Positions 1 through 64,000 of a stretch of 64,000 bases of DNA are shown piece by piece. Both the position numbers and the translations under genes were made by a program. How positions within the stretch are numbered: the first letter of the stretch is position 1; each line of letters opens with the position of its first letter. Below the pieces are notes generated by a model. It searched no databases. It had not been told where the DNA came from and was given only the letters and a program-made list of their open reading frames with translations. The stretch is from the IMG/VR virus record IMGVR_UViG_3300042973_000021, positions 98,083 to 162,082 of that record; one strand, 5' to 3'. The stretch is from a virus. Lineage: Duplodnaviria; Caudoviricetes.

Positions 1-452
1 GCTATACCCTTATTTCCATTGGAGTTAAAGGCGTAGAAGTTGATACTCACTCTTGCATAGACACCGGAGTACACTTCTGAACGATCAAGGATTGGATTGA
101 CGTTTCTGTCTACAATTTGTGGAGCAGTATTGCTGTTTGCATTGACAAAATAGCTGTTGGCATAAGCCTCATCATCCGGACGATCAATGTCGCCATCACG
201 CAGAGGGAGCTTGAGAACTGCTTTATTGGGAATCTTGCCACCAAATTTACCTTTGCCTTCCTCAATAGCAGCATTAACTGCTTCGTTGATAGCACTTAAG
301 GTTTTAGTATCACTCTTAGGAATAATCAGACTTACACTGTATTTTTCAGCACCGCCATTGATGGATTTAGGTTCCCAGACATTGGCATAAGAGAGTCGCA
401 CAACTCCTGTGATTACTTTCGTTGGGTTCATTCTTTTTGCTGTTTTTGACAT
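1..452 (-). CDS. DUF2815 family phage ssDNA-binding/annealing protein (truncated by window edge)
   Basis: Hand translation MSKTAKRMNPTKVITGVVRLSYANVWEPKSINGGAEKYSVS..., closely similar to 30306..30854. Confidence 0.85.
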   Translation of the reverse strand, partial: MSKTAKRMNPTKVITGVVRLSYANVWEPKSINGGAEKYSVSLIIPKSDTKTLSAINEAVNAAIEEGKGKFGGKIPNKAVLKLPLRDGDIDRPDDEAYANSYFVNANSNTAPQIVDRNVNPILDRSEVYSGVYARVSINFYAFNSNGNKGI

Positions 453-456
453 AGTT

Positions 457-1584
457 TTATACCTCCATAAAATCATTTTTTGCTGATGATGTGTTCATTT
501 CAGGACGCTTGTCGGAAACTGGTACTAGCGTCGGTTTGCCTGGTGGCTTCATAATTAGTCCACCAAGGACTTCATTAAATTTTGTCTTGCCCATCAATTT
601 CTCCATTTCAGTAATAGTGATGAGACTTTGCTTGTATATGTCGGGATAACCTGCGTTCTTTGCTGCTTCTGCGACCGCTTCTTCATCTTTGTATTTACGG
701 TTGGAACGGCCTTCGACTACTTTAAAGCCAGGCCACTTCTTTCCATGATTAACCGCTGCATCTGTCGCATATGCTATAATCTCATTTGCCCAGCTGGTGA
801 GATCACCGATAGAAGATAGAATGTCAGCAATTTCTTCATCTGATAAAAGTGGCGGTAGCGCAAACTCAAATGTAGCCAGTTTCATTTTTGCTTCTGCTCT
901 TGATCTACATTTCACTGCTGCTCGACAAAATTGACACCATTCTCCAGGGCAGTAGTTTCCGTCACCAGCGAAGGCCAGTTCAGCTTTAGGCTTCAAAACT
1001 TCTTCAGCCCACTGATATAAGCTTTCTTTTGAGACTGTGGACGTGCTGACATTTTCACGACGGGGCTGATAGATTGTCATTGAAACCATCTCGATGTCAT
1101 AAATACCATCAAAGAGATCCAGTGCACCAAGGGCATATAGTTTCATTTGAGGATTGTCCTCTGCGCTGACCAAGACACCCTGACCATACTTAAAATCAAT
1201 AATGTGAAGAGTTCCGTCAGCGATAATTACACAATCCCCGGTTCCAAAGCCATCAGGCACATACTTTGAAAAATCAAGCTGCTGTTCTATCAAGATCAAG
1301 GGATCACTACAGGCCTGCTTGGCTTGCGCAATCACTTCAAGCACAAACTCCACGTAACCATCGGTGTAATTGTCCATCTCAACTGAGTCATATGGAGAAA
1401 CCGGCTTTTTTGATCTCATCCTAAGTGCCTTGCGGAGCTTGTGTTCACTTAACGCATGGGCAGCTGTGCCTTCAGCTGCAGCTTCACCGCTGTTGTCGTC
1501 AAACTCCAGCTCCAACCTCGCTGATGGTGTACAGTTCATCCAGCGATGGGCTCCAGATGCAGAGAGAATTGCATGTTTACTCAT
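457..1584 (-). CDS. DUF2800 family PD-(D/E)xK (Cas4-like) phage nuclease
   Basis: HAILSAS, EGTAAH, GTGD..IIDFKYG motifs, C-terminal WCxFC; paralog of 30835..31995. Confidence 0.85.
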   Translation of the reverse strand: MSKHAILSASGAHRWMNCTPSARLELEFDDNSGEAAAEGTAAHALSEHKLRKALRMRSKKPVSPYDSVEMDNYTDGYVEFVLEVIAQAKQACSDPLILIEQQLDFSKYVPDGFGTGDCVIIADGTLHIIDFKYGQGVLVSAEDNPQMKLYALGALDLFDGIYDIEMVSMTIYQPRRENVSTSTVSKESLYQWAEEVLKPKAELAFAGDGNYCPGEWCQFCRAAVKCRSRAEAKMKLATFEFALPPLLSDEEIADILSSIGDLTSWANEIIAYATDAAVNHGKKWPGFKVVEGRSNRKYKDEEAVAEAAKNAGYPDIYKQSLITITEMEKLMGKTKFNEVLGGLIMKPPGKPTLVPVSDKRPEMNTSSAKNDFMEV

Positions 1585-1907
1585 TTCAATCCCTCCGCAT
1601 CGGCAAGAAGTGCAGCATACTTGCTTGGATCAATCTGGCTGAGTTTTGATGCACCATACTTTTCTAGAAGTGCTCTTACTTCAGCTGTAAATCCGTCATG
1701 GCTTTTTTCTGCAAGTACCGCCCTTACTTCTTCTAAAGTGAGCTGCTTTTCTTCAGATTGTTTTTCAGGCTTTGGTTGCTCTGGCTTTGTAATCTCATGA
1801 GGCCCATTACTTGCTATTGCATCAGCTACAGCCTGAACACTATCTGCCAGAGCTCTAAGATCTGACACCACATCGAGAAGGAGCTTAATCTTACTCATGA
1901 CCCACAC
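1581..1907 (-). CDS. Conserved phage protein upstream of DUF2800
   Basis: LEEVRAVLAEKS..KLSQIDPSKY motif; homolog of 31997..32377. Confidence 0.75.
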   Translation of the reverse strand: MWVMSKIKLLLDVVSDLRALADSVQAVADAIASNGPHEITKPEQPKPEKQSEEKQLTLEEVRAVLAEKSHDGFTAEVRALLEKYGASKLSQIDPSKYAALLADAEGLK

Positions 1908-2100
1908 CTCCTTCCTTGATTTCCTTTATTTCTACCGTCTCAACTGAGTCACCGGGAGTAATTACAAGCAGACTGACTTTCTTTCCAAATAGGAAATCAA
2001 GCATTCTCGCTCGGATTGTCTTCCGACTGCTTTGAATTACTGAGCTTCTTTCGCCACCGGGCCTTGCCACATTGATTGTAACTTTGTGTTTAAGGTTCAT
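1891..2100 (-). CDS. Small conserved phage early protein
   Basis: AAAGGAG RBS; homolog of 32349..32564 (KHK...LFG.K..V.V..PGD.V). Confidence 0.75.
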   Translation of the reverse strand: MNLKHKVTINVARPGGERSSVIQSSRKTIRARMLDFLFGKKVSLLVITPGDSVETVEIKEIKEGGVGHE

Positions 2101-2199
2101 ATTCCATCTCCTTTCTGGGGGCGATTTATCTGCCCCTCACCGATAAGCGAAAAAGAGAGTTCTTTCGAACCCCCTTTTCAGAAAAGATTTTTTTATAAA

Positions 2200-4163
2200 G
2201 GGGCTGTTGCACTAAGCATATATTTATGCCTTAGTGCAGGGGCCCTTTTTTCTTGTTTGTAAAAGGCCCGACCGAGGAAATTGTTTTTTCCTTCCGGTCA
2301 GGCCTTTTAGGGTATACTTCTCCCTTCTTAAGGAAACGTTTCTTTTTTACTATGCTGTTTTTAACGGATAGAGATGTTCTCCTAACCTACCGCTTTGGAT
2401 CCTGCGGTGGAAATGATCAATATTTTGGGAGATTGCCATTAGAACACTCTCTGCATACACGTTTTCCTTTCCACGTGTCAGAAATCTTCGGAAGCCGCGA
2501 TCTTCTTTCAGCGTTGCAAAAGCGCCCTCTGCCTGAATAGTCCGGTTCATCCGCAGCATTGTACCTTCCTCGCTTGTAATATTCCGCAGACTTTTCAGAC
2601 GCTGTCTTTCAAATTTTCGGGATACATTCAGTTTTTTGAAGCGCTCTTCCTCTGGTGTTTTCCAGTTCCGCCCTTTGATACAATCGGCTTTCCACGGACA
2701 TCCTTTACAGTTATGGCACTGATAGGTGGTGACCATTTGAACGTAGCCATCTTTTTTCTTTCGGCGGTACATACCAAACGGATAAAGCCTGTATCCGCCC
2801 CGGCATGTGTAGAAATCACCATCGTAGTTGTAATCCATGTTTTCACGCCGGCTGATGTCCTTCTGGAATTTCCTGCTTTTAGAGATTTCGTAGTTGGAAG
2901 GCTTGATCATAGCACGTATTCCATGATCCTCAAGATAAGTGTAATTCCGTTCACTCTCATAACCTGAATCCGCGACAACGGTTTCATATTGGAATTTCAA
3001 GGCACGTCTCATGGAAGTCAGAAACGGAACAAGCGTCCTTGTATCTGTTGGATTCGGTGTTATGCTCAGCCATGAGATATAGCCGGAATCCACTCCAAAC
3101 TGCAGATTGTAGCCAGGCTTCAACTGACCATTTCTCATGTAATCTTCTTTCATCCGCATAAAGGTAGCATCATGATCGGTCTTGGAATAACTGTTTCTGG
3201 AACCGCAGATATGACACTTCTGGATATACTCTGTCAGCTTTTTGCGGTAAGCTCGTAGTGTTTCAAGGTCCCGCTGAAGCTGTGTTTTCCGATGACCTGC
3301 TCCATGAACAAACTGAATGCCTTCCTCCCTCTTGATTCTGCACAGTTTTCGTTCAATTTGTTTCAGATGATGACGATGCAGCAGACCATGCCAGATTGGC
3401 TTTAAACCATATCGATTCACAAGGCTCTCAACCAGCGCTGCTGTCTTATCCATTAGTCTGCGCATATTTTTCGTTGTCGACTTTTTCCAGACAAAGGTAT
3501 ATTTGTTAGCATTTGCTTCAATTTTCGTTCCATCGATAAAAATTTCCTTTCCACTGATTTCACCGTTCTTCTGAAGGAATCTGGTGAACTGGGCCATCAG
3601 ATTCCGGGCGCATGGTCCGAAGTGAAGGGTACGGAAACGGGCAATGGTGGAATAATCCGGAACAGGTTTCCCCTGGAGCAGATACATGAAATTGATATCA
3701 CGACAGCATGCGGTTTCAATTTTTCTGGACGAATAAATTCCTTCATGATAAGCATAGAGAAGGATAGACAGCATCTGTGCCGGAGAGGCCTGATCTTCAT
3801 GCAGACGAGCGTAAGTAGCATAGAGCTGCTTTAGATCTAACTGACATATGATCTGACGGAACAGTCTCACGCTGTCATTGTCAGGAATGATTGTACTTAA
3901 TTCAATGGGTAACTTCAGTTGATATGGTTGTTCGTTAGATGTATAATTTTCTCGTAAAATATTGTTTTGTTTCATATTTATATTTTACCATTTTTCCCAT
4001 GTCACAATGGCATGGGAAAACATGTTTTTTGTAGTATTTTATAACCATAATCATTGAAATTCCAACGAAATATCAAAATGAAAGTTTAACAGTTAAGAGC
4101 TAGAATAGCGAAAGCGGGGGCCATTGCCCCAAGTCAGTTTCCCTAACTTAGTGCAACAGCCCC
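2200..4163 (-). mobile_element. IS1182-family insertion sequence
   Basis: Perfect 17-bp terminal IRs GGGGCTGTTGCACTAAG (2200-2216) / CTTAGTGCAACAGCCCC (4147-4163); AA on both flanks. Confidence 0.9.
2350..3975 (-). CDS. IS1182-family DDE transposase
   Basis: SSRKIE, PDYSTIARFR, IDGTKIEANA, SKTDHDATFM, ADSGY, EGAF motifs. Confidence 0.92.
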   Translation of the reverse strand: MKQNNILRENYTSNEQPYQLKLPIELSTIIPDNDSVRLFRQIICQLDLKQLYATYARLHEDQASPAQMLSILLYAYHEGIYSSRKIETACCRDINFMYLLQGKPVPDYSTIARFRTLHFGPCARNLMAQFTRFLQKNGEISGKEIFIDGTKIEANANKYTFVWKKSTTKNMRRLMDKTAALVESLVNRYGLKPIWHGLLHRHHLKQIERKLCRIKREEGIQFVHGAGHRKTQLQRDLETLRAYRKKLTEYIQKCHICGSRNSYSKTDHDATFMRMKEDYMRNGQLKPGYNLQFGVDSGYISWLSITPNPTDTRTLVPFLTSMRRALKFQYETVVADSGYESERNYTYLEDHGIRAMIKPSNYEISKSRKFQKDISRRENMDYNYDGDFYTCRGGYRLYPFGMYRRKKKDGYVQMVTTYQCHNCKGCPWKADCIKGRNWKTPEEERFKKLNVSRKFERQRLKSLRNITSEEGTMLRMNRTIQAEGAFATLKEDRGFRRFLTRGKENVYAESVLMAISQNIDHFHRRIQSGRLGEHLYPLKTA

Positions 4164-4165
4164 AA

Positions 4166-4660
4166 TTAGGATAGAATTTTTCTAAGTCTTTCTTGAAGCT
4201 TCTTAAGGCGACCACGAATAGCCGCTTCTGTAACACCTTCTTCTGTTGCAATATCAGTGTTGGATCGTTTTTCAAGGTATACTTTTTTGAAGAGTTCTTT
4301 TTGTTGTGGTAAAAGACACTCCATTGCCTTGGTTAACTTGTCCAGCATATCTTGATGTTCAGCCTCATCTTCTGCTTGTATAATTAGCTGTTCTGGATTC
4401 GCAGTATCATCTGCAAGATACTTATTGCGGTCATTTGCCGCTTCCTCTTCGCCATCATGATAAGCATCCAGATGTGTTGTCACTCGATAATCGTACCGGC
4501 GCTGCTCGTCCACTTCGTCATCATCCATAGTATGTAAAAGCTCGATATCAGCTTCGGTGACTCCATCTTCACCTGGGGTAATCACAATCTTTGTTCCTTC
4601 AGCAGTGTAATAAATGTAGTTAGTTCTCTTCTTTTTACTTGTTTTGTACGCTCTTTTCAT
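4166..4660 (-). CDS. Phage sigma-70 region 4 / ECF-like sigma factor
   Basis: C-terminal L..QQKELF...IATEEGVTEAAIRGRL HTH; same position as 61990..62505 in prophage 2. Confidence 0.75.
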   Translation of the reverse strand: MKRAYKTSKKKRTNYIYYTAEGTKIVITPGEDGVTEADIELLHTMDDDEVDEQRRYDYRVTTHLDAYHDGEEEAANDRNKYLADDTANPEQLIIQAEDEAEHQDMLDKLTKAMECLLPQQKELFKKVYLEKRSNTDIATEEGVTEAAIRGRLKKLQERLRKILS

Positions 4661-4830
4661 AATTTGACTCCTTTGGTTTTCAAAATTTGGCTTTGAAAAA
4701 TCCGCAGGAGCCGGTTTTCTTTTATCCGCAGAGCAGAAAAAAAAGACGGGCAGGAAACACTTTCAAAGTGTTTATCCTGTCCGTCTAGCGGCTCTGCGGA
4801 TTATTTCGTATAATTGCTTGATTACTAGTC

Positions 4831-4980
4831 TTAAACTGCCTCAGAGTTAATAACTTTCATGGTGCCATCTTCCATGAACTGAATAACGGTCTTAAACCCT
4901 CTCTGAACAATTTCAACTATTTTATTTGAAGCATCTGCTCGACAAACTGTCTTACCATTACCATTCTTAATCACTTCCAT
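4831..4980 (-). CDS. 49-aa small protein upstream of the sigma gene (not in ORF track)
   Basis: GGAGGTG RBS; MEVIKNGNGKTVCRADASNKIVEIVQRGFKTVIQFMEDGTMKVINSEAV*. Confidence 0.65.
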   Translation of the reverse strand: MEVIKNGNGKTVCRADASNKIVEIVQRGFKTVIQFMEDGTMKVINSEAV

Positions 4981-5230
4981 GCCCTCACCTCCGTTTCACT
5001 TAATAAAGATAATTTGTTTTTATTCGCGCAGTATATTGATGCGTTCGCAAATATAAAATTGAAATTTGCGAAAATACGTGATATAATTGTAAAAAGTTGT
5101 GTACATTACAGATGGACTGTACAGTGTCAACTTCCTTTGAAACAATTGTAGTAAAAATAAAAAAACCATCTCTAACAGATGGGTACAGATGGATACAACC
5201 GGATACAAAGCATGAAGGAGGTAATTTCTA

Positions 5231-6385
5231 TTGATATTGACATTTAGCGAATTCGCACAAATCCTGTTGCCCATATTAGGTTCTGGGGCAAATACTGCAG
5301 AATTTACTAAAGAGTTGTTCTCTAATATCACTACTTTTCCAGATGATATGGATGGAGATTACAACCCTATTCATGACGTTACAAGTTCAGCTCTAAAAAG
5401 CTATTTTAATGGCACTAGGCCTATTTCATCTATGGCGAAAAAAATTAATAAATACATAGATATAGATAAGTTTGAGAACTATATTAATTCGGCAAATGAA
5501 GACGCTCAAAGCTCCTTAGGTAGTAAACTTTCGGAGTATTTTCCAGACATTAATGCGTTCAATACGCCTGAAAAGTGCGCTAAAATTTTCAAAGATATTC
5601 TTATTGAAAGTGCAACACCAGGAAAAAACAAAAAAGCCACTTCTACCTCAAGTAAAAGTGGCCAATTAATAAGTGTTGACGTTCTAAAAAATGAATTTGG
5701 TCTACGTCTAATTTTAGAGTCAAATGGTATTTGCCCCAACGATAATTGCTATCAACCTCTGTATGTTACGAGCAACAATGGTAAGACAGCAGCTAATTAC
5801 GAAATTGCTCAAATCGATCCAAAATTGAAACCTGATAGCTATGAAAACCTTATTGCTTTGTGTCCAAAATGTAAAAATAAGTATTTGTTATCTCCAAGTC
5901 AAGATGATATTAAACGCATGGCAGATATTAAAAGACATCTTATGCTAGAAGCTAATGCTATTGAAGCTTTGGCTGATTCAAAGATAGAAGAGGGCGTAAA
6001 TAGAGTTTTAAGAAAAATAAGCACTACTCCATTCACAGAATTGATTCCTTTAAACTACGATCCAGTTGAAGTAAAAAGAAAGATTAAGAGAGACAATGTC
6101 CCTCTTTTTATCAAAATTCAAAGCAGTGTTAATATCTACTATCTTTATGTTGAGAATTTATTTCAACAGTTGAGTAAAGAAGGTCAATTACGGTTTGAGC
6201 CATTCTCCATGCAAGTGAAATTAAATTACTGGAATCTACGTGATCAGGGTTTATCACAATCTGATATCTATTATAAATTAGTTGATTGGCTTGCTAAAAA
6301 CACAAATGAAAGTAAAGAACCGTGCGAAGTGATTATTTCATATTTCGTACAGAAGTGCGAGGTGTTCGATGTTATTGCCGAATAA
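5231..6385 (+). CDS. lmuA: Lamassu/ABC-three-component effector: N-terminal putative DNA-binding domain, degenerate HNH, C-terminal ABC-3C CTD
   Basis: CPNDNC...YEIAQID...NLIALCPKC zinc/HNH scaffold; C-terminal IISYFVQKCEVF; operon with small middle gene and SMC-like ATPase. Confidence 0.7.
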   Translation: MILTFSEFAQILLPILGSGANTAEFTKELFSNITTFPDDMDGDYNPIHDVTSSALKSYFNGTRPISSMAKKINKYIDIDKFENYINSANEDAQSSLGSKLSEYFPDINAFNTPEKCAKIFKDILIESATPGKNKKATSTSSKSGQLISVDVLKNEFGLRLILESNGICPNDNCYQPLYVTSNNGKTAANYEIAQIDPKLKPDSYENLIALCPKCKNKYLLSPSQDDIKRMADIKRHLMLEANAIEALADSKIEEGVNRVLRKISTTPFTELIPLNYDPVEVKRKIKRDNVPLFIKIQSSVNIYYLYVENLFQQLSKEGQLRFEPFSMQVKLNYWNLRDQGLSQSDIYYKLVDWLAKNTNESKEPCEVIISYFVQKCEVFDVIAE

Positions 6386-6596
6386 AATTTTCACATATAA
6401 CGAAAGTATATTGTCTAAATTCCCTTTTGTCCTTAAAGAACTGTCAATTTCTCCACAATCAGTAATAACTCTTTACATGAAGATGCGGCCTCTGATATCT
6501 GATGTGGGCGAATATATAGAAATCCTCGATTCTCTTTATGCATTACAGAAGATTGAATACGACGAAGATCGAGAGGTGTTGATATATGTTAGTTGA
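6369..6596 (+). CDS. lmuC: ABC-three-component middle component (LmuC-like)
   Basis: 75 aa MLLPNK...LDSLYAL; overlaps both neighbours. Confidence 0.7.
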   Translation: MLLPNKIFTYNESILSKFPFVLKELSISPQSVITLYMKMRPLISDVGEYIEILDSLYALQKIEYDEDREVLIYVS

Positions 6597-8238
6597 AATA
6601 CATTGTGATGAATTTATGTCCTATGGAAAACCCCGAAAACCTATCATTTTCCATGAAGGACTTAATACTGTGCTCGGCGGCCAATCAGCAGATAATTCTA
6701 TTGGTAAATCTACGTTCCTTCTAATCATAGATTATGTTTTTGGAGGCGATACTTACAAGTATTCAGATGCTGCACACAAACTGAAAAACCACTTTATTAA
6801 ATTTGCTTTTAAGTTTGATAATCAACACTATTATTTTTGTAGAGATATTGTTGACAGTGAGGAGGTTTCTGTTTGCGATAAAAACTATAATATTCAAAAA
6901 ACTATACCACTTCAGGAGTTTAAAGATTTTCTATTTTCAAAATACAATATTAATCTTCCTCATGTTACTTTTAGAGATGTTGTCGGACGCTATTTCAGAA
7001 TTTACGGTAAAGATAATCATTCTGAGAAAAAGCCTCTCCACTCAACCAGCTCAGAACCAGCTGAAAAGGCAATCACTGCTTTAGAAAAACTTTTTAATGT
7101 TTTTGATAGAATTCAAGAATATAAAACGGTTGAGTCAATGAAGAAAGATAAGTTTGCAACATTTAAAAAGGCAAGGAAATTTGAGCTTTTGCCCTTCTCA
7201 ATTACAACAAAACGTCAGTATAAAGAAAATGAAAAGGAAATTGCAAGATTACGGGAAGCTTTAGTTAATCTCACAGAACAAATAGACAAAGATTTATCAC
7301 ATGATGATCTAGTCCATGCGGAAGAAGCGTCAGCCATAAAAGCTGAAATAACCTCTATTAAGAGGCAGAGAAGCAGACTATTATCTCAACTTAAAGTTGT
7401 AACAAAAAACTTGAGTGGCGAACGCGTTATATCTGAAAGCGATATAGTTGAATTAGCGCAATTCTTTCCAGAGGCGGATATAAGAAAAATTAAAGATATT
7501 AACAGATTTCATGGTAAGATGCAGCAAATATTAAGCGACGAAATGACTGAAGAGGCGGAAAGATTGCGGGTATTAATTGAGTCTACTGAAATAGAAATAT
7601 CTAGACTTGAAGATGATTTACGGAAACTTGGTATTCCTGCTAATCTTTCAAAGCGTTTTTTAGAAAATTATTCAGAAATAGAACGAAAAATCAATATGCT
7701 GGAAGCACAAAATAGTGCCTATATTAATTCAACTAATCTAAAGGAGGAGGTAAAAATAGCCTCTGAAAATCTTAGAATAGCCCAAGAAAAAGAACTGCGT
7801 TTTATAGAGAGCGAAATTAATGAGCAGATGGTCCGTTTCAATGATTTTATTTATGATGAAACCCGTAAGGCTCCTGTTATTGATTTGGATAATGGAAAGA
7901 GATATGAATTTTACACTCCTGATGATACCGGTACGGGGACTTCATTTAAAAGCCTTATTATTTTTGACTTGAGCATTCTTAAATTAACTCCACTACCTGC
8001 TATTGCTCACGATTCTCTAATTTTTAAAAACATAGGTGATGCTCCGATTGACAAGATAATGGAGTTGTACATGCAAAGTAAAAAACAGATTTTCATCTCT
8101 CTTGATAAAGATGGTGCTTACTCTGAAAAAACAAGGTCTATACTTAACAAAACAGCCGTATTGCATCTTAATGAAGGCGGCGATGAATTATTTGGTCGCT
8201 CTTGGAACAAAAAAGATTCGACCCAAGGAGGCTTATAA
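6586..8238 (+). CDS. lmuB: DUF2326 SMC-like ABC ATPase (short Lamassu LmuB-like)
   Basis: Walker A NSIGKST, long coiled coil, signature GTGTSF, Walker B IAHDS. Confidence 0.8.
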   Translation: MLVEIHCDEFMSYGKPRKPIIFHEGLNTVLGGQSADNSIGKSTFLLIIDYVFGGDTYKYSDAAHKLKNHFIKFAFKFDNQHYYFCRDIVDSEEVSVCDKNYNIQKTIPLQEFKDFLFSKYNINLPHVTFRDVVGRYFRIYGKDNHSEKKPLHSTSSEPAEKAITALEKLFNVFDRIQEYKTVESMKKDKFATFKKARKFELLPFSITTKRQYKENEKEIARLREALVNLTEQIDKDLSHDDLVHAEEASAIKAEITSIKRQRSRLLSQLKVVTKNLSGERVISESDIVELAQFFPEADIRKIKDINRFHGKMQQILSDEMTEEAERLRVLIESTEIEISRLEDDLRKLGIPANLSKRFLENYSEIERKINMLEAQNSAYINSTNLKEEVKIASENLRIAQEKELRFIESEINEQMVRFNDFIYDETRKAPVIDLDNGKRYEFYTPDDTGTGTSFKSLIIFDLSILKLTPLPAIAHDSLIFKNIGDAPIDKIMELYMQSKKQIFISLDKDGAYSEKTRSILNKTAVLHLNEGGDELFGRSWNKKDSTQGGL

Positions 8239-8450
8239 TGTATATAAGTTATAACAAACTATGGAAGCTGCTAATTGACAAAAATATGAATAAGCAAGAT
8301 CTAAAAAAACTTAGCGGTGTTAGTTCTGCCTCTATTGCAAAACTAGGTAAAGGCGAAAACATCACTACAGATGTATTAGTTAAAATCTGTAAAGCACTTG
8401 ATTGTGATATCACAGATATTATGGAGTTAATTCACGAAGAGAAGAAATGA
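8238..8450 (+). CDS. Xre/Cro HTH regulator (HTH_26-like)
   Basis: MYISYNKLWKLLIDK...SIAKLGKGENIT; GGAGG RBS; start overlaps the lmuB stop. Confidence 0.85.
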   Translation: MYISYNKLWKLLIDKNMNKQDLKKLSGVSSASIAKLGKGENITTDVLVKICKALDCDITDIMELIHEEKK

Positions 8451-8490
8451 ACATTCAACAACAAAGAAATATGGAAAGGAAGCGTTTTAT

Positions 8491-10317
8491 ATAGATAACC
8501 AAACCTATAATTCAATAGTAAACTTTATTTGGGGAATAGCCGACGATTGTCTGCGAGACGTATATGTACGAGGTAAATATAGAGATGTAATCCTGCCTAT
8601 GACAGTAATCCGCAGATTAGATGCTGTATTAGAGGAAACTAAACCTGCTGTTCTTGAAATGAAAAAGAAACTAGACGAGGCAGGTATCACCAATCAGACT
8701 GCTGCACTATGCAATGCTGCTGGACAGTCATTTTGCAACAGTTCACCTTTTTGCTTGCGTGATTTAACCTCTAGAGCAAAGAAACAAACTTTAAAGGCAG
8801 ATTTTATAGCGTATTTGGATGGTTTCTCTCCTAATGTTCAGGAGATATTAGATAAATTCAAATTCCGCAACCAGATAGACACTATGATCGATGCAGATAT
8901 ACTTGGTGCTGTTATCGAAAAATTTGTATCACCTACAATCAATTTAAGTCCCAACCCGGTTTATAAAGATGATGAAAAAAAGGAAATTCGTCTACCAGGT
9001 CTTGATAACCATACCATGGGGGTAATATTTGAAGAACTTATTCGCCGCTTTAATGAAGAAAACAATGAAGAGGCCGGAGAACACTTTACCCCTCGTGATG
9101 TTGTCGAATTAATGGCCGATCTTATTTTTGTACCAGTAGCGGATAAAATTAAGGATGCAACTTATTCATGCTATGATGGGGCTTGCGGTACAGGTGGTAT
9201 GCTTACCGTAGCCCAAGACCGTCTGATGGAGCTTGCTGAAAAAGCTGGCAAGAAAGTATCTATTCATCTTTTTGGCCAGGAAATAAATCCAGAAACGTAT
9301 GCTATAGCTAAGTCTGATTTATTATTACAAGGACAAGGAGATCAAGCAGACCATATTGGGTTTGGTTCCACCCTCTCTAACGACCAATTTCCTACCTACC
9401 AGTTCGACTTCATGCTAAGTAATCCACCGTATGGTAAATCATGGAAAGTTGATGCGGATAAGCTCGGTGGCAAGAAAGATATTATGGACAGTCGTTTTGT
9501 GACCAACTTTAGTGATGATCCTAATTTCAGTATGATTCCAAGAACAAGTGACGGACAGTTACTTTTCCTACTAAACAATGTTGCAAAAATGAAGAAAACT
9601 ACCGAGTTAGGTAGCCGTATCGCAGAAGTGCATAATGGTTCCTCCTTATTTACAGGTGATGCCGGACAAGGTGAAAGTAATGCCCGACGCTATATGATAG
9701 AGAACGACCTTGTAGAGGCGATTATTGCGCTACCAGAAAATATGTTCTATAACACAGGAATTGGCACTTTTATTTGGATTCTTTCTAACAATAAAGCTGA
9801 ACACAGAAAGGGTAAGATCCAACTTATAGATGCTACTTCTTTAAAGTCGCCTCTTCGTAAAAACCTTGGGAAAAAGAACTGTGAATTCACTTCTGAGATT
9901 AGGCGCCAGATTTTGGATTTATATATGGCTTTTGAAGAAAATGAGTATAGCAAAATTTTTGATAACAACGAGTTTGGTTATTGGAAAGTAACTGTTCTTC
10001 GCCCTGCATACAACGAAGATGGCACTATTAAAAAAGATAAAAAAGGAAAACCTGTTGTAAATAAAGAGCTAACAGATACAGAACAAATACCTTTTACCTA
10101 TGAAGGTGGCATCGAAGCATTCTTTGAAAAAGAAGTAAAGCCCTTTGCTCCCGATGCCTGGATTGACGAAAAGCAGACAAAAATTGGTTATGAAATTAGT
10201 TTTACAAAATATTTCTATAAACCGATTCAGCTACGAACACTAGAAGAAATAACAGCAGACATTCGTTCACTCGAAGAAGAGACAGACGGATTACTTGCTG
10301 AGATTATAGGGGGTTGA
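8491..10317 (+). CDS. hsdM: Type I R-M methyltransferase; the expected start codon reads ATA
   Basis: GEHFTPRDVV, YDGACGTGGM, NPPY motifs; in-frame N-terminus (I)DNQTYNSIVNFIWGIADDCLRD begins at ATA 8491. Confidence 0.9.
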   Translation: MDNQTYNSIVNFIWGIADDCLRDVYVRGKYRDVILPMTVIRRLDAVLEETKPAVLEMKKKLDEAGITNQTAALCNAAGQSFCNSSPFCLRDLTSRAKKQTLKADFIAYLDGFSPNVQEILDKFKFRNQIDTMIDADILGAVIEKFVSPTINLSPNPVYKDDEKKEIRLPGLDNHTMGVIFEELIRRFNEENNEEAGEHFTPRDVVELMADLIFVPVADKIKDATYSCYDGACGTGGMLTVAQDRLMELAEKAGKKVSIHLFGQEINPETYAIAKSDLLLQGQGDQADHIGFGSTLSNDQFPTYQFDFMLSNPPYGKSWKVDADKLGGKKDIMDSRFVTNFSDDPNFSMIPRTSDGQLLFLLNNVAKMKKTTELGSRIAEVHNGSSLFTGDAGQGESNARRYMIENDLVEAIIALPENMFYNTGIGTFIWILSNNKAEHRKGKIQLIDATSLKSPLRKNLGKKNCEFTSEIRRQILDLYMAFEENEYSKIFDNNEFGYWKVTVLRPAYNEDGTIKKDKKGKPVVNKELTDTEQIPFTYEGGIEAFFEKEVKPFAPDAWIDEKQTKIGYEISFTKYFYKPIQLRTLEEITADIRSLEEETDGLLAEIIGG

Positions 10318-10321
10318 GAGA

Positions 10322-11689
10322 ATGTTGAAACCCTATAAGGAATATAGATATTTCGGGTTACCTTGGTTAGAAGAAGTTCCTAGCCACTGGGCTATACTGC
10401 GTAATAAAAATGTGCTAATTGAAAAGAAAGAAGTTGTAGGTAGTTCAGCAAATAATTATTTACTTCTTTCCTTAACTCTTAATGGCGTTATAGCACGTGA
10501 TATGATAAATGCAAAAGGTAAATTTCCAAAAGACTTTAATACCTATAAAGTAGTAGAACCAGGCAATCTTATCTTTTGTTTATTCGATATTGATGAAACA
10601 CCAAGAACCGTCGGTTTATCACCCTTAAATGGAATGATAACCGGAGCGTATGATGTTTTTCAACCCGTTAATATCAATGGTAAATATTTATATTATTATT
10701 ACCTTTCAATTGATAACGTCAAAGGGCTGAAGCCTTTATATACAGGATTGCGAAAAGTCATAAACATACAGACATTTTTAGGAACAAAACTACCTGTTCC
10801 TCCTAAGGAAGAGCAGGACCAAATTGTGCGTTTTCTCGATTGGAAGCTTTCAAAAATTAATAAACTAATTCGAGCAAAGAAAAAGCAGATTGCATTATTA
10901 AACGAACAGAAGCAGGTTATTATCAATAACGCTGTCACAAAAGGCGTTGATCCTAATGTACCAATGAAAGATAGTGGGATTGAATGGATTAATCAAATTC
11001 CGGGGCATTGGAGTGTTCTTTATTTATCACAAACAGCAACTGAACAAAAAATATCAAATAAAGATTTTAACAACCAAAACCTACTGTCTTTAAGTTATGG
11101 AAAAATTATAAATAAAGATATTAATAAAACGGATGGCTTGCTTCCAACCTCTTTCGAGACATACCAGGTTGTCCATGATGGGAATATCATTCTAAGATTA
11201 ACAGATTTGCAAAATGACCACAAAAGTTTACGAGTAGGCCTAGCAACTCAAACTGGTATAATTACTTCTGCATATACATGCTTGCTACCTAGAGAAAGTA
11301 TTTCCCCTGAATTTTTGTATTTATTATTGCATTCATACGATGTATGCAAAGTATTTTATGGTATGGGTGGAGGTGTTCGTCAGAGCATAAGTTATAAAGA
11401 TATACGTAAGTTATTTATACCTGTTCCGCCCTTAGAAGAACAGATACAAATAGCAGAGTTTTGTAAAAACCGAAGCAAGTTTATTGAGAACTTTATTGTT
11501 AATATAGAAAAAGAAATACTGTTACTGACCGAATATCGCACTCGCCTTATTTCTGATGTGGTAACGGGAAAAGTCGATGTACTTGATATCGAAATACCTA
11601 AATATGAAGCCGACTCTGATGATTTTAACGATAACGAAATTGATAATCTCGTCTTTGATGAAGAGGACGGTGAAACGGAGGTGGAATAA
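10322..11689 (+). CDS. hsdS: Type I R-M specificity subunit
   Basis: Two TRDs with PVPP.EEQ repeats, AVTKG/VVTGK conserved regions. Confidence 0.9.
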   Translation: MLKPYKEYRYFGLPWLEEVPSHWAILRNKNVLIEKKEVVGSSANNYLLLSLTLNGVIARDMINAKGKFPKDFNTYKVVEPGNLIFCLFDIDETPRTVGLSPLNGMITGAYDVFQPVNINGKYLYYYYLSIDNVKGLKPLYTGLRKVINIQTFLGTKLPVPPKEEQDQIVRFLDWKLSKINKLIRAKKKQIALLNEQKQVIINNAVTKGVDPNVPMKDSGIEWINQIPGHWSVLYLSQTATEQKISNKDFNNQNLLSLSYGKIINKDINKTDGLLPTSFETYQVVHDGNIILRLTDLQNDHKSLRVGLATQTGIITSAYTCLLPRESISPEFLYLLLHSYDVCKVFYGMGGGVRQSISYKDIRKLFIPVPPLEEQIQIAEFCKNRSKFIENFIVNIEKEILLLTEYRTRLISDVVTGKVDVLDIEIPKYEADSDDFNDNEIDNLVFDEEDGETEVE

Positions 11690-11690
11690 C

Positions 11691-12152
11691 ATGAGCGACG
11701 ATTTTCATATGGAAATATCTATACCAGCAGATAACGATGGATATATACTTTTGCAATGCCCCAACTGTGGTACTTTCTTCAAAGCTACTCCTTCTGATAT
11801 TGAGGACGATGGCGTATTTGAACTTTTTTGTCCAAGTTGTGGCCTTGTAGGAGAAGACTATATTACAGAGGATGTATTAGAGTTGGCTATGGCAATGGCG
11901 CAAAACAAGGCGATGGACATGATCCACGAAGAATTTAAAAAAATGGAGCGTCAATTTAGGAAAGGACCTGTTACTTTTAAGGCTGGAAAACGTCCCAAGC
12001 ATGAGCCTGAAAATCCAATTCGTTCTGGCATTGAAGCTCTAGAAATCGTATCATTTCCGTGTTGCAAGCGCACTGCCAAAGTAAAGCCTATTCTAAGTAT
12101 GACCGGGTGCTACTGCCCGTTTTGTGGGGTGAAAAATTATGAAGTTGAATAG
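11691..12152 (+). CDS. Zn-ribbon protein (CPNC, CPSC, CC, CPFC) inserted in the hsd operon
   Basis: GGAGGTGG RBS, ATG at 11691, multiple CxxC motifs. Confidence 0.7.
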   Translation: MSDDFHMEISIPADNDGYILLQCPNCGTFFKATPSDIEDDGVFELFCPSCGLVGEDYITEDVLELAMAMAQNKAMDMIHEEFKKMERQFRKGPVTFKAGKRPKHEPENPIRSGIEALEIVSFPCCKRTAKVKPILSMTGCYCPFCGVKNYEVE

Positions 12153-12924
12153 AGCAGACTTAAGAAAAATCATGTATGATTTCAACAGTATTTCTAGTCG
12201 TCTTCTACAAGCTGATTTCAACGACTATACAAATGTGCTATCAAAATTTATTGCATTTATTAAAAATACACCTATTATTATTGATTACATTATAGCTTGT
12301 GGAGTTTGTGATCAAGACTTGAAACAAGAGTTTGACGAAGTTAGTCGTTCTTACGGAAGATGTATTTTTTCTCTTGGAGATACAGATGAAGAAGAGATTC
12401 GAAATGTCTTTGCAATCTTAAACTATATTGCTGAAAATAACATCGAAATACATCTAGGCGTTGCCTTTGGATATTCGTCTTCAAAAAAATATCAAGACAA
12501 AATCAAAGGATTCAACGACCGAGTTGTTATGGTATTAATTCACCATATAGAAAGATACTTAACCAAGATAGGAATTGATATGGGAGTTGATGAAAAAATT
12601 ATTTATTCAATTACAGTACAAAATGGACAAGTCAATATTGCCAACGACAATGCTTCCATTTCAGCAACCAATACAGTGGGCATTGATACTACCCAACTTG
12701 AAAAGTTGATACAAGCAGTGAGAAAAACTGCTGATGGTTTATCAAACGAAGATGCTGAAATTTTGAATAGCAATTTAGAAGTTATAGAAGAAGAAGTAAA
12801 ATCTGAAAACCCTAGAAAAGGTTTTATAAAAACTGCAGTTTCCGGATTGAAAATGCTAAAAGGAACCGCTGAGTTTGCTGCGGCAATTACGGCGCTAATT
12901 CAATTTATTAATCCATTGTTATAA
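12139..12924 (+). CDS. Uncharacterised 261-aa protein inserted in the hsd operon
   Basis: Long ORF overlapping the upstream gene; no recognised family. Confidence 0.7.
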   Translation: MKLNRADLRKIMYDFNSISSRLLQADFNDYTNVLSKFIAFIKNTPIIIDYIIACGVCDQDLKQEFDEVSRSYGRCIFSLGDTDEEEIRNVFAILNYIAENNIEIHLGVAFGYSSSKKYQDKIKGFNDRVVMVLIHHIERYLTKIGIDMGVDEKIIYSITVQNGQVNIANDNASISATNTVGIDTTQLEKLIQAVRKTADGLSNEDAEILNSNLEVIEEEVKSENPRKGFIKTAVSGLKMLKGTAEFAAAITALIQFINPLL

Positions 12925-15279
12925 CAAGAACGGAGGTGGAATAAATGACTGCTACTAATACACGAGAAAGTGGTCTGGAATCTTTGATTGTAGATTGGCT
13001 TGTAAATCAAAACGGTTATGAGCAAGGAAGCAATGCTGACTATAACCGAGACTATGCTATTGATGAAACACGTCTATTCCGTTTTCTTTCAGCGACGCAG
13101 CCGGATGAAATGGAAAAGCTCGGTGTATTTAAAAGCGACTTAAAAAAGTCTCAGTTTCTAAACCGACTGCGTGGTGAAATAGCAAAACGCGGAATTATTG
13201 ATGTACTTCGTAATGGAATTAAGGTTTATCCTGCCGACCTGGTTATGTTTTATCTAACACCAAGTGAGAAGAACATAAAAGCAAAAGCGCTATTTGAGCA
13301 AAATATTTTCAGCGTTACACGACAACTCCAATATTCAAAGGATGCGACTCGTCTTGCCCTTGATCTGTGCATTTTTATCAATGGCTTGCCGGTTATAACA
13401 TGCGAGCTTAAAAATCAACTTACAAAGCAGAATGTTGATGATGCAGTATATCAATATAAAACCGATCGTGATCCAAAGGAACTGCTTTTCCAGTTTAAAC
13501 GCTGCATGGTTCATTTTGCAGTAGATGATGCAAGAGTCAAGTTCTGTACTAAGCTTGATGGCAAAGCTTCCTGGTTCTTGCCATTTGACAAAGGGTACAA
13601 TGATGGAGCCGGCAACCCTCCAAATTCTTCTGGTATAATGACAGATTATTTATGGAAGGATATCCTTGAAAAGTATATGCTTGCACATATAATCGAAAAT
13701 TACGCTCAAGTTGTTGAAAAAGTAGACCAGGAAACAAAAAAGAAAACATATACACAAATTTTCCCACGTTACCATCAACTGTCTGCTGTTGAAAGTCTCC
13801 TCGCAGATGTACGCCACAATGGTGTTGGCCAGAGATACCTAATACAACACAGTGCCGGTAGTGGAAAATCAAATTCTATTGCATGGCTGGCTCATCAACT
13901 CGTAGGACTCGAAAAGAATGGCAAAGCCATCATTGACTCTGTGGTAATTGTTACAGACCGTGTAATACTTGATAAACAAATTCGGGATACGATAAAACAG
14001 TTTATGCAGGTTTCTAGCACAGTAGCATGGGCAGAACACTCTGATGATTTAAGGAAAGCAATCAATGGCGGTAAGAAGATTATAATAACTACTGTACATA
14101 AGTTCCCTATTATTCTTGATAGTATTGGCTCAGAACACAAAGGGCGCTCTTTCGCCATAATTATTGACGAGGCCCATTCATCACAAAGCGGTAACATGTC
14201 GGCTAAGATGAATATTGTATTATCAGGTGAAGTTACTGGAGAAGAGGAAGATTTTGAAGATAAAATCAACCGTCTTATGGAAGGGCGCAAAATGCTGAAG
14301 AACGCCAGCTATTTTGCATTTACCGCTACTCCTAAAAACAAAACCCTTGAAATGTTTGGTATCCCATACCAAGACGGAGATGAAATTAAACATCGTCCGT
14401 TCCATGTATATACAATGAAGCAAGCCATTCAAGAAGGTTTTATTTTAGATGTACTTAAATACTATACCCCTGTAGACAGTTATTACAGGCTTGCTAAAAC
14501 CATTGAAGATGATCCTTTATTTGACAAGAAAAAAGCACAAAAGAAACTCCGTCAATTTGTAGAAAGTAATAAGTTTGCCATATCACAAAAAGCAGAAATC
14601 ATGGTGAATCACTTTCATGATCAGGTTATTTCAAAAGGGAAAATCGGAGGAAAAGCACGAGCTATGGTGGTTACGAGTAGTATAGAGCGCTGTATCGAAT
14701 ACTATTACGCAATTAATAAATGCCTTGCTGACAGGCGTAGTCCTTATAAAGCTATTATTGCTTTTTCCGGGGAAAAAGAATATGGTGGTAAAACTTTAAC
14801 CTCTGCAGCAATTAATGGCTTCCCAGATAATACAATTGAGAAGGTGTTCCGTAAGGATCCATATCGATTTCTTATAGTGGCTGATATGTTCCAAACGGGT
14901 TATGATGAACCACTACTCCATACAATGTACGTTGATAAAATGCTATCTGATATAAAGGCTGTTCAGACTCTATCTCGGCTGAACCGCTCTCATCCGCAGA
15001 AACATGATACTTTTGTACTTGATTTTGCAAATAAAACAGAGACCATTGAAGCAGCATTCTCAAAATATTATCGGACAACTATTCTGTCTAATGAAACTGA
15101 TCCGAACAAGCTTTATGATCTCATAGCAATTATGGAAGCCCATCAAGTATACGAAAATGGGCATGTTGATTCGCTTGTTGAACTTTACTTAAATGGTGCA
15201 GATCGCGATAGGTTAGATCCTATCCTCGATGCATGTACTGCTATTTACAAAGAGCTTGATGACGAAGGGAAAATTGAAT

Positions 15280-16496
15280 CGTAAATTGCAAGTTCAAATT
15301 GAACAGTAGCAGTTACGAAGCTGATTGAACCTTGTCAACTGAATATACCTGATCGAGAAACTTCTCGAATAGCTCCTCTGGAGTGCAGTAGCCTAGCGCC
15401 TTTCGGGGCAATGCGTTGATCTCATCTGCAAAGCTGCAGATTTGTTCCGCACTGTATCGCTCTATCGAGGCACCCTTGGGAATAAATCTGCGAAGAATGC
15501 GATTGTGCCGTTCATTCTGTGGCCTTTCCCAGGACGAATATGGATGGGCAAAATATACATATATACCATATTTTTCCATCTCACAAAGTCTGGCAAACTC
15601 ATTGCCATTGTCGGCTGTAATGGATTGGAAGATCTCCGTGAAGTGCTCCTGGTATTCTTCACGCAACACTTCCAGAGCCGTCATGACAGAGTCAGCGTCC
15701 TTTCCCGGGATTTTGATGGCCATATAGTAATCAGTCTTCTTCTCAAGCAGAGTAAGGACAACCGATTCTTTGCCGCTTTTATGGCCTACTACCGTATCAA
15801 TCTCCCAGTGACCACAGTGAATCCGTTCCATCACTTCCTCAGGGCGTTCTTCGATGCTTTTGCCCAGGATATGCTTGTTCTGGCGGACTCTGTGATTTTT
15901 GTGGGACTTTCTGGACAGTGCTTCCGGAACATCTGCAGGGTGAATCTCGAGATTTCCTGCCCAGAGCTCATTGTACAAAGTTTTTGTGCATGGAATCTGT
16001 TCTGCTGGAAACAGCTGCTCCCGTTTGGCATAACCCACACAGGCATCAAGAGACCACTTGTGATGTTTGATCTTTCCATACATCCATTCCAGGAAGGGCT
16101 GGGCACCCGCAATCTTGTGTGCCTTGTGACAACGGGATCGATTGATCTCATAGTTCTGCTGGCCACGTCTGGCGGAGTATTGTGGAAATCTTCCTCTGCT
16201 GCCCCTGCGTTCGCCTGTACCACGCCGAAGTTCGTACATCACAGTGGATGGAGAGCAGTCGATCTGCTGAGCAATCTTGCGGAGAGAGTAACCAAGCTTT
16301 TTGAAGATCCTGATACTGCATCTTTCTTCAAATCTCAGGTGCTGACCCCTTTCGCGATCGGGTGTAATCATGGTAGAATTAAGTTGATCCATAGTGGACT
16401 CCTTTCGGTGAATTTTTGTTTCGCGACTTTATTCTACCAGAAATCCACTATGGATTTTACTCTATTCAGCTGTTCAAGTTCATTTTACAATCTACC
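15280..16496 (-). mobile_element. IS30-family element with a 14-bp flanking direct repeat
   Basis: Imperfect 27-bp IRs (15280-15306, 16470-16496); AGGGAAAATTGAAT at 15266-15279 and 16497-16510. Confidence 0.9.
15313..16392 (-). CDS. IS30-family transposase
   Basis: N-terminal HTH, GHWEIDTV, TADNGNEF, PYSSWERPQNE motifs. Confidence 0.93.
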   Translation of the reverse strand: MDQLNSTMITPDRERGQHLRFEERCSIRIFKKLGYSLRKIAQQIDCSPSTVMYELRRGTGERRGSRGRFPQYSARRGQQNYEINRSRCHKAHKIAGAQPFLEWMYGKIKHHKWSLDACVGYAKREQLFPAEQIPCTKTLYNELWAGNLEIHPADVPEALSRKSHKNHRVRQNKHILGKSIEERPEEVMERIHCGHWEIDTVVGHKSGKESVVLTLLEKKTDYYMAIKIPGKDADSVMTALEVLREEYQEHFTEIFQSITADNGNEFARLCEMEKYGIYVYFAHPYSSWERPQNERHNRILRRFIPKGASIERYSAEQICSFADEINALPRKALGYCTPEELFEKFLDQVYSVDKVQSAS

Positions 16497-17856
16497 AGGG
16501 AAAATTGAATTCAAAAGTGCAGCAAAAGCATTTGTTCGAACATACGGCTTTCTTGGAGCTATTCTTCCTTACGGTAATGCAGAATGGGAAAAGCTATCAA
16601 TATTTTTAAATTTATTAATACCTAAACTTCCTTCTCCCAAAGAAGATGATTTGTCTCAAGGAATACTAGATTCAATTGATTTAGATAGTTACCGAGTCGA
16701 AGCTCGTGATTCTATGTCTCTTGTATTAGATGATGCTGACGCTGAGATTGGCCCTGTACCTGCTGGTCGTGTAGGCGGCATAGTGGAGCCAGAAATGGAT
16801 TTGCTTTCTAGCATTCTTTCATCATTTAATGACTTGTTCGGCAATATAGACTGGAACGATGCTGATAATGTTCGCCGCCAAATTCTAGAAATACCAGGAA
16901 TGGTTACAAAAGACGAGCGCTATATTAACGCAATGAAAAATTCAGACAAGCAAAATGCGCGTATGGAAAGTGAACGTGCCCTTCAGTCTGTTATATTTAG
17001 TATAATGGCGGATAATATGGAGTTATTTAAGCAGTTTAATGATAATCCTTCGTTTAAGAAATGGCTGTCGGATCTTGTTTTCAATTTAACGTATAACCCT
17101 GAAGGAAAGCCATTTGAAACTCCTTCCAATGATTCAAATAACAAATAAGCTGTTACGGAGGGAGGTAAAGGATTATGGCTAAACGAGGAAAAAGTATAAA
17201 TCTGTTTTTGATGGATGGCACACCAAATGGGAGAATAAAGTGTACTTTGGCTAATTGGACTGGCGTTGCTTACAAGATACCTCGCACTGAACTAGATAAA
17301 TGCAAAGGACGCGAAGATTTATCCCAGAGCGGCGTTTACTTTTTATTTGGCACTTCAGATCAAACAGATGACAATATGGTATATATTGGGCAAGCCGGTG
17401 TTCGGAAAAACGGAGAGGGTCTTCTTTGTCGGTTAATAGAACACAAGCGAAATCCAGATAAGGATTATTGGACAGAAGCTGTTGTAATTACTACGTCCAA
17501 TAACTCCTTTGGTCCCACAGAGATAAGTTATCTTGAGAATCGTTTTTGTGGGCTTGCAGTAGAGGCAAACCGGTATGTGGTTAAGAACGGAAACGACCCT
17601 ACTCCAGGAAATATAACCGAGGAAAAAGAAAGTGAGCTCGAAGAATTCATTGATTACGCTAAAATTATAATGGGTGCTCTTGGGCATAAATTATTCGAAC
17701 CACTGACCGATAAACCTAAACCAGCTAATACAGTGTTAGGGTCGGGCGATATTAACCAATAAGTGTCGGCGATAAATCGCCATTTTGGGTCGGGCTATTT
17801 CGCCAGTCAATTTAAAATCGCCATTGAGATTTCTGTCTATTGTCTTAAACTGATGT

Positions 17857-19200
17857 ATGACCAATGCATCAGCCAAGAAGATGATTATGACAGAGAATTT
17901 CAATGGCTTTAATAAAATCATATCACAAGCGCTGGATGAAATGAAGTCAGCAGGTGGACCGGATTTCGATCTTAACAAGGTCAATCTGGCTGAACTGGAA
18001 CGCAGAACCGGGATAAGCAGGGCTCGGCTTCGGAGATTAAAGGCAAACCAATTCAAAGTTCTGCCTGACAAGCGTTGCGGAAGAAAAGCTCCTGTAACAA
18101 AACTGACTGGATTTACAGATATCATCGATGCGCTTCTTAGAAAGGATGTGACTAATTCCAATGCGATCTATGACCGCCTTGTAGAAAATGGATATCAGGG
18201 CGGGAAGACGATTATCAAGAACTACATACAACAGCATAAGTATCTGATACCGCCGCGCAGACGAATCGTAGACTCTCGCGGAAACCGCGGCAGACGCTAC
18301 ACGACGGCTCCGGGAGAATGTTACCAGATGGACTGGGGTTTCGTAACGGTCGAGGATCAGTCAGGGAATTCTTACCGCATAGCATGCTTTGCCATGATAT
18401 GCCACTGCTGTGGAAAGCAGTACATCGAATTCTTCCCGAATGCACGCCAGGAAAACCTGTTTATCGGAATGATCCACGGATTCATGTACCTGGGTGTCCC
18501 TGGGTATGTTCTGACCGATAATATGAAAAGCGTCGTCATCCGGCGTGACCTCGCCGGCAGACCGATCTGGCAGAAGGACTACGAGCTATTCATGAAGAAT
18601 CTGGACTTTTCTACCCGCTTATGCAAACCAAGACACCCTTTTACCAAAGGGTCAGTAGAACGACTGGTCCGATTCGTAAAGGATAATTTCCTCCCGGGAA
18701 GAGATTTCCGGGAGCTCACAGACCTGAATTATGAGGCTGTGCGTTGGTGTGAACGCCAGAATGGAAATTATCACAAAGCGGTGGATTGCGTACCTGACGT
18801 AAAGCATCAGGAAGTCTGCATGATAACTGCACGGGAGCTGGAAGAGTCTGTCAAGCTCAACTACTATCTTTGTCCAGAGCGGAAGATCTCCTTCGATGGC
18901 TTCGTAAACTATGAAGGCCGACGGTTTGGCGTCCCATACTGGTACACAGAAAAGACCTGTCGTGTACGGCGTGATGGCTATGTTCTTCAGATATTTGATT
19001 CCAGCTTAACACGACTCCTCTGTGAACATGATGTATCATGGAGCAGAACAGATAGTTTCTGCAAAGATCAGTACTGTGAAAGCCAGCCGGAAGAGAAGCC
19101 AACCATGCCGGTCCGTACGCGGATCCACCAGTTAGATCCACCAGAATATGGTTCCGGTTTCGATCGATTCAATTTCGGAGAGGTGGGCAGCGATGAGTGA
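17857..19200 (+). CDS. istA: IS21 transposase
   Basis: QMDWG, TDNMK, TKGSVER DDE motifs. Confidence 0.92.
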   Translation: MTNASAKKMIMTENFNGFNKIISQALDEMKSAGGPDFDLNKVNLAELERRTGISRARLRRLKANQFKVLPDKRCGRKAPVTKLTGFTDIIDALLRKDVTNSNAIYDRLVENGYQGGKTIIKNYIQQHKYLIPPRRRIVDSRGNRGRRYTTAPGECYQMDWGFVTVEDQSGNSYRIACFAMICHCCGKQYIEFFPNARQENLFIGMIHGFMYLGVPGYVLTDNMKSVVIRRDLAGRPIWQKDYELFMKNLDFSTRLCKPRHPFTKGSVERLVRFVKDNFLPGRDFRELTDLNYEAVRWCERQNGNYHKAVDCVPDVKHQEVCMITARELEESVKLNYYLCPERKISFDGFVNYEGRRFGVPYWYTEKTCRVRRDGYVLQIFDSSLTRLLCEHDVSWSRTDSFCKDQYCESQPEEKPTMPVRTRIHQLDPPEYGSGFDRFNFGEVGSDE

Positions 19201-19996
19201 TTCCATTTACGAGCAGATCGGCAGAGACGCTTTTTATCTGAAACTGGATCTCAGCGCAGAACACATCGCTAAACTGTCGATGAACGAAAGCTGGTCGGAT
19301 GAGCATCTCCAGGCGGTCGCAGATATTTTCACCTATATGCGGGAGCAGAAAGAGCAGAAAACGATTTCGACGCTTCTGAGACTCAGCAGACTGCCACTGA
19401 AAGAGCCGAAGACATTTGAAAACTTTGATTTCAGCCAGATCCGCGGAAAAGATATGACTGCACTGCAGGAACTCCCAACACTTGCGGCGCTGTATGGTCA
19501 TCGTAATCTGGCATTTATTGGGCCACAGGGAGTTGGAAAGACCCACCTCGCAATGGCTTTCGGAAGGGCCTGCTGTGAAAAGGGATACAAGACCTATTTC
19601 CTGAAAGCCACAGAACTGAATCAGAAACTGTTGGATGCCAGAAAGTATGGCCGGGAAAAGTCCACGATCAACGGATTAGTGAAACCATCATGCCTGATTA
19701 TCGATGAGATCGGCAGATGCGTGTTCGACAAGGTCAATACCCGGATGTTCTTTGATATTATCGACCGGAGATACAACAAAGAAGGCCCTAACACGCTGAT
19801 CCTGACGAGCAATCTAATGCCCGGGAAATGGGGAGAGTTCTTCAGTGAGGATTCATCACTCCTGTGTTCTTTGGACAGGATATTCGACATAGCGACTGTA
19901 TTCACGATCAAGGGACAGACATACCGTGGAAAACAGTGTAATACAATAACTCTGGCTGCGGGACGACCGAGCGCGCTACCTAAGCAGGACATTTAA
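19193..19996 (+). CDS. istB: IS21 helper ATPase
   Basis: GPQGVGKTHLA, LIIDEIG, LDRI. Confidence 0.92.
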   Translation: MSDSIYEQIGRDAFYLKLDLSAEHIAKLSMNESWSDEHLQAVADIFTYMREQKEQKTISTLLRLSRLPLKEPKTFENFDFSQIRGKDMTALQELPTLAALYGHRNLAFIGPQGVGKTHLAMAFGRACCEKGYKTYFLKATELNQKLLDARKYGREKSTINGLVKPSCLIIDEIGRCVFDKVNTRMFFDIIDRRYNKEGPNTLILTSNLMPGKWGEFFSEDSSLLCSLDRIFDIATVFTIKGQTYRGKQCNTITLAAGRPSALPKQDI

Positions 19997-20636
19997 AGAA
20001 AGGAAAAGGCTGATGCATTGGTCGAAATGGATTGACCCAAAATGGCGATTTTAATCCGGCTATCTGTGGCGTTTATCGCCCGACGCTAACAACAGTAGAA
20101 TCTGCTGAAGAGGAATTACTTCTCTTTATGAAGCGAAAAAGTCGTAAGAGCGGACAAGTAATTGAAGCAAGCTGTAAGCAAACGAACGAAGGTTTTGTCG
20201 TCTTACAGGGCAGTCATATTGAAACGATAGATTCTGAAAGTATTCCGCCTGGAATTAAAGACCGTAGACAAAAAGCCAAAATAGATGAAAATGGCATACT
20301 TCAAGAAAACATCTTATTTCGTAGCCCATCATATGCTGCTGCTTTTGTCATTGGCGGGCACGTAAATGGACTGGTAGAATGGAAAACGAAAGACGGGGTA
20401 TCATTGAAAGAAATAGAAAACAGTGAAGAAAATTAAGCATAATTTACATCCATCCTGTCTCCTCAACCCTGTTAATATATCTAACCTATCAACTCAACCC
20501 TATCACTTTTAGGGCAGTTGATATGTTCCCGTGAACAATAAAAATAAGGGTTTCCCGACATTGGCATCTCCGGCAAAGTAGCCGCAAGAAAAACTCAATG
20601 TCTGGAAACCCTTTATTTATGGGCACTTTCAGCTAT

Positions 20637-20678
20637 CTATTTCTCAACTCTTGACATCAATACCACGCACTCAACATG
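20637..20678 (-). other. att junction carrying an rlmD/rumA 3'-end copy (HVECVVLMSRVEK*)
   Basis: Hand translation of the minus strand; matches the conserved C-terminal HVE(T/C)V.L motif of TrmA/RlmD methyltransferases. Confidence 0.8.
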
Positions 20679-20784
20679 TGAAAGTTAGGCTATTTCACAC
20701 ATTTGCAGATTTCCCTTTATTTACAAGGGTTTTCTGGCTGTTTGAGTGTATCGTACATCCATATCGCCGTCTCAGATGAGTAGG

Positions 20785-21711
20785 CTATTTTTGCTTTTTG
20801 GAGCTGTATTTCGTGCTCTTCCTCTTCCTTTCACCAGATTCGGTAATAACAATATTGCTTCGTTTCGCTCGTGCTTCTTGAGCAGCTCGGAATACGTCCT
20901 CTGTAATGATCGGCGGATGGCAGTCCTTCATCTCAAACATCTGACCCTCCGTCACAGAGTCTGCCAGCCGCACTGTTCCTATATATTTCTCGTTTGATAG
21001 CAGGGTATCTACTGACCTCTTGCTCCACCGTTCCTTCCCCGTAGGGGAGGGAATCTTTTGTTCAGCCAGTTTCTTTGTAATCCCCAATATGCTTGCTCCG
21101 TCAATGTACCAACGGAATATATCACGTACCACTTGTGCCTGTGTCGGCTCTACCACGAGATTTCCATCATCGTCCTTCACATAACCATACAGGCGCTTTC
21201 GGTAATTGCCGGAACTGCCGTTCAAAGCGCGGTTCCTGAGTCCCATGCGGATATTCATGCTTCTAGTCTCATTTTCAGCCTGCGCAAATGACTCAGCAAC
21301 AGAAATGAGCAGATCATCATCAACTACATCCGTATCAAGACCATCCTCATCAAATATGACACGTACCCCAGCGGCTTTTAGTCTTCGAAGCGCCTCAAGC
21401 GTATCAACGGTATCTCTTCCAAACCGGCTGATGCTTTTTGTAAGGATAACCGATATATGATGCGCCTCAGCCTCTCGGATCATCCGCTCAAATTCTCGGC
21501 GCGATGCCTCTCCCCTTGCGGTATCAATATCTATAAACGTATCAGTCAGTTTCCATTGCTCGACATTGGCCACCGCTCTTGTTAGAGCTGCTATTTGTGC
21601 GGCAAGGCTATTTAGTTGGTTCTTTTCACCGGTACTAACCCTGCAGTAGATGCCAACATTCATACCCGGATCAGTTCTTTTGGCAGGTATATACCACACC
21701 TTTTGGCTCAC
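20785..21711 (-). CDS. Serine recombinase (catalytic + recombinase domain, no zinc ribbon)
   Basis: YCRVST, KSISRFGR, LYGY, NEKYIG, HPPII; GTG start after AAAGGAGG. Confidence 0.9.
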   Translation of the reverse strand: MSQKVWYIPAKRTDPGMNVGIYCRVSTGEKNQLNSLAAQIAALTRAVANVEQWKLTDTFIDIDTARGEASRREFERMIREAEAHHISVILTKSISRFGRDTVDTLEALRRLKAAGVRVIFDEDGLDTDVVDDDLLISVAESFAQAENETRSMNIRMGLRNRALNGSSGNYRKRLYGYVKDDDGNLVVEPTQAQVVRDIFRWYIDGASILGITKKLAEQKIPSPTGKERWSKRSVDTLLSNEKYIGTVRLADSVTEGQMFEMKDCHPPIITEDVFRAAQEARAKRSNIVITESGERKRKSTKYSSKKQK

Positions 21712-21803
21712 TGTACCGCCTCCTTTCACCTCATTTTAGCCTAATTATATCGAATAATTCTACCAATGTACAGTAGTCTATTATTGGCCTTTTCCGTCTC
21801 AAA

Positions 21804-21850
21804 ACACAAGATATAGGAGCCGAGTCGCCATTCATGCACTACATATTGTA
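21804..21850. promoter_or_regulatory. Pair of NrdR-box-like sites, 32 bp apart (also 23004-23050)
   Basis: ACACAAGATATAGGA and GCACTACATATTGTA versus consensus acaCwAtATaTwGtg. Confidence 0.55.
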
Positions 21851-21877
21851 TGACATCAACGCTACCGTCTCAACGTG
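21839..21877 (-). other. att junction with rlmD 3'-end copy (HVETVALMSYNM*)
   Basis: Hand translation; identical copy at 23039-23077. Confidence 0.8.
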
Positions 21878-23077
21878 TGAAAGTTAGGCTATTTCACACA
21901 TTTTGTAGAATTTCCTTTATTTACAAGGGTTTTCTGGCTGTTTGAGTGTATCGTACATCCATATCCCCGTCTCAGATGAGTAGGCTATTTTTGCTTTTTG
22001 GAGCTGTATTTCGTGCTCTTCCTCTTCCTTTCACCAGATTCGGTAATAACAATATTGCTTCGTTTCACTCGTGCTTCTTGAGCGGCTCGGAATACGTCCT
22101 CTGTAATGATCGGCGGATGGCAGTCCTTCATCTCAAACATCTGACCCTCCGTCACAGAGTCTGCCAGGCGCACAGTTCCTATGTATTTCTCGTTTGATAG
22201 CAGGGTGTCTACTGACCTCTTGCTCCACCGTTCCTTCCCCGTAGGGGAGGGAATCTTTTGTTCAGCCAGTTTCTTTGTAATACCCAATATGCTTGCTCCG
22301 TCAATGTACCAACGGAATATATCACGTACCACTTGTGCCTGTGTCGGCTCTATGACAAGGTTCCCATCATCGTCCTTCACATAACCATACAGGCGCTTTC
22401 GGTAATTGCCGGAACTGCCGTTCAAAGCGCGGTTCCTGAGTCCCATGCGGATGTTCATGCTTCTGGTCTCATTTTCAGCCTGCGCAAATGACTCAGCAAC
22501 AGAAATGAGCAGATCATCATCAACTACATCCGTATCAAGACCATCCTCATCAAATATGACACGTACCCCAGCGGCTTTTAGTCTTCGAAGCGCCTCAAGC
22601 GTATCAACGGTATCTCTTCCAAACCGGCTGATGCTTTTTGTAAGGATAACCGATATATGATGCGCCTCAGCCTCTCGGATCATCCGCTCAAATTCTCGGC
22701 GCGATGCCTCTCCCCTTGCGGTATCAATATCTATAAACGTATCAGTCAGTTTCCATTGCTCGACATTGGCCACCGCTCTTGTTAGAGCTGCTATTTGTGC
22801 GGCAAGGCTATTTAGTTGGTTCTTTTCACCGGTACTAACCCTGCAGTAGATGCCAACATTCATACCCGGATCAGTTCTTTTGGCAGGTATATACCACACC
22901 TTTTGGCTCACTGTACCGCCTCCTTTCACCTCATTTTAGCCTAATTATATCGAATAATTCTACCAATGTACAGTAGTCTATTATTGGCCTTTTCCGTCTC
23001 AAAACACAAGATATAGGAGCCGAGTCGCCATTCATGCACTACATATTGTATGACATCAACGCTACCGTCTCAACGTG
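21878..23077 (-). mobile_element. 1.2-kb recombinase-only integrative element, copy 2
   Basis: Direct repeat of copy 1; similarity ends exactly at the His codon of the rlmD motif. Confidence 0.75.
21985..22911 (-). CDS. Serine recombinase, second copy (2 aa differences from copy 1)
   Basis: Same motifs as copy 1. Confidence 0.9.
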   Translation of the reverse strand: MSQKVWYIPAKRTDPGMNVGIYCRVSTGEKNQLNSLAAQIAALTRAVANVEQWKLTDTFIDIDTARGEASRREFERMIREAEAHHISVILTKSISRFGRDTVDTLEALRRLKAAGVRVIFDEDGLDTDVVDDDLLISVAESFAQAENETRSMNIRMGLRNRALNGSSGNYRKRLYGYVKDDDGNLVIEPTQAQVVRDIFRWYIDGASILGITKKLAEQKIPSPTGKERWSKRSVDTLLSNEKYIGTVRLADSVTEGQMFEMKDCHPPIITEDVFRAAQEARVKRSNIVITESGERKRKSTKYSSKKQK

Positions 23078-23296
23078 CCTAAGAGTCGTACTATTAATCT
23101 CCCAACTGTGAGCATGTAATTATTTACATAAATTCAAAACGCAGGAAAAGTTCATAGGAATCATCCGGCAAATCCCTATATATAAACACTATAATACAGT
23201 GTTCACTATAAATGCAATAAAAATATAATATGCGAAATATTACGCAAAAATAGCCGCGGTCCAGTATTCGGACTGCGGCTGTTTTTTGCTCACTTG

Positions 23297-24871
23297 CTAA
23301 GCTTCGACTTCTACCCTAAGGCCTGATTTGAATTCGACTATGACCTTCTCCTGGCAGATTATTACCCTTCCTACCAGGCGCGTTACCAGAAGGTCTGAGT
23401 ATTCGCTTACGGCCTCGGTCTGGTTTCCAAGGAAACGGGCCAGGTCATCCGTGCGCTTTTTGGTTTCGGTGTCTTTTGACCTGTTCATAAGAACAGACAT
23501 CCTCTGGCTCTGCAGTTTTCTGATTTTATTTCCTATCTTTTCAATCTTCTCTTCATCGGACCCGGCTGCAAGAAGTTTTTCCTGCTGCTTTTTAAGCTCC
23601 GCATCGATCTCCTCAAGTCCCAGGCCGCTCTCCTCCTCAAGAACGGACCGGACATTATCCTGAAGCTGCGGGATAACAGAATTCCTGTCTGCCCAGGCAT
23701 CGTTTACTGCGGTGACAATGGCGGCATGAAGTTCCTCCTCGCTTATAGTCCGGGCCTGGCACTTCCTCCCGGTCTGCTTCATGCTAAGCCGGGTCACGCA
23801 TCTCCAGACAATGGAGATCTTCCCGTTGCGGCGGTACCACTTGACCCTCCGGTAGATATCTCCGCAAAGTCCGCAAAATACGATCCCTGAAAGAGCATAC
23901 TTGCTGGAAAAGCATCTCTTTCTTCCGTTTGAGGACATATTGGCTCGCCTCTCCATCTCGGCCTGGACCCGCATGTAAGTATCCCGGTCGATGATCGGCG
24001 GCTGGCTGTTTTTCACATAATACTGGGGAGCAGACCCGTCATTTCGCTTTCTTGTCTTGTCGAGGACACTCACCGTAACAGTCTTCTGCAGTAGAGCATC
24101 ACCGATGTACTTCTCGTTTTTCAGGATCTGCTTGACATTCGTAGGCCACCACTTGGTGCTGCCGGACCCGTTTTTGATGCCGTCTCTTGCAAGGCCTTCT
24201 GCTATTTTTCCGTAGCTGTTTCCGTCCAGGTAGTCTCTGAAGATCCGCCTTACCGTCCTGGCCTGCTCTTCATTGATGACAAGTTTTCCGTCAGGTCCTT
24301 TGTCGTAGCCTAAGAACCTGGTGTAGTTTACCCTCACCTGTCCCTGCTGGTTACGAAACTGTATTCCCATCTTTACGTTTGCCGACAGGGATTCAGATTC
24401 CTGCTGGGCAAGGGATGCCATAATGGTAAGCAGGACCTCACCCTTGGCATCGAGGGTATTGATGTTTTCTTTCTCGAAGTAGACGGCAATGTTTAAGTTC
24501 TTTAGCTCCCTTGTGTATTTCAGGCAGTCGACCGTGTTTCTTGAAAACCGGCTTATAGACTTGGTTATGATCATATCGATCTTGCCAGCCTTGCAGTCCT
24601 CGATCATATTGTTAAAGGCAGTCCGCTTTGCCGTGCTGGTGCCTGAAATTCCATCGTCGGCAAAGATCCCCGCAAGTTCCCAGGCAGGATTTGCCTTGAT
24701 GTAGTCAGTGTAATGCTTCACCTGCGTCTCATAGCTTGACTCCTGTTCTTCATAGTCTGTCGATACCCGGCAGTAAGCAGCGACCCTGGTCTTATGAATG
24801 CCACTGCCTTCTGTCCGGGTTCCTGTTACCTTGCTCGCCGGGATGACGGTTACATTGTTTGCTACATCCAT
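23297..24871 (-). CDS. Large serine recombinase
   Basis: [17 protein letters not shown], zinc ribbon CGLCG. Confidence 0.92.
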
Positions 24872-25293
24872 TACTTGATCACCTTCTCTTTCACAAGTCC
24901 GTACATGTACTCAGCCTGCTTTCTAGGATCAGCATGAAACTTCCGCGGCGAGAGGAGTACGAACTCTGTCTCAGGCTTTGGCGGTACTCTTTTTCTGCGT
25001 CCCCGCTTTGCGATACCATGCACGCAGTATCTTCTCTGAATTTCCTCCTCGCAGGCTGTTATTTCCTCCTCGGTAAGAATCTGCGGATAAAAGTCATCGC
25101 CCAGGTATTTCCTGTTGGTGATGAGCTTTTTCACCCAGGCGTGGCTATGCGAAAGGCCCTCCGCGGAAGCCGCCGAGGCAAGGCTCATCCCGCCAAGATA
25201 ATTCTTTATAATCCGGTGAATGGTTTCGGCCTCCTCTTCAACGATTAGGGCCTTTCCGTTCTCAATTCTGTAGCCGTATGGTGTATGTTTCAT
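24871..25293 (-). CDS. Small recombinase-domain protein of the integrase triplet
   Basis: TPYGY...[13 protein letters not shown]. Confidence 0.85.
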
Positions 25294-26828
25294 CGAATCA
25301 CCTCCTTAAAAGTCGGTCCGCATTTCAGGACAAATTCGATTTCCGTTTTGCTGCGGACGATTATCTTCTCCACAAAGTCTGTAAACAGATCTCCGTCAAA
25401 CTCTGTGAGCATCCGGCCCTTTCCGGTATAGCGCATCAGTTTCTCAAGCTCCTCTTCCCTGTCCAAAGAGCTCTCATCTTTTGCAGAAAGAAGCTTCTTT
25501 TCTTCAGAAAGTCTGGCCTTCTCCTTTTCAAGACCGGCACTTTCTCTTTCGTAAGTCTCTGAATCAATTAGTCTCATGGTATAAAAGGAGAGGATCTGCT
25601 TTCTTCTCTCCTCGTTCTTTTTTAGAAGCTCATCGATTCTGGAAAGCTGCTCTCCTCCAGCCGTATGGGACTTATTCCTTACCGAATATCTGTAAGGAAC
25701 CAGGATCACTTCTCTTGCAAAAGTAAGCTTGTTCAGCATAGTTGCAAATGCTGCCTGCAGGGCATCCTCCCTGATGGGCTTCTGGCTGCAGGAGTTTCTG
25801 TTCTCAAGATGCCCGGAGCAGGCATAACACCTTCTGCCTTCTGCCCCGATTCTTTTCCACTTTGACCCGCACTCACCGCATATGACTTTTCCTGACATCG
25901 GATAGCGGTTCTGCGTCTGGTCTGTTCCGTAGAAGTTTCCCTTTTCCGCACCGTTCTTTGACATGACTCTGCATGCGGCATCGAAAACCTCCTGGCTGAT
26001 AATGGCTTCATGATGATCGGCTACCCTGTACTTCTGCCTCTCACCGTTATTTATGTGGCGGTTGTAATTATCATCTGTGTAGGTCTTCTGCAGGATAAGA
26101 GAGCCGGTATAGGTTTCATTTCTTATCACGTCCCGGATTGTGCTGCTTCTCCATCTGCCGCCCCTCTTTGTGGTAATGCCATCTGCATTCAGCTCCTTTG
26201 CGATTTCTGTTGTGGACTTGCCGTTTAAGACCCCGTCAAAGATCCGCTTTACCACCCTGGCCTGATCGGAAACCGGTACCATTTTCCTGCCCGCGTATTT
26301 ATAGCCGTAAGGAGCGGGGCTTAAGTAAGTCCCGTTGGCAAAGCGCTTCTGCAAGGCCCATCTTTCATTTGAGGAGATTGACTTCGACTCGCTCTGGGCA
26401 AGGCTTGAGAGAATGGAGAGCATAAGTTCGCTTTCCATCTTTCCGGTGTCAATGTTCTCCTTCTCGAAATACATGTAGACGCCTTTGCTCTGAAGCTCCC
26501 TTACGATTGCAATGCTGTCCACGGTATTTCTTGAAAACCGACTTATGGACTTTACGATGACATAGTCGATAAGGCCCTTCTCGCAGTCTTTTATCATCTT
26601 AAGTAGTCCTTCTCTCTTTGCCGTCTTTGTCCCGCTGATGCCCTCATCATAGTAGAGCCCGGCAAACTCCCAGTCCGGCCTTGCCTTTATGTAGGCTTCG
26701 TAGTGCCTCTTCTGTGCTTCAAGGCTTATGAGCTGGTCATCCGAACCTGTGGACACTCTGGCATAGGCAGCCACGCGGAGCTTGATCTTTCCGGCCTTTG
26801 CTGCCTCTATCTTTGTTATCTGTGCCAT
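25290..26828 (-). CDS. Large serine recombinase
   Basis: [22 protein letters not shown] zinc ribbon. Confidence 0.92.
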   Translation of the reverse strand: MAQITKIEAAKAGKIKLRVAAYARVSTGSDDQLISLEAQKRHYEAYIKARPDWEFAGLYYDEGISGTKTAKREGLLKMIKDCEKGLIDYVIVKSISRFSRNTVDSIAIVRELQSKGVYMYFEKENIDTGKMESELMLSILSSLAQSESKSISSNERWALQKRFANGTYLSPAPYGYKYAGRKMVPVSDQARVVKRIFDGVLNGKSTTEIAKELNADGITTKRGGRWRSSTIRDVIRNETYTGSLILQKTYTDDNYNRHINNGERQKYRVADHHEAIISQEVFDAACRVMSKNGAEKGNFYGTDQTQNRYPMSGKVICGECGSKWKRIGAEGRRCYACSGHLENRNSCSQKPIREDALQAAFATMLNKLTFAREVILVPYRYSVRNKSHTAGGEQLSRIDELLKKNEERRKQILSFYTMRLIDSETYERESAGLEKEKARLSEEKKLLSAKDESSLDREEELEKLMRYTGKGRMLTEFDGDLFTDFVEKIIVRSKTEIEFVLKCGPTFKEVIR

Positions 26829-26856
26829 TTATCTCACCTTCCTTTCTATGGCGCAC

Positions 26857-26890
26857 TACATAAATCACTCTAAAGCGGCTATTTATCAAG
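26857..26890 (-). promoter_or_regulatory. 34-bp promoter-like motif (copies at 52498-52531 and 53666-53699)
   Basis: Three equal-length copies, CTTG(C/A)TA...AGAG(T/C)GAT(A/T)TATGTA, each shortly upstream of an RBS. Confidence 0.65.
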
Positions 26891-27103
26891 TTCATTCGCA
26901 TCAATCCCGGCGCTTCGCGGAGAAAAGCTTTCTCTGTTTTTCTCCATGATCCGATCAAACTCCTCCTGGCTGATAAGTCCTTCCTGCAAGAGCTTTTCTG
27001 TAAGCTCCCTGGCAAGAAGATAGCGGTATTCAGCTCTCATGTCCTCGTCCGTTATCTGCCTCGCCTCCGTATTAAACTGTTCAGTTATCTTTGTTACATC
27101 CAT
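26879..27103 (-). CDS. SHOCT-domain small protein (possible directionality factor)
   Basis: LLQEGLISQEEFDRI; AGGAGG RBS; sits just before the recombinase triplet. Confidence 0.7.
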   Translation of the reverse strand: MDVTKITEQFNTEARQITDEDMRAEYRYLLARELTEKLLQEGLISQEEFDRIMEKNRESFSPRSAGIDANELDK

Positions 27104-27123
27104 AAAAAAACACCTCCTGTCAT

Positions 27124-27158
27124 GTAGCCTTGGCAGGAGGTGAAATCTGACGTTTTTT
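27124..27158 (-). promoter_or_regulatory. Putative phage-sigma promoter AAAAACGTCAGATT-N13-AGGCTAC, copy 1
   Basis: Three copies with identical spacing, all intergenic at operon starts. Confidence 0.7.
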
Positions 27159-27159
27159 A

Positions 27160-30063
27160 TTAATCTTTCTGGTAAAATTCGCAGGTGTACCCATCTGCCC
27201 GGAGATTAAGGCCAGGTGCCCAGGAAGGAGCTCTGCCCATCTGCTCACAGAGGGCATTTAAGGAAACCTCTGGATCTGCCTCAATTACAAGCTCGTCATG
27301 GATATGCATGACGATAGAGCAGTTTCTTAAAGTCTTCATAGAGTTGCAGAGAATGTCGCGGGACGTGGCCTGGACGATGTTTTCGACAAACTTCGGCCCG
27401 TAGGATTCAAGGCGCTCCCACTTTCTGGTGCTGCCAGTCCCCTCATAGGTCACGCACTCGCCTCCGAAGCGGTTAACTCCGATTCTCGGACGTGCGTAGG
27501 CAAGCTTTCTCCCTGAGGGAAGAGTGATAAAAAGCATGCCGGACTGATAAAATATGGTGAGCCTTCCAAGCTTCGTGGTCTTATGATATTTCACAGCATC
27601 CTTAACAGCCCGGTCCACTTCCCACCAGAAGCGGACGATCTGCTTATTTGCACTTCTCCAGGAGGAGACAATGCCCGGAAGCTCATCCTCAGACAGTCCC
27701 ATCTCGATGGCGCCCATCGCCTTAAGGGCTCCGGTCGAGCCGCCATAACCACATGCCAATTCCGCTATTTTCCCTTTCTGCCTGAGCTCGCCGTTTACAC
27801 CATGCTTTACAACCGGCACTCCAAACATGCGGCTTGCCGTGGAGCAGTAGATATCTTCTCCGTTTGCAAAGGCTTCTGACTTCCAAGTTTCGCCGGCATA
27901 CCAGGCGATGACCCTGGCCTCGATGGCGGAAAAGTCAGCGACATAAAACTTCTGGCCTTCACGAGGGATAAAGGCAGTCCGTATAAGCTGAGACAAAGTG
28001 TCCGGGACATCCTCGTAGAGGAGCTTTACCGAGTCAAAGTCTCCTGAGCGAACCAGGGCTCTTGCTTCTGAAAGGTCGGGCAGATGATTCTGAGGTAGAT
28101 TTTGTAATTGAATTAAGCGGCCAGAATTGCCAGTTACCCATACTTTCCCGTTTCTCCTTACCAGAAAATACCCTGTCTTTGTAGCAGCACAGTAAACCTT
28201 CCCGTCATAGTCAGTTATCGTCGGCTTGACACGGATCTCGTGACCAGCCCCTGGGCTGAGCCAGATATCGAGGATATAAGCGTCTTTCCAGTTTTTATGC
28301 TCCCCACTTAGCTTTTTAAGCCGCAGGGAAGCGCATCTTCCGGACATATGCGCAAGTGCCTGGACAATATCGGCATTCTGCCTGTTGCAGGTGGTGTACT
28401 GGATGCTGTTCGGTGCAGGACAATATCCATCCCACTGCGGAAGCTCATCAAAAAATATATCGGGATTTTCATCAAGGAGCCAGAATCCGAATGTCTTGGT
28501 GCGAAATTCCCGAAGCCATAGCGGCACGCATCGTGCTGGAATGGTGATTGTCACAGTTCCGTTTGTGTTTTCACGTTCAACAAAGGATATTTCCGCTTTA
28601 CGCAGAAGATGCTTGCAGCGCGCAATCTTACGCAGCTTCTTAAAATGGAATCTCACCTCACCGTCAGCCGTATAGTACCCGTCAGCCTGCGTCATGATAA
28701 GAACACGGATCCATGCCGGACTGGCACATCCGCGGTGATATCGGTAACCATTCAATGGTATGCAGGGTTGGCATTTAGCCATTTCTTCAACTGTCATATC
28801 TGTCCAGTTGCCCCCATATCTTTTCTTTACACGCATTTTGTGATCCGGAGTGGAGCATTGGTCAATCCTGTTGTCCTGATATGTGTACATCTTCCCGCGG
28901 TAATCGAATTCCAGTTTTTCTGCTTTCTGAAAAGATACTGCTTCGGATGTGGCATTCCAGCAGGCGATAGCTCCTCCCTGCCATTCATCAAGTCTCTCCC
29001 ATCCATCCTGTGTCAGAACTTCGTGGTCTCCTGTAAGACACCATCTGCCTGTACGGTTTGCCCCGTAGAACATAAACATTCCTCTGGCCCTGCCGTCAGA
29101 GCAGACTGCCCGCTCCATCGTCTGGTATTTCTTGACAGACGATTTGGCAAGCTGCAAACGCAGTACAAGGACCTCCTTGATCCCGTCAGGAGCTTCCTTA
29201 ATCGCGGCTGCCACTTCCTTTTTACCAAGGCTCTCAAGAGGAAAGCCCTTTTCCTCAAGCCAGTCCTTAAGCTGCATGACGCTGTTCGGGTTAGAAAGCC
29301 CTGTCAGCTTTTTAAGCTCCTCAGTAATCTCACCTTTAGAGATTTCATCCATCTGGATAGCCTTATGGACCAGCTCCATATCAAGCCGGACCCCTCTGTC
29401 ATTTATCTCCTGGTCGATCGTATACTCATCCCATACAAAGTCAGGAACCGGAAAATGTGACAGGCGCTTTTGAATTGCCATTTCAACTTCCACATCTCTT
29501 TTGTTATAACGCTTGAAGGTCTCCCATTTGTCGGGAGCATCAGATGGCAGGTTCCTTTTCCTTCCCCCGTTTGCCTTTGTCGGAGTGCAGGGAAGGGAGA
29601 AATACTTGATAAGAGCTTTTCCTTCATCCATCTTCTGATCTTCTAGTTTCAGGACTTCGCCGGCTCCCTTAAGAGACAACGGAAGTCCAAGAGTCGCTGC
29701 CCAGACCATTGAGCAGTGCCAGCCGGAAGGATTTAAGAACCTGGCAGGCACTGCAGTCAAAGGGTGGTGATCGTAAAAGGGATACAGGCTTACTCCCCGG
29801 TCCCGAAGGTACCTTGACAGGCAGACCCGCTCAAAGTTAGCGTTAAAGGCCCACTTGATCACTGTATCATCGGTAAGGGCATCAAGAACATCATCCGGGA
29901 TTGTTTCACCAGATGCCAGATCAATGACCTTTACCTCTCCTCCGTTAACTGCGTAGCCGAAGAGCAGAATCTCAAAAGCGGGAGACTCTGCGTACTTATA
30001 TACTCCGCATTTGGAAAGGTCAATGTCCGAGTAGCACTCAAGATCGATACTAAGGTTTTTCAT
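27160..30063 (-). CDS. Phage family A DNA polymerase with an intein
   Basis: IDLE exonuclease motif, ADFSAIEARV, RQKGKIAELACGYGG, HIHDE. Confidence 0.92.
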   Translation of the reverse strand: MKNLSIDLECYSDIDLSKCGVYKYAESPAFEILLFGYAVNGGEVKVIDLASGETIPDDVLDALTDDTVIKWAFNANFERVCLSRYLRDRGVSLYPFYDHHPLTAVPARFLNPSGWHCSMVWAATLGLPLSLKGAGEVLKLEDQKMDEGKALIKYFSLPCTPTKANGGRKRNLPSDAPDKWETFKRYNKRDVEVEMAIQKRLSHFPVPDFVWDEYTIDQEINDRGVRLDMELVHKAIQMDEISKGEITEELKKLTGLSNPNSVMQLKDWLEEKGFPLESLGKKEVAAAIKEAPDGIKEVLVLRLQLAKSSVKKYQTMERAVCSDGRARGMFMFYGANRTGRWCLTGDHEVLTQDGWERLDEWQGGAIACWNATSEAVSFQKAEKLEFDYRGKMYTYQDNRIDQCSTPDHKMRVKKRYGGNWTDMTVEEMAKCQPCIPLNGYRYHRGCASPAWIRVLIMTQADGYYTADGEVRFHFKKLRKIARCKHLLRKAEISFVERENTNGTVTITIPARCVPLWLREFRTKTFGFWLLDENPDIFFDELPQWDGYCPAPNSIQYTTCNRQNADIVQALAHMSGRCASLRLKKLSGEHKNWKDAYILDIWLSPGAGHEIRVKPTITDYDGKVYCAATKTGYFLVRRNGKVWVTGNSGRLIQLQNLPQNHLPDLSEARALVRSGDFDSVKLLYEDVPDTLSQLIRTAFIPREGQKFYVADFSAIEARVIAWYAGETWKSEAFANGEDIYCSTASRMFGVPVVKHGVNGELRQKGKIAELACGYGGSTGALKAMGAIEMGLSEDELPGIVSSWRSANKQIVRFWWEVDRAVKDAVKYHKTTKLGRLTIFYQSGMLFITLPSGRKLAYARPRIGVNRFGGECVTYEGTGSTRKWERLESYGPKFVENIVQATSRDILCNSMKTLRNCSIVMHIHDELVIEADPEVSLNALCEQMGRAPSWAPGLNLRADGYTCEFYQKD
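28126..29040 (-). mobile_element. 305-aa intein with a LAGLIDADG-like endonuclease region
   Basis: Exteins RTGRW|...|SGRLIQLQN; starts CLTGDHEVLT, block B TPDH, ends WVTGN with Ser at +1; internal LIMTQADG and LPQWDG motifs. Confidence 0.9.
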
Positions 30064-30132
30064 AGATTCACCTCAACTTAAAAAAGACGGCAGAGAAGAT
30101 TTCCCTGCCGCCTGCCTTAAATGATATGTAGT

Positions 30133-30294
30133 TTACAAGATATTTTTCATGCGCTTTCTGTGGAGCTCCTCCTTGCGCCTATCCTCTTTTCTGATGCTGA
30201 TAAAAAGCATGATTCCGGCTCCAGCCCAGATGGCCGATGCAAGTGAGAAGAGGACAAGAAGGATGTCACAGAGAAAGATCATTGCTGTTTCCAT
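30133..30294 (-). CDS. 53-aa putative membrane peptide (not in ORF track)
   Basis: METAMIFLCDILLVLFSLASAIWAGAGIMLFISIRKEDRRKEELHRKRMKNIL*. Confidence 0.5.
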   Translation of the reverse strand: METAMIFLCDILLVLFSLASAIWAGAGIMLFISIRKEDRRKEELHRKRMKNIL

Positions 30295-30305
30295 ACCGGC
30301 CCCCC

Positions 30306-30854
30306 TTAGTTCAGGAAGTCATCATCACCAGCGTCAAGCGCAGTGAAGTCCTCTTCTGCCGTGCTTCTTCCTCCGAGAGGCTCACCGTCACAGATCTTCT
30401 GGATGTTTCCAAGTCCGCATGCGACTCCCTTGTTGCCGTTGGAGTTAAAAGCGTAGAAAGTAACAGATACCCTCGCATAGACACCGCTGTAGACTTCGCT
30501 TCTGTTCAGGATCGGATTTACATTCTGGTCCACGATCTGAGGCGCTGTGGTGCTGTTTGCGTTGATGAAGTAAGAGTTCTTGTAGACCTCGTCGTCCTTC
30601 TCCAGGTCTCCGTCACGGAGAGGAAGCTTGATTGCTGCCTTGTTTGGCTTCTTCCCTCCGAACTTTCCGATGCCATCCTCTATCGCAGCATCCACTGCCT
30701 TGTTGATCGCATCGATGGTCTTCTTGTCGCTCTTCGGGATGATAATGGAGACAGAGTACTTCTCTGCTCCTCCGTTGATGGACTTCGGCTCCCAGACATT
30801 CGCGTAGGAAAGTCTTGCCTTGCCTGTAACTACCTTAGTGTTTCTCATTGCCAT
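30306..30854 (-). CDS. DUF2815 phage ssDNA-binding/annealing protein
   Basis: RLSYANVWEP, LRDGD, acidic tail DDDFLN. Confidence 0.85.
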   Translation of the reverse strand: MAMRNTKVVTGKARLSYANVWEPKSINGGAEKYSVSIIIPKSDKKTIDAINKAVDAAIEDGIGKFGGKKPNKAAIKLPLRDGDLEKDDEVYKNSYFINANSTTAPQIVDQNVNPILNRSEVYSGVYARVSVTFYAFNSNGNKGVACGLGNIQKICDGEPLGGRSTAEEDFTALDAGDDDFLN

Positions 30855-31995
30855 AGTTGGCCTCCTTGATCTGTGAAAATTCTTCTTCTGCTGTATTTCC
30901 TGTTATCTCCCTGCGCCGGTCACTTTCTGGCACAAGGGTTGGCTTTCCGGGCGGCTTATAAATAAGATCACCCAGGACTTCCTTGAATCTCTTCTTTCCC
31001 ATCAGCTTTTCCATCTCGGTAAGGCTGATAAGACTTTTCTTATAGATGTCCGTGTAACCGGAGTTTTCAGCGGCTCTTGCCACTTCATCTTCGTCTTTGT
31101 AGCGGCGGATACTTCTTCCTGCGACAAGCTTGAAGCCTTCCCACTTCTTTCCATGGTTTACAGCTTCAGAAGTCGCATAAGCAGTAATATCGTTTGCCCA
31201 CCTGGTTAAGTCCGGCAGGACTTTTAAGATCTCCTCAATCTCGCTGTCTGTTAACTCCGGCGGGAGGGCAAATTCCTTCTTTGCAAGAGCCATCTTCTCT
31301 TCCGCCCGCTTCCTGCATCTAACTGCTGCCCGGCAGAAAGTGCACCAGGGGCCGCAGGAAAAGGACCCTTCTCCCTTGCTTGCTAACTTTGCCGCGGGGA
31401 TTAAGACTTCATCCGCCCACTCCTTAAGATCATTAACCGGCTCCTCCCAGGTACTTACGTTTTCTCTTCTTGGCTGAAAGATTGTCATCTCGACTGTCTT
31501 AAAGTCATAGAGACTTTCATAAAGAGAAAGTGCTCCAAGCGCATACATCTTCATCTGGGGATTTTCCTCGGCATCGACAAGTACTCCCTGACCATACTTA
31601 AAGTCAATCACATGAAGCTTCCTGTCCGATACGATGATGCAGTCCGAGGTGCCGAAGGACCCGGGAACGTAAGCCGAGAGGTCAAGTCTTGTCTCAACGA
31701 AAATCTCTGCATCGGGGCACTCTGTCTTTTCTGCCTCGTACTGCTCGATCACATAGTCCCTGTAGGAGTCAGTGCACTCCTCCATTTCATCGGAGTCGTA
31801 CTTTGATACCGGGCGGGTGCTTCTCATCTTAAGGGCCTTCTTTATTTTGTGCTCGGCTAAGGCGTGCGCAGCAGTTCCCTCCTCAGCTGCGGTGCCGGAG
31901 TTGTCCGGGAACTCCTGCTCAAACCAGGGCGCCTTTGTGCAGTTGATCCACCTCTCGGCGCTCGATGGAGAAAGTAACGCGTGGCTGTCTGGCAT
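30835..31995 (-). CDS. DUF2800 PD-(D/E)xK nuclease
   Basis: HALLSPS, GTSD..VIDFKYG, WCTFC. Confidence 0.85.
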   Translation of the reverse strand: MPDSHALLSPSSAERWINCTKAPWFEQEFPDNSGTAAEEGTAAHALAEHKIKKALKMRSTRPVSKYDSDEMEECTDSYRDYVIEQYEAEKTECPDAEIFVETRLDLSAYVPGSFGTSDCIIVSDRKLHVIDFKYGQGVLVDAEENPQMKMYALGALSLYESLYDFKTVEMTIFQPRRENVSTWEEPVNDLKEWADEVLIPAAKLASKGEGSFSCGPWCTFCRAAVRCRKRAEEKMALAKKEFALPPELTDSEIEEILKVLPDLTRWANDITAYATSEAVNHGKKWEGFKLVAGRSIRRYKDEDEVARAAENSGYTDIYKKSLISLTEMEKLMGKKRFKEVLGDLIYKPPGKPTLVPESDRRREITGNTAEEEFSQIKEANYGNEKH

Positions 31996-31996
31996 A

Positions 31997-32377
31997 TCAG
32001 ATCACCTCCGCTTTTTTTAAGAGAGCCGGATACTGTGACGGGTCAACTTCTGAGAGACGGTCAGCACCCAGACTCTTGATCAGAGCCTTTACCTCCTTGG
32101 TATGGCCTTCCCGGCTTTTTTCTGCAAGGACAGCCCTTACTTCAGGAAGAGTTACGGACTTTTCCGGCGGTGCTTTCTCCTCTGTCTTTTCAGCCGGGTC
32201 AGGTTCCTGAGATGGAATCACCTCTGCCTGAGCTTTCTCCTGCGGACTGGCCTTTTCCTCCTGGCTGCCGTCTTCTTCTGATGGCGCCTTGCAGGCCTCT
32301 GCCAGACTTCTGATGTCTTCTGCCAGGGTACTTACATCCTCTGCCAGTTTAAGAAGGAATTCCTTCTCCATCTTCAC
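31997..32377 (-). CDS. Conserved phage protein
   Basis: Homolog of 1581..1907. Confidence 0.75.
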   Translation of the reverse strand: MKMEKEFLLKLAEDVSTLAEDIRSLAEACKAPSEEDGSQEEKASPQEKAQAEVIPSQEPDPAEKTEEKAPPEKSVTLPEVRAVLAEKSREGHTKEVKALIKSLGADRLSEVDPSQYPALLKKAEVI

Positions 32378-32564
32378 TGCCTCCTTTCGTTTGGCTCACA
32401 ACTGAGATCTCGTCCACGCCATCACCTGGGATAAGGACCGTCACTCTTCTCTTGTCTCCGAAGAGCTTTCTTAAAAGACGCTCTCTTACATCAAGGCTTT
32501 TGCATGATACGATTCCGCTGCTCTGTGGTTTCTCTGAAACACTGATCTTAAGTTTGTGCTTCAT
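32349..32564 (-). CDS. Small conserved phage early protein
   Basis: Homolog of 1891..2100; AAAGGAGG RBS. Confidence 0.75.
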   Translation of the reverse strand: MKHKLKISVSEKPQSSGIVSCKSLDVRERLLRKLFGDKRRVTVLIPGDGVDEISVVSQTKGGSEDGEGIPS

Positions 32565-32608
32565 CCTGTTACCTCCTTTCAGAGGGGATTTCTTATCCCC
32601 TCCGATAA

Positions 32609-32642
32609 GTAGCCTTGGGAAAGTGGCAAATCTGACGTTTTT
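32609..32642 (-). promoter_or_regulatory. Putative phage-sigma promoter, copy 2
   Basis: AAAAACGTCAGATT-N13-AGGCTAC immediately after the lysin stop. Confidence 0.7.
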
Positions 32643-33389
32643 CTAGAAAATTTTTTTTATTTTTTCTCTGGTAAGAGGACCTGCGATTCCATCAGGCTCA
32701 AGGCCCTGCTTTTTCTGGAATGCCTTGACTGCCTTTTCCGTGGCAGGGCCGAAGATGCCGTCTGCTGTGAGGCCAGCCTTTATGATCTTGTTAAGACAGG
32801 TCTGAAGCTTCGTGACCTCAGTCCCGCTGTCTCCTTTTTTAAGGTCCGTTACCGGGTAAGGATGGTCGGCCTCCCCGGTCAGGATCTTATGAAGGCCCGC
32901 CCAGGCAGATGCCGAGATGTAACCGTTCGGGCAGATCTTACCGTTCACATCAAAATGACGGATGACATGAGATGCCGGGACACTGTACTTTTTCATGAGA
33001 TGCTTCACAAGTGGCGCTGCGGTCCTGATGGCAGTCGGGGTCGGCACCACCTGGCCGTTCTTCCTGTAACAGCAGAGCTCAATTCCAATGGAGTTGTAGT
33101 TGGTGCAGATATGAAAATACGTTGCTCCCCGGTTGCCCTGGTTCATGGCCCTTCCTGTGTCTAAGAGGCCACCTCCGCAGTGCCAGGCTGCCTTGCTCTC
33201 TGGGATACACTGCCAGATCTCGCTGTCCACAAAGTAGTGAGCAGAAGCCCTCCGGTTTCCTCCGCAAAAATAGATGCAGTTGTTCTTTGCAGAGCTTACC
33301 GCGCCAACATAGTGGATCACGATAAACTTAACCTTCTGGCCGTATCTGCTCTCCTGGTTGTACTTAGAAATCATCTTATTTACTTTCAT
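32643..33389 (-). CDS. Endolysin: Amidase_2 + PG_binding_1
   Basis: IVIHY, SAHYFVD, AWHCG, SIGIELC, RHFDV..K.CP; DGIFGPAT..AVKAFQ. Confidence 0.92.
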   Translation of the reverse strand: MKVNKMISKYNQESRYGQKVKFIVIHYVGAVSSAKNNCIYFCGGNRRASAHYFVDSEIWQCIPESKAAWHCGGGLLDTGRAMNQGNRGATYFHICTNYNSIGIELCCYRKNGQVVPTPTAIRTAAPLVKHLMKKYSVPASHVIRHFDVNGKICPNGYISASAWAGLHKILTGEADHPYPVTDLKKGDSGTEVTKLQTCLNKIIKAGLTADGIFGPATEKAVKAFQKKQGLEPDGIAGPLTREKIKKIF

Positions 33390-33801
33390 CTGTTTCCTCC
33401 TTTTCTGCTCTGTCGTGAAGCTGCTCAAGAACAAGCTTTAGTTTCTTCGGAATCGGAAGTCCCAAGTGGCCGGCATTTTCGAGTAAGCTGATGCCTTCAT
33501 TACTGATGTAAAAGAAAATGACCGCAGTACGAACAACTCCAGCCTTTCCAAGTACATGAATGTCGATCACATTTGCAGCTCCGACTAAAAGAAAAATAAG
33601 GGCCTTCCTTGCGATGCCCTTAAATCCCACGTTGCTTGAAAGCTTCTTATCTGCCACTGCACACATGACACCTGTGATGTAGTCACAGATCACAAAAACA
33701 ATGAGTGCATAAAGCGGGCCGTCACAGCCTCCTAAGTAGTAGCCGATCCAGCCGCCCAGAGCGGCAAAGATAAGTTTAATCACTGCCCAGAATTCCTTCA
33801 T
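33376..33801 (-). CDS. Phage holin (holin 4-1 type)
   Basis: DYITGV, GFKGIARK, NEGISLLEN..LGLPIP. Confidence 0.9.
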   Translation of the reverse strand: MKEFWAVIKLIFAALGGWIGYYLGGCDGPLYALIVFVICDYITGVMCAVADKKLSSNVGFKGIARKALIFLLVGAANVIDIHVLGKAGVVRTAVIFFYISNEGISLLENAGHLGLPIPKKLKLVLEQLHDRAEKEETDESK

Positions 33802-33816
33802 ATGGCATTCTCCTTT

Positions 33817-36051
33817 CTATGCGGTTCTCTTCCACATGTAGACAGCAAGATAGGGCGGCATGTTCTTTCCTGCCCCATCCTCGCCTGCTTCAATGTTTTC
33901 AGCGGTAGCCTCCTGGTTTTCCGCGGTCTCGTATCCGGTGTATCCGGCTCCCTTCCAGTCGGTAGCGGAGCTGTTAATGACCGGGGCCTTGTAGTTTCCG
34001 CTGGCAGAGGCTACCGACCTTTCGCTTACACCGGTCTGCACATCGCTGTAGTTGTAGTAGAGGTACCTGGCTCCTTCCATGCTGGCTTCATGCTTATGGG
34101 CATTCTGCAGGTGGGTGTGGCTTTTCTGCAGGTGATTGTGTTTTACAACGACAGCATCGGCTGACCCTCCCGTGGCCCCAAGAGCGTAGGTGCTTCCCGC
34201 TCCAAGGAGGAAGGCATCCGGGATCAGCTCCCAGCTTCCTCCAAAGAGGTCAGCTGGAGACGCGGTGCTTACTGAAAGATAAATGGATCCGACCGGGTAG
34301 ATCAGATCCAGAAGTTCCTTACCTTTATATATGAGTCCTCCATTGAACCTGGCATCGTACTGGCACTCAAAGCCAGACCCTTCTGAGATCTTTCCGATCG
34401 CGACTCCTTTTCCTCCTGCGTGAAAGTCCATGATGACGTCAGCGGTCTGGACCGTGGCACTTGAAGAAGTGGTTGAAAAGTCATCGGTAACAGAAAGAGT
34501 CAGCCTGTACCTGCTTGTAGAAGGAAAACTCACATAGCCGCTTTCCCCTTTGATATCCAGCGCCCCTGAGGAATGATAAGCGGTAAGAGACAGGTCGATA
34601 GACCCGGAGGAGGAATCCGAGAGACTCTTCCAGGTAAGGACCGCGGCCTTTGAGTTTTTGTCATTAAGAGGGCTGACCGTGATGTCATAAGTAACCCGAA
34701 GAATCTCCCCTGCATCATCTGCTGTAAGTGTCCCGTCACTCTTCTCTGACATTCTGGTAACTGAAAAGGCAGTGATCTGAGGGGCAGAACAGGAGAGCAC
34801 GGTTATCTCTTTTACAGCTTCAGCAGAGTCCCTTCCTCTTGCGTCCATGACAAAGGCAGAAAGCTTGGTATCCCCTTCTTTTATCTCCTGGTCTGCTGTG
34901 ATCTCAGGAGTTGGAAAGGAAAGATAGCCGCCCTCGCTGAAGCTTGCAAAGTAGGTCTTGATCGGAGAGCTGTAGCTTTCCGTCCCGGTAATTGTCATCT
35001 TAGGAATTGACTTTCCAGCCACAAAGGCACCGTAGTAGTCAAGAAGTGACTTCGAGGAGTCCTTCCCGGACGCTACGGTGTCTGTTACCGAAGTAATCGC
35101 AGCTGCAGGAATGACTGATGCCGGAACCGTCAGAGTCAGGGCTGTGCTTGCCGTCTCCAAAACTGTATCCCCGTAGCAGGTATCTAAGAATACTGTGCAG
35201 GAGGCGGACACAGAATCTGTAATGGAATTTAAAAGGCTTAAGGGTGGTGTAAAAACAGTCTCTCCCTTTGCGGACGGATCTGTGATTCCTTCAGATGTAG
35301 ATACACTTCCCAGCGTGTAATAGAGATTGTGAGTGTAGCCAGAGTAATTTCCCAGTGTCTTAATCTGAACCGAGTTTCCCCCGTCCACAGCGCAGGTGGA
35401 AGATGACAGATAGACCGTGCTGGTCTGTGGCCGCGTTAAAGTGATGCTGCATGTGTTACTTCCAAGAGATGTGCTCCCGTTATAGGTCGTGCAGGTAATC
35501 GTGCACTTTCCTGTTGATCCGGCTGTGCACCAAGAGAGAGGAATTTCCCACTTAACTGATGCATCTTTAGTTTTGCTTGCGATTGTCTCTGACTTCCCAT
35601 TCCAGAAGGCAGAAAGCGTGTGGGTAAAGGAGGAGGACTTTCGGTTAGTCGCAATCGTAATCGTATCCCCTAATACTGCTGAAGAAGGCGCAGTAGGAGC
35701 AGATTTTCTTGCGATCGTGGTAAGAGTCTTTGTGACTGAGTCCTTGACCGTTCCGGCGCTTGTCCCTGTCGCATATGATGCTGAGACGGTGAGCTTCTTA
35801 CTTCCGTCTGAGTCATGAGCGACATTCAGAGTCTTTGAAAAGATCGTGTTAGACCCGCTTGTTGTGTTGTTAGGATTCAGGCTCACACTCTTCTCGTACT
35901 TGTCCCCATCGATTGTGACAGTAAGCTTTGGCGGAGTGTGGTCAAAGGATCCGTAGGTCCATTTGGCTGTGACCTTTACGGTTACATTTGAAGTGTTATT
36001 GTCTACCGAGATGCTGTTTTCTGTAATGGAAGCAGAGATTGCTACCGTCAT
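33817..36051 (-). CDS. Tail/baseplate receptor-binding protein (DUF859-like)
   Basis: Ser/Thr-rich beta repeats; C-terminal YPVGSIY...NMPPYLAVYMWKRTA. Confidence 0.7.
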   Translation of the reverse strand: MTVAISASITENSISVDNNTSNVTVKVTAKWTYGSFDHTPPKLTVTIDGDKYEKSVSLNPNNTTSGSNTIFSKTLNVAHDSDGSKKLTVSASYATGTSAGTVKDSVTKTLTTIARKSAPTAPSSAVLGDTITIATNRKSSSFTHTLSAFWNGKSETIASKTKDASVKWEIPLSWCTAGSTGKCTITCTTYNGSTSLGSNTCSITLTRPQTSTVYLSSSTCAVDGGNSVQIKTLGNYSGYTHNLYYTLGSVSTSEGITDPSAKGETVFTPPLSLLNSITDSVSASCTVFLDTCYGDTVLETASTALTLTVPASVIPAAAITSVTDTVASGKDSSKSLLDYYGAFVAGKSIPKMTITGTESYSSPIKTYFASFSEGGYLSFPTPEITADQEIKEGDTKLSAFVMDARGRDSAEAVKEITVLSCSAPQITAFSVTRMSEKSDGTLTADDAGEILRVTYDITVSPLNDKNSKAAVLTWKSLSDSSSGSIDLSLTAYHSSGALDIKGESGYVSFPSTSRYRLTLSVTDDFSTTSSSATVQTADVIMDFHAGGKGVAIGKISEGSGFECQYDARFNGGLIYKGKELLDLIYPVGSIYLSVSTASPADLFGGSWELIPDAFLLGAGSTYALGATGGSADAVVVKHNHLQKSHTHLQNAHKHEASMEGARYLYYNYSDVQTGVSERSVASASGNYKAPVINSSATDWKGAGYTGYETAENQEATAENIEAGEDGAGKNMPPYLAVYMWKRTA

Positions 36052-36053
36052 GT

Positions 36054-37726
36054 CTATCCCTCCTCATCTTTTAAGAGCTTAAACGACAGGTTTCCGTTCG
36101 GCTGCGGGACAAAGGCAAAGTCGTCCTTCTCATCGTTTTCCTCTCCGAAGCGGATGGAATTTAAGATCCTGGCCTTTGTGATCTTCATGGTATCAGTATT
36201 AAAAAAGGCGGCTATCCCGCCGTCTGCGTAGAGGTTCATGCCCTGCTTACTGATCGTGACCTTGTAGGGCGATCCTTCCTCACCGATCTCAATGACTAAT
36301 TCTCCATCCACAGTTGCAGAGCGGATGTACTTAAGAGGCTGATTGATAAGGTTAAGGGCTTCTTTAGAGAAATTTGAAATAAGGAGGGCTCCTGCTGCGA
36401 TCTTTTCTGAGGTGATGGTGCCCTTTCCGATCTTGCTTCCGTCAAAATTTCCTGAGCCATCATCAAGGGACCACTCCTTTAAGATCTCTTTTGCTTCATC
36501 AATTGATGCCTTGATGGATGGGATCTGCTCCTGCCCTTCAATTGCCTGCTCCGCCTTATCCGCTGCATCCTGGACCTTACTATCCAGGTCATCGAGCCTT
36601 CCCGGGATCCTCTCAGTCCTGGCGACCTTTTCCGTATGGGTCGTCCCGTCCGAGTCGGTGTAAGTGATTTCATCGTAGACCGCTTCCCCGTTTTCATCCG
36701 TTACCGTCTTTGTTTCTCCGATAAGTCCTGTGATGGTTTCTGTGATTCCCCCGTCTCCGTAGACATCTTCCTGAAGGCCTGAGACCGAATCGTCAAGACC
36801 GTCTGCTGTCTGCTGAGCCTGATCGGCAGCCTTCTTTGCGGCTTCCACCTTGGCATTGATCTCGGAAAGAGACTCCCTCCAGGGAGTAGCCAGAGCACCT
36901 GATTCTATTTTCAGATTTGCGATGTCAAGGGTCGCAGAAGCAGGCATCTGGCTTAAGTCAAAGTAAAGCTTCTGGGATGATGCGCTGGCGCTCGTACTTA
37001 AAGCCGTTGAAGTGAAGTGAATCCAGGCATCCGAATTATCCCGGTCTGAGTCACCCGAGGTGAGGTCGACAGCGTCAAAAGTGAGCATGGCATTGCTCTT
37101 ATCCTCATCACAGAAAGAGACCGGAATCTGAAATACACTAGACTGCCTGATGTCAAAGCTTAAGGTGTAGCTGCTTTCCTCTCCTGCCTGGGAGAGCTCT
37201 TTCAGAAGGTCACTTGAGCTAAAGGCGATCCAATCAAACCCGGCGGTCGTGCATGTGACCGTAAGAAAATCAGTAAGGTCAAGGTCGGTATAGACCGTAT
37301 CTTCCGTGGAATTCAAAGTCAGGCCACTAGAAGCGCTCCAGCCTTCTTCTCCTTTGTTTGTGCCGCTAAGAATGTTCACGTTTCCAATCTCAGTATCCGA
37401 ATTGGCCTGGGTGGACGTGATGTCAAAACCTGCTGCCTCGCTTCCTGCAGAAAGATCATCAGAGAGGTCTTCTAAGTCAGAGAGCCTTTCTTCAAGCTCG
37501 CTCGCGTCCTCTTCATCGGTGTCAGTCTCTTCTTCTGTATTCTCCTCGATATATGTCCAGGAGTAGCGGGATGGATCACTGCTTTCTGTTTCCGACTGGT
37601 CGGTGTAGCTTCCCCGCATCAAGGCATCGTCATATTCTGTAAGAGAAAAGTTCGTCCCTTCTTCATCATCTGCAAAGGCGCAGTGAAGATAGTAGGTTCC
37701 TCCCAGGTATTCTGTTTTTACTACCA
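36054..37726 (-). CDS. Minor tail protein
   Basis: LKIESG..ATPW motif, C-terminal FAFVPQPNGNLSF; likely start MVVKTEY. Confidence 0.65.
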
Positions 37727-37737
37727 TTAGTGCCTCC

Positions 37738-38229
37738 TTATAGGACTGCTGCCCAGCAGAAGGATGTCTCCGCATCGCTTGAGCGGTAGAGACATAAGTC
37801 AAAGCCTTTTGTCGTGATGTTTTTAGTACTTACTGCGATGTTATTTGGAGCAGCTGATACTGGAGTTACGATGACAGAAGGAACCGAAGAGAAAGCCTTG
37901 GGAAAGCTTACGTGCTTGGTCACGGTCTTTCCCTTCTTAGCGCTTACCTTTCCGCTTCCTCTCTGGATGTTCTTTACGCGAACGTTTTGATTGGAGTCAA
38001 TCGTAAAGGCAGACAACCTTGCATCGATCGAGTCACTGATACTCTCGGTGACTTCGGTCTTTGCATCCGCAATCTCCTGGTTTAAGTTCGACGCATTAAG
38101 CTGGGTGCCCTCTGCGGTGACGGTCCCTTCTGCCCTCGCAAGATCAAAGGTGCCGAGCACTTCTCCGGTGTCAGCATTCGTAAGCGTATATCTTCCCGGA
38201 TGCTCCACCACTCTGTCAATAAAAGCCAT
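37738..38229 (-). CDS. Tail fibre-like protein with an H-type-lectin-like C-terminus
   Basis: EGT.LNA.NLN; VSFPKAFSSVPSVIVT. Confidence 0.6.
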   Translation of the reverse strand: MAFIDRVVEHPGRYTLTNADTGEVLGTFDLARAEGTVTAEGTQLNASNLNQEIADAKTEVTESISDSIDARLSAFTIDSNQNVRVKNIQRGSGKVSAKKGKTVTKHVSFPKAFSSVPSVIVTPVSAAPNNIAVSTKNITTKGFDLCLYRSSDAETSFCWAAVL

Positions 38230-38242
38230 AAGTCTTCCCTCC

Positions 38243-38614
38243 TTAATATCCGGTCACGTAAACGTCACCTGCAAAGACCGAATCTCCTGCATAAGAAGCT
38301 GCCTTGGTCTGCAGGAAGTACTGGTCAAGTGCGTTTCTTATTTCCTGGGTCAGCCCTTCCACCTGGTTAAAGGTGTCATTTGTCATTTCATCTCCCGGAA
38401 GGGTCTCTGAAAAGCCGGTGACAGCGAGCATGATGTTTAATGAAGTGAGAATTGCATGCCACTCGCTTACGGTCACGAAATCGTCTGCCGTGTAGTCGGT
38501 CTTGAGTTTTCCTCCGGGATAAAGGAGATTCAGATTGCCGCAGATCCGGTTCATGTCATCCGCGGTCACAAGGTCCGCTGCGCTCCAGTCGGTTTTCGGT
38601 TCTTTCCATGCCAT
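38243..38614 (-). CDS. Tail protein
   Basis: MAWKEPKTDW...DMNRI motif. Confidence 0.6.
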   Translation of the reverse strand: MAWKEPKTDWSAADLVTADDMNRICGNLNLLYPGGKLKTDYTADDFVTVSEWHAILTSLNIMLAVTGFSETLPGDEMTNDTFNQVEGLTQEIRNALDQYFLQTKAASYAGDSVFAGDVYVTGY

Positions 38615-38660
38615 GTGTTTTCTCCCAATAAAAAAGCACCTCTAAGGTGCAAATAAGCTT

Positions 38661-40445
38661 CTAGCAGATGCCTTTCCGATAAGTCACTTCTGCCTTCGTC
38701 CCTCCTCCCTCATGGGTAAGCGTGATGTTTTCAATCGTGCAGGTCTCAACGGTCCCATCCAGGCGGTGAAAGGAGAAGACGTCTCTAGGCTGCATCCTGG
38801 GGTCACCTTTAAAGGTAAAAGACCCTGTGATGTTTGACCTGGAAAAAAGATATTCGTAGGCAGGATATAAAAGTGTGGTTCCTCCGTAGACCTTGCCGTG
38901 AGCGATCGGATCAACGGTCGCCGTGCTTCCGGGGCGCTTTCCTGAGTGGATGACAGAAGAGGCTTCTTTCGTGATCGTTACCTCTTTTCCTTTCACGATG
39001 CACTGGTTTAGCTTCTTTGTCACTGTCTTATAGATCGGTGTTCCCTTCTTTTTTCCGGTCTTGTAGCGCTTCTTTGTTTTTTCCTTTACTTTCTTTGAGA
39101 CGGTCGACTTCTTAGCAGTCCAGACGATCCGGTTTGCGGTTGCCAGGACGGACTTCGCGTTGCTTACCGTAAGATACCACCAGTAGCCGTCCGGGCTGTG
39201 GGAGTAACCCTCGCCTGCCTTTACGCTTTTTGTCTCAAGCTCCTCTAATTTTTGTGATCTTACAGCTTTTGATAAAAGTCCGTAGTCGGCATCCGTTGTG
39301 ATCTTTGCGATGTTACGGTCGACACTTCTTACCACATCTCCGCAGTCCTTTTCATAGATGTCCCACTTTTTGATGGGCTTGCTCCAGGTGACCTTCGGGA
39401 TTCCGGCATCGACAAAGGCAGGCCAGAAGGATCCGTTGTGAGATAGATTCATGATGTCAGCTACAATCTCTCTTGACGACTGCTCGTCAAAGATAAGCGT
39501 GTAAGTAGACGAGTTGCTGTTGGTATCCGGCGCTGTCTCTCTCGAGGCGAGCTTGACCCCGGAGTCCGTGATGAACTTGACAAAGCGGTTGTATAGGGTC
39601 TTTCTTCCGTTACCTCCCGTTGAATTTAGGACCTGGGAGATGTTGTTTTTGTCCTCAAGTTTACTGCTCATGTCCTCACCTTTTATGGTGATGATGTTGT
39701 TTTCCATCGAGGCCTTTTCTGAAAGATAAAAGGACCTTGTCTTTGAGTAGTCTCCTTCGTATCCGGCGTAGTACCAGACCGGGACATCATCCCCTACGTT
39801 ACTGATCGCTTCTGAGATATCATCCGGCCAGTAGGCAGAGATCTCAATTTCAGACACCTGCCAGGATGGACTGATAATCGATAGATCAGACCTGAGGGCC
39901 AGAGTGCAGGAGATGAGGTTCTTATTGTTAAACTCCAAAGTGATCCCTGGAGTGATCGAGGCAATCTCAATCCGGCTTCCTTCATCCTGGCTTTTAGCAG
40001 TCAGAGTCACCTCTTTTCCGTTTACCGGAATCACAGTGATTCTTCCTGCCGTATAGTCCGTCCCGTTTGCCGTGATCGTTCCCGGAGAGTCCGAGGTCAC
40101 AGCAACCGTGAGAGCTGCGATGACGGTCTTTGCCTTTACTGTAACAGAAATGCTCTGGCCGAGCTTTGACCGAAGGCCCATCTTACCCTCTTCATTGCTT
40201 CCGGGGATAGACGCGTCATAAAGACTGCAGCTTCCGTCTAAGGGAAAACCTCCTCCTGAAAGATCGGTAAGGCTTCTCATATCCCAGTGCTCATTATCGA
40301 GAGCTTCTGAAGGGTTGGTGTCTGTCACAGCGCCTGAAATAGCAGAAAAGGACAGGTCGACTTTCGCATCCCGCCCGGACATGCCGCAGTGGACTTCAAA
40401 TGGAGTTCTTATTGCTTTCTTGTTCTCTTCATCAATTGTAGGCAT
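38661..40445 (-). CDS. Tail tip/baseplate hub protein
   Basis: Position; C-terminal KGDPRMQPRD. Confidence 0.6.
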   Translation of the reverse strand: MPTIDEENKKAIRTPFEVHCGMSGRDAKVDLSFSAISGAVTDTNPSEALDNEHWDMRSLTDLSGGGFPLDGSCSLYDASIPGSNEEGKMGLRSKLGQSISVTVKAKTVIAALTVAVTSDSPGTITANGTDYTAGRITVIPVNGKEVTLTAKSQDEGSRIEIASITPGITLEFNNKNLISCTLALRSDLSIISPSWQVSEIEISAYWPDDISEAISNVGDDVPVWYYAGYEGDYSKTRSFYLSEKASMENNIITIKGEDMSSKLEDKNNISQVLNSTGGNGRKTLYNRFVKFITDSGVKLASRETAPDTNSNSSTYTLIFDEQSSREIVADIMNLSHNGSFWPAFVDAGIPKVTWSKPIKKWDIYEKDCGDVVRSVDRNIAKITTDADYGLLSKAVRSQKLEELETKSVKAGEGYSHSPDGYWWYLTVSNAKSVLATANRIVWTAKKSTVSKKVKEKTKKRYKTGKKKGTPIYKTVTKKLNQCIVKGKEVTITKEASSVIHSGKRPGSTATVDPIAHGKVYGGTTLLYPAYEYLFSRSNITGSFTFKGDPRMQPRDVFSFHRLDGTVETCTIENITLTHEGGGTKAEVTYRKGIC

Positions 40446-40803
40446 CTAAGAATCTCACCTCGACTTTCACATCGGACCATACCGGCTTTCCGTCTGCTGA
40501 CGTGGCTCTTGAAGCAGTACTTACAGCAGACGATCTTACGATTCGCTCTGTCCTGGAGGTCCCGTCCGCATCGGTAAAGGTGATGGTAGACTCCCCGCTC
40601 ATGGAAAGAAGGACCTCAAGCTGGGCTTGCGGAAGCGTGTCCCACTCTAAGGTCATATCCGAATATTTCCAGCCGATCCTGTCCGCAATGGTGGCTCCGG
40701 TGCAGGTCGTGATCTCGGCTGCGTAGATATCCTCCCTCTGGGGAGAAAAATCGTTAGGCCGCAGGATCTCCTTTCCGTTTATCTGAATGGTCGAGTAAAT
40801 CAT
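40432..40803 (-). CDS. Distal tail protein
   Basis: Position after the tape measure gene; size. Confidence 0.55.
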   Translation of the reverse strand: MIYSTIQINGKEILRPNDFSPQREDIYAAEITTCTGATIADRIGWKYSDMTLEWDTLPQAQLEVLLSMSGESTITFTDADGTSRTERIVRSSAVSTASRATSADGKPVWSDVKVEVRFLDAYN

Positions 40804-43244
40804 CAGCCGAGCCTCCTTTTGTAGGTGTCATAGGCATGGACGATCTCTTCCCCCATCTTAGGGCCGTTCTTAAAGAGGTAGACATCAAGGTGAATATCCC
40901 CACCAAGATTTCCGCTCTGCAAAATCCGGTTTGATGTAAGAACAGCATTAGCGATGTCATTTCCGGCTCCGGAAACAGCTGCGCGAATCATGCTCATCAG
41001 AGACTCAGTCCCGACCACAGTTTCAGACCCGGCCTCGCCTCCTGCAAGAAGGGAGTCACCAGAAGCACCGAATATGGTCGGGCCGTTTAAGATCATTCCG
41101 TTTTTCATGGCCTTTGCGTACCAGTCCACGGAGAACTTCGGAAGTGACCCCTTTCCTCCGATTCCAAATGGTGCCTTACCTCCTGAAACGTGGATATGAG
41201 GTAGCCTCAGATTGCTGAAGATGTTTCCAATGCGAAGAGGAAAGAAGCCCTTGATCGCATTGATGATTCCTCGGATCCGGTCTCTAGCCGCGTTGATTGG
41301 AGTAAGCATTGCAGACTTGATCCCATTCCAGACTCTTGAGGTGATCGACCGTATCGCTGTCCAGGCAGAAGTTATGCCTGATCGGATGGCTCTTACAGGA
41401 GAGAGCACTGCGCTTTTGATCGCGCCCCAGGTGACTACGGCAAGTTTCTTGATGCCTCCCCAGACCTTGACGGAAGCCGAACGGATAGCATTCCAGATCG
41501 CGATGACCCCGTTTCTGAATTTCGCGTTTGTCTTCCAAAGATAAATGAAAGTCGCTGCCAGGGCAGCCACTGCCGCAATCACAAGCCCCACAGGGTTTGC
41601 CAGCATAACCGCATTCATTGCTGCCATGCCGGTACGGACCATCTTTATCGCGGAGACGATCTTGGGAGCTAAGGTCATGATGCTTCCCACCCCGACTGCG
41701 ATTTTTCCGATCACAATAAGGAGTGGGCCGATCGCAGCGACAATGCCGATAAGCGTAAGAACCAGCCTCTGCGTCGCCGGGTTCATCTTCATGATAGCGT
41801 TCATGATCGAGATGAGCTTCTGGAAAAACTGGGTCAGGACCGGAGCCAGCATCTGTCCGATCGTGACCGTCAGCACATCAAAGGTGGATTTCAGTTGCTC
41901 AATCGTGCCTCCAGTACCTGACATCAAAGCCTTTGACATCTTGTCTGCGGACCCACCGGCATCGTCTAAGGCACTTCTCAAAGATCCTATATCCTTCGGT
42001 GATGTCTGGATCAGGGTCAGCCACTTGGACATCTGCTGCTTTCCGAAGATGTTTGATGCGGCTTCAAGCTTCTCCTGGTCATTAAGGCCGGAAAAAGCCT
42101 TATTCAGATTGGCGAGAACTTCCGGCATGGACTTAAGCGTTCCATTGTCATTAAAGATGGCGTAGGTCTGTCCGGTCGAGAGTTTCAGCTGGTCCATCGC
42201 GTCTGCTCCAGACTTGGCAGGAGAAGCAAGACGCGCAAGGCCGGTTTTTAAGGCGTTTGCTCCTTCTGAGCCGGAGATTCCGGCATTTCCAAATACATCC
42301 GTGATGGTCGCTAAGTCTTTTACATCCCAGCCGACCGTCTTACAGATCGGGCCTGCTACAGAGATCGACTCGAAAAGTTCAGAGGTGTTCGTGTTTGCCT
42401 GGGCCTGGGCTTTGGCTAAGACATCGGAGTAAGTGGCTGCTTCCGAAGAGTCTGCTCCGAACATCTTCATGGCATTTCCAAGGCCGGATGTGACTTCAGA
42501 CAGGTCCGTCCCGGTACCTGCCGCAAGGTTCATGGCAGGAGTCAGCATATCGGTTGCCTGCTTTGCGGTAAAGCCCTGACGCGCAAAGTTCAGTGTCGCA
42601 TCAGCCGCATCCTGCATGCCAAAGACGGACGCTTTCGCAGACTCCCCGATCTGATTCCAGAGGCCCTTGAAGTCCGAGGCGGAATTTGCCGTACTTCCCA
42701 TCGTCTGCTTGACCAGATTAAACTGCTTGTCGACATTTCCGTAGGAGTTTACGGCAGCAGTCGCTCCGGCAACAACAGGAGCCGTAAAGCCAAGTGTCAT
42801 CTTTTCACCGGCATCGGACATCTTTTCTCCGACGCCTTTTACCTTTTCACCTGCTGCGGCAATTCTCTGGGAAGAGACGGACCCGAAGCTCTTGGACTCC
42901 TTTTCGAGGCTCTTTAATTTCGATTCTGTTTCTGCGATTTCCCTCTGGAGAGCGTCATACTTGTCCTGGCCTAAGCTGCCGTTTTCAAGCTGCTGCTTGG
43001 CCTGGACCTGGGCTTCCTTTAAGCCTTCCAGCTTCTCTTTCGTCGCAGAGATGGAGTCTTTAAGCATCTTCTGCTTCTGGGTAAGGAGCGTGGTGTTCTT
43101 GGGGTCAAGCTTAAGAAGTTTATTCACATCCTTGAGAGAGGACTGAGTGCTTCTTATGGTGCTGTTTACGGATTTCAGCGCCTTGTCAAGACCGGTGGTA
43201 TCCCCTCCGATCTCAACCGTGATTCCCTTGATTCTGCTTGGCAT
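40803..43244 (-). CDS. Tape measure protein (TP901-type core)
   Basis: [17 protein letters not shown]-terminus, Trp repeats, GGEAGSE. Confidence 0.92.
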
Positions 43245-43319
43245 AAGTTCACCTCCTTAAGCAATATCTGCTTGCATTTACCCTGCGTAAAAACGATAAT
43301 ATCCACAGGAGGAAAGCCT

Positions 43320-43496
43320 ATGGATAATAAAAACAGCATTTCGGCTCCAGTTTCTGAACCGGAAAAATTAGAGAGAGCATCTGATGAAGAGGTCACATCC
43401 TCATCAGAGAAATTCTTAAAGAAAAACAGGAAGGTCTACGAAGACCTTGCTCGTGGAGGGCAAAGAAAAAGCACCGATCCTGCGATCGATGCCTGA
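43320..43496 (+). CDS. Small opposite-strand ORF, possibly an orphan antitoxin-like moron
   Basis: AGGAGG RBS; ends FLKKNRKVYEDLAR... Confidence 0.45.
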   Translation: MDNKNSISAPVSEPEKLERASDEEVTSSSEKFLKKNRKVYEDLARGGQRKSTDPAIDA

Positions 43497-43534
43497 TAAG
43501 GAAATAATAAATTTTATGCCCTTTTCTTTCACTC

Positions 43535-43816
43535 TTATTTTTTGAACAGCTCTGAATGCGTTCCCAAACGGTAGAGCATAAGAACAAGAACTTCGCCTCT
43601 GATCTCATAGATCAAAAGCCAGTCCGGCTCAATATGACATTCCCGCGTCCCCTTGTAATTTCCCGAGAGATCATGGTCATGATATTTCGCGTCCAGAATG
43701 CCGCCATTCGCCAGTATATTTACTGCCTCAAACAGCTTGTCCAGATTTTTATGCTGCTTTTTCGCCTGTTTCAAATCTTTCTTGAACTGGCTGGTAAATT
43801 TGACCTCGTACTTCAT
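43535..43816 (-). CDS. yafQ: YafQ/RelE-family mRNA interferase toxin
   Basis: TSQFKKDLK, DHDLSGNYKG.RECHIEPDWLLIY, RLGTHSELF. Confidence 0.92.
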   Translation of the reverse strand: MKYEVKFTSQFKKDLKQAKKQHKNLDKLFEAVNILANGGILDAKYHDHDLSGNYKGTRECHIEPDWLLIYEIRGEVLVLMLYRLGTHSELFKK

Positions 43817-44085
43817 ACTTCGAGAGCTTTCTTAAGTGCCTCCATATCGGAGTATCCCTTTACGCTTCTGTCAGCCGCAATCCGCCGGCCCTCTTCAATT
43901 GCAGCAGCAGTAGTTTCATTCGGCACATCCAGTTTCAGAGAAAATGGAATTCCATTTTCCCGGACCGTAGTCCTGAGAAACATATTAACGGCGGTTGTCA
44001 TATTAAGCCCCAGTTCATTGAAGATATGCTCAGCCTGATCTTTAATATCCTTATCCGTTCTGATATTCAAATTTGTGGTAGTCAT
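43813..44085 (-). CDS. dinJ: RelB/DinJ antitoxin
   Basis: NLNIRTDKDIK..LGLNMTTAVNMFL..GIPF. Confidence 0.9.
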   Translation of the reverse strand: MTTTNLNIRTDKDIKDQAEHIFNELGLNMTTAVNMFLRTTVRENGIPFSLKLDVPNETTAAAIEEGRRIAADRSVKGYSDMEALKKALEV

Positions 44086-44110
44086 TGCATATACCTCCAT
44101 TTCTAACTTC

Positions 44111-44139
44111 AGTATATGCATTTTATCGTCTTACGTCAA
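44111..44139 (-). promoter_or_regulatory. Sigma-A promoter of the TA module
   Basis: TTGACG-17 bp-TATACT. Confidence 0.7.
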
Positions 44140-44173
44140 CACATTGCCATTATATTAAACGAAATATCTATAA

Positions 44174-44709
44174 TCAGAACCTGTCAAAATCACTCTGATC
44201 TGCCAGCCGGTCATACTTCACATCATCGTTGGCTTTTTCTGTCCAGATGTCTAGGACGAGACCGATGGATAAGAGTTCTAAGTCTCTTATCGAGATCCCG
44301 ATCTCCGTGCATCGCAGAAGAAAAAGCGGGGTGGTCATCTCCCGCTCACTTCTGCGAGTCCTTTTTTTGCCTGCACATCCGTCATGAGGTTGCTGCCCCA
44401 GAGCTCTAAGATCTCAGGAAGGACCTGGTAGATGGAAAACATCTCAAACTGGTCGAGCCACTCGTCAATGGTCTTTGGGATCGTCGGGTCAGCATGATAA
44501 GCCATGATGTAGGCGACATTTTCAAAGATCTCAAGATCGTCAATCTCAAAGTCCTCGCTGTCTTTGGCTCTGGCCTGGTAGGATTTCTCAAGTTTTGACA
44601 GGTCTTTAAAGATATCCCGCCTGAACTTGAGCCGGTAGATCCTCGGGATTGCGGCAGAAGAGCGGAACTTGACCGGTTTTCCGCTGATTTCAATTGTCTT
44701 TTCAAGCAT
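44174..44709 (-). CDS. Tail assembly chaperone G (44335..44709) with -1 frameshift extension GT ending at 44174
   Basis: Slippery GCA AAA AAA G at 44361-44370; -1 frame open as RTRRSEREMTTPLFLLRC...DFDRF*. Confidence 0.8.
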
Positions 44710-44720
44710 AAAATCTCACC

Positions 44721-45347
44721 TTACTTTCCAGAGGAAGATGTATCAGAGGTAGCTGAAGAGGATGAAGTTGAAGCCGCCTTCTCAGTCGGAAGGTAGACCG
44801 ACTTATACCAGCTGTCATAGACAGTTGTGTCTGTGGTGTCCCCTGACCTTGCCTTTACAAGTCCGTCCGGGCGAGGGTCAGCCGTGATTGAAAGCTTCTC
44901 TGTCCCAGGCTCAATCGTATCTTCTTTTGTCTCTGACTCAAGAGAGGGTCTAGAAGCGGTGCAGTAGTAAAGGACGTGGCGGATGGAGTTTACATCCCCG
45001 TCAAACTCAAATAGAAGAGCGAACTTCACGGTGTCTGTCAGGCCGCTCTTTTCCACAAGGACCCCTTTGCCGTCAAGTGTCTCCTGGAGAATATCGGTCC
45101 GAAACCACTCCGGGATCAGGGCAATCTCAAGGTCCCCGGAATATCCGTTATTTGTTACAGACCGGAAGTAGACGATGCCGTCTGCATAGAAGGCCTTGGT
45201 CTCGCCTTCTGCATCAAGGCTGATCGACACGGCTCCCGGGATGGCCTTAGGCTCTGCGTAGCTGTAGGACGTCACCCCGTCCACTACAGTCTCTGTAAGC
45301 TTTGCTGCGTAGACATTTTTAAGGTTATATTTTACTTTGTTTCCCAT
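44721..45347 (-). CDS. Major tail protein (phi13 family)
   Basis: NKVKYNLKNV, FYADG, NNGYSGDLEIA. Confidence 0.9.
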   Translation of the reverse strand: MGNKVKYNLKNVYAAKLTETVVDGVTSYSYAEPKAIPGAVSISLDAEGETKAFYADGIVYFRSVTNNGYSGDLEIALIPEWFRTDILQETLDGKGVLVEKSGLTDTVKFALLFEFDGDVNSIRHVLYYCTASRPSLESETKEDTIEPGTEKLSITADPRPDGLVKARSGDTTDTTVYDSWYKSVYLPTEKAASTSSSSATSDTSSSGK

Positions 45348-45670
45348 ATCTGGCTTTCCTCCATTTCAAAAATATAGAGCACTTCAAAGAGCTTCTCTGT
45401 CTCGATCCAGACTTCGGACTTGTTATAAAAGATCTTTCGCCGGTCCAGGACCTCCTCGACTTTTCTCTCGGCAGCTGGGTCTTTCTTATCCGTGTAAAGC
45501 TCCAGGTGGACTTCGCTCACCTTTAGAAAAACGCTCCCGTCTGCAGAGAAGTTGTCACTTCCTTCAGTGAGAAAGCAGATGAAAGGAGGAGCAGGAGAGT
45601 CCCCTTCGGCAAAGTGATCATAGGCAAAGGGAAGGCCGGTTTCTTGAATAAGTGAAATGATTCCGTTCAT
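45332..45670 (-). CDS. Tail completion protein
   Basis: LPFAYDHF..PPFI; position. Confidence 0.75.
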   Translation of the reverse strand: MNGIISLIQETGLPFAYDHFAEGDSPAPPFICFLTEGSDNFSADGSVFLKVSEVHLELYTDKKDPAAERKVEEVLDRRKIFYNKSEVWIETEKLFEVLYIFEMEESQIWETK

Positions 45671-45671
45671 C

Positions 45672-46046
45672 CTAGATCCCCTTCCTTATCTCTTCCTCAA
45701 GTGTCTTTTCTCCCCGCTCCTCTGCCGGTGCGATGTGAGGCTTTGCAGCGACTCTTCCTCCGTTTCGCTTTGCATGACCGTGCTCAAGAAGGTGGGCTAG
45801 CTGATAGCGGTTCCTTGAGTAGACAGTAACAGATAGAGAGGTCGCAGTCTCAGCGGTCTTCTTTACCGACCAGCTCTTTGCGTAGGCTCCTGTCCTTCTT
45901 GGAGCGGTATCTCTGATGTCACTTCTTACCGAGTTTCCGGTCTTTCTTACAGCCTTCTTCACCGAGTCTGATGTGGTCTTTGAAAAGTCATTTAATTTTT
46001 TTTCAATCGCATCGGCAAGTCCGTCAATCGTGACTTTTCTGCTCAT
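45672..46046 (-). CDS. HK97 gp10-like neck protein
   Basis: AP.RTG.Y.KSW, HLLEHGH. Confidence 0.85.
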   Translation of the reverse strand: MSRKVTIDGLADAIEKKLNDFSKTTSDSVKKAVRKTGNSVRSDIRDTAPRRTGAYAKSWSVKKTAETATSLSVTVYSRNRYQLAHLLEHGHAKRNGGRVAAKPHIAPAEERGEKTLEEEIRKGI

Positions 46047-46375
46047 GACTCCTCCCTTCTGCAGTGAAGCTTTATGGCTTTTTTCTTATAGTTCATGTGG
46101 TCAATCCCTTCAATGTTGTAGGCATCGCCTCTGAAAATGACCCGGTACTCCTTGGAAGTCAAAGCCTCCACTTCCGAGCACCATCTCAGGGTAAAATCAA
46201 TCGCACTTTCATCCCAGGTGGCCCCGGCGGCAGTCTCCTCCACTGGAGATTCTGCGCTTACCGTAGCATAGCAGGAAAAATAGCCTTTCCAGGAGCTCAC
46301 TCGGTTTCCGGCATCATCAGTTGAGACATCTGCCTTCTGGAGAAGGATCTTTTCACTTAAAAGAGCGATGTTCAA
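46043..46375 (-). CDS. Head closure protein
   Basis: Position; YRVIF...YNI. Confidence 0.8.
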   Translation of the reverse strand: MNIALLSEKILLQKADVSTDDAGNRVSSWKGYFSCYATVSAESPVEETAAGATWDESAIDFTLRWCSEVEALTSKEYRVIFRGDAYNIEGIDHMNYKKKAIKLHCRREES

Positions 46376-46663
46376 CTAGAACTCCTCCTTTCTTACTCCA
46401 AAGAGAAGAGCGCGGAGGGTCTGGTTTAAGGCATTGTGGTCTGCTTCCTCCCTGTGCTCGTAGAGGTAGGCGATGCAGTAAAGAACAGCGATCCGCATGC
46501 GGATAAGGACCTTTTCCTCACTTGTCTCCCACTCCTCGTCAGAAAATCTTGCGATGTCCTGGACCTGCTTTGTTGCAGTCTCAATCAGGCTTTTTATCAG
46601 GTCATCCTCGTCATTTGAGCTTACACGAAGGTAGGTCTTTGCTTCTTCAAGTGTTACTTCCAC
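46376..46663 (-). CDS. Head-tail connector (gp6-like)
   Basis: TLEEAKTYLRV, LYEHRE. Confidence 0.88.
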   Translation of the reverse strand: MEVTLEEAKTYLRVSSNDEDDLIKSLIETATKQVQDIARFSDEEWETSEEKVLIRMRIAVLYCIAYLYEHREEADHNALNQTLRALLFGVRKEEF

Positions 46664-46745
46664 AAGGCTTCCTCCTTAAAATAACAGGCACCCTCGTTTG
46701 AATCGAGGGTGCGAAAATCACCCTTCATTCAAGTAAGGGTGCGCC

Positions 46746-47951
46746 TTAACTAGCTGCCTTTACGGACAGGCCTCTTACTGCTTCCGGCAGGATCAGTTTT
46801 CCGTCGATACGCTCGGAAGCAAGGAATCCGATCTGGCCATTTGCCGCATAAAGCTCGGAGAGTCTCTTGAAGGACCTTCCCTGGCGCTCTGCGATCCAGT
46901 AGTAGGAGAAGTCCCCGAAGAGAAGAGCGACATTTCCTGCAGCAAGCTCCGGTGCATAGATACTGGTCTTATACGGACGGTTTAAGATCATGTCCGGCTG
47001 GCCAGCAGTTACGGCAGGCTGCCAGATATAGTTTCCGTTGTTGTCCTTAATCTTCCTTAAGGCCTTTACTGTGGAGTCATTCAAGATCCAGGTGGCGCGG
47101 TTTCTGTAGACGCTTCTTAAGGAGTGAAAGACATCCATGATGGCATCAAAGCTGATGTTGGTGTTTGCAATCTCTGTCGTTGCGTCCTTGGTCGCTTTGA
47201 CCTTTGTAAAGACTCCTTCCGGCTTCTTCTTTCCGTCTCCTGTGAGAAAGGCTTCCTCCTCAGCAGCTCCGATACGGCGCGCAAACTCGGTTGAAATATA
47301 GCTCTCAAGATCAAAGACAGAGTCGTTTAAGAGCTCCTCAGATACCTTGATCGCAGTGCCAAGCTTATAGGCATCAAGCGTGATCTGGTCAAATGTGTCA
47401 TCGGACTCAGGGTACAGGCCGTTCTCATCCATCCAGGCCGCGGTCCCGTGGGATGCGACTACCGGAATGGTGTGGGTCCCGGACTGGGTCTGAATCACGT
47501 GAGCCAGGGTCCTGAAGAAGTTCTCGTCATTAAGCGCCTGGATCAACTGCTTCTCGTACTCGTCCGGCACGAGGTAGCCGCCGTTTGCATCGGTCCCGAT
47601 CTCAAGGACATTTTTCACATCGTACCAGTTTCTCTTTCTGATGGAGTCCCAGAAGGCATTCTTGTACGCCTTGCCGGCTGTTCCCTTCTTGTCCTCCTCG
47701 CTGTCTTCTGCACCTGGCTTTGTGGTAAGCGGAGAAGAAGTCGGCTTATTCATCATCTTCTCGATCTCCTCCTGTCTCTGCAGGCGCTCGATATCTTTGG
47801 TGAGGTCCGTTACTTCCTTCTCCATCCGATCGTAAGTAGCGGCATCCTCAGCGGAGACATTGCCTCCGTTGTCGGAATGGGTGTCAAGAAACTTCTTGGC
47901 TGCATCCCAGGCCTTCGCCCTCTTTTCCATAAGATCCATAATCTGTGTCAT
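46746..47951 (-). CDS. HK97-fold major capsid protein
   Basis: GGYLVP, VSEELLNDS, FGDFSYY. Confidence 0.93.
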   Translation of the reverse strand: MTQIMDLMEKRAKAWDAAKKFLDTHSDNGGNVSAEDAATYDRMEKEVTDLTKDIERLQRQEEIEKMMNKPTSSPLTTKPGAEDSEEDKKGTAGKAYKNAFWDSIRKRNWYDVKNVLEIGTDANGGYLVPDEYEKQLIQALNDENFFRTLAHVIQTQSGTHTIPVVASHGTAAWMDENGLYPESDDTFDQITLDAYKLGTAIKVSEELLNDSVFDLESYISTEFARRIGAAEEEAFLTGDGKKKPEGVFTKVKATKDATTEIANTNISFDAIMDVFHSLRSVYRNRATWILNDSTVKALRKIKDNNGNYIWQPAVTAGQPDMILNRPYKTSIYAPELAAGNVALLFGDFSYYWIAERQGRSFKRLSELYAANGQIGFLASERIDGKLILPEAVRGLSVKAAS

Positions 47952-47962
47952 AGTATTCCTCC

Positions 47963-48700
47963 TTAGTGTGAGAGAAGCGAAAGCCGCTTCCTTAAGTCAT
48001 CTGCCTTTACGGCAGTATCTGTTTCCTTGTGCTTCTGCTTTGGGGTAAGCTTTGAAAGAAGAGAGTCTGTTACTGACTTCCTTGAGAAAAGCATGAGGCC
48101 TTCATCGGAAAGCTCCTCTTCTTCTGTAAGTGACTGATCGCCGCCTGCAAATAAGATCTCGTCTGCAAAGCCCAGGCGTTTTGCCTCTTTTGCGTTCATC
48201 CAAGTTTCAGCATCCATAAGTCTGCTGATCTTATTTCGGGAAAGCCCGGACTTGATCTCATAGGCATTTACAATGGACTCCTTGACTTCAGAAAGCATCT
48301 CGATTGCCTTCTGCATCTCCTCCGAGTCCCCGATCGCTACGGTCATGGGATTGTGGATCATAAGCATGGCAACCGGGCTCATGCAGACCCTTGTCCCCGC
48401 CATCGCAATGACGGACGCTGCAGATGCCGCTAAGGCATCGATCTTTACCGTAACATCATATGGGTAATACATAAGCATGTTGTAGATCTGGGCGGCGGCA
48501 AAGACGTCTCCACCCGGAGAGTTGATCCAGAGGGTGATCTTTCCGCTGCCGCTTTCCAGCTCATCTTTAAAGAGCCTCGGCGTTACCTCGTCACCGTACC
48601 AGGACTCATCGGAAATTTCTCCGTCGAGGGTAAGCGTTCTTTCACTTTCGAATTCGTCCGGCTCTTCGTTTCTGATAAAGCTCCAGAACTTTCTTTTCAT
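47963..48700 (-). CDS. ClpP-type head maturation protease
   Basis: INSPGGDVF, AASAAS, MIHNP, ETWM. Confidence 0.93.
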   Translation of the reverse strand: MKRKFWSFIRNEEPDEFESERTLTLDGEISDESWYGDEVTPRLFKDELESGSGKITLWINSPGGDVFAAAQIYNMLMYYPYDVTVKIDALAASAASVIAMAGTRVCMSPVAMLMIHNPMTVAIGDSEEMQKAIEMLSEVKESIVNAYEIKSGLSRNKISRLMDAETWMNAKEAKRLGFADEILFAGGDQSLTEEEELSDEGLMLFSRKSVTDSLLSKLTPKQKHKETDTAVKADDLRKRLSLLSH

Positions 48701-50040
48701 AAGGGTTTCTTCCTCCTTTCAGGGAGCCGGGCATCTGTCTCCTCCGGTTCCTCTTCCTGTTTCTCTTCACCGTTCTCATCTTTCTCGTCAGTCTCCTCAC
48801 TTTCCTGCCCTGATGCCGCGAATATGCCTGCATCAGACAACTTTGTCATGTTGCCGTTTATGAGGTAAAGATCTCCTCCATCCTCCTCCGGGATTCTGTC
48901 CAGGTTCTCAAGCTCTCTAATGTCGTTTGCGCTCATCCAGCCGTTCTGCCTTGCAGTAGCGTAGCCGCTCATGCGGCTTGCATAGTCACCCCGGAGGAGC
49001 CCGTCCACGTTGAACTTGAAAAAGTAGTCCTTCTTCTCATCCTCTGAAAGGAGCGCCTTTCTCATGGCCTGCTCCCAGCGGCAGACCCAGGGGTCAAGGG
49101 TGTATTTCACAAACTCAAGAGACTGCTGCTCGATATTGGAAAAGGTGCTGTGGTCAAGGTCCCCTATCATATGTGGAGGGATCCTGAAAATACGCGCGAT
49201 CTCATCGATCTGAAATTTCCTCGTCTCAAGAAACTGTGCTTCCTGAGGGTTGATGGAGATCGGCGTGTACTTCATTCCTTCCTCGAGGACCGCTACCTTG
49301 TGGGCATTTCCGCTTCCTCCGAAAGTCTGCTGCCAGCTCTCTCTTATCCTTGACGGATCCTTAAGAATCCCCGGATGCTCTAATACTCCGCTTGGAGCAG
49401 CCCCGTTAGCAAAGAACTTGGCCCCGTACTCCTCGCAGGCTATCGCCATGCCGATTGCATTCTTAGCCATCGCGATCGGAGAATATCCGACCAGGCCGTC
49501 AAAGCCAAGGCCCGGGATATGAAGAATGTCCCGGGGTGAAAGTCTTACCGTTGAGCCTTTCATCGTATGCGCATCATCGTCTGATGTGGTGTACTCATAG
49601 TAAAGAGCTCCCCTATCGTCTCGGTCCACAGTCATGCGGTTTGGCATGAGAGGATAAAGGGCAATGACCTCGCCCTTTCCATTTCTTATAATCTGGGCGT
49701 AGGCATTTCCCCAGAGGAGAAGATGGGTCATAAGGGTCTCCCGGAAGACAAAGGAGGTCATCTCGGGATTCGGCTCATCGTGAAGGAGGCTGTATAATGG
49801 ATGGTCTATGGCCTTCTCCTTGCTGCCATTTCCGGTATAGCGGTAGAGGTGAAGCGGAAGGCCCGCCACTGCTTCAGAGAGGACTCTTACGCAGGAGTAG
49901 ACGGCAGTCATCTGCATAGCAGAGCGCTCTGTCACGGTCTTCCCGCTGGTGGTGCCTCCGAGGAAAAAACTGAAGGCACTGCCAGATGTCCTGTCCTTGG
50001 GCTTGTCTCTGCTCTTAAAAATACCTTTTAATATGCTCAT
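48697..50040 (-). CDS. HK97-family portal protein
   Basis: LLLWGNAY, GYSPI, IARIFRIPP. Confidence 0.93.
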   Translation of the reverse strand: MSILKGIFKSRDKPKDRTSGSAFSFFLGGTTSGKTVTERSAMQMTAVYSCVRVLSEAVAGLPLHLYRYTGNGSKEKAIDHPLYSLLHDEPNPEMTSFVFRETLMTHLLLWGNAYAQIIRNGKGEVIALYPLMPNRMTVDRDDRGALYYEYTTSDDDAHTMKGSTVRLSPRDILHIPGLGFDGLVGYSPIAMAKNAIGMAIACEEYGAKFFANGAAPSGVLEHPGILKDPSRIRESWQQTFGGSGNAHKVAVLEEGMKYTPISINPQEAQFLETRKFQIDEIARIFRIPPHMIGDLDHSTFSNIEQQSLEFVKYTLDPWVCRWEQAMRKALLSEDEKKDYFFKFNVDGLLRGDYASRMSGYATARQNGWMSANDIRELENLDRIPEEDGGDLYLINGNMTKLSDAGIFAASGQESEETDEKDENGEEKQEEEPEETDARLPERRKKPL

Positions 50041-50098
50041 GATTTCTCCTTCTAAAGGCATAAGAAAAGCACCTGCCCGCCTGGACAGATGCTTAATT

Positions 50099-51694
50099 TT
50101 ACAAAACTAAAAGTCCTCTGCTGTCATAGACTGACTCGCCATCATCGTTTCCGCAGCGGATTGCCCGGTCAAGCGCCATCACCAGGGCTACCGACCCGTC
50201 TATCTTCTCGGTGGACTTTTCCTTGTCCATCTTGATGTTTCCTGCCGGATCTGTCCTCACATAGACGTTATCCATCATCCAGCGAAGGACCGGATGCCCT
50301 CCGTGAGCGATCTTTTCATCAAGCACGAGCCTCATCAGCTCCTTAGTAGGCGGGCTCATCGATGCGAACCCTTGAGCGAAAGGAACTACGGTAAAGCCCA
50401 TGCCCTCTAAGTTCTGCACCATCTGGACCGCTCCCCAGCGGTCAAAGGCGATCTCACGGATATTGTACTTCTCTCCAAGGCGTTCGATGAACTTCTCGAT
50501 AAAGCCGTAGTGGATGACATTTCCTTCTGTCGTAAGAAGTGCTCCCTGCTTCTGCCAGAGGTCATAAGGGACGTGGTCCCGCCGGACTCTTAATTCCATG
50601 GTGTCCTCCGGCACCCAGAAGTAAGGGAGAACGATGTACTTGTCATCCTCGTCAAGCGGCGGAAAGACCAGGACAAAGGCCGTGACGTCTGTCGTAGACG
50701 AAAGATCCAGGCCGCCATAGCAGACCCTGCCATAAAGTTCGGTTTCATCTACTGGAAAAGCGCAGGCATCCCACTTGTCCATCGGCATCCAGCGGACAGA
50801 CTGCTTGACCCACTGATCAAGTCTCAGCTGCCGGAAGGCGTTCTCCTCCTGGGGATTCTGCTTGGCTGACTCGCAGGCCGCCCGGACCTTGTCGATATCG
50901 ATCGTAACGCCAAGGGAAGGATTCGCCTTTTTCCAGACCTTCGGGTCTGTCCAGTCCTCGTCCATGTCTGCCCCGTAGATCACGGGATAGAAGGTGTCGT
51001 CATGCTTTCTGCTTTCTAAAATGTCGACTGCCTTCTGGTGAAGCTCGTAGCAAATGGAGTTTACATCATTTCCGGCTGTCGTGATGATAAAGTGCAGCGG
51101 GTTCTTCCTTGCGTCCGATGTTCCCTTTGTCATCATGTCAAAGAACTTCCGGTCCTTCTGGACCCAGAGCTCGTCAAAGACAAGGCCCGAAACATTTACA
51201 CCGGACTTCCCGGCAACTTCTGCCGATACGGCCTTGTACACCGAGTTGGTAGGACGGTAGTGAATCGTCTTTCGGCTTGGGCGGATATCGCAGTATTTTC
51301 TTAGGGTCCGGTGGAGCTTCACCATGTCGCAGGCCACATCAAAGACAAGCGAGGCCTGGTCGCGGTCAGCGGCGCAGCCGTAAACCTCAGCCCTCTGCTC
51401 CCCGTCCGCGCAGAGAAGGTAAAGCGCCACGGCGGCTGCAAGCTCAGACTTGCCGCACTTCTTCGGGATCTCGATGTAGGCAGTCGTAAACTGGCGGTAA
51501 CCATTTGGCTTTAAGATGCCGAAGATGTCTCTGATGATCTGCTCCTGCCAAGGCATAAGGATAAAAGGCTTCTTGAAAAACTCTCCCTTGGTATGGGAAA
51601 GCTGCTCGATAAACATCACAACAAGGTCGGCAGCCTCCTTGTCATAGTGCGAGCTTTCCGCCATGAACTTAGATGGCTTGTATTTTTCTGCCAT
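50099..51694 (-). CDS. terL: Terminase large subunit
   Basis: PKKCGKSEL Walker A, FDE, GLDLS, KIDG. Confidence 0.93.
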   Translation of the reverse strand: MAEKYKPSKFMAESSHYDKEAADLVVMFIEQLSHTKGEFFKKPFILMPWQEQIIRDIFGILKPNGYRQFTTAYIEIPKKCGKSELAAAVALYLLCADGEQRAEVYGCAADRDQASLVFDVACDMVKLHRTLRKYCDIRPSRKTIHYRPTNSVYKAVSAEVAGKSGVNVSGLVFDELWVQKDRKFFDMMTKGTSDARKNPLHFIITTAGNDVNSICYELHQKAVDILESRKHDDTFYPVIYGADMDEDWTDPKVWKKANPSLGVTIDIDKVRAACESAKQNPQEENAFRQLRLDQWVKQSVRWMPMDKWDACAFPVDETELYGRVCYGGLDLSSTTDVTAFVLVFPPLDEDDKYIVLPYFWVPEDTMELRVRRDHVPYDLWQKQGALLTTEGNVIHYGFIEKFIERLGEKYNIREIAFDRWGAVQMVQNLEGMGFTVVPFAQGFASMSPPTKELMRLVLDEKIAHGGHPVLRWMMDNVYVRTDPAGNIKMDKEKSTEKIDGSVALVMALDRAIRCGNDDGESVYDSRGLLVL

Positions 51695-51753
51695 GGGTTT
51701 TCACCTCCTCTCCTGGCAAAAGAAAAAGACCGCCGAAGCGATCTTTTTAAATA

Positions 51754-51981
51754 TCAGTTGTATCTGTGAAGGAGGATGGCATAGGCAAGCTGGCTCGCCT
51801 CATCCTCCGGCTCCATGTCCCAGCCGCGATCGTAGTTTAAGGTCGTCCTGCCGCTTACCTTAAGCTGCATCTTGCTGATCCGCCCTCCTTCGATTCCGTA
51901 GTCTTCGGAGGGCATCTCATAGCATTTGACCTGGTAGCTTACGTCGGTTCCTTCAATCTCAAGAATTCCCTTTTTCCACAT
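51754..51981 (-). CDS. Small conserved hypothetical protein
   Basis: MWKKG...GIEGGRISK...NYDRGWD; AAGGAGG RBS. Confidence 0.7.
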   Translation of the reverse strand: MWKKGILEIEGTDVSYQVKCYEMPSEDYGIEGGRISKMQLKVSGRTTLNYDRGWDMEPEDEASQLAYAILLHRYN

Positions 51982-51991
51982 GGCGGCCTCC

Positions 51992-52459
51992 TTAGGCGAT
52001 CGTAAACTCGATCCCGTTCTTTCTTTCCGGCTCGTCTGATCCGAAGCGGTGGTCATCTTTTCTTGTGACGGTCTTTAAGCCTCCCATTTTCCAGCCGTTT
52101 TCTGAAAGTCCGTATATTCCGTCCATAAGGCCTGTGCTCTGGTCGGTGACTGTGATGGCGCTGATTCCGGCTTCCTTTAAGGTGTCCGCGAAGTCTTTCA
52201 TATCCTTAGGCCAAGGCAGGTCCTCAACTTCGAAGCAGTCCGCTCCGCGGTAGTTTACATTCTGGTAAGCCCAGTAGGCTTTCATCGCTCCGTCTGAGTA
52301 AGGGAATGGATTCTCCTCTTCGAAGGCCTTCATGAGGGCTGTCCCCTCATCGTATTTTTCTTCTTCGAAAAGTTTGCTCCTCTTTTCTCTTGCGGCTTCT
52401 TTCTTTTCCTGGTAGCTTCTGACTGTCTTGTACATTTCTTCAAAGTATGTGTTCTTCAT
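51992..52459 (-). CDS. Conserved hypothetical protein
   Basis: GGAGG RBS; downstream of a 34-bp motif. Confidence 0.7.
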   Translation of the reverse strand: MKNTYFEEMYKTVRSYQEKKEAAREKRSKLFEEEKYDEGTALMKAFEEENPFPYSDGAMKAYWAYQNVNYRGADCFEVEDLPWPKDMKDFADTLKEAGISAITVTDQSTGLMDGIYGLSENGWKMGGLKTVTRKDDHRFGSDEPERKNGIEFTIA

Positions 52460-52563
52460 GGTCTTTTCCTCCGTTTAGCTTTGCTTCCTTTGGCATGTAC
52501 ATATATCACTCTAAAGCCTTGAAATAGCAAGCTTTATATGTGATTTATCGGAGGATTTTCCCA

Positions 52564-52746
52564 TTAATTTTCTTCTCCTGTCAGGATGAAATGAACGTAC
52601 TCTTTCCGGTGCTCCTCAAGAAAATATACGAGCTCGTAGTAGTGATTCTTGAAGGCGATCCTCTGCACGAAGGAGATGTCAAACATGTTGGTAACCCCCA
52701 TATCCCGGATAGAGAGGATCTGGTCTTTTATCTTCTTATCCATCAC
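52564..52746 (-). CDS. DUF5049-like protein
   Basis: QILSIRD.G.TNMFD...FILTGE. Confidence 0.7.
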   Translation of the reverse strand: MMDKKIKDQILSIRDMGVTNMFDISFVQRIAFKNHYYELVYFLEEHRKEYVHFILTGEEN

Positions 52747-52961
52747 TTACCCACCTTTCTCACCTGGTCCTCCCCGTAGATCACAGCAAGGCCGGACCCG
52801 TTATCCCAGTGGACCAGAAGGCTCCCGGTGTCATCGACTCCGTAGACCGTGCCCAGGGTCCCTTTGGGCGGGGCCTGGACATCATCCATTTTTATAAGTT
52901 CAATCCTTGTGTCTGCAGGATAAAGCTCCCGCAGGCATCTAAGTTCATTTTTGCTTATCAT
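52743..52961 (-). CDS. DUF4314-like protein
   Basis: MDD.QAPP.GT.GTV..VDD.G...V.WDNGSGL. Confidence 0.75.
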   Translation of the reverse strand: MISKNELRCLRELYPADTRIELIKMDDVQAPPKGTLGTVYGVDDTGSLLVHWDNGSGLAVIYGEDQVRKVGK

Positions 52962-53633
52962 TTAGGCTTCCTCCTGTCTTTCCTTTGCCGGAGCTCCGTT
53001 CTTCCAGCTTGAGCTTCCGGAAAGGTTACGAAGCAGGATCTTTCGCTCCGCCTTGTACTCAGGCCCGATAAATCCGAGCCTAAGAAGGAAGCAGCGGAAG
53101 CTGTACTTTTCGTTTGTCACCGGAAGCTCCCTTTTGCTTGTGCGGTTAAGCTCTTTTGAAAGAGCGCACAGCTTCGCGATAAAGTCGGTGTAGGCTCTTG
53201 CCTCATCGGCATCCGGTGTTTCCTTAAACCAGGGAAATGCGATCCGATCATCCTTTACCTCGAAACCCAGGGCATCAACTCCCAAGGCATGGCGAATAAG
53301 CTTTCCTTTGGCGGTAAGCAGGTTGTCAAGGTTCTCAGTGTTTGCTTTATTAAGTGGAATCTCGACCGTAAGGCCGGCGCTTTCCAGGGTTTCCGCTTCC
53401 TCACTCTCCGGCTCTTCCGGGCTGAAGCTGACCTTTTCAAGCTCATCTCTTATGTGCATCATCTTCTCCTCATCATCACATACGACCGTCCCGTTCTTTT
53501 CCACGGTGACATCCCCGATCCTGTAGGCGCATGTCGGCATAAACTGATACTCGGATGTATCACCTGTGATCCGGCAGATCTCTGTGACCAGGGCTTTTCT
53601 TTCCTCGCCCTCTGCGTTGTAGCTTAGTTTCAT
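52962..53633 (-). CDS. Conserved prophage protein
   Basis: NEKYSFRCFLLRLGFIG...LLRNLSG. Confidence 0.7.
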   Translation of the reverse strand: MKLSYNAEGEERKALVTEICRITGDTSEYQFMPTCAYRIGDVTVEKNGTVVCDDEEKMMHIRDELEKVSFSPEEPESEEAETLESAGLTVEIPLNKANTENLDNLLTAKGKLIRHALGVDALGFEVKDDRIAFPWFKETPDADEARAYTDFIAKLCALSKELNRTSKRELPVTNEKYSFRCFLLRLGFIGPEYKAERKILLRNLSGSSSWKNGAPAKERQEEA

Positions 53634-53725
53634 AATGCGTACCTCCTTGCTTTGCTTTTGGTACGTACATATATCGCTCTGAACCGCTGTAATAGCAAGT
53701 CAATTCTGCTGTAATTTCCAACGAT

Positions 53726-54982
53726 TTAAGAGATTTCTTTCGGAAGATCATCGTAGGAGATTTTCTTCCCTTCACGGATCACATAACAGTCCGCGGAATC
53801 ATCGTCCTTAAACTGAATGTACCGTTTCACCGCCACATCGACGAACTTCGGCTCAAGCTCAATCCCGTAGCAGGTACGGTTAAGCTGCTCACAGGCGATG
53901 AGAGTTGAGGCAGAGCCAAGGAATCCATCAAGGACCAGGCCGTTTGACTGGGTGCATTGCTTTATAAGATACGCAATGAGCGGGACTGGTTTTGAACTAG
54001 GGTGTCCGAATCCATCCTTCGAGGAATCCCGGATACCATCGAATCCTTCAATCACCGAGGTCTGCTTCTGGTCGCCATACCAGGTGTGCTTTCCGTCCTT
54101 ACGCCAGCCAAAGATGATCGGCTCCATGTTGAACTTCCAGTCAGTCCTCATAAAAGGAGCTCTCGGCTTCTTCCAGATCAGGCCAGCACCGACCTTAAAG
54201 CCAGCATCCTCAAAGGCATCATAGAAGACTCTTGTCTTCATGGTGGCGTAGAACTCATAGATGGAAGCATCAGTAGCCATGACGTTCTTAAAGTTCGTAA
54301 AGCACTTCATGAGGAACTCGTAGGCTTCCTTGTCTCCTAGGTTGTCATTTTTAATCGTGCCTGACTTGTTCTTTAGCTCAACGAAGTAAGGCGCGTCGGT
54401 ACAGACGAGGTTTACTTTTTTGTCCCCAAGCAATTCTGTGTATGTATCTTCCTTGGTGGAGTCCCCGCAGATCACGGTGTGTCTGCCAAGATGCCAGATG
54501 TCACCGGTCCTGGAAAAGCAAGGCTTCTCAAGCTCTGCATCCACATCGAAGTCATCCTCCTGGCCTTCCGCATCGGTATCCATAAGCTTTGCCAGGTCCT
54601 TCTCGTCAAACCCCAGGAGGGACAGATCAAAAGCGTCCTCCTGCAGGTCGGACAGCTCTACAGAGAGCATCTCTTCATCCCATCCGGCATTTAATGACAG
54701 CTGGTTGTCCGCGATGATGTAGGCCCGCTTCTGGGCTTCGGTAAGATACTCCTCCTTCACACACGGGACCTGCTTTAATCCAAGCTTCTGGGCTGCGTAG
54801 AATCTGCCGTGGCCGCAGAGGATGGTATTGTCACCGGAGATGACGATGGGAGATAAGAAACCGAACTCCTTGATGGAGGCTGCGATCTGGGCGACCTGGG
54901 CATCGGAGTGTGTCCTTGCATTCCTGGCGTAGGGTATGAGCTTTTCGATATCTTCAAGATAATACTGTGTCTGTTTTTCCAT
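53726..54982 (-). CDS. ParB-N-terminal N6/N4 DNA methyltransferase
   Basis: YARNARTHS..GHGR ParB domain; TDAPY motif IV; HPSSKP; LDGFLGSAST. Confidence 0.85.
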   Translation of the reverse strand: MEKQTQYYLEDIEKLIPYARNARTHSDAQVAQIAASIKEFGFLSPIVISGDNTILCGHGRFYAAQKLGLKQVPCVKEEYLTEAQKRAYIIADNQLSLNAGWDEEMLSVELSDLQEDAFDLSLLGFDEKDLAKLMDTDAEGQEDDFDVDAELEKPCFSRTGDIWHLGRHTVICGDSTKEDTYTELLGDKKVNLVCTDAPYFVELKNKSGTIKNDNLGDKEAYEFLMKCFTNFKNVMATDASIYEFYATMKTRVFYDAFEDAGFKVGAGLIWKKPRAPFMRTDWKFNMEPIIFGWRKDGKHTWYGDQKQTSVIEGFDGIRDSSKDGFGHPSSKPVPLIAYLIKQCTQSNGLVLDGFLGSASTLIACEQLNRTCYGIELEPKFVDVAVKRYIQFKDDDSADCYVIREGKKISYDDLPKEIS

Positions 54983-55554
54983 TAGTTACCTCCGCTTCTG
55001 GCCCGAAGCAGCCGCTCCATCACATCATCCTGGGGATTTGATCCCTTGAACTCAGTCGAGCAGTTCTCCTTTACGATCTGGAAGATCTCGTCCCAGAGCC
55101 TGTTTGCCTGATTCATGTAGTTGATCCCGATGTTTATAAAGGGAGACGGGATCGGCCTTCCTGTCGTCGGGTGCTTGCCAAGGTACCCCAGCTTTGAGGT
55201 GATCTTCTCGCAGGCGATCCACCTGGCGGAGGCCATGGCGTAGCGCTCAAGAAGAGATGGAGATACCGCCCGGGCCACCCCCAGGCCGTCAAGCCACTCC
55301 CAGGTCTCCTTGTAGATGTCGGTTGCCGCAAGCTGAGAGCCGTCATGCTGGGTGTCTGACAGGAACTCATGCGGCTCCGGCATTTCCTCCCCTTCGATGT
55401 CTGGAATGTCCAGGACCTCAAGGGGCCTTCCGCCGGGATTTCCGTTCTCAAACTTTTCTATGGCGGCCTTTTTCTTCCGCCCTGCTCCGGGGCGCTTTCC
55501 TCCCCGGCCTCCGATGTTATTTGACTTTGTGGGCATAGAAAATGCTCCTTTCAT
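54982..55554 (-). CDS. terS: P27-family terminase small subunit
   Basis: RGGKRPGAGRK; PQDDVMERLL; located after the HNH gene. Confidence 0.8.
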   Translation of the reverse strand: MKGAFSMPTKSNNIGGRGGKRPGAGRKKKAAIEKFENGNPGGRPLEVLDIPDIEGEEMPEPHEFLSDTQHDGSQLAATDIYKETWEWLDGLGVARAVSPSLLERYAMASARWIACEKITSKLGYLGKHPTTGRPIPSPFINIGINYMNQANRLWDEIFQIVKENCSTEFKGSNPQDDVMERLLRARSGGN

Positions 55555-55664
55555 GCTGATTTTTACCGGGGTTTCGTGCCCGGGGCTATATTACCCTTTA
55601 GAATACGCGGTTTATGCGTAAACGACCCCGCGCCGTTTCCGTGAAGTATACAATTTAGAGATTT

Positions 55665-56027
55665 CTACCGGCCCTGCCTTGATTTAGTTTTTTGATGCAT
55701 CTTTTCGTGACAGGACCGGCAGAGACTCATGAGATTGTATTCCTCGCTGCTTCCTCCCTCCGAGAGCGGTACAATGTGGTGGACCTGCTCGGCCTTCACA
55801 TACCTGCCGTGCCTCAGGCACTCCTCGCAGAGCGGGTGCTTCTTTACGTAGCGGTCTCTGATCTTCTTCCACTTGTATCCGTAGCGTCTGTCTGCCGAGT
55901 AGCCTCTTGCGAAATGCTCGTAGTGCTTCTCCATGAACTTCCTGTGCTTCTCGCAGTACTGCTCGCCTTCCTCGGCAAAGCCCGGACAGCCGGGGTAGCG
56001 GCATGGCCGTTTGGGTTTAACTGGCAT
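55665..56027 (-). CDS. Packaging-associated HNH endonuclease
   Basis: HPLCEEC, VHHIVPL, NLMSLCRSCH. Confidence 0.9.
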   Translation of the reverse strand: MPVKPKRPCRYPGCPGFAEEGEQYCEKHRKFMEKHYEHFARGYSADRRYGYKWKKIRDRYVKKHPLCEECLRHGRYVKAEQVHHIVPLSEGGSSEEYNLMSLCRSCHEKMHQKTKSRQGR

Positions 56028-56052
56028 GCATCCTCACTTCCTTTTCTGCACG

Positions 56053-56500
56053 AAAAAACCCCGGAGGGAATTCCTCCGAGGCTTGGTAAATCTATGTTTT
56101 TGTCCTTTTTCACTAAGAACATGATAGCACTTCTGCCGACTGCATTCAACTGAACTCGACTGCACTTTACTGAACTCGACTGCACACTTTTACGTTCACA
56201 GTAAATGACCAGAGTCGTGCTATCATTCATGCAAAAACCCCGGAGGGAATTCCTCCGAGGTCTGATGCCGGAATGCTGTCCGGCTCTTTATACTATCTTC
56301 TGAGTTTATACTACCACAAATTTGAACTCGCATGTTGTTGCAAAGTGTTGCATTCTGTTGCAAAGCGTTGCAACTTTTCCGATGACGGTCAGCATCTAAG
56401 TTCTTCTACCATCATGTTCTATTCTACTAAGTATGTTATACCACATATTGACTGTGACATTCTACGACAAAGTATGCCAAAGTGCGACAAAGTATGACAA
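56053..56500 (-). promoter_or_regulatory. Late-control region: three 5x10-bp repeat arrays each with an extended -10, plus two copies of a terminator-like hairpin
   Basis: Arrays at 56139-56184, 56328-56372 and 56456-56500; hairpin AAAAACCCCGGAGGGAATTCCTCCGAGG at about 56054-56081 and 56233-56260. Confidence 0.7.
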
Positions 56501-56504
56501 CTTT

Positions 56505-56918
56505 TCATTCAGGCATGGAAAAGTTCTTAAGAGCCGACCCGTGGATGCGCTGAACAGTGCGGGTGGAAACGTTTAAGATGGCTGCGATCTCATCCCAGGT
56601 GTAGCCGTCTATGTAGCGGGAGCGAAGCACGATCTGCTCCTCACGGGAAGGCAGCAGGCTTATCTGCCTGCCGATTTCCTCGCGCTTGTCGATAAGCTTT
56701 GCCACCTTGCCTGCAACATCCCTCTCTGCCTCGTCGATACGCTCGATGCAGGCAACGAAGGCTGCGTCCGGTGTCTGAGCGCTGCCGTGCGGCATGCCAT
56801 CGAACTTTCCTTGGGAGATGGAGACGGACAGCTCTCTCCAGTAGTCAATCTCCCTTAAGCGGCAGTTTATCATTGCATCCAGGTGCCTGGCCTGGCCTAA
56901 GTATTGTTTAGGTGTCAT
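56505..56918 (-). CDS. RinA/ArpU/DUF1492-like late transcriptional activator
   Basis: KQYL.Q, C-terminal LRSRYIDG.TWDEIA..L..S.RTV.RIH HTH; last early gene. Confidence 0.82.
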   Translation of the reverse strand: MTPKQYLGQARHLDAMINCRLREIDYWRELSVSISQGKFDGMPHGSAQTPDAAFVACIERIDEAERDVAGKVAKLIDKREEIGRQISLLPSREEQIVLRSRYIDGYTWDEIAAILNVSTRTVQRIHGSALKNFSMPE

Positions 56919-57133
56919 CCCATGACCTCCTTTCTGATTTTCTCTATCACCATCTCCCCGTCCAAGTCTGTAAGAAGCAGGTACCAGTCCGAGCGGAAGA
57001 ACCTCTCCAGGGCTTTCTTCTGCGACCTGGCGGTATTGCTTGACGGGGACTTCTTTAAGGCCCGAAGCGCTGCCCGGTAGTCCTTTACAGCCTGCAGGAT
57101 GATGGCATTGGCAAGTCTCTCAACGGGCTCCAT
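56915..57133 (-). CDS. Conserved hypothetical phage protein
   Basis: LANAIILQAVKDYR...FFRS.W. Confidence 0.75.
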   Translation of the reverse strand: MEPVERLANAIILQAVKDYRAALRALKKSPSSNTARSQKKALERFFRSDWYLLLTDLDGEMVIEKIRKEVMG

Positions 57134-58482
57134 CAGACCACCCCCAGTCTTGCTTTTACAGCATCGATAAGGGAGTCCTGGGTCTTTTCCTTCCGGCGCA
57201 GAGCCGCCATGACGTTCTCATCGATCGTACCCTCGGCTATGATATGGTGGATCACAACCGGCTCCTTCTGGCCCTGCCTCCAGAGCCTTGCGTTGGTCTG
57301 CTGGTAGAGCTCCAAGGACCAGGTGAGGCCGAACCAGATGAGAGTTGACCCTCCTGCCTGGAGGTTAAGGCCGTGACCAGCGGAAGCCGGATGGATCATT
57401 GCGACCGGGATCTTTCCCTGATTCCAGTCGGCGATGTCCGCTCCTGTCTTTATCTCCCTCACAGAAAAGCGGCTCTTTATCCGCTCAAGGTCATGCTTAA
57501 ACCAGTAAGCCACAAGGACAGGTCTGCCATTGGCATCCTCTAAGAGGTCCTCCAAGGCATCAAGCTTTCTCTCATGGATCCTTACTGTCTCCCCGTCCTC
57601 TGTATAGACTGCCCCGTTTGCCATCTGAAGGAGCTTATTGGAAAGGGATGCTGCATTTACGGCATCGATCTCCTTGCCCTTGAGACTTAGCACCATGTCG
57701 CGCTTTAGCTTATCGTAGAGGGATCTCTCCGAGCTGCTTAGGTGGACCGGCACTTCGTTTATGAAGAGGTCAGGCATCTTAAGATAGTCGGCGGACTTCA
57801 TGGAGATCGTGATGTCTGAGATCTTTTTGTAGATGGCCTCCTCAGCTCCAGGAAGCGGCTTGTAGGAAAAGATGATCTGGGCATTTCTCTTGTCCGGGGT
57901 AAAGTAGTCTCTCCTGTACTGGCCGATGTAGCGCCCGAGACGCGCTCCCATGTCAAGGAGTCTGAACTCTGCCCAGAGGTCCATAAGACTGTTTGACGCG
58001 GGGGTCCCGGTAAGGCCCACCATGCGTTTTACCTTAGGGCGGACCTTGAGGAGGCTCCTGAAGCGTTTGGACTGGTGGGACTTAAACGACGAGAGCTCGT
58101 CGATTATCACCATGTCATAGTCGAATGGTAGACCGGACTTCTCCACAAGCCAGGTCACGTTCTCCCGGTTTATGATGTAGAGGTCAGCTTTAGCTAGAAG
58201 CGCTCTCCTCCTCTCTACCTCGGTACCGACTGCAACAGAGTAGGTGAGATCTTTAAGGTGGTCCCACTTGCCGATCTCATCCGGCCAGCTGTTGGCTGCT
58301 ACCCGGACTGGCGCGATGACCAGAGGCTTTCTCACTTCGAAGCGGTCAAACATAAGCTCCTTTACAGCCGTCAAGGTGATCACGGTCTTACCCAGGCCGC
58401 AGCTTAGGAGGATGGCTGAGACGGGGTGGTCTATGATAAACTTCGTGGAGTAGTCCTGGTAGCTATGAGGATTGTATATCAT
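57133..58482 (-). CDS. SNF2-family helicase
   Basis: GLGKT, IDELS, GLTGTP, GHGLNLQ, Q.NARL.RQGQ. Confidence 0.92.
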   Translation of the reverse strand: MIYNPHSYQDYSTKFIIDHPVSAILLSCGLGKTVITLTAVKELMFDRFEVRKPLVIAPVRVAANSWPDEIGKWDHLKDLTYSVAVGTEVERRRALLAKADLYIINRENVTWLVEKSGLPFDYDMVIIDELSSFKSHQSKRFRSLLKVRPKVKRMVGLTGTPASNSLMDLWAEFRLLDMGARLGRYIGQYRRDYFTPDKRNAQIIFSYKPLPGAEEAIYKKISDITISMKSADYLKMPDLFINEVPVHLSSSERSLYDKLKRDMVLSLKGKEIDAVNAASLSNKLLQMANGAVYTEDGETVRIHERKLDALEDLLEDANGRPVLVAYWFKHDLERIKSRFSVREIKTGADIADWNQGKIPVAMIHPASAGHGLNLQAGGSTLIWFGLTWSLELYQQTNARLWRQGQKEPVVIHHIIAEGTIDENVMAALRRKEKTQDSLIDAVKARLGVV

Positions 58483-58744
58483 CGATCACACCTCCTATCT
58501 GGTCTTTGCTGTCGATACAGAAAACACGAAAGCCAAGCGCCTCTATCTGGCCTGCTCTCTTAAGCTGGATGGGCCGCATCTTCCTGCCCGGGGCTTTAAG
58601 CTCTATGAAGGCGATGCATCCTCCCGGCATGAGGATGAGCCGGTCAGGGACACCGTTCAAGCCAGGAGATACAAATTTTATTGCCAGGCCGCCACGGGCT
58701 TTGACTGCTCTTACAAGAGCGGTCTCAATTTCTTTCTCTCTCAC
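58463..58744 (-). CDS. VRR-NUC nuclease
   Basis: GVPDR, FIELKAPG. Confidence 0.88.
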   Translation of the reverse strand: MREKEIETALVRAVKARGGLAIKFVSPGLNGVPDRLILMPGGCIAFIELKAPGRKMRPIQLKRAGQIEALGFRVFCIDSKDQIGGVIDDIQSS

Positions 58745-58940
58745 TGTATTTCTCCCATATCTGGTCTGGGTCAAACCAGAGCCACATCTGTCTGCCGTCA
58801 GAAGTTGTAACGTTTACGGTCTTTATTCCTTCAAGTGACTTTGCCTTTTTCACCTCTGCCTTAGAGTGGCCTTCCTGCATGCAGATCTCTTTCACTCTGC
58901 GGCAGTCCATAAAGTCACCTTTTAATAATTCTTTTATCAT
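58725..58940 (-). CDS. Small hypothetical protein
   Basis: GAAGGA RBS; overlaps the downstream gene. Confidence 0.55.
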   Translation of the reverse strand: MIKELLKGDFMDCRRVKEICMQEGHSKAEVKKAKSLEGIKTVNVTTSDGRQMWLWFDPDQIWEKYSERERN

Positions 58941-58958
58941 TTCATCCTTCTTTCTTTA

Positions 58959-59176
58959 GAACAGGGTGAACAGATTGAACGGAAAATCCCTTACGCGGGC
59001 ATCACATGTGTTATATATATCTATATATCTATATTTATTATTTATTTGTGCTATATAGATATACCTGTATCACTTGTTCAGAAATTGGCCCCGGAGGGGA
59101 TAATTCCGGCCTTCCCGAGCTGAACAGGAGTGAACAGGCTCCTTACCCTGTTCACCTTGTTCAGATGCCTGTTCAC
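58959..59176. repeat. Putative phage replication origin: TGAACA/TGTTCA iterons flanking an AT-rich tract
   Basis: About eight GAACA/TGTTC copies in both orientations around the AT-rich 59010-59062 tract, directly after the primase-helicase gene. Confidence 0.65.
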
Positions 59177-59177
59177 A

Positions 59178-61511
59178 TCATTTACGTCTGTATATTCTCT
59201 GTCTTCCGTAGATGGGGAGCGTCATCAGCTTTCCAGTTTTCTCCCAGCTTTCTATCTTTGCCATGATGGATGAGATGGCGTAGCTGTCAGAATAGCGGAT
59301 GTCCTCCTTTGGCTTTCCGAAGCACTCGCACCATATCTCAATGTTGCTGACTGTCATGCGCCTTACCGTTCCCGGTACGTGGGCAGGGTCGTCAGGCTCA
59401 TGGATGTAGGTCCTTCTGGCATAGAAGTCCATGTCATCCCAGTTGGAGGGCAGAAGAGTATCAAGGTACTCGCGCACCAGGCCTTCACGGTCATCCGACT
59501 CCATGGCCTGCCGCTGCTCGTCCTTTGCGTACTCTTCGAGCTCAGGAGGAAGGTATAGAGGCTCATCCGGCTCGAGGAGCTTCACCTCGGCCCAGATCTG
59601 GTCTACGATATCCTGGTCAAGCTGCCAGGAGTGGTACTTTCCCTTTCCGTCCACCTTGATATTCCAGTAGCGGCGGTTTCCTGTGATGTCACGCAGGTAT
59701 CCGTTCTCAGAGTTTGTGGTGCCGAAGAACACGCACTGCCTCGGATGCGGAGTGACCCGGCGACCGAATGAGGCGCGGTACTTGTCATCCTGTCTTGAGA
59801 TAAAGGCCTTCACCTTGTCGAGGTCCGCCTTCTTCATCCCGGCAAGCTCCCCGATCTCAAGAATCCAGTAGCCCTGCAGCTTTTCAGCCGCGGTCTTGTC
59901 GTTCATGTCGGAGATGTTAAGTGAATCCGAATACCATTCCATAGCAAGCTTTGAGATAAGAGTTGACTTTCCGATTCCCTGGGGGCCGTTTAAGACCGGC
60001 ATGAAATCAAACTTCACTCCTGGCACGAGGATCCTCCTTCTAGCTGCGCAGAGAGTCTTTCTTGTGACGGCCCTGACATAAGGAGTGTCCTCGGCGCCGA
60101 GATAGTCGATTAAAAGCGTATCCGCCCTCTTTATGCCGTCCCACTCAGGGAGATTGTCAAAGTACTCTCTTATAGGATGGTAGCCCCGGTCATCGGCAAC
60201 TTTCGTGACTGCTGTGTCGTAGTTAGTCCTCGAAAACGTGCCATAGTTGGCGTCCACGTAGCAGATGAGCTGGGCATCGTCCGCGTCCCTCCAGTATTTT
60301 TCCGGATGCTTCCAGGGAAGCTCTCCCCTGACTTCCAGGCTGTCGGAGAGCTTGTTGAACCAGATGTTCTTAAGGTAGCGGTCGTTTTTTACGATAATCC
60401 TGAGGTTTCCCAGGGTGTTCTTTACCTTCGCATCCTTTTTGCTGTACTCGAGGCTCTCCTTCCAGCTGTCGTCCTCCTCACTTACCGGAGCAAACTCGGC
60501 TGCCGCCTGCTCCTGCCTTCTCTTCATGGCCATATCCCTGACAGCCTTGTCATTTGAAGCATATTCGGCCATCATGTTAAAGGACTTCTTCGGATCATCG
60601 TCATAGAAGAGATGGATCCTCACAAGGTCAAAGGAATTTAAGAGCTTTCCGCAGGCAGGGTCTGAGGCATGATGGCTGTAGGCATACTTGTCGTCATATA
60701 CGACTACTCCAGAGATGCTTCCTGACTTCCTGTAATGCCAGCGGTCGGGGCTTCCGCCCGGCTCATAGATGCTGGAGAGAACATTTTCCATGACATCGCT
60801 TATGGAGTGAGTCCGGCACCAGTCCCCCACGATGCCTTCCTTAGCAAGCGGGTCCTCCTGCTTTGTCTTCTGCCGGTTAAAAGCCTCCTTCTCGCCAGGA
60901 GCCAGAGGAAGCTTTGTGACATCCCTCCAGTCAGGGTGGGATGCAAGATACTTATCCGGGTCAAGAAGCTCTCCCTCGTACTTCCCGCAGAAGTAGTCTC
61001 CGTCTGATGAGCATGTCGGCCAGTACATGAGCTGGTTGATCTCAAAGGAGCACGGGTCGATCTGGTCCATACCGAGATCGGCTGCCATGTATCTTGCTAT
61101 GGCGTTTGTCTCCTCCGGGGTCATGTCGCGGGATGCCGGAATGATGATCCTTCCTCTCGGATTCTCCTTCGTGTGGCTATGAGTCGTGTAAATGACGGAG
61201 AGATACTTATGATTCTCCTTATACCAGTCAAAGAAGTCCGGCTTAAGCCTGTCCTCGTCAAGCGTTATGGCTGACCTTGAGAGGACTTCATTCTTCTTTC
61301 TCCTCGTGCCTTTGAGGGTTCCCATCACAAAGCCGCCCTTGTCCTTGGCGGTATCCTTCTCTGCCCGGGTCATCTTCCTGTACTGCGCGGCAGTCTCTGA
61401 TGTGCGGATCGGGTTCTTGAGCTTTTCGCAGAGCTCATCGAAGCTCACCTCGCTCCGGTTCCACACGGCTGACTGCCTGCTATTTCCTGTAGTAATGGCT
61501 AACTTTCTCAT
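59178..61511 (-). CDS. VirE/VapE-family primase-helicase
   Basis: GGFV.G, YTTHSH, GPQGIGKST, FFGTTN, D.TGNRR. Confidence 0.88.
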   Translation of the reverse strand: MRKLAITTGNSRQSAVWNRSEVSFDELCEKLKNPIRTSETAAQYRKMTRAEKDTAKDKGGFVMGTLKGTRRKKNEVLSRSAITLDEDRLKPDFFDWYKENHKYLSVIYTTHSHTKENPRGRIIIPASRDMTPEETNAIARYMAADLGMDQIDPCSFEINQLMYWPTCSSDGDYFCGKYEGELLDPDKYLASHPDWRDVTKLPLAPGEKEAFNRQKTKQEDPLAKEGIVGDWCRTHSISDVMENVLSSIYEPGGSPDRWHYRKSGSISGVVVYDDKYAYSHHASDPACGKLLNSFDLVRIHLFYDDDPKKSFNMMAEYASNDKAVRDMAMKRRQEQAAAEFAPVSEEDDSWKESLEYSKKDAKVKNTLGNLRIIVKNDRYLKNIWFNKLSDSLEVRGELPWKHPEKYWRDADDAQLICYVDANYGTFSRTNYDTAVTKVADDRGYHPIREYFDNLPEWDGIKRADTLLIDYLGAEDTPYVRAVTRKTLCAARRRILVPGVKFDFMPVLNGPQGIGKSTLISKLAMEWYSDSLNISDMNDKTAAEKLQGYWILEIGELAGMKKADLDKVKAFISRQDDKYRASFGRRVTPHPRQCVFFGTTNSENGYLRDITGNRRYWNIKVDGKGKYHSWQLDQDIVDQIWAEVKLLEPDEPLYLPPELEEYAKDEQRQAMESDDREGLVREYLDTLLPSNWDDMDFYARRTYIHEPDDPAHVPGTVRRMTVSNIEIWCECFGKPKEDIRYSDSYAISSIMAKIESWEKTGKLMTLPIYGRQRIYRRK

Positions 61512-61912
61512 GGTCTTACCTCCATAAAATCATCTGTAAAGTATCTGACTCTCTGCTTGCGGCTTTTGGCCTTCTGGATCTCTTTCTCCATGCCGGACGT
61601 AACCCTGCTCCCCAGGACCCAGACCTCCTCGCACTTGCCCATGAGGATGATGTCCATGCGTAGAGCTGTCTTTCTCTCGCCAGGATCATGATCATCCATG
61701 AAGGGAAAGAGAAGATGCGGGGTCAGAGGAATGTTTCCTCTCATGTAGGCAAAGGCTGCAAAGTTCGCGGCTTTCCTGGTGTTGGCCATCGTATCTCCTC
61801 CAAACGGAGCGCAGATGTAGATGAGCGGCAGGTATCCTGCCCTGCCCTCGGCATGGCTTATCGCCTGGTAAGGGACTGGGTCCATATAGCCCTCACTGTT
61901 TTTCATGTTCAT
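61508..61912 (-). CDS. DUF4406-like (nucleoside deoxyribosyltransferase-like fold) protein
   Basis: IYICAPF.G, PH..FP, CEEVWV.G..SGM..EI. Confidence 0.6.
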   Translation of the reverse strand: MNMKNSEGYMDPVPYQAISHAEGRAGYLPLIYICAPFGGDTMANTRKAANFAAFAYMRGNIPLTPHLLFPFMDDHDPGERKTALRMDIILMGKCEEVWVLGSRVTSGMEKEIQKAKSRKQRVRYFTDDFMEVRP

Positions 61913-61956
61913 AAATGAACCTCCTTCTAATATATTTGGTTTATTGCCTTCGTTAT

Positions 61957-61991
61957 GTAGCCTCGGGAAGATACCGAATCTGACGTTTTTT
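61957..61991 (-). promoter_or_regulatory. Putative phage-sigma promoter, copy 3
   Basis: AAAAACGTCAGATT-N13-AGGCTAC abutting the sigma gene stop. Confidence 0.7.
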
Positions 61992-62505
61992 AAAAAATTT
62001 CTCTGAGTTTTTTCAGTGCGCGGGAAAGCTTGTGGCTTACACTGCTCTCGCTCATGCCATGCTGACTGGCATATTCCTTTACCGGGACCCCGTCAATTCG
62101 TATGGCAATAACGATGTCTGCCCAGTCTGGATGCTTTGGAAGAGCTTCCCTTACACGGCGGCAGGTCTCCTCATCTTCGTCAGAGTCGTAGTCGCCAAAG
62201 GTAATGACCAGATTCTCAAGGACATCAAAGTCCGTGTCCCCAGGTGCCGGTGTGATGTATCCCTTCTTTCCGTCCAGACGTCTGACCTTTGGAGTTGGGT
62301 CGATGTGGCGGGTCTCCTTATGCCAATTGTTGTACTCTGGCTTGTTGAACTTTGCCTCGAACTCCTCCTGGATGCGTGCCTCGTTCTCCTCCTGACTGGC
62401 ATCAGGATCCTCCTCGATGCCAAGGGTCACATACATACCCTTCATTGCCTTCTCGTCAAGCTCTACTTCCTGGTATTCGTTCTCGTAACGGATCTTCAGT
62501 TTCAT
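61990..62505 (-). CDS. Phage sigma-70 region 4 / ECF-like sigma factor
   Basis: Start MKLKIRYEN after AAAGGA; C-terminal VKEYA...ESSVSHKLSRALKKL HTH. Confidence 0.72.
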   Translation of the reverse strand: MKLKIRYENEYQEVELDEKAMKGMYVTLGIEEDPDASQEENEARIQEEFEAKFNKPEYNNWHKETRHIDPTPKVRRLDGKKGYITPAPGDTDFDVLENLVITFGDYDSDEDEETCRRVREALPKHPDWADIVIAIRIDGVPVKEYASQHGMSESSVSHKLSRALKKLREIF

Positions 62506-62861
62506 GCTGCATTCCTTTCTGCCGGATGTAAGGGCAGCGGAATGCAAAAGGAGCCTGCGGCTGAAGACGACCGCAGACTCCCAGAAAGCCAAAATGGGCA
62601 TAGGAAAGTACGGTGGGTGCATCTTCATCCCTGACAAAGCCTTGTTGCTTTGCCTGGAGTCTCTATGCATCCCGCCGTCCTAATGGCCATCTCGGACTTT
62701 GAGATTAGTAATTGTCTATGAGTGCTGAGCACTCATATGGGGCCAGCTGTGCTGACCTCATATCAATGCTCAGAACAGATATAGGATTTTTTAAGTTCGC
62801 AAACATGATAAGATAAGATCTCTGTTATGGCCCGGGCAGTGATTGCCTGATTATTAAGCAC

Positions 62862-62920
62862 AAAAAAAGCCGGACACAAGGGTCCGGTCTTTACTAGACC
62901 TTAAACCCTCATGTCCGGCT
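62862..62920 (-). terminator. Long-stem intrinsic terminator after the Com-like gene
   Basis: AGCCGGACA...TGTCCGGCT followed by a T-run on the minus strand. Confidence 0.65.
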
Positions 62921-62940
62921 CTGCTCGCTGCTCCGGGGAA

Positions 62941-63162
62941 TTACTTCTTCCCGTGCGCGGCTATTTGCTCGGTACAACTTATTTTATTGTGTTTTACTGT
63001 AACTGCCATCACGGCCTTGCACCTCGGGCACTTGGCTGTGATGATCCCTTCCGTGTCAGGGTCGATGTCAAAAAGTCTCCACCCGCAGCGGCACCTGACG
63101 CTCACCTGATCCTCTGCTGTCGTTTTTCCCATCGTATTATCCGTCTGCCTTCCGGCAGGCAC
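62941..63162 (-). CDS. Mu Com-like zinc-ribbon protein
   Basis: VRCRCGWRLFD...AKCPRCK. Confidence 0.55.
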   Translation of the reverse strand: MPAGRQTDNTMGKTTAEDQVSVRCRCGWRLFDIDPDTEGIITAKCPRCKAVMAVTVKHNKISCTEQIAAHGKK

Positions 63163-63226
63163 CTCCAGCCAAAGGGAAAGTCAGACTGGAAATGCTTGCT
63201 TCTCTTCTCATCATCTTACTGCACTT

Positions 63227-63832
63227 TCAGTGCAGGTCCTTAATCACCTTGACCGCCACTCCCTGGATCTCGCAGCACGGCACGTAGATATCCTCCATGC
63301 TGTCATTCTCCGGATGGAGTCTTACCCGTTTCTTCTCAGGCTCCGGGAAGTAGCGTTTCAGTGTAGCTTCTGTATCCATAAGCGCAACAACGATCTGTCC
63401 GGGCTCGGCTGTATCCTGGGCTCTTACAAGCACCAGGTCTCCGGGGCCGATTCCGGCGTTAATCATGGACTCACCGTCCGCTCTCAGAAGATAAAAGGAA
63501 CCTCTTCCGAAAAGCGAGACAGGAAGGTCGACATACTCCTCTATGTTTTCCTCGGCAAGCTTCGGGACGCCGCAGGCCACAGCTCCAAGAAGTGGAACGG
63601 ATGTTCTGCCAGCGCCACCTGCGATCTGCCTCTTTGTCCGAAGGCATCGGTGACCCCGGTAGTCGATCATTCCCTTGTCTCTCATATACTGGAGATATCT
63701 GCCGACTGTCGAATTCGAGAGGTCAGTTCCGTCAGCAATGGCGCGGGTTGTGGGCGATACTCCGTACCTGTGCCAGTAGTTCTCTATGTATTCTGAGATC
63801 TTATTAAAAAATTCTTCCTTCTTGTGCTGCAT
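63227..63832 (-). CDS. lexA: LexA-like repressor (prophage-borne)
   Basis: SPTTRAIA winged HTH, VACG cleavage loop, GESM Ser, ATLKR Lys; likely start MQHKK. Confidence 0.85.
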   Translation of the reverse strand: MQHKKEEFFNKISEYIENYWHRYGVSPTTRAIADGTDLSNSTVGRYLQYMRDKGMIDYRGHRCLRTKRQIAGGAGRTSVPLLGAVACGVPKLAEENIEEYVDLPVSLFGRGSFYLLRADGESMINAGIGPGDLVLVRAQDTAEPGQIVVALMDTEATLKRYFPEPEKKRVRLHPENDSMEDIYVPCCEIQGVAVKVIKDLH

Positions 63833-64000
63833 GATGTCCTTCCATGAAACGTAGATATTTGTCCCACTTACAGTTAAAATTATACCCCGGGCGAGCCGGG
63901 GTGTCAATAAGAAAAAGAACATATATTCTTTGTATTTGAAATAATACAACGCGTTGTAATAAGGTGTTCTATCTTCAATTACGTATAGACAGAAACTCAC

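Follow-up and report, generated by a model that had tools for sequence, protein, structure and literature searches.

Streptococcal ICEs and IMEs that target rumA/rlmD, such as ICE_Spy2096_rumA and IME_SpnAP200_rumA, carry a single large serine integrase (PMC4701971, PMC5704250). These integrases have 450-640 aa with a zinc ribbon, and the elements span 5-60 kb with transfer, replication or phage modules. The two tandem units described here lie at positions 20679-23077 of a window, which is the whole 64,000-nucleotide stretch of a Caudoviricetes record that was analyzed. They share with the rumA/rlmD ICEs and IMEs the target gene and the serine-recombinase chemistry; both kinds of element are bounded by short direct repeats, swap the 3' end of rlmD, and accrete in tandem. 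In contrast, a unit of only 1.2 kb encodes an enzyme of 308 aa that has neither zinc ribbon nor coiled coil, and it has a conserved end motif of its own. The prophage next to the units and Streptococcus Javan105 are of the rumA/rlmD large-integrase kind. The ORF of the Javan105 large serine recombinase (LSR) ends inside tail-like sequence.

SCC elements of staphylococci, with their Ccr recombinases, insert at the 3' end of rlmH (orfX) and form tandem and composite SCC (PMC11470126). Like the units, they combine serine recombinases with the last codons of an rRNA methyltransferase gene, a regenerated site, and tandem arrays, and their arrays likewise mix recombinase-bearing and recombinase-less units. 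However, CcrA, CcrB, and CcrC are full-length LSRs, and the units differ from SCC in size scale, in the gene targeted (rlmD and not rlmH), and in phylogenetic range. On the short recombinase, the NCBIfam Ccr models reach 50-78 bits, far below their cut-offs of 700-900. In Tn4451/Tn4453 (TnpX) and Tn5397 (TndX), one serine recombinase both excises and integrates without a directionality factor, via a circle and with a 2-bp crossover (PMC5704250). TnpX and TndX are 500-700 aa long with C-terminal DNA-binding regions, their elements measure at least 6 kb, and their target choice is looser than that of the units.

The smallest serine-recombinase mobile elements are those of the IS607 family, which have neither terminal inverted repeats nor target duplications. 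IS607 TnpA places its DNA-binding domain N-terminally and its catalytic domain C-terminally and uses nearly random targets, whereas the short recombinase has a catalytic and then a recombinase domain and one precise target; the IS607 model gives it 42.8 bits against a cut-off of 110. Integrons resemble the units in relying on a single recombinase and a fixed site at which small units, often of one gene each, are stacked, but they depend on a tyrosine recombinase, a folded single-stranded attC, and an integrase outside the cassette, and here a serine recombinase lies within each unit. Small serine recombinases of the resolvase/invertase type have ~180-200 aa, with a catalytic domain and a C-terminal helix-turn-helix. 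The 308-aa protein, with a recombinase domain in place of the helix-turn-helix, is not a member of that group. EF_B0058, a 'small serine recombinase' defence marker (2026 PLoS Biology, PMC13552941), was considered as a relative and rejected as a Gin-like enzyme of another family.

Organization of the tandem units

A first-pass annotation of this DNA had described two tandem units of 1199 and 1200 bp, which repeat search and alignment bear out for the sequence as assembled. The features of the units are as follows.

20679..21877, minus strand: unit 1, candidate cargo-less element, 1199 bp (repeat search, alignment)
20679..20695, minus strand: right-end motif AAATAGCCTAACTTTCA (P-left arm) of unit 1, abutting the crossover CA of the His codon (comparison of element ends)
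20748..20790, minus strand: decayed att-junction copy overlapping the recombinase stop, AAATAG CCTAC..CTGAGACGG..GGATGTACGATAC (local alignment against shuffles)
20785..21711, minus strand: short serine recombinase copy 1, 308 aa, GTG start, catalytic Ser26 in YCRVST (ORF, domains, homologs, model)
21719..21772, minus strand: RBS AAAGGAGG (21719-21726) and promoter-like TGTACA-17-TATAAT (21744-21772) of copy 1 (consensus matches only)
21839..21877, minus strand: element-borne replacement rlmD tail of unit 1, HVETVALMSYNM-stop, forming with 21878-21894 the attP-type junction J2 (repeat and translation)
21878..23077, minus strand: unit 2, candidate cargo-less element, 1200 bp, with recombinase copy 2 at 21985-22911, tail at 23039-23077, and P-left motif at 21878-21894 (repeat search, alignment, domain search)

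The repeat spacing is 1200 bp in the repeat search; Tandem Repeats Finder, with a period limit of 500, leaves the units undetected. The copies are 98.4% identical overall. Their 19 differing positions (18 substitutions and one indel) all fall inside 20702-21265, and the 612-bp blocks 21266-21877 and 22466-23077 are identical. A 27-bp repeat, TGACATCAA..CTCAACRTG, starts at 20652, 21851, and 23051, and two identical copies of this length have a chance expectation of 0 in 100 shuffles. Its reverse complement is coding sequence of the RlmD C-terminus, and the tail copies at 21839-21877 and 23039-23077 are the element's own rlmD tail. In each unit the recombinase ORF runs on the minus strand from a GTG start with the same RBS ahead of it, and the promoter-like sequence of copy 2 is a consensus match at 22972-22944.

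The proposed anatomy of att halves, an rlmD 3' end, a promoter and RBS, and one 308-aa recombinase without zinc ribbon or coiled coil was thus confirmed, the last by domain search. The recombinase is the sole ORF of the 1.2-kb unit with family or database support. The unit contains neither a rep gene nor the relaxase expected of an IME, and has no space for either. The annotation was right about these two genes and wrong in denying inverted repeats, as a short imperfect one (ATGTGTGAAA / TTTCACACGT) spans the unit junction. Dyad symmetry between the arms of the element junction was also sought, and none was convincing. The 106 bp past the recombinase stop codon hold the decayed att-junction copy, with a local score of 32 against 14.9 +/- 2.7 (maximum 27) for shuffles.

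Displaced rlmD tail and adjoining prophage

The units are bounded on one side by an older rlmD end and on the other by a prophage.

20446..20498, minus strand: two GTTGAG-N11-GATGT copies resembling the att right arm (pattern count in window)
20541..20618, no strand assigned: 23-nt inverted repeat, a terminator-like hairpin past the displaced rlmD tail (87% complementary; aligns with hairpins behind the last tail elsewhere)
20637..20678, minus strand: displaced older rlmD 3' end HVECVVLMSRVEK-stop, right arm of the outermost junction J1 (matches RlmD C-termini of loci with an rlmD body)
23078..26828, minus strand: left end of a siphovirus-type prophage joined to the unit 2 tail, junction J3 (domain search, junction alignment)
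23297-24871, minus strand: prophage LSR, 524 aa (domain search)
24871-25293, minus strand: prophage ORF, 140 aa (ORF list)
25290-26828, minus strand: prophage LSR, 512 aa (domain search)

The GTTGAG-N11-GATGT pattern has 5 matches in the window against 0.97 expected, every one at the rlmD-tail locus, and the module of tail, hairpin, GAAACATATCAA, and repeats recurs behind the last tail at other loci. Prophage genes occupy 23078-64000, up to the contig end, and the prophage joins at exactly the same CAYGTNGAG boundary as the units. The rlmD body and the far end of the prophage were sought on the contig and are both absent, because the contig ends within the prophage. When viral contigs were scanned with exact patterns of the prophage end and of the element junction, only the window's own record matched.

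The short serine recombinase

Serine integrases carry out a unidirectional attP x attB reaction, which is reversed by a directionality factor, and their zinc-ribbon and coiled-coil domain provides much of att recognition and synapsis control. To our knowledge, no characterised large serine recombinase works without this domain. The 308-aa protein matches PF00239 (E 7e-27) and PF07508 (E 8e-22) in a domain search, while the PF13408 zinc ribbon is matched by both neighbouring LSRs and not by this protein. It has the catalytic and 'Recombinase' domains of large serine recombinases and lacks their zinc ribbon and coiled coil, and it passes no NCBIfam model. It aligns with the neighbouring 524-aa LSR (35% identity, residues 25-309) as far as LSR residue 326, the point at which that LSR passes into its zinc ribbon.

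An AF2 model from 51 sequences (pLDDT 83), which replaced an earlier one from 13 sequences (pLDDT 59), predicts a catalytic domain, helix E, and a recombinase domain (pLDDT 90-97), with nothing beyond the latter but a short hairpin and a basic tail. Structurally, the model best matches large serine integrases, namely SPbeta, Bxb1, and the N-terminal plus recombinase domains of PhiC31. A conserved basic C-terminal motif, RSN..G..RK.T.YSSK, lies where the zinc ribbon and coiled coil would normally come. Among homologs, the motifs YCRVST (which contains Ser26) and SRFGRD vary little or not at all.

The best 120 homologs mostly have 305-312 aa at 64-99% identity, and the shorter ones appear partial. 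Among the best 150 representatives at 50% clustering, 47 have 285-346 aa, most of them with the C-terminal motif, and both length and motif are conserved across sequences just 35-65% identical. The gene is under purifying selection, with a dN/dS of 0.035-0.048; between the two window copies, 12 changes are synonymous and 2 non-synonymous. The window recombinase is therefore not a broken gene, as it belongs to a large Bacillota family with conserved length and motif and a dN/dS of ~0.04.

Family, target site, and spread

Short recombinases of this kind occur at 79 loci in genomes of Bacillota. Most of the loci that include the flank have an HVExVxL..stop tail upstream of the recombinase gene, some hundreds of nt away (typically ~165 nt), and a second tail 1.2-2.6 kb downstream of it. 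The site specificity of the family is evident from direct repeats of 24-28 bp at the His codon of HVE in rlmD, which are present in the window and at many loci. Nearly every unit is closed by AAATAGCCTAA-N-TATCA/CAYGTNGAG (the slash marks the unit boundary) or a close variant, and AAATAGCCTAA is the most conserved non-coding block over 54 distinct element ends. The 53/19 split found for this end motif is a lower bound, as the strict regular expression under-counted variants. The motif is missing from the three recombinase-less units examined, whose ends differ from those of the short-recombinase units. The left arms beside the crossover differ greatly among the element, rlmD bodies, and tandem junctions, so that the target would have to be recognised mainly through one arm, an unusual arrangement for an enzyme of this class.

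Relatives of 1.5-2.6 kb carry one or two added cargo genes, and the same recombinase module is found with different cargo. By Pfam domain, the cargo is aminoglycoside-nucleotidyltransferase-like, GNAT, glyoxalase-like, or macrolide-glycosyltransferase-like. The genome search suggested in the first-pass annotation returned stand-alone 1.2-kb units directly behind rlmD, in addition to tandems of diverged members, and the homologs are thus not confined to the ends of larger elements. At four loci with stand-alone units behind rlmD (L011, L061, L063, and L079), the flanks contain no LSR. Literature searches and the most relevant papers yielded no description of recombinase-only rlmD elements, in line with the suggested undescribed class, and the short-recombinase elements form a widespread and apparently undescribed family.

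Elements at least 99% identical occupy the same rlmD codon in unrelated hosts, with similarity stopping at the repeats. L009 and L011 share 1237 bp at 99.2% between unrelated flanks, although their rlmD genes are only ~33% identical. A 2.65-kb member recurs at 98.7-99.7% identity in Alkalithermobacter, Paracholeplasma, and three MAGs, and the match extends no further than the tails. L043 and L044 have 2570 bp in common at 99.5%. The loci that share one element up to its repeats are L009 with L011, L043 with L044, and the group of L071, L074, L075, L076, and L092. Such near-identical copies in distant hosts demonstrate recent horizontal spread. In two Ruminococcus species (L079 and L080), the element is ~90% identical, the same as its flanks, so in some lineages it appears simply to have been inherited.

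Empty sites, also looked for at the annotation's suggestion, were found in Pectinatus for a 45%-identical family member and not for the window variant: two species (genomes G003 and G008) carry the element, and two others (G005 and G007) have rlmD with its native tail and the homologous downstream flank. In the species of L009, an empty site is not cleanly demonstrable, as RlmD C-termini are many and alternative there. The commonest long RlmD form of that species is followed by a tail-bounded, recombinase-less AAA_15/DUF4435 pair, which is PARIS-like by Pfam content.

Tandems of diverged members are present at L001, L015, L040, L048, L069, and L072. Contigs L006-L008, which represent at least three further samples, also have the joined-end junction of the J2 type, a pattern that tandems, circles, and mixed strains all produce. 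The contigs of 1227-1229 bp were considered as evidence of circles and rejected, as all break at the same repeat, as assembly-graph branching predicts; the 1.2-kb contigs bounded by the 28-bp repeat fit tandems, circles, and mixed strains equally well.

Proposed integration mechanism

The preferred reading, with a probability of roughly 60%, is that the units belong, as cargo-less members, to a family of very small integrative elements specific for a site in rlmD. The copies in unrelated hosts, empty sites, tandems, and purifying selection support the earlier idea of a site-specific element reduced to a compact recombinase. The family would range from 1.2 to ~2.6 kb, with some larger members, and would insert at a conserved His codon, the CAY of HVE, close to the rlmD 3' end. 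The element brings a replacement rlmD tail, so the gene would remain intact. The recombinase of 306-308 aa, apparently built like the first two LSR domains (catalytic with helix E, then recombinase), would pair the junction AAATAGCCTAA-N-TATCA/CAYGTNGAGACGGTAG..GATGTC with the rlmD site and exchange strands at the CA dinucleotide. Since the junction beside the rlmD body keeps a target-like right arm of ~26 bp after insertion, it would stay usable as a landing site. Extra copies, diverged relatives, and LSR phages would stack there with the newest arrival nearest rlmD, and the probable order in the window is unit 1, unit 2, and then the prophage.

The short enzyme would suffice for this reaction, act in both directions, and form a circle on excision. 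No large serine recombinase is present in the genomes G003 (draft) and G004 ('chromosome 1, complete sequence'), which have one weak match each (E 8.8e-6 and 6.8e-4) besides the short recombinase. Since both bear the element, its autonomy is favoured. Hitchhiking of the units on the adjacent prophage, raised by the annotation alongside altered excision of that prophage, is plausible, its one line of support being the recurrence of LSR genes followed by a short-recombinase unit in phage records and viral contigs.

Alternative explanations

That order, LSR genes, tail, and then short recombinase, is seen in Gardnerella phage vB_Gva_AB1, Streptococcus Javan105, and the viral contigs L112 and L115, and an LSR lies within 5 kb at ~14 of the 79 genome loci. 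Because short-recombinase units so often adjoin LSR elements using the same site, they may instead be helper-dependent satellites, moved or co-excised and packaged by the LSRs of rlmD-site phages and ICEs. The short protein would then be unable to recognise or synapse sites alone and would act as a subunit or modifier. The shared CAYGTNGAG boundary of units and prophage fits such dependence, as does a protein without zinc ribbon and coiled coil. However, the LSR-free host genomes G003 and G004, the four stand-alone units with LSR-free flanks, and an end motif that is specific to short-recombinase units and unlike LSR-type ends make it unlikely. Purifying selection is also strong on the short protein as a whole, its catalytic Ser-Arg motif included, which argues for a catalytically active enzyme. 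Another possibility is that the units are domesticated and retained for renewing the rlmD landing site or modulating prophage integration and excision, and not for spreading. Insertion does preserve an rlmD tail that looks functional, together with a landing site later used by the prophage, and the element appears vertically inherited in the two Ruminococcus species. The recent horizontal spread among distant hosts and the patchy occupancy within Pectinatus render this very improbable.

The tandem could also be an artefact in which one integrated copy and a second variant, from another strain or an excised circle, were threaded together. The source record of the contig is viral or metagenomic, and two copies at 98.4% identity that share an unbroken 612-bp block could form the kind of graph cycle that a short-read assembler traverses twice. 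This is improbable in view of the tandems of clearly different members in independent assemblies that include isolate genomes (L001, L015, L069, and L072), which cannot be cycle artefacts because their members are only 75-85% identical in nucleotides, and of the J2-type junction in the contigs from further samples. The ORFs may alternatively be 5' fragments of LSR genes, left by the deletion of larger elements and later duplicated, as the end of the protein coincides with the start of the zinc ribbon in the neighbouring LSRs and a decayed att copy lies beside the stop codon. Conserved length and C-terminal motif at 35-65% identity, a dN/dS of ~0.04, at least 47 clusters (50% identity) with the short form, and identical units in unrelated hosts make such decay scarcely credible, and the family data already contradict it.

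Implications

With the preferred reading of a self-moving rlmD element, the units may be the smallest self-contained integrating elements in bacteria. An extended form of this reading is offered tentatively, at less than even odds: the 308-aa protein would be a self-sufficient bidirectional integrase without the zinc-ribbon/coiled-coil module regarded as necessary in its superfamily and, with a site of ~50 bp, would make up the smallest known autonomous integrating element (~1.1-1.2 kb). It would drive an integron-like economy at rlmD of Bacillota. Single-gene cargo (drug-modifying-type enzymes and defence genes) would be captured behind the recombinase and become fixed as the inner junction decays, and phages and ICEs with a mimic of the rlmD tail would carry it from cell to cell.

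If the short enzyme works alone, integration of the serine-integrase type is feasible with ~300 residues and without a zinc-ribbon/coiled-coil module. This would bear on how serine integrases recognise and pair their sites, and would provide a compact candidate tool. The short recombinase is a possible driver of small-unit traffic at the rlmD hotspot in gut and rumen Firmicutes, although the three recombinase-less units examined do not share its end motif. The element family is a vehicle that moves single accessory genes between very distant hosts.

Structure of the tandem

Repeat search and alignment show that window 20679-23077 consists of two units arranged head to tail, 1199 and 1200 bp long and each with one 308-aa ORF, which bears out the tandem of 1.2-kb recombinase-only units proposed in the first-pass annotation.

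Features of the window
8599-15284: type I restriction-modification system (HsdM, HsdS, HsdR)
15442-17762: two ORFs, no Pfam match
17857-19996: IS21-family element with IstA-like transposase (rve, Mu-transposase C-terminal domain) and IstB ATPase, ~650 bp past the displaced rlmD tail
20032-20436: small DUF4357/RAMA-like gene in convergent orientation to the rlmD tail
20440-20678, minus strand: module behind the last rlmD tail, made of a hairpin, GAAACATATCAA and copies of (A/G)GGTTGAG-N11-GATGT
20652, 21851 and 23051: three copies of a 27-bp repeat; minus-strand reading, the conserved RlmD end
20679-21877, minus strand: unit 1 (ORF 20785-21711)
21878-23077, minus strand: unit 2 (ORF 21985-22911)
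23078 to contig end: siphovirus-type prophage encoding two large serine recombinases (LSRs), DNA polymerase A, tail, capsid, portal, terminase, VapE-like primase and S24 repressor
24871-25293: 140-aa ORF flanked by the two LSR genes of the prophage, bearing only a faint likeness to a recombinase-domain piece

The outermost 27-bp copy (20652), with a hairpin behind it, reads HVECVVLMSRVEK*; the two inner copies are identical, reading HVETVALMSYNM*. The rlmD body is absent from the contig, a viral or metagenomic one of 162 kb, and the left end of the prophage joins the unit 2 tail at a boundary identical to that of the units. From the three tail copies, the composition of a unit is therefore as follows.

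Parts of one unit, in order toward rlmD
Replacement rlmD tail
Promoter-like site and strong RBS (consensus-type sequence signals)
308-aa ORF, GTG start
Non-coding DNA, 106 bp
End motif AAATAGCCTAACTTTCA, abutting the next CAYGTNGAG

The 18 substitutions and one indel between the units are confined to the half encoding the C-terminal protein part, and the remaining 612 bp are identical, a mosaic that points to gene conversion or to recombination among variants. The near-identical tandem may be an assembly effect, but its joined-end junction (unit 1 tail with unit 2 end motif, 21877/21878) recurs in contigs of three other samples (L006-L008).

The module behind the last tail has 2-3 repeat copies spaced 27-34 bp, each resembling an att right arm that lacks the CAC. 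The module is present in ~60% of short-recombinase loci, including L009:7035-7310, L042, L059, L066, L058, L037, L015 and L071, and in L071-type elements it is internal, between tail and recombinase gene. It could be what remains of old junctions, mark the left terminus of LSR-type elements, or supply accessory binding sites. The LSR/~138-aa/LSR arrangement of the prophage is also found in L009, L010 and Gardnerella phage vB_Gva_AB1.

A mobile family at one target

The family survey comprised 79 genome loci, spread over Clostridia, Bacilli, Negativicutes, Acholeplasma-like and other lineages, and the elements are a real and widespread family. The recombinase gene usually follows an HVExVxL..* tail at a distance of a few hundred nt (typically ~165 nt). 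About half of the loci have a recognisable rlmD gene ending at that tail, with a second tail 1.2-2.6 kb downstream. Same-size units at rlmD, which the first-pass annotation proposed to look for, exist, and so do empty sites, the latter for a related family member. Single units of 1.2 kb lie directly behind rlmD in other loci (L002-L004, L009-L011, L050, L061, L063, L079, L080). This member occupies the site in two Pectinatus species; in two others rlmD, with a native tail, runs straight into the downstream flank shared with the occupied genomes.

L009 and L011 share 1237 bp at 99.2% although their rlmD proteins are only about 33% identical; L043 and L044 share 2570 bp at 99.5%, and a 2.65-kb member is 98.7-99.7% identical among Alkalithermobacter, Paracholeplasma and three MAGs. 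In all three cases the similarity ends at the tails, and junction comparison assigns the crossover to the CA in the His codon. Judged from these alignments, the units are a mobile element with one precise target.

After insertion, the junction beside the rlmD body retains a 24-28 bp target-like right arm and should therefore stay open to further landings. Support comes from arrays whose members clearly differ (L001, L015, L040, L048, L069, L072) and from the prophage joined to the unit 2 tail. The newest arrival would sit closest to rlmD, giving the order unit 1, unit 2 and prophage.

End motif and cargo

The most conserved non-coding feature, among 54 distinct element ends, is AAATAGCCTAA-N-TATCA ahead of the crossover. 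It or a clear variant ends nearly every unit holding the short recombinase, and the three recombinase-less units met (two in L090, one in L096) have different ends resembling LSR-type junctions. In cargo-less units the recombinase stop codon falls within a decayed junction copy, which suggests an ancestral element whose end was its own stop codon; further DNA may be captured behind the gene and would then be fixed through decay of the inner junction.

In larger members the recombinase is followed by one or two genes on the same strand, and one recombinase module can precede differing cargo (L055/L056, L049/L059). Cargo Pfam domains include AadA-type nucleotidyltransferase, GNAT, glyoxalase/bleomycin-type, EryCIII-like glycosyltransferase, APH-like, class I tRNA synthetase, metallophosphoesterase, NUDIX and CAAX protease. 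Lone cargo genes (L026, L035, L039, L043/L044, L045, L047, L067) have Pfam domains that are typical of enzymes for antibiotic modification or self-resistance: AadA_C nucleotidyltransferase, a weak APH match, an additional class I tRNA synthetase, EryCIII-like glycosyltransferase, GNAT and glyoxalase/bleomycin-type.

Upstream of the tandem in L001, a block (L001:132-2616) with two guanylate/adenylate-cyclase-domain genes and a DUF6037 gene closes with the short-recombinase end motif GAATAGCCTAACTATCA|CACGTTGAG, and may be a larger cargo-bearing member whose contig stops short of any recombinase. In the L009 species, RlmD proteins with 97-99% identical bodies have at least seven different C-termini, the commonest form carrying a ~100-aa extension. 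Behind this extended RlmD come an AAA_15/AAA_21 and DUF4435 pair, which is PARIS-like in its domains, and then an orphan tail HVETCVLLEKTSATHEV*; together they make up a tail-bounded 2.8-kb island without a recombinase (L096:8339-11210; also L097, L098).

The short recombinase

The domain search found a resolvase catalytic domain and a 'Recombinase' domain in the short recombinase and did not detect a zinc ribbon; both prophage recombinases have all three. The structure model (51 family members, pLDDT 83) has the catalytic fold, long helix E, recombinase domain and a short terminal hairpin, and most closely matches the SPbeta, Bxb1 and PhiC31 integrases across their first two domains. The earlier description of a ~308-aa recombinase lacking the zinc ribbon thus holds. 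Alignment with the adjacent 524-aa LSR (35% identity) ends opposite LSR residue 326, one residue ahead of its zinc ribbon. The possibility that the protein is an LSR fragment was rejected because the best 120 homologs (64-99% identity) are mostly 305-312 aa, the shorter ones looking partial; 47 of the best 150 representatives of 50%-identity clusters are 285-346 aa; the tail RSN..G..RK.T.YSSK is retained down to 35-45% identity; and dN/dS is 0.035-0.048, window pair included (2 non-synonymous versus 12 synonymous changes). No NCBIfam model accepts the protein. Some cluster representatives (P0249, P0250, P0255, P0260 and others) are 1066-1346 aa with two matching stretches at 30-36% identity, some beginning near residue 570-660, and may be fusions or mis-called genes.

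On sequence evidence, the enzyme probably acts autonomously (roughly 60%), and a helper-dependent satellite is the unlikely alternative. No studied superfamily member is known to work without the C-terminal module missing here. Dependence on a helper would also agree with the highly diverse left arms at the crossover, with LSR elements often adjoining the units (~14 of 79 genome loci, also viral contigs), and with the window's gene order being shared by Gardnerella phage vB_Gva_AB1 and Streptococcus Javan105. Against it and for autonomy, the enzyme and end motif co-travel, the catalytic residues are kept by selection, and neither the Pectinatus draft genome nor the Butyrivibrio record ('chromosome 1, complete sequence') contains an LSR, each having one weak match besides the short recombinase. 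No cell-to-cell transfer machinery is visible in the short-recombinase elements, and spread between cells would go by the obvious route of riding phages or ICEs that use the rlmD site.

In Streptococcus phage Javan105 (L099:1-1914), a 637-aa LSR ORF stops within rlmD-tail-like sequence (..VECVVLM*), a feature described in the literature for single serine integrases that target rumA. Directly behind it lies a short-recombinase element of 2.1 kb whose cargo is a 206-aa membrane protein.

Relation to known elements

The rlmD/rumA 3' end is a landing site for single-large-serine-integrase elements, with exchange of the gene 3' end and tandem accretion (PMC4701971; PMC5704250). The closest functional analogue of the short-recombinase elements is SCC at rlmH; in Tn4451-type elements a serine recombinase alone performs both reactions, and IS607, the smallest serine-recombinase element, differs in build. 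A 'small serine recombinase' defence marker from 2026 was rejected as the same family, being a Gin-like protein. Full-text literature searches turned up no description of a two-domain enzyme of 306-308 aa or of a recombinase-only element as small as 1.2 kb. The site and the accretion principle are already known; the stripped-down enzyme and the minimal element size appear to be new.

Follow-up and report, generated by a model that had tools for sequence, protein, structure and literature searches.

The 477-bp gap that separates the late activator gene (56505-56918, minus strand) from the HNH/terminase genes of this phage contains three arrays of five 10-bp repeats, and we consider it likely that these arrays mark three tandem Ltr late-promoter units, of which unit A alone belongs to the resident activator and units B and C were orphaned by module swaps, with the transcript from the cognate promoter P_A reading through the two terminators T_B and T_C further downstream. 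The single unit is already known as the Ltr late-promoter kind; three specificities in series, two of them orphaned, are new. In the following, the window refers to the whole stretch of 64,000 nucleotides that was analyzed, which is part of a 162-kb record (IMGVR_UViG_3300042973_000021), and numbers preceded by L refer to related loci gathered for comparison. The genes, arrays and extended -10 elements concerned are the following:

56505-56918, minus strand: resident late activator, 137 aa, Ltr superfamily, with a sigma-70 region-4-like helix-turn-helix (HTH) and the recognition helix ..VSTRTVQRIHGSALKNF..
56451-56500, minus strand: array A, repeats TTGTCATACT / TTGTCGCACT / TTGGCATACT / TTGTCGTAGA / ATGTCACAGT, core TTGTC(A/G)
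56435-56443, minus strand: extended -10 of cassette A, TGgTATAAC
56324-56373, minus strand: array B, repeats TTGCAACGCT / TTGCAACAGA / ATGCAACACT / TTGCAACAAC / ATGCGAGTTC
56308-56316, minus strand: extended -10 of cassette B, TGgTAGTAT, same as in L018
56136-56185, minus strand: array C, repeats GTGCAGTCGA / GTTCAGTAAA / GTGCAGTCGA / GTTCAGTTGA / ATGCAGTCGG
56121-56129, minus strand: extended -10 of cassette C, TGcTATCAT, same as in L157/L158
55665-56027, minus strand: HNH endonuclease, the first late gene (Pfam HNH, 2.9e-14)
54982-55554, minus strand: TerS, small terminase subunit (phrog_83, 3e-36)

A preliminary description of this DNA had reported three arrays of five repeats at an exact 10-bp period, each with its own core and each followed at a nearly equal distance by an extended -10. 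All of these elements are present in the sequence on the minus strand, and the distance from the start of the last repeat to the TG of the extended -10 is 17, 17 and 16 nt for A, B and C, respectively. Array B consists of four TTGCAAC/ATGCAAC repeats and one degenerate repeat, and (G/A)TGCAGT alternates with GTTCAGT over the five repeats of array C. When the whole 162-kb record was scanned for lag-10 matches in a 40-nt window, arrays A, B and C were the only peaks with at least 26/40 matches (the maximum in 20 shuffles being 25/40), and each of the three motif types occurs once in the record. Array A begins 5 nt past the stop codon of the resident activator. The -10 hexamer of cassette A, TATAAC, which is also encountered in L160/L163, lacks the final T present in 87/95 related cassettes, and a second -10-like hexamer (CATACT) lies 5 nt downstream of the extended -10, most relatives likewise having a second one. 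Since the conserved final T is missing and cassette A has no terminator of its own (see below), P_A could be weak.

Searching the gap region against Rfam returned nothing relevant, only chance matches to nadA and His_leader. A 128-aa open reading frame at 55844-56230 was rejected as spurious; it has no Shine-Dalgarno sequence and spans array C and the terminator. Array C lies between the two arms of a perfect 10-nt inverted repeat (ATGATAGCAC / GTGCTATCAT, at 56121-56130 and 56217-56226), which places a second TGcTATCAT on the plus strand, facing the activator gene; this may be due to chance or may be an antisense promoter.

The resident activator contains the Pfam domains Sigma70_r4 (9.5e-9, 35.1 bits; cut-off 24.1) and DUF1492 (3.9e-7, 30.6 bits; cut-off 21.5), in addition to Sigma70_r4_2, and matches phrog_36 (transcriptional regulator) at 2e-24. 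The same Sigma70_r4/DUF1492 domains are found in the activator alleles of L157, L018 and L002. Together with the published ltr repeats (PMC3753634), these domains support the earlier proposal that the arrays are activator sites of late-promoter cassettes. The gene order on the minus strand is SNF2 helicase (57133-58482), a 72-aa open reading frame, the activator, the gap, HNH, TerS and a ParB-methylase, followed by the large terminase, portal, protease and capsid genes; as in Ltr modules, the activator is the last gene ahead of the packaging genes. The late genes of the window are long, unbroken reading frames. An GGGGCGGT..AAATCTCTA element located between HNH and terS (~55650-55680 of the window, minus strand, GGCAGGGCCGGTAGAAATCTCTAAATTG) is kept in most related loci (L002, L004, L010, L018, L039, L056) and is a candidate cos site of these HNH-dependent phages, a better one than the arrays.

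As stated in the preliminary description, the window encodes only one Ltr-type activator. A second allele, 32% identical, is found in prophage 1 of the same record, which contains a single cassette of a fourth motif type (TGTCC). No B-type or C-type activator was found elsewhere in the 162-kb record, in which the two known alleles and two weak matches were the only candidates. The window also encodes a 226-aa protein with a sigma-70 region 4 domain (61990-62670, minus strand) that has no relationship to the Ltr-type activator and is probably a phage sigma factor of the early or middle class.

For comparison, approximately 100 distinct loci encoding relatives of the activator were gathered via the activator protein, the array motifs and the HNH gene that follows the gap. 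These loci have a common layout, consisting of the activator gene end, a 10-bp-phased array, TGnTAnnnT, an A-rich leader, a hairpin with a T-run, a ribosome-binding site and the first late gene, and the arrays of relatives often begin inside the last activator codons or a few nucleotides after them. The TGnTAnnnT element is present in 87/95 cassettes compared to 11% of random windows, and a hairpin plus T-run of -10 kcal/mol or better in 88/93 cassettes compared to 6.7% of controls, suggesting that late transcription in this family must pass a terminator. Among the distinct cassettes of the family, the leader hairpin has a median free energy of -17.8 kcal/mol and is located at a median of ~68 nt past the -10; its sequence varies among loci, and a YTATGC motif past the T-run is conserved. 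The distance from the activator stop to the HNH start is 88-170 nt in relatives, with the exception of three loci in which another gene is inserted between activator and HNH, versus 477 nt in the phage analyzed here, and a second array was found in none of the other ~100 distinct loci.

Two further arrangements were observed in this survey. In L023, L027, L049, L069 and L074, a stretch resembling a tRNA gene (by eye) is present between the activator gene and the ATGCAACT/TTGCAACT array, indicating that the operator does not always adjoin the activator coding sequence. In L224 (uncultured Clostridia MAG), a small reverse-strand gene lies between the leader terminator and HNH, indicating that the site behind the leader terminator tolerates insertions.

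We sorted ~85 distinct helix/array pairs by the recognition helix of the region-4-like HTH. Across these pairs the recognition-helix class and the repeat motif co-occur, pointing in silico to allele specificity, as exemplified by the following pairs:

Recognition helix VS(I/V/L)RTVHRIH: motif TTGGCAC / TTGTCAC
Recognition helix VSERTVFRIH: motif TTGGCAGT
Recognition helix ADRTTVYRWH: motif TTGCAAC
Recognition helix ADARTIRRWH: motif TGTCC
Recognition helices SERTVY.IH and SERWIYTQH (SER(T/W).Y..H) as well as SLRWVYSLH: motif T(G/T)CAGT
Recognition helix.RWVH..H: motif TTCAC

Overall, ~25 recognition-helix classes, each with its own 10-bp motif, were distinguished among loci L002-L236. A leading E in the helix pairs with ..CAGT, ADRTT with TTGCAAC and ADART..RR with TGTCC, and the B-type and C-type helices differ from the resident helix at most positions. 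In contrast, the packaging module does not predict the motif. This can be seen in L149 and L009, two prophages in one 214-kb contig (IMGVR_UViG_3300046030_000049), which have the same terminator and HNH sequence and differ in activator, array and -10. Their identity in terminator and HNH sequence places the exchange joint in the leader, between the -10 and the terminator. Since the arrays thus track the activator allele and not HNH/TerS, this comparison of sequences would rule out that they are terminase/cos sites.

The leaders of the three cassettes of the window contain the following elements:

56391-56434, minus strand: leader of cassette A, cut short, as rich in A as those of relatives, own terminator absent
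56267-56284, minus strand: small leader hairpin of cassette B; B-type and P1-type relatives have one in the same spot with another sequence
56233-56260, minus strand: terminator T_B, stem-loop 56238-56260, U tract 56233-56237, a 28/28 copy of T_C
56053-56081, minus strand: terminator T_C, stem-loop 56059-56081, U tract 56053-56058, ~25 nt before the HNH start codon

T_B and T_C were found by folding and are missed on the minus strand by a simple terminator scan. The predicted hairpins consist of a 9-12 bp stem followed by U5-U6, with values of -32.2 and -20.3 kcal/mol for the two leaders. In agreement with the earlier claim of a common 28-bp hairpin ending two of the cassettes, B and C end in one shared hairpin (33 nt, 94% identity, including an exact stretch of 28/28 nt). 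The leader of cassette A tracks those of its relatives to the start point of their terminator and breaks off there, making this locus (L001) one of the 5/93 cassettes without a hairpin plus T-run within 170 nt. The cognate promoter is thus followed by both T_B and T_C, and late transcripts have to pass these two intrinsic terminators.

Each of the three cassettes can be traced to relatives. Loci whose activators are 72-74% identical to the resident one carry TTGGCAC/TTGTCAC arrays in the same place, and the DNA homology of the window to these loci extends from the helicase across the activator into the first repeats, ending at ~56470-56475; array A is therefore the presumed cognate operator of the resident activator. 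Cassette C has a different history. Positions 53500-56191 of the window share 91% identity with a pair of contigs from MAGs of Candidatus Weimeria sp. and Eubacterium sp. (L157 and L158), in which a different activator allele (..FSERWIYTQHGRALQEL..RVQSSSVKCS*) ends within the same five-repeat array C, followed by the same -10, leader, terminator and HNH gene. Because the homology to L157/L158 starts exactly at the upstream edge of array C, with the C-type activator overlapping the array in those contigs, cassette C is, judging from these alignments, the native late promoter of the HNH-terminase-head module, the activator gene of which has been replaced.

Cassette B is closest to L018/L155, where it lies behind ADRTTV(W/Y)RWH alleles, and agrees with them in its array, in the -10 with the start of the leader (TGGTAGTATAAACTCAG) and in having the small leader hairpin. 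In addition, the ~17 nt that precede array B can be aligned to the final codons and the stop codon of the L018 activator gene:

56374-56390, minus strand: 3' remnant of a B-type activator gene, GACCGTCATCGGAAAAG compared to ..CCGATCCTGATCTGAAAG in L018

This remnant suggests that B arrived with, or was left by, a now-deleted B-type activator gene. The terminator of cassette B is not that of L018 and is the exact copy of T_C, suggesting that the B/C joint formed next to this hairpin. Arrays of the B type were also found directly behind another activator allele in L020, L056 and L170, in addition to L018 and L155, and C-type arrays directly behind other alleles in L172 and L132-L137, in addition to L157/L158. 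Prophage 1, which had been proposed as a possible carrier of array B or C, has neither, its array being of the TGTCC type, and was rejected as a partner for both. Searches of viral and metagenome collections with the exact B/C junction gave no double-stack intermediate and returned only the sister contig described below. Taken together, the breakpoints and the remnant of the B-type activator gene lend good support to the reading of the stack as what two module swaps left behind: recombination replaced the early region, B and C thereby lost their own activator genes, and the joints fell directly on the upstream edges of their arrays. This is in line with the earlier suggestion of a record of past module swaps; the suggestion that the additional arrays act as decoys found no support.

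The identical stack is present in a sister phage, represented by a 20.4-kb metagenome contig (IMGVR_UViG_3300022137_000008, corresponding to Ga0214925_100434) with 95.4% identity overall. This contig is identical over 55800-57000, ~12% divergent in terS/methylase and divergent again past 59400, so that the triple stack falls within a block of 1.2 kb without differences between the only two records carrying it. The joining of this block to two different backgrounds indicates that it has recombined into at least two of them and argues against a dead prophage. Prophages of this type, with differing activator alleles, number two to four in several genomes, among them the MAG of uncultured eubacterium 1-6 UMB00020 (L161, L162, L176, L192), Eubacterium sp. 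F2 (L165, L172) and another genome (L158/L160), and phages of the B, C and P1 types are present in Ca. Weimeria and Eubacterium genomes. The presence of several alleles per host genome provides the opportunity for swaps and the setting for cross-talk.

The individual cassette closely resembles the late (terS) promoters controlled by Ltr proteins in temperate phages of Gram-positive bacteria, such as RinA (80alpha, phi11, phi29), LtrC (phi55, Phi13) and ArpU (phiFL2A) (Quiles-Puchalt et al. 2013, PMC3753634; Ferrer et al. 2011, PMC3152322; PMC13123087), LtrA being represented by a Sigma70_r4 protein (phage 37) and LtrB by a DUF1492 protein (S. suis prophage) (PMC3753634). In these systems, repeats just distal to the ltr gene are needed for activation, are bound by the protein and are allele-specific, with no cross-reaction between families and a weak one between RinA alleles (PMC3753634). 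Common to them and the locus analyzed here are an activator that is the last early gene before the packaging genes and contains a Sigma70_r4/DUF1492 domain, allele-specific direct repeats at or closely behind the 3' end of its gene, a terminator located between activator and packaging genes, and the movement of activator and repeats as a module. Repeats at the 3' end of their own activator gene are found here for A, and arrays of the B and C types adjoin activators in L018/L155 and L157/L158. In contrast to the known systems, three operator-promoter units follow one another, for two of which the record encodes no cognate activator, and the repeats are strictly 10-bp phased with five per array. 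In phage TP901-1, the four repeats bound by Alt extend from -76 to -32 (Pedersen, Kilstrup and Hammer 2006, as cited in PMC13123087), in agreement with the location of the arrays here at ~-72 to -23. The resemblance to its P_late includes the number of imperfect direct repeats (four to five, over ~-76 to -32) and a -10 without -35, whereas Alt, by the same account, belongs to another protein family and acts on a single cassette.

A terminator between late promoter and late genes, the feature of Q-type control, is found here in T_B and T_C and in the 88/93 cassettes mentioned above. In lambda, the constitutive late promoter PR' is followed by an intrinsic terminator (tR') that is passed with the antiterminator Q. 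Termination after PR' yields a short RNA (PMC7547250). Similarly, a terminator that has to be passed lies within ~50-120 nt of the late promoter here, and an early stop would lead to a short RNA; however, PR' is active constitutively, Q does not belong to the sigma region-4-like proteins, and the resemblance to Ltr is functional only. We found no report in the literature of antitermination by Ltr proteins or of stacked late promoters or Ltr operators. Cross-activation between elements is known from P2 Ogr with P4 Delta and from helper-phage late activators acting on the packaging operons of satellites (SaPI/PICI). One element there bears operator sites for the late activator of another, as might be the case here, but those sites are the sole control, by design, whereas the candidate foreign-type sites described here lie behind a cognate one in a complete phage.

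We propose that each unit consists of phased activator sites at ~-72 to -23, an extended -10 without -35, a short leader and a terminator immediately ahead of the first late gene. Upon induction, binding of the resident activator to array A would recruit host RNA polymerase to P_A, and the resulting transcript would run for ~400 nt through B, C, T_B and T_C into HNH-terS. Passage of T_B and T_C would correspond to the read-through that relatives need for their single leader terminator, needed here twice; given that every relative passes one such terminator, some read-through mechanism would belong to the design of the family. This could involve a polymerase rendered resistant to terminators, as by Q in lambda, or no more than incomplete termination. 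Without any read-through, P_A transcripts would stop at T_B and the phage would need another cassette. P_B and P_C would probably be silent in a single induction with the resident activator, because the record contains no cognate protein and the helix classes differ at most positions. If fired, P_B would give rise to a short RNA of ~70 nt ending at T_B. A phage encoding a B-type or C-type activator, whether resident in the same cell or superinfecting it, could fire the intact P_B/P_C, and such activation in trans, suggested earlier as eavesdropping, is plausible since the orphan cassettes are intact and the hosts often carry several prophages with different alleles.

It is conceivable, although in our opinion unlikely, that the stack is instead a selected three-input late promoter (OR gate), with B and C kept so that foreign B- or C-type activators fire the packaging, head, tail and lysis genes. 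In both B and C, the array and the -10 element are undamaged and agree with those of the cognate cassettes, complete arrays were preserved at both joints, and none of the five core hexamers of C (0/5) differs from L157 compared to ~6 changes at non-core positions; the frequent presence of several prophages with different alleles in the hosts of this group, and the occurrence of B-, C- and P1-type phages in Ca. Weimeria and Eubacterium genomes, would provide the inputs. However, the swaps look recent, so that intactness needs no selection, the stack is confined to one lineage among ~100 distinct loci, and the identity of the block in the only other record leaves no differences to compare. The fourth motif of prophage 1, moreover, leaves the stack with no partner within this record. 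If the three inputs were nonetheless real, the prophage would sense and exploit, or abort or sabotage, the lytic growth of a competitor, and the position of the cognate promoter furthest upstream would imply that Ltr-started transcription is terminator-resistant.

The co-occurrence of motif class and helix in the ~85 pairs, the dissimilarity of B- and C-type helices to the resident one at most positions and the published lack of cross-reaction between Ltr families, with a weak one between RinA alleles (PMC3753634), make it improbable that the resident activator, or one protein of relaxed specificity, uses all three arrays as working promoters in series, despite their common 10-bp phase, repeat number and distance to the extended -10, the T(T/G)..C skeleton shared by their motifs and the degeneracy of some arrays of one class (e.g. 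L166, L173). We give hardly any credence to a role of the arrays in DNA packaging (TerS/cos) or replication (iterons) rather than in transcription. Their location just upstream of HNH-terS and their phasing, typical of sites where a protein oligomer wraps DNA, would fit such a role, but each array is bound to a TGnTAnnnT at fixed distance, the motif follows the activator allele and not the HNH/TerS module (L149 versus L009), and the window and L157 share the packaging module together with array C, which in L157 lies inside the C-type activator gene; in addition, the GGGGCGGT..AAATCTCTA element is the better cos candidate.

In a very large proportion of the temperate phages of Firmicutes, packaging and lysis depend on activators of the Ltr type, which are regarded as strictly allele-specific. 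The locus described here shows the exchange of activator plus operator in one place, with joints at the operator edge and the old operators left intact. With three operators whose origins are known placed ahead of a single operon, it offers a test bed for cross-talk between co-resident phages, and the two strong terminators between the cognate promoter and the late genes sharpen the question of how Ltr-dependent transcription passes terminators. Finally, the helix-to-motif table, comprising ~85 natural pairs, provides a starting point for a DNA-recognition code of sigma region-4-like proteins.
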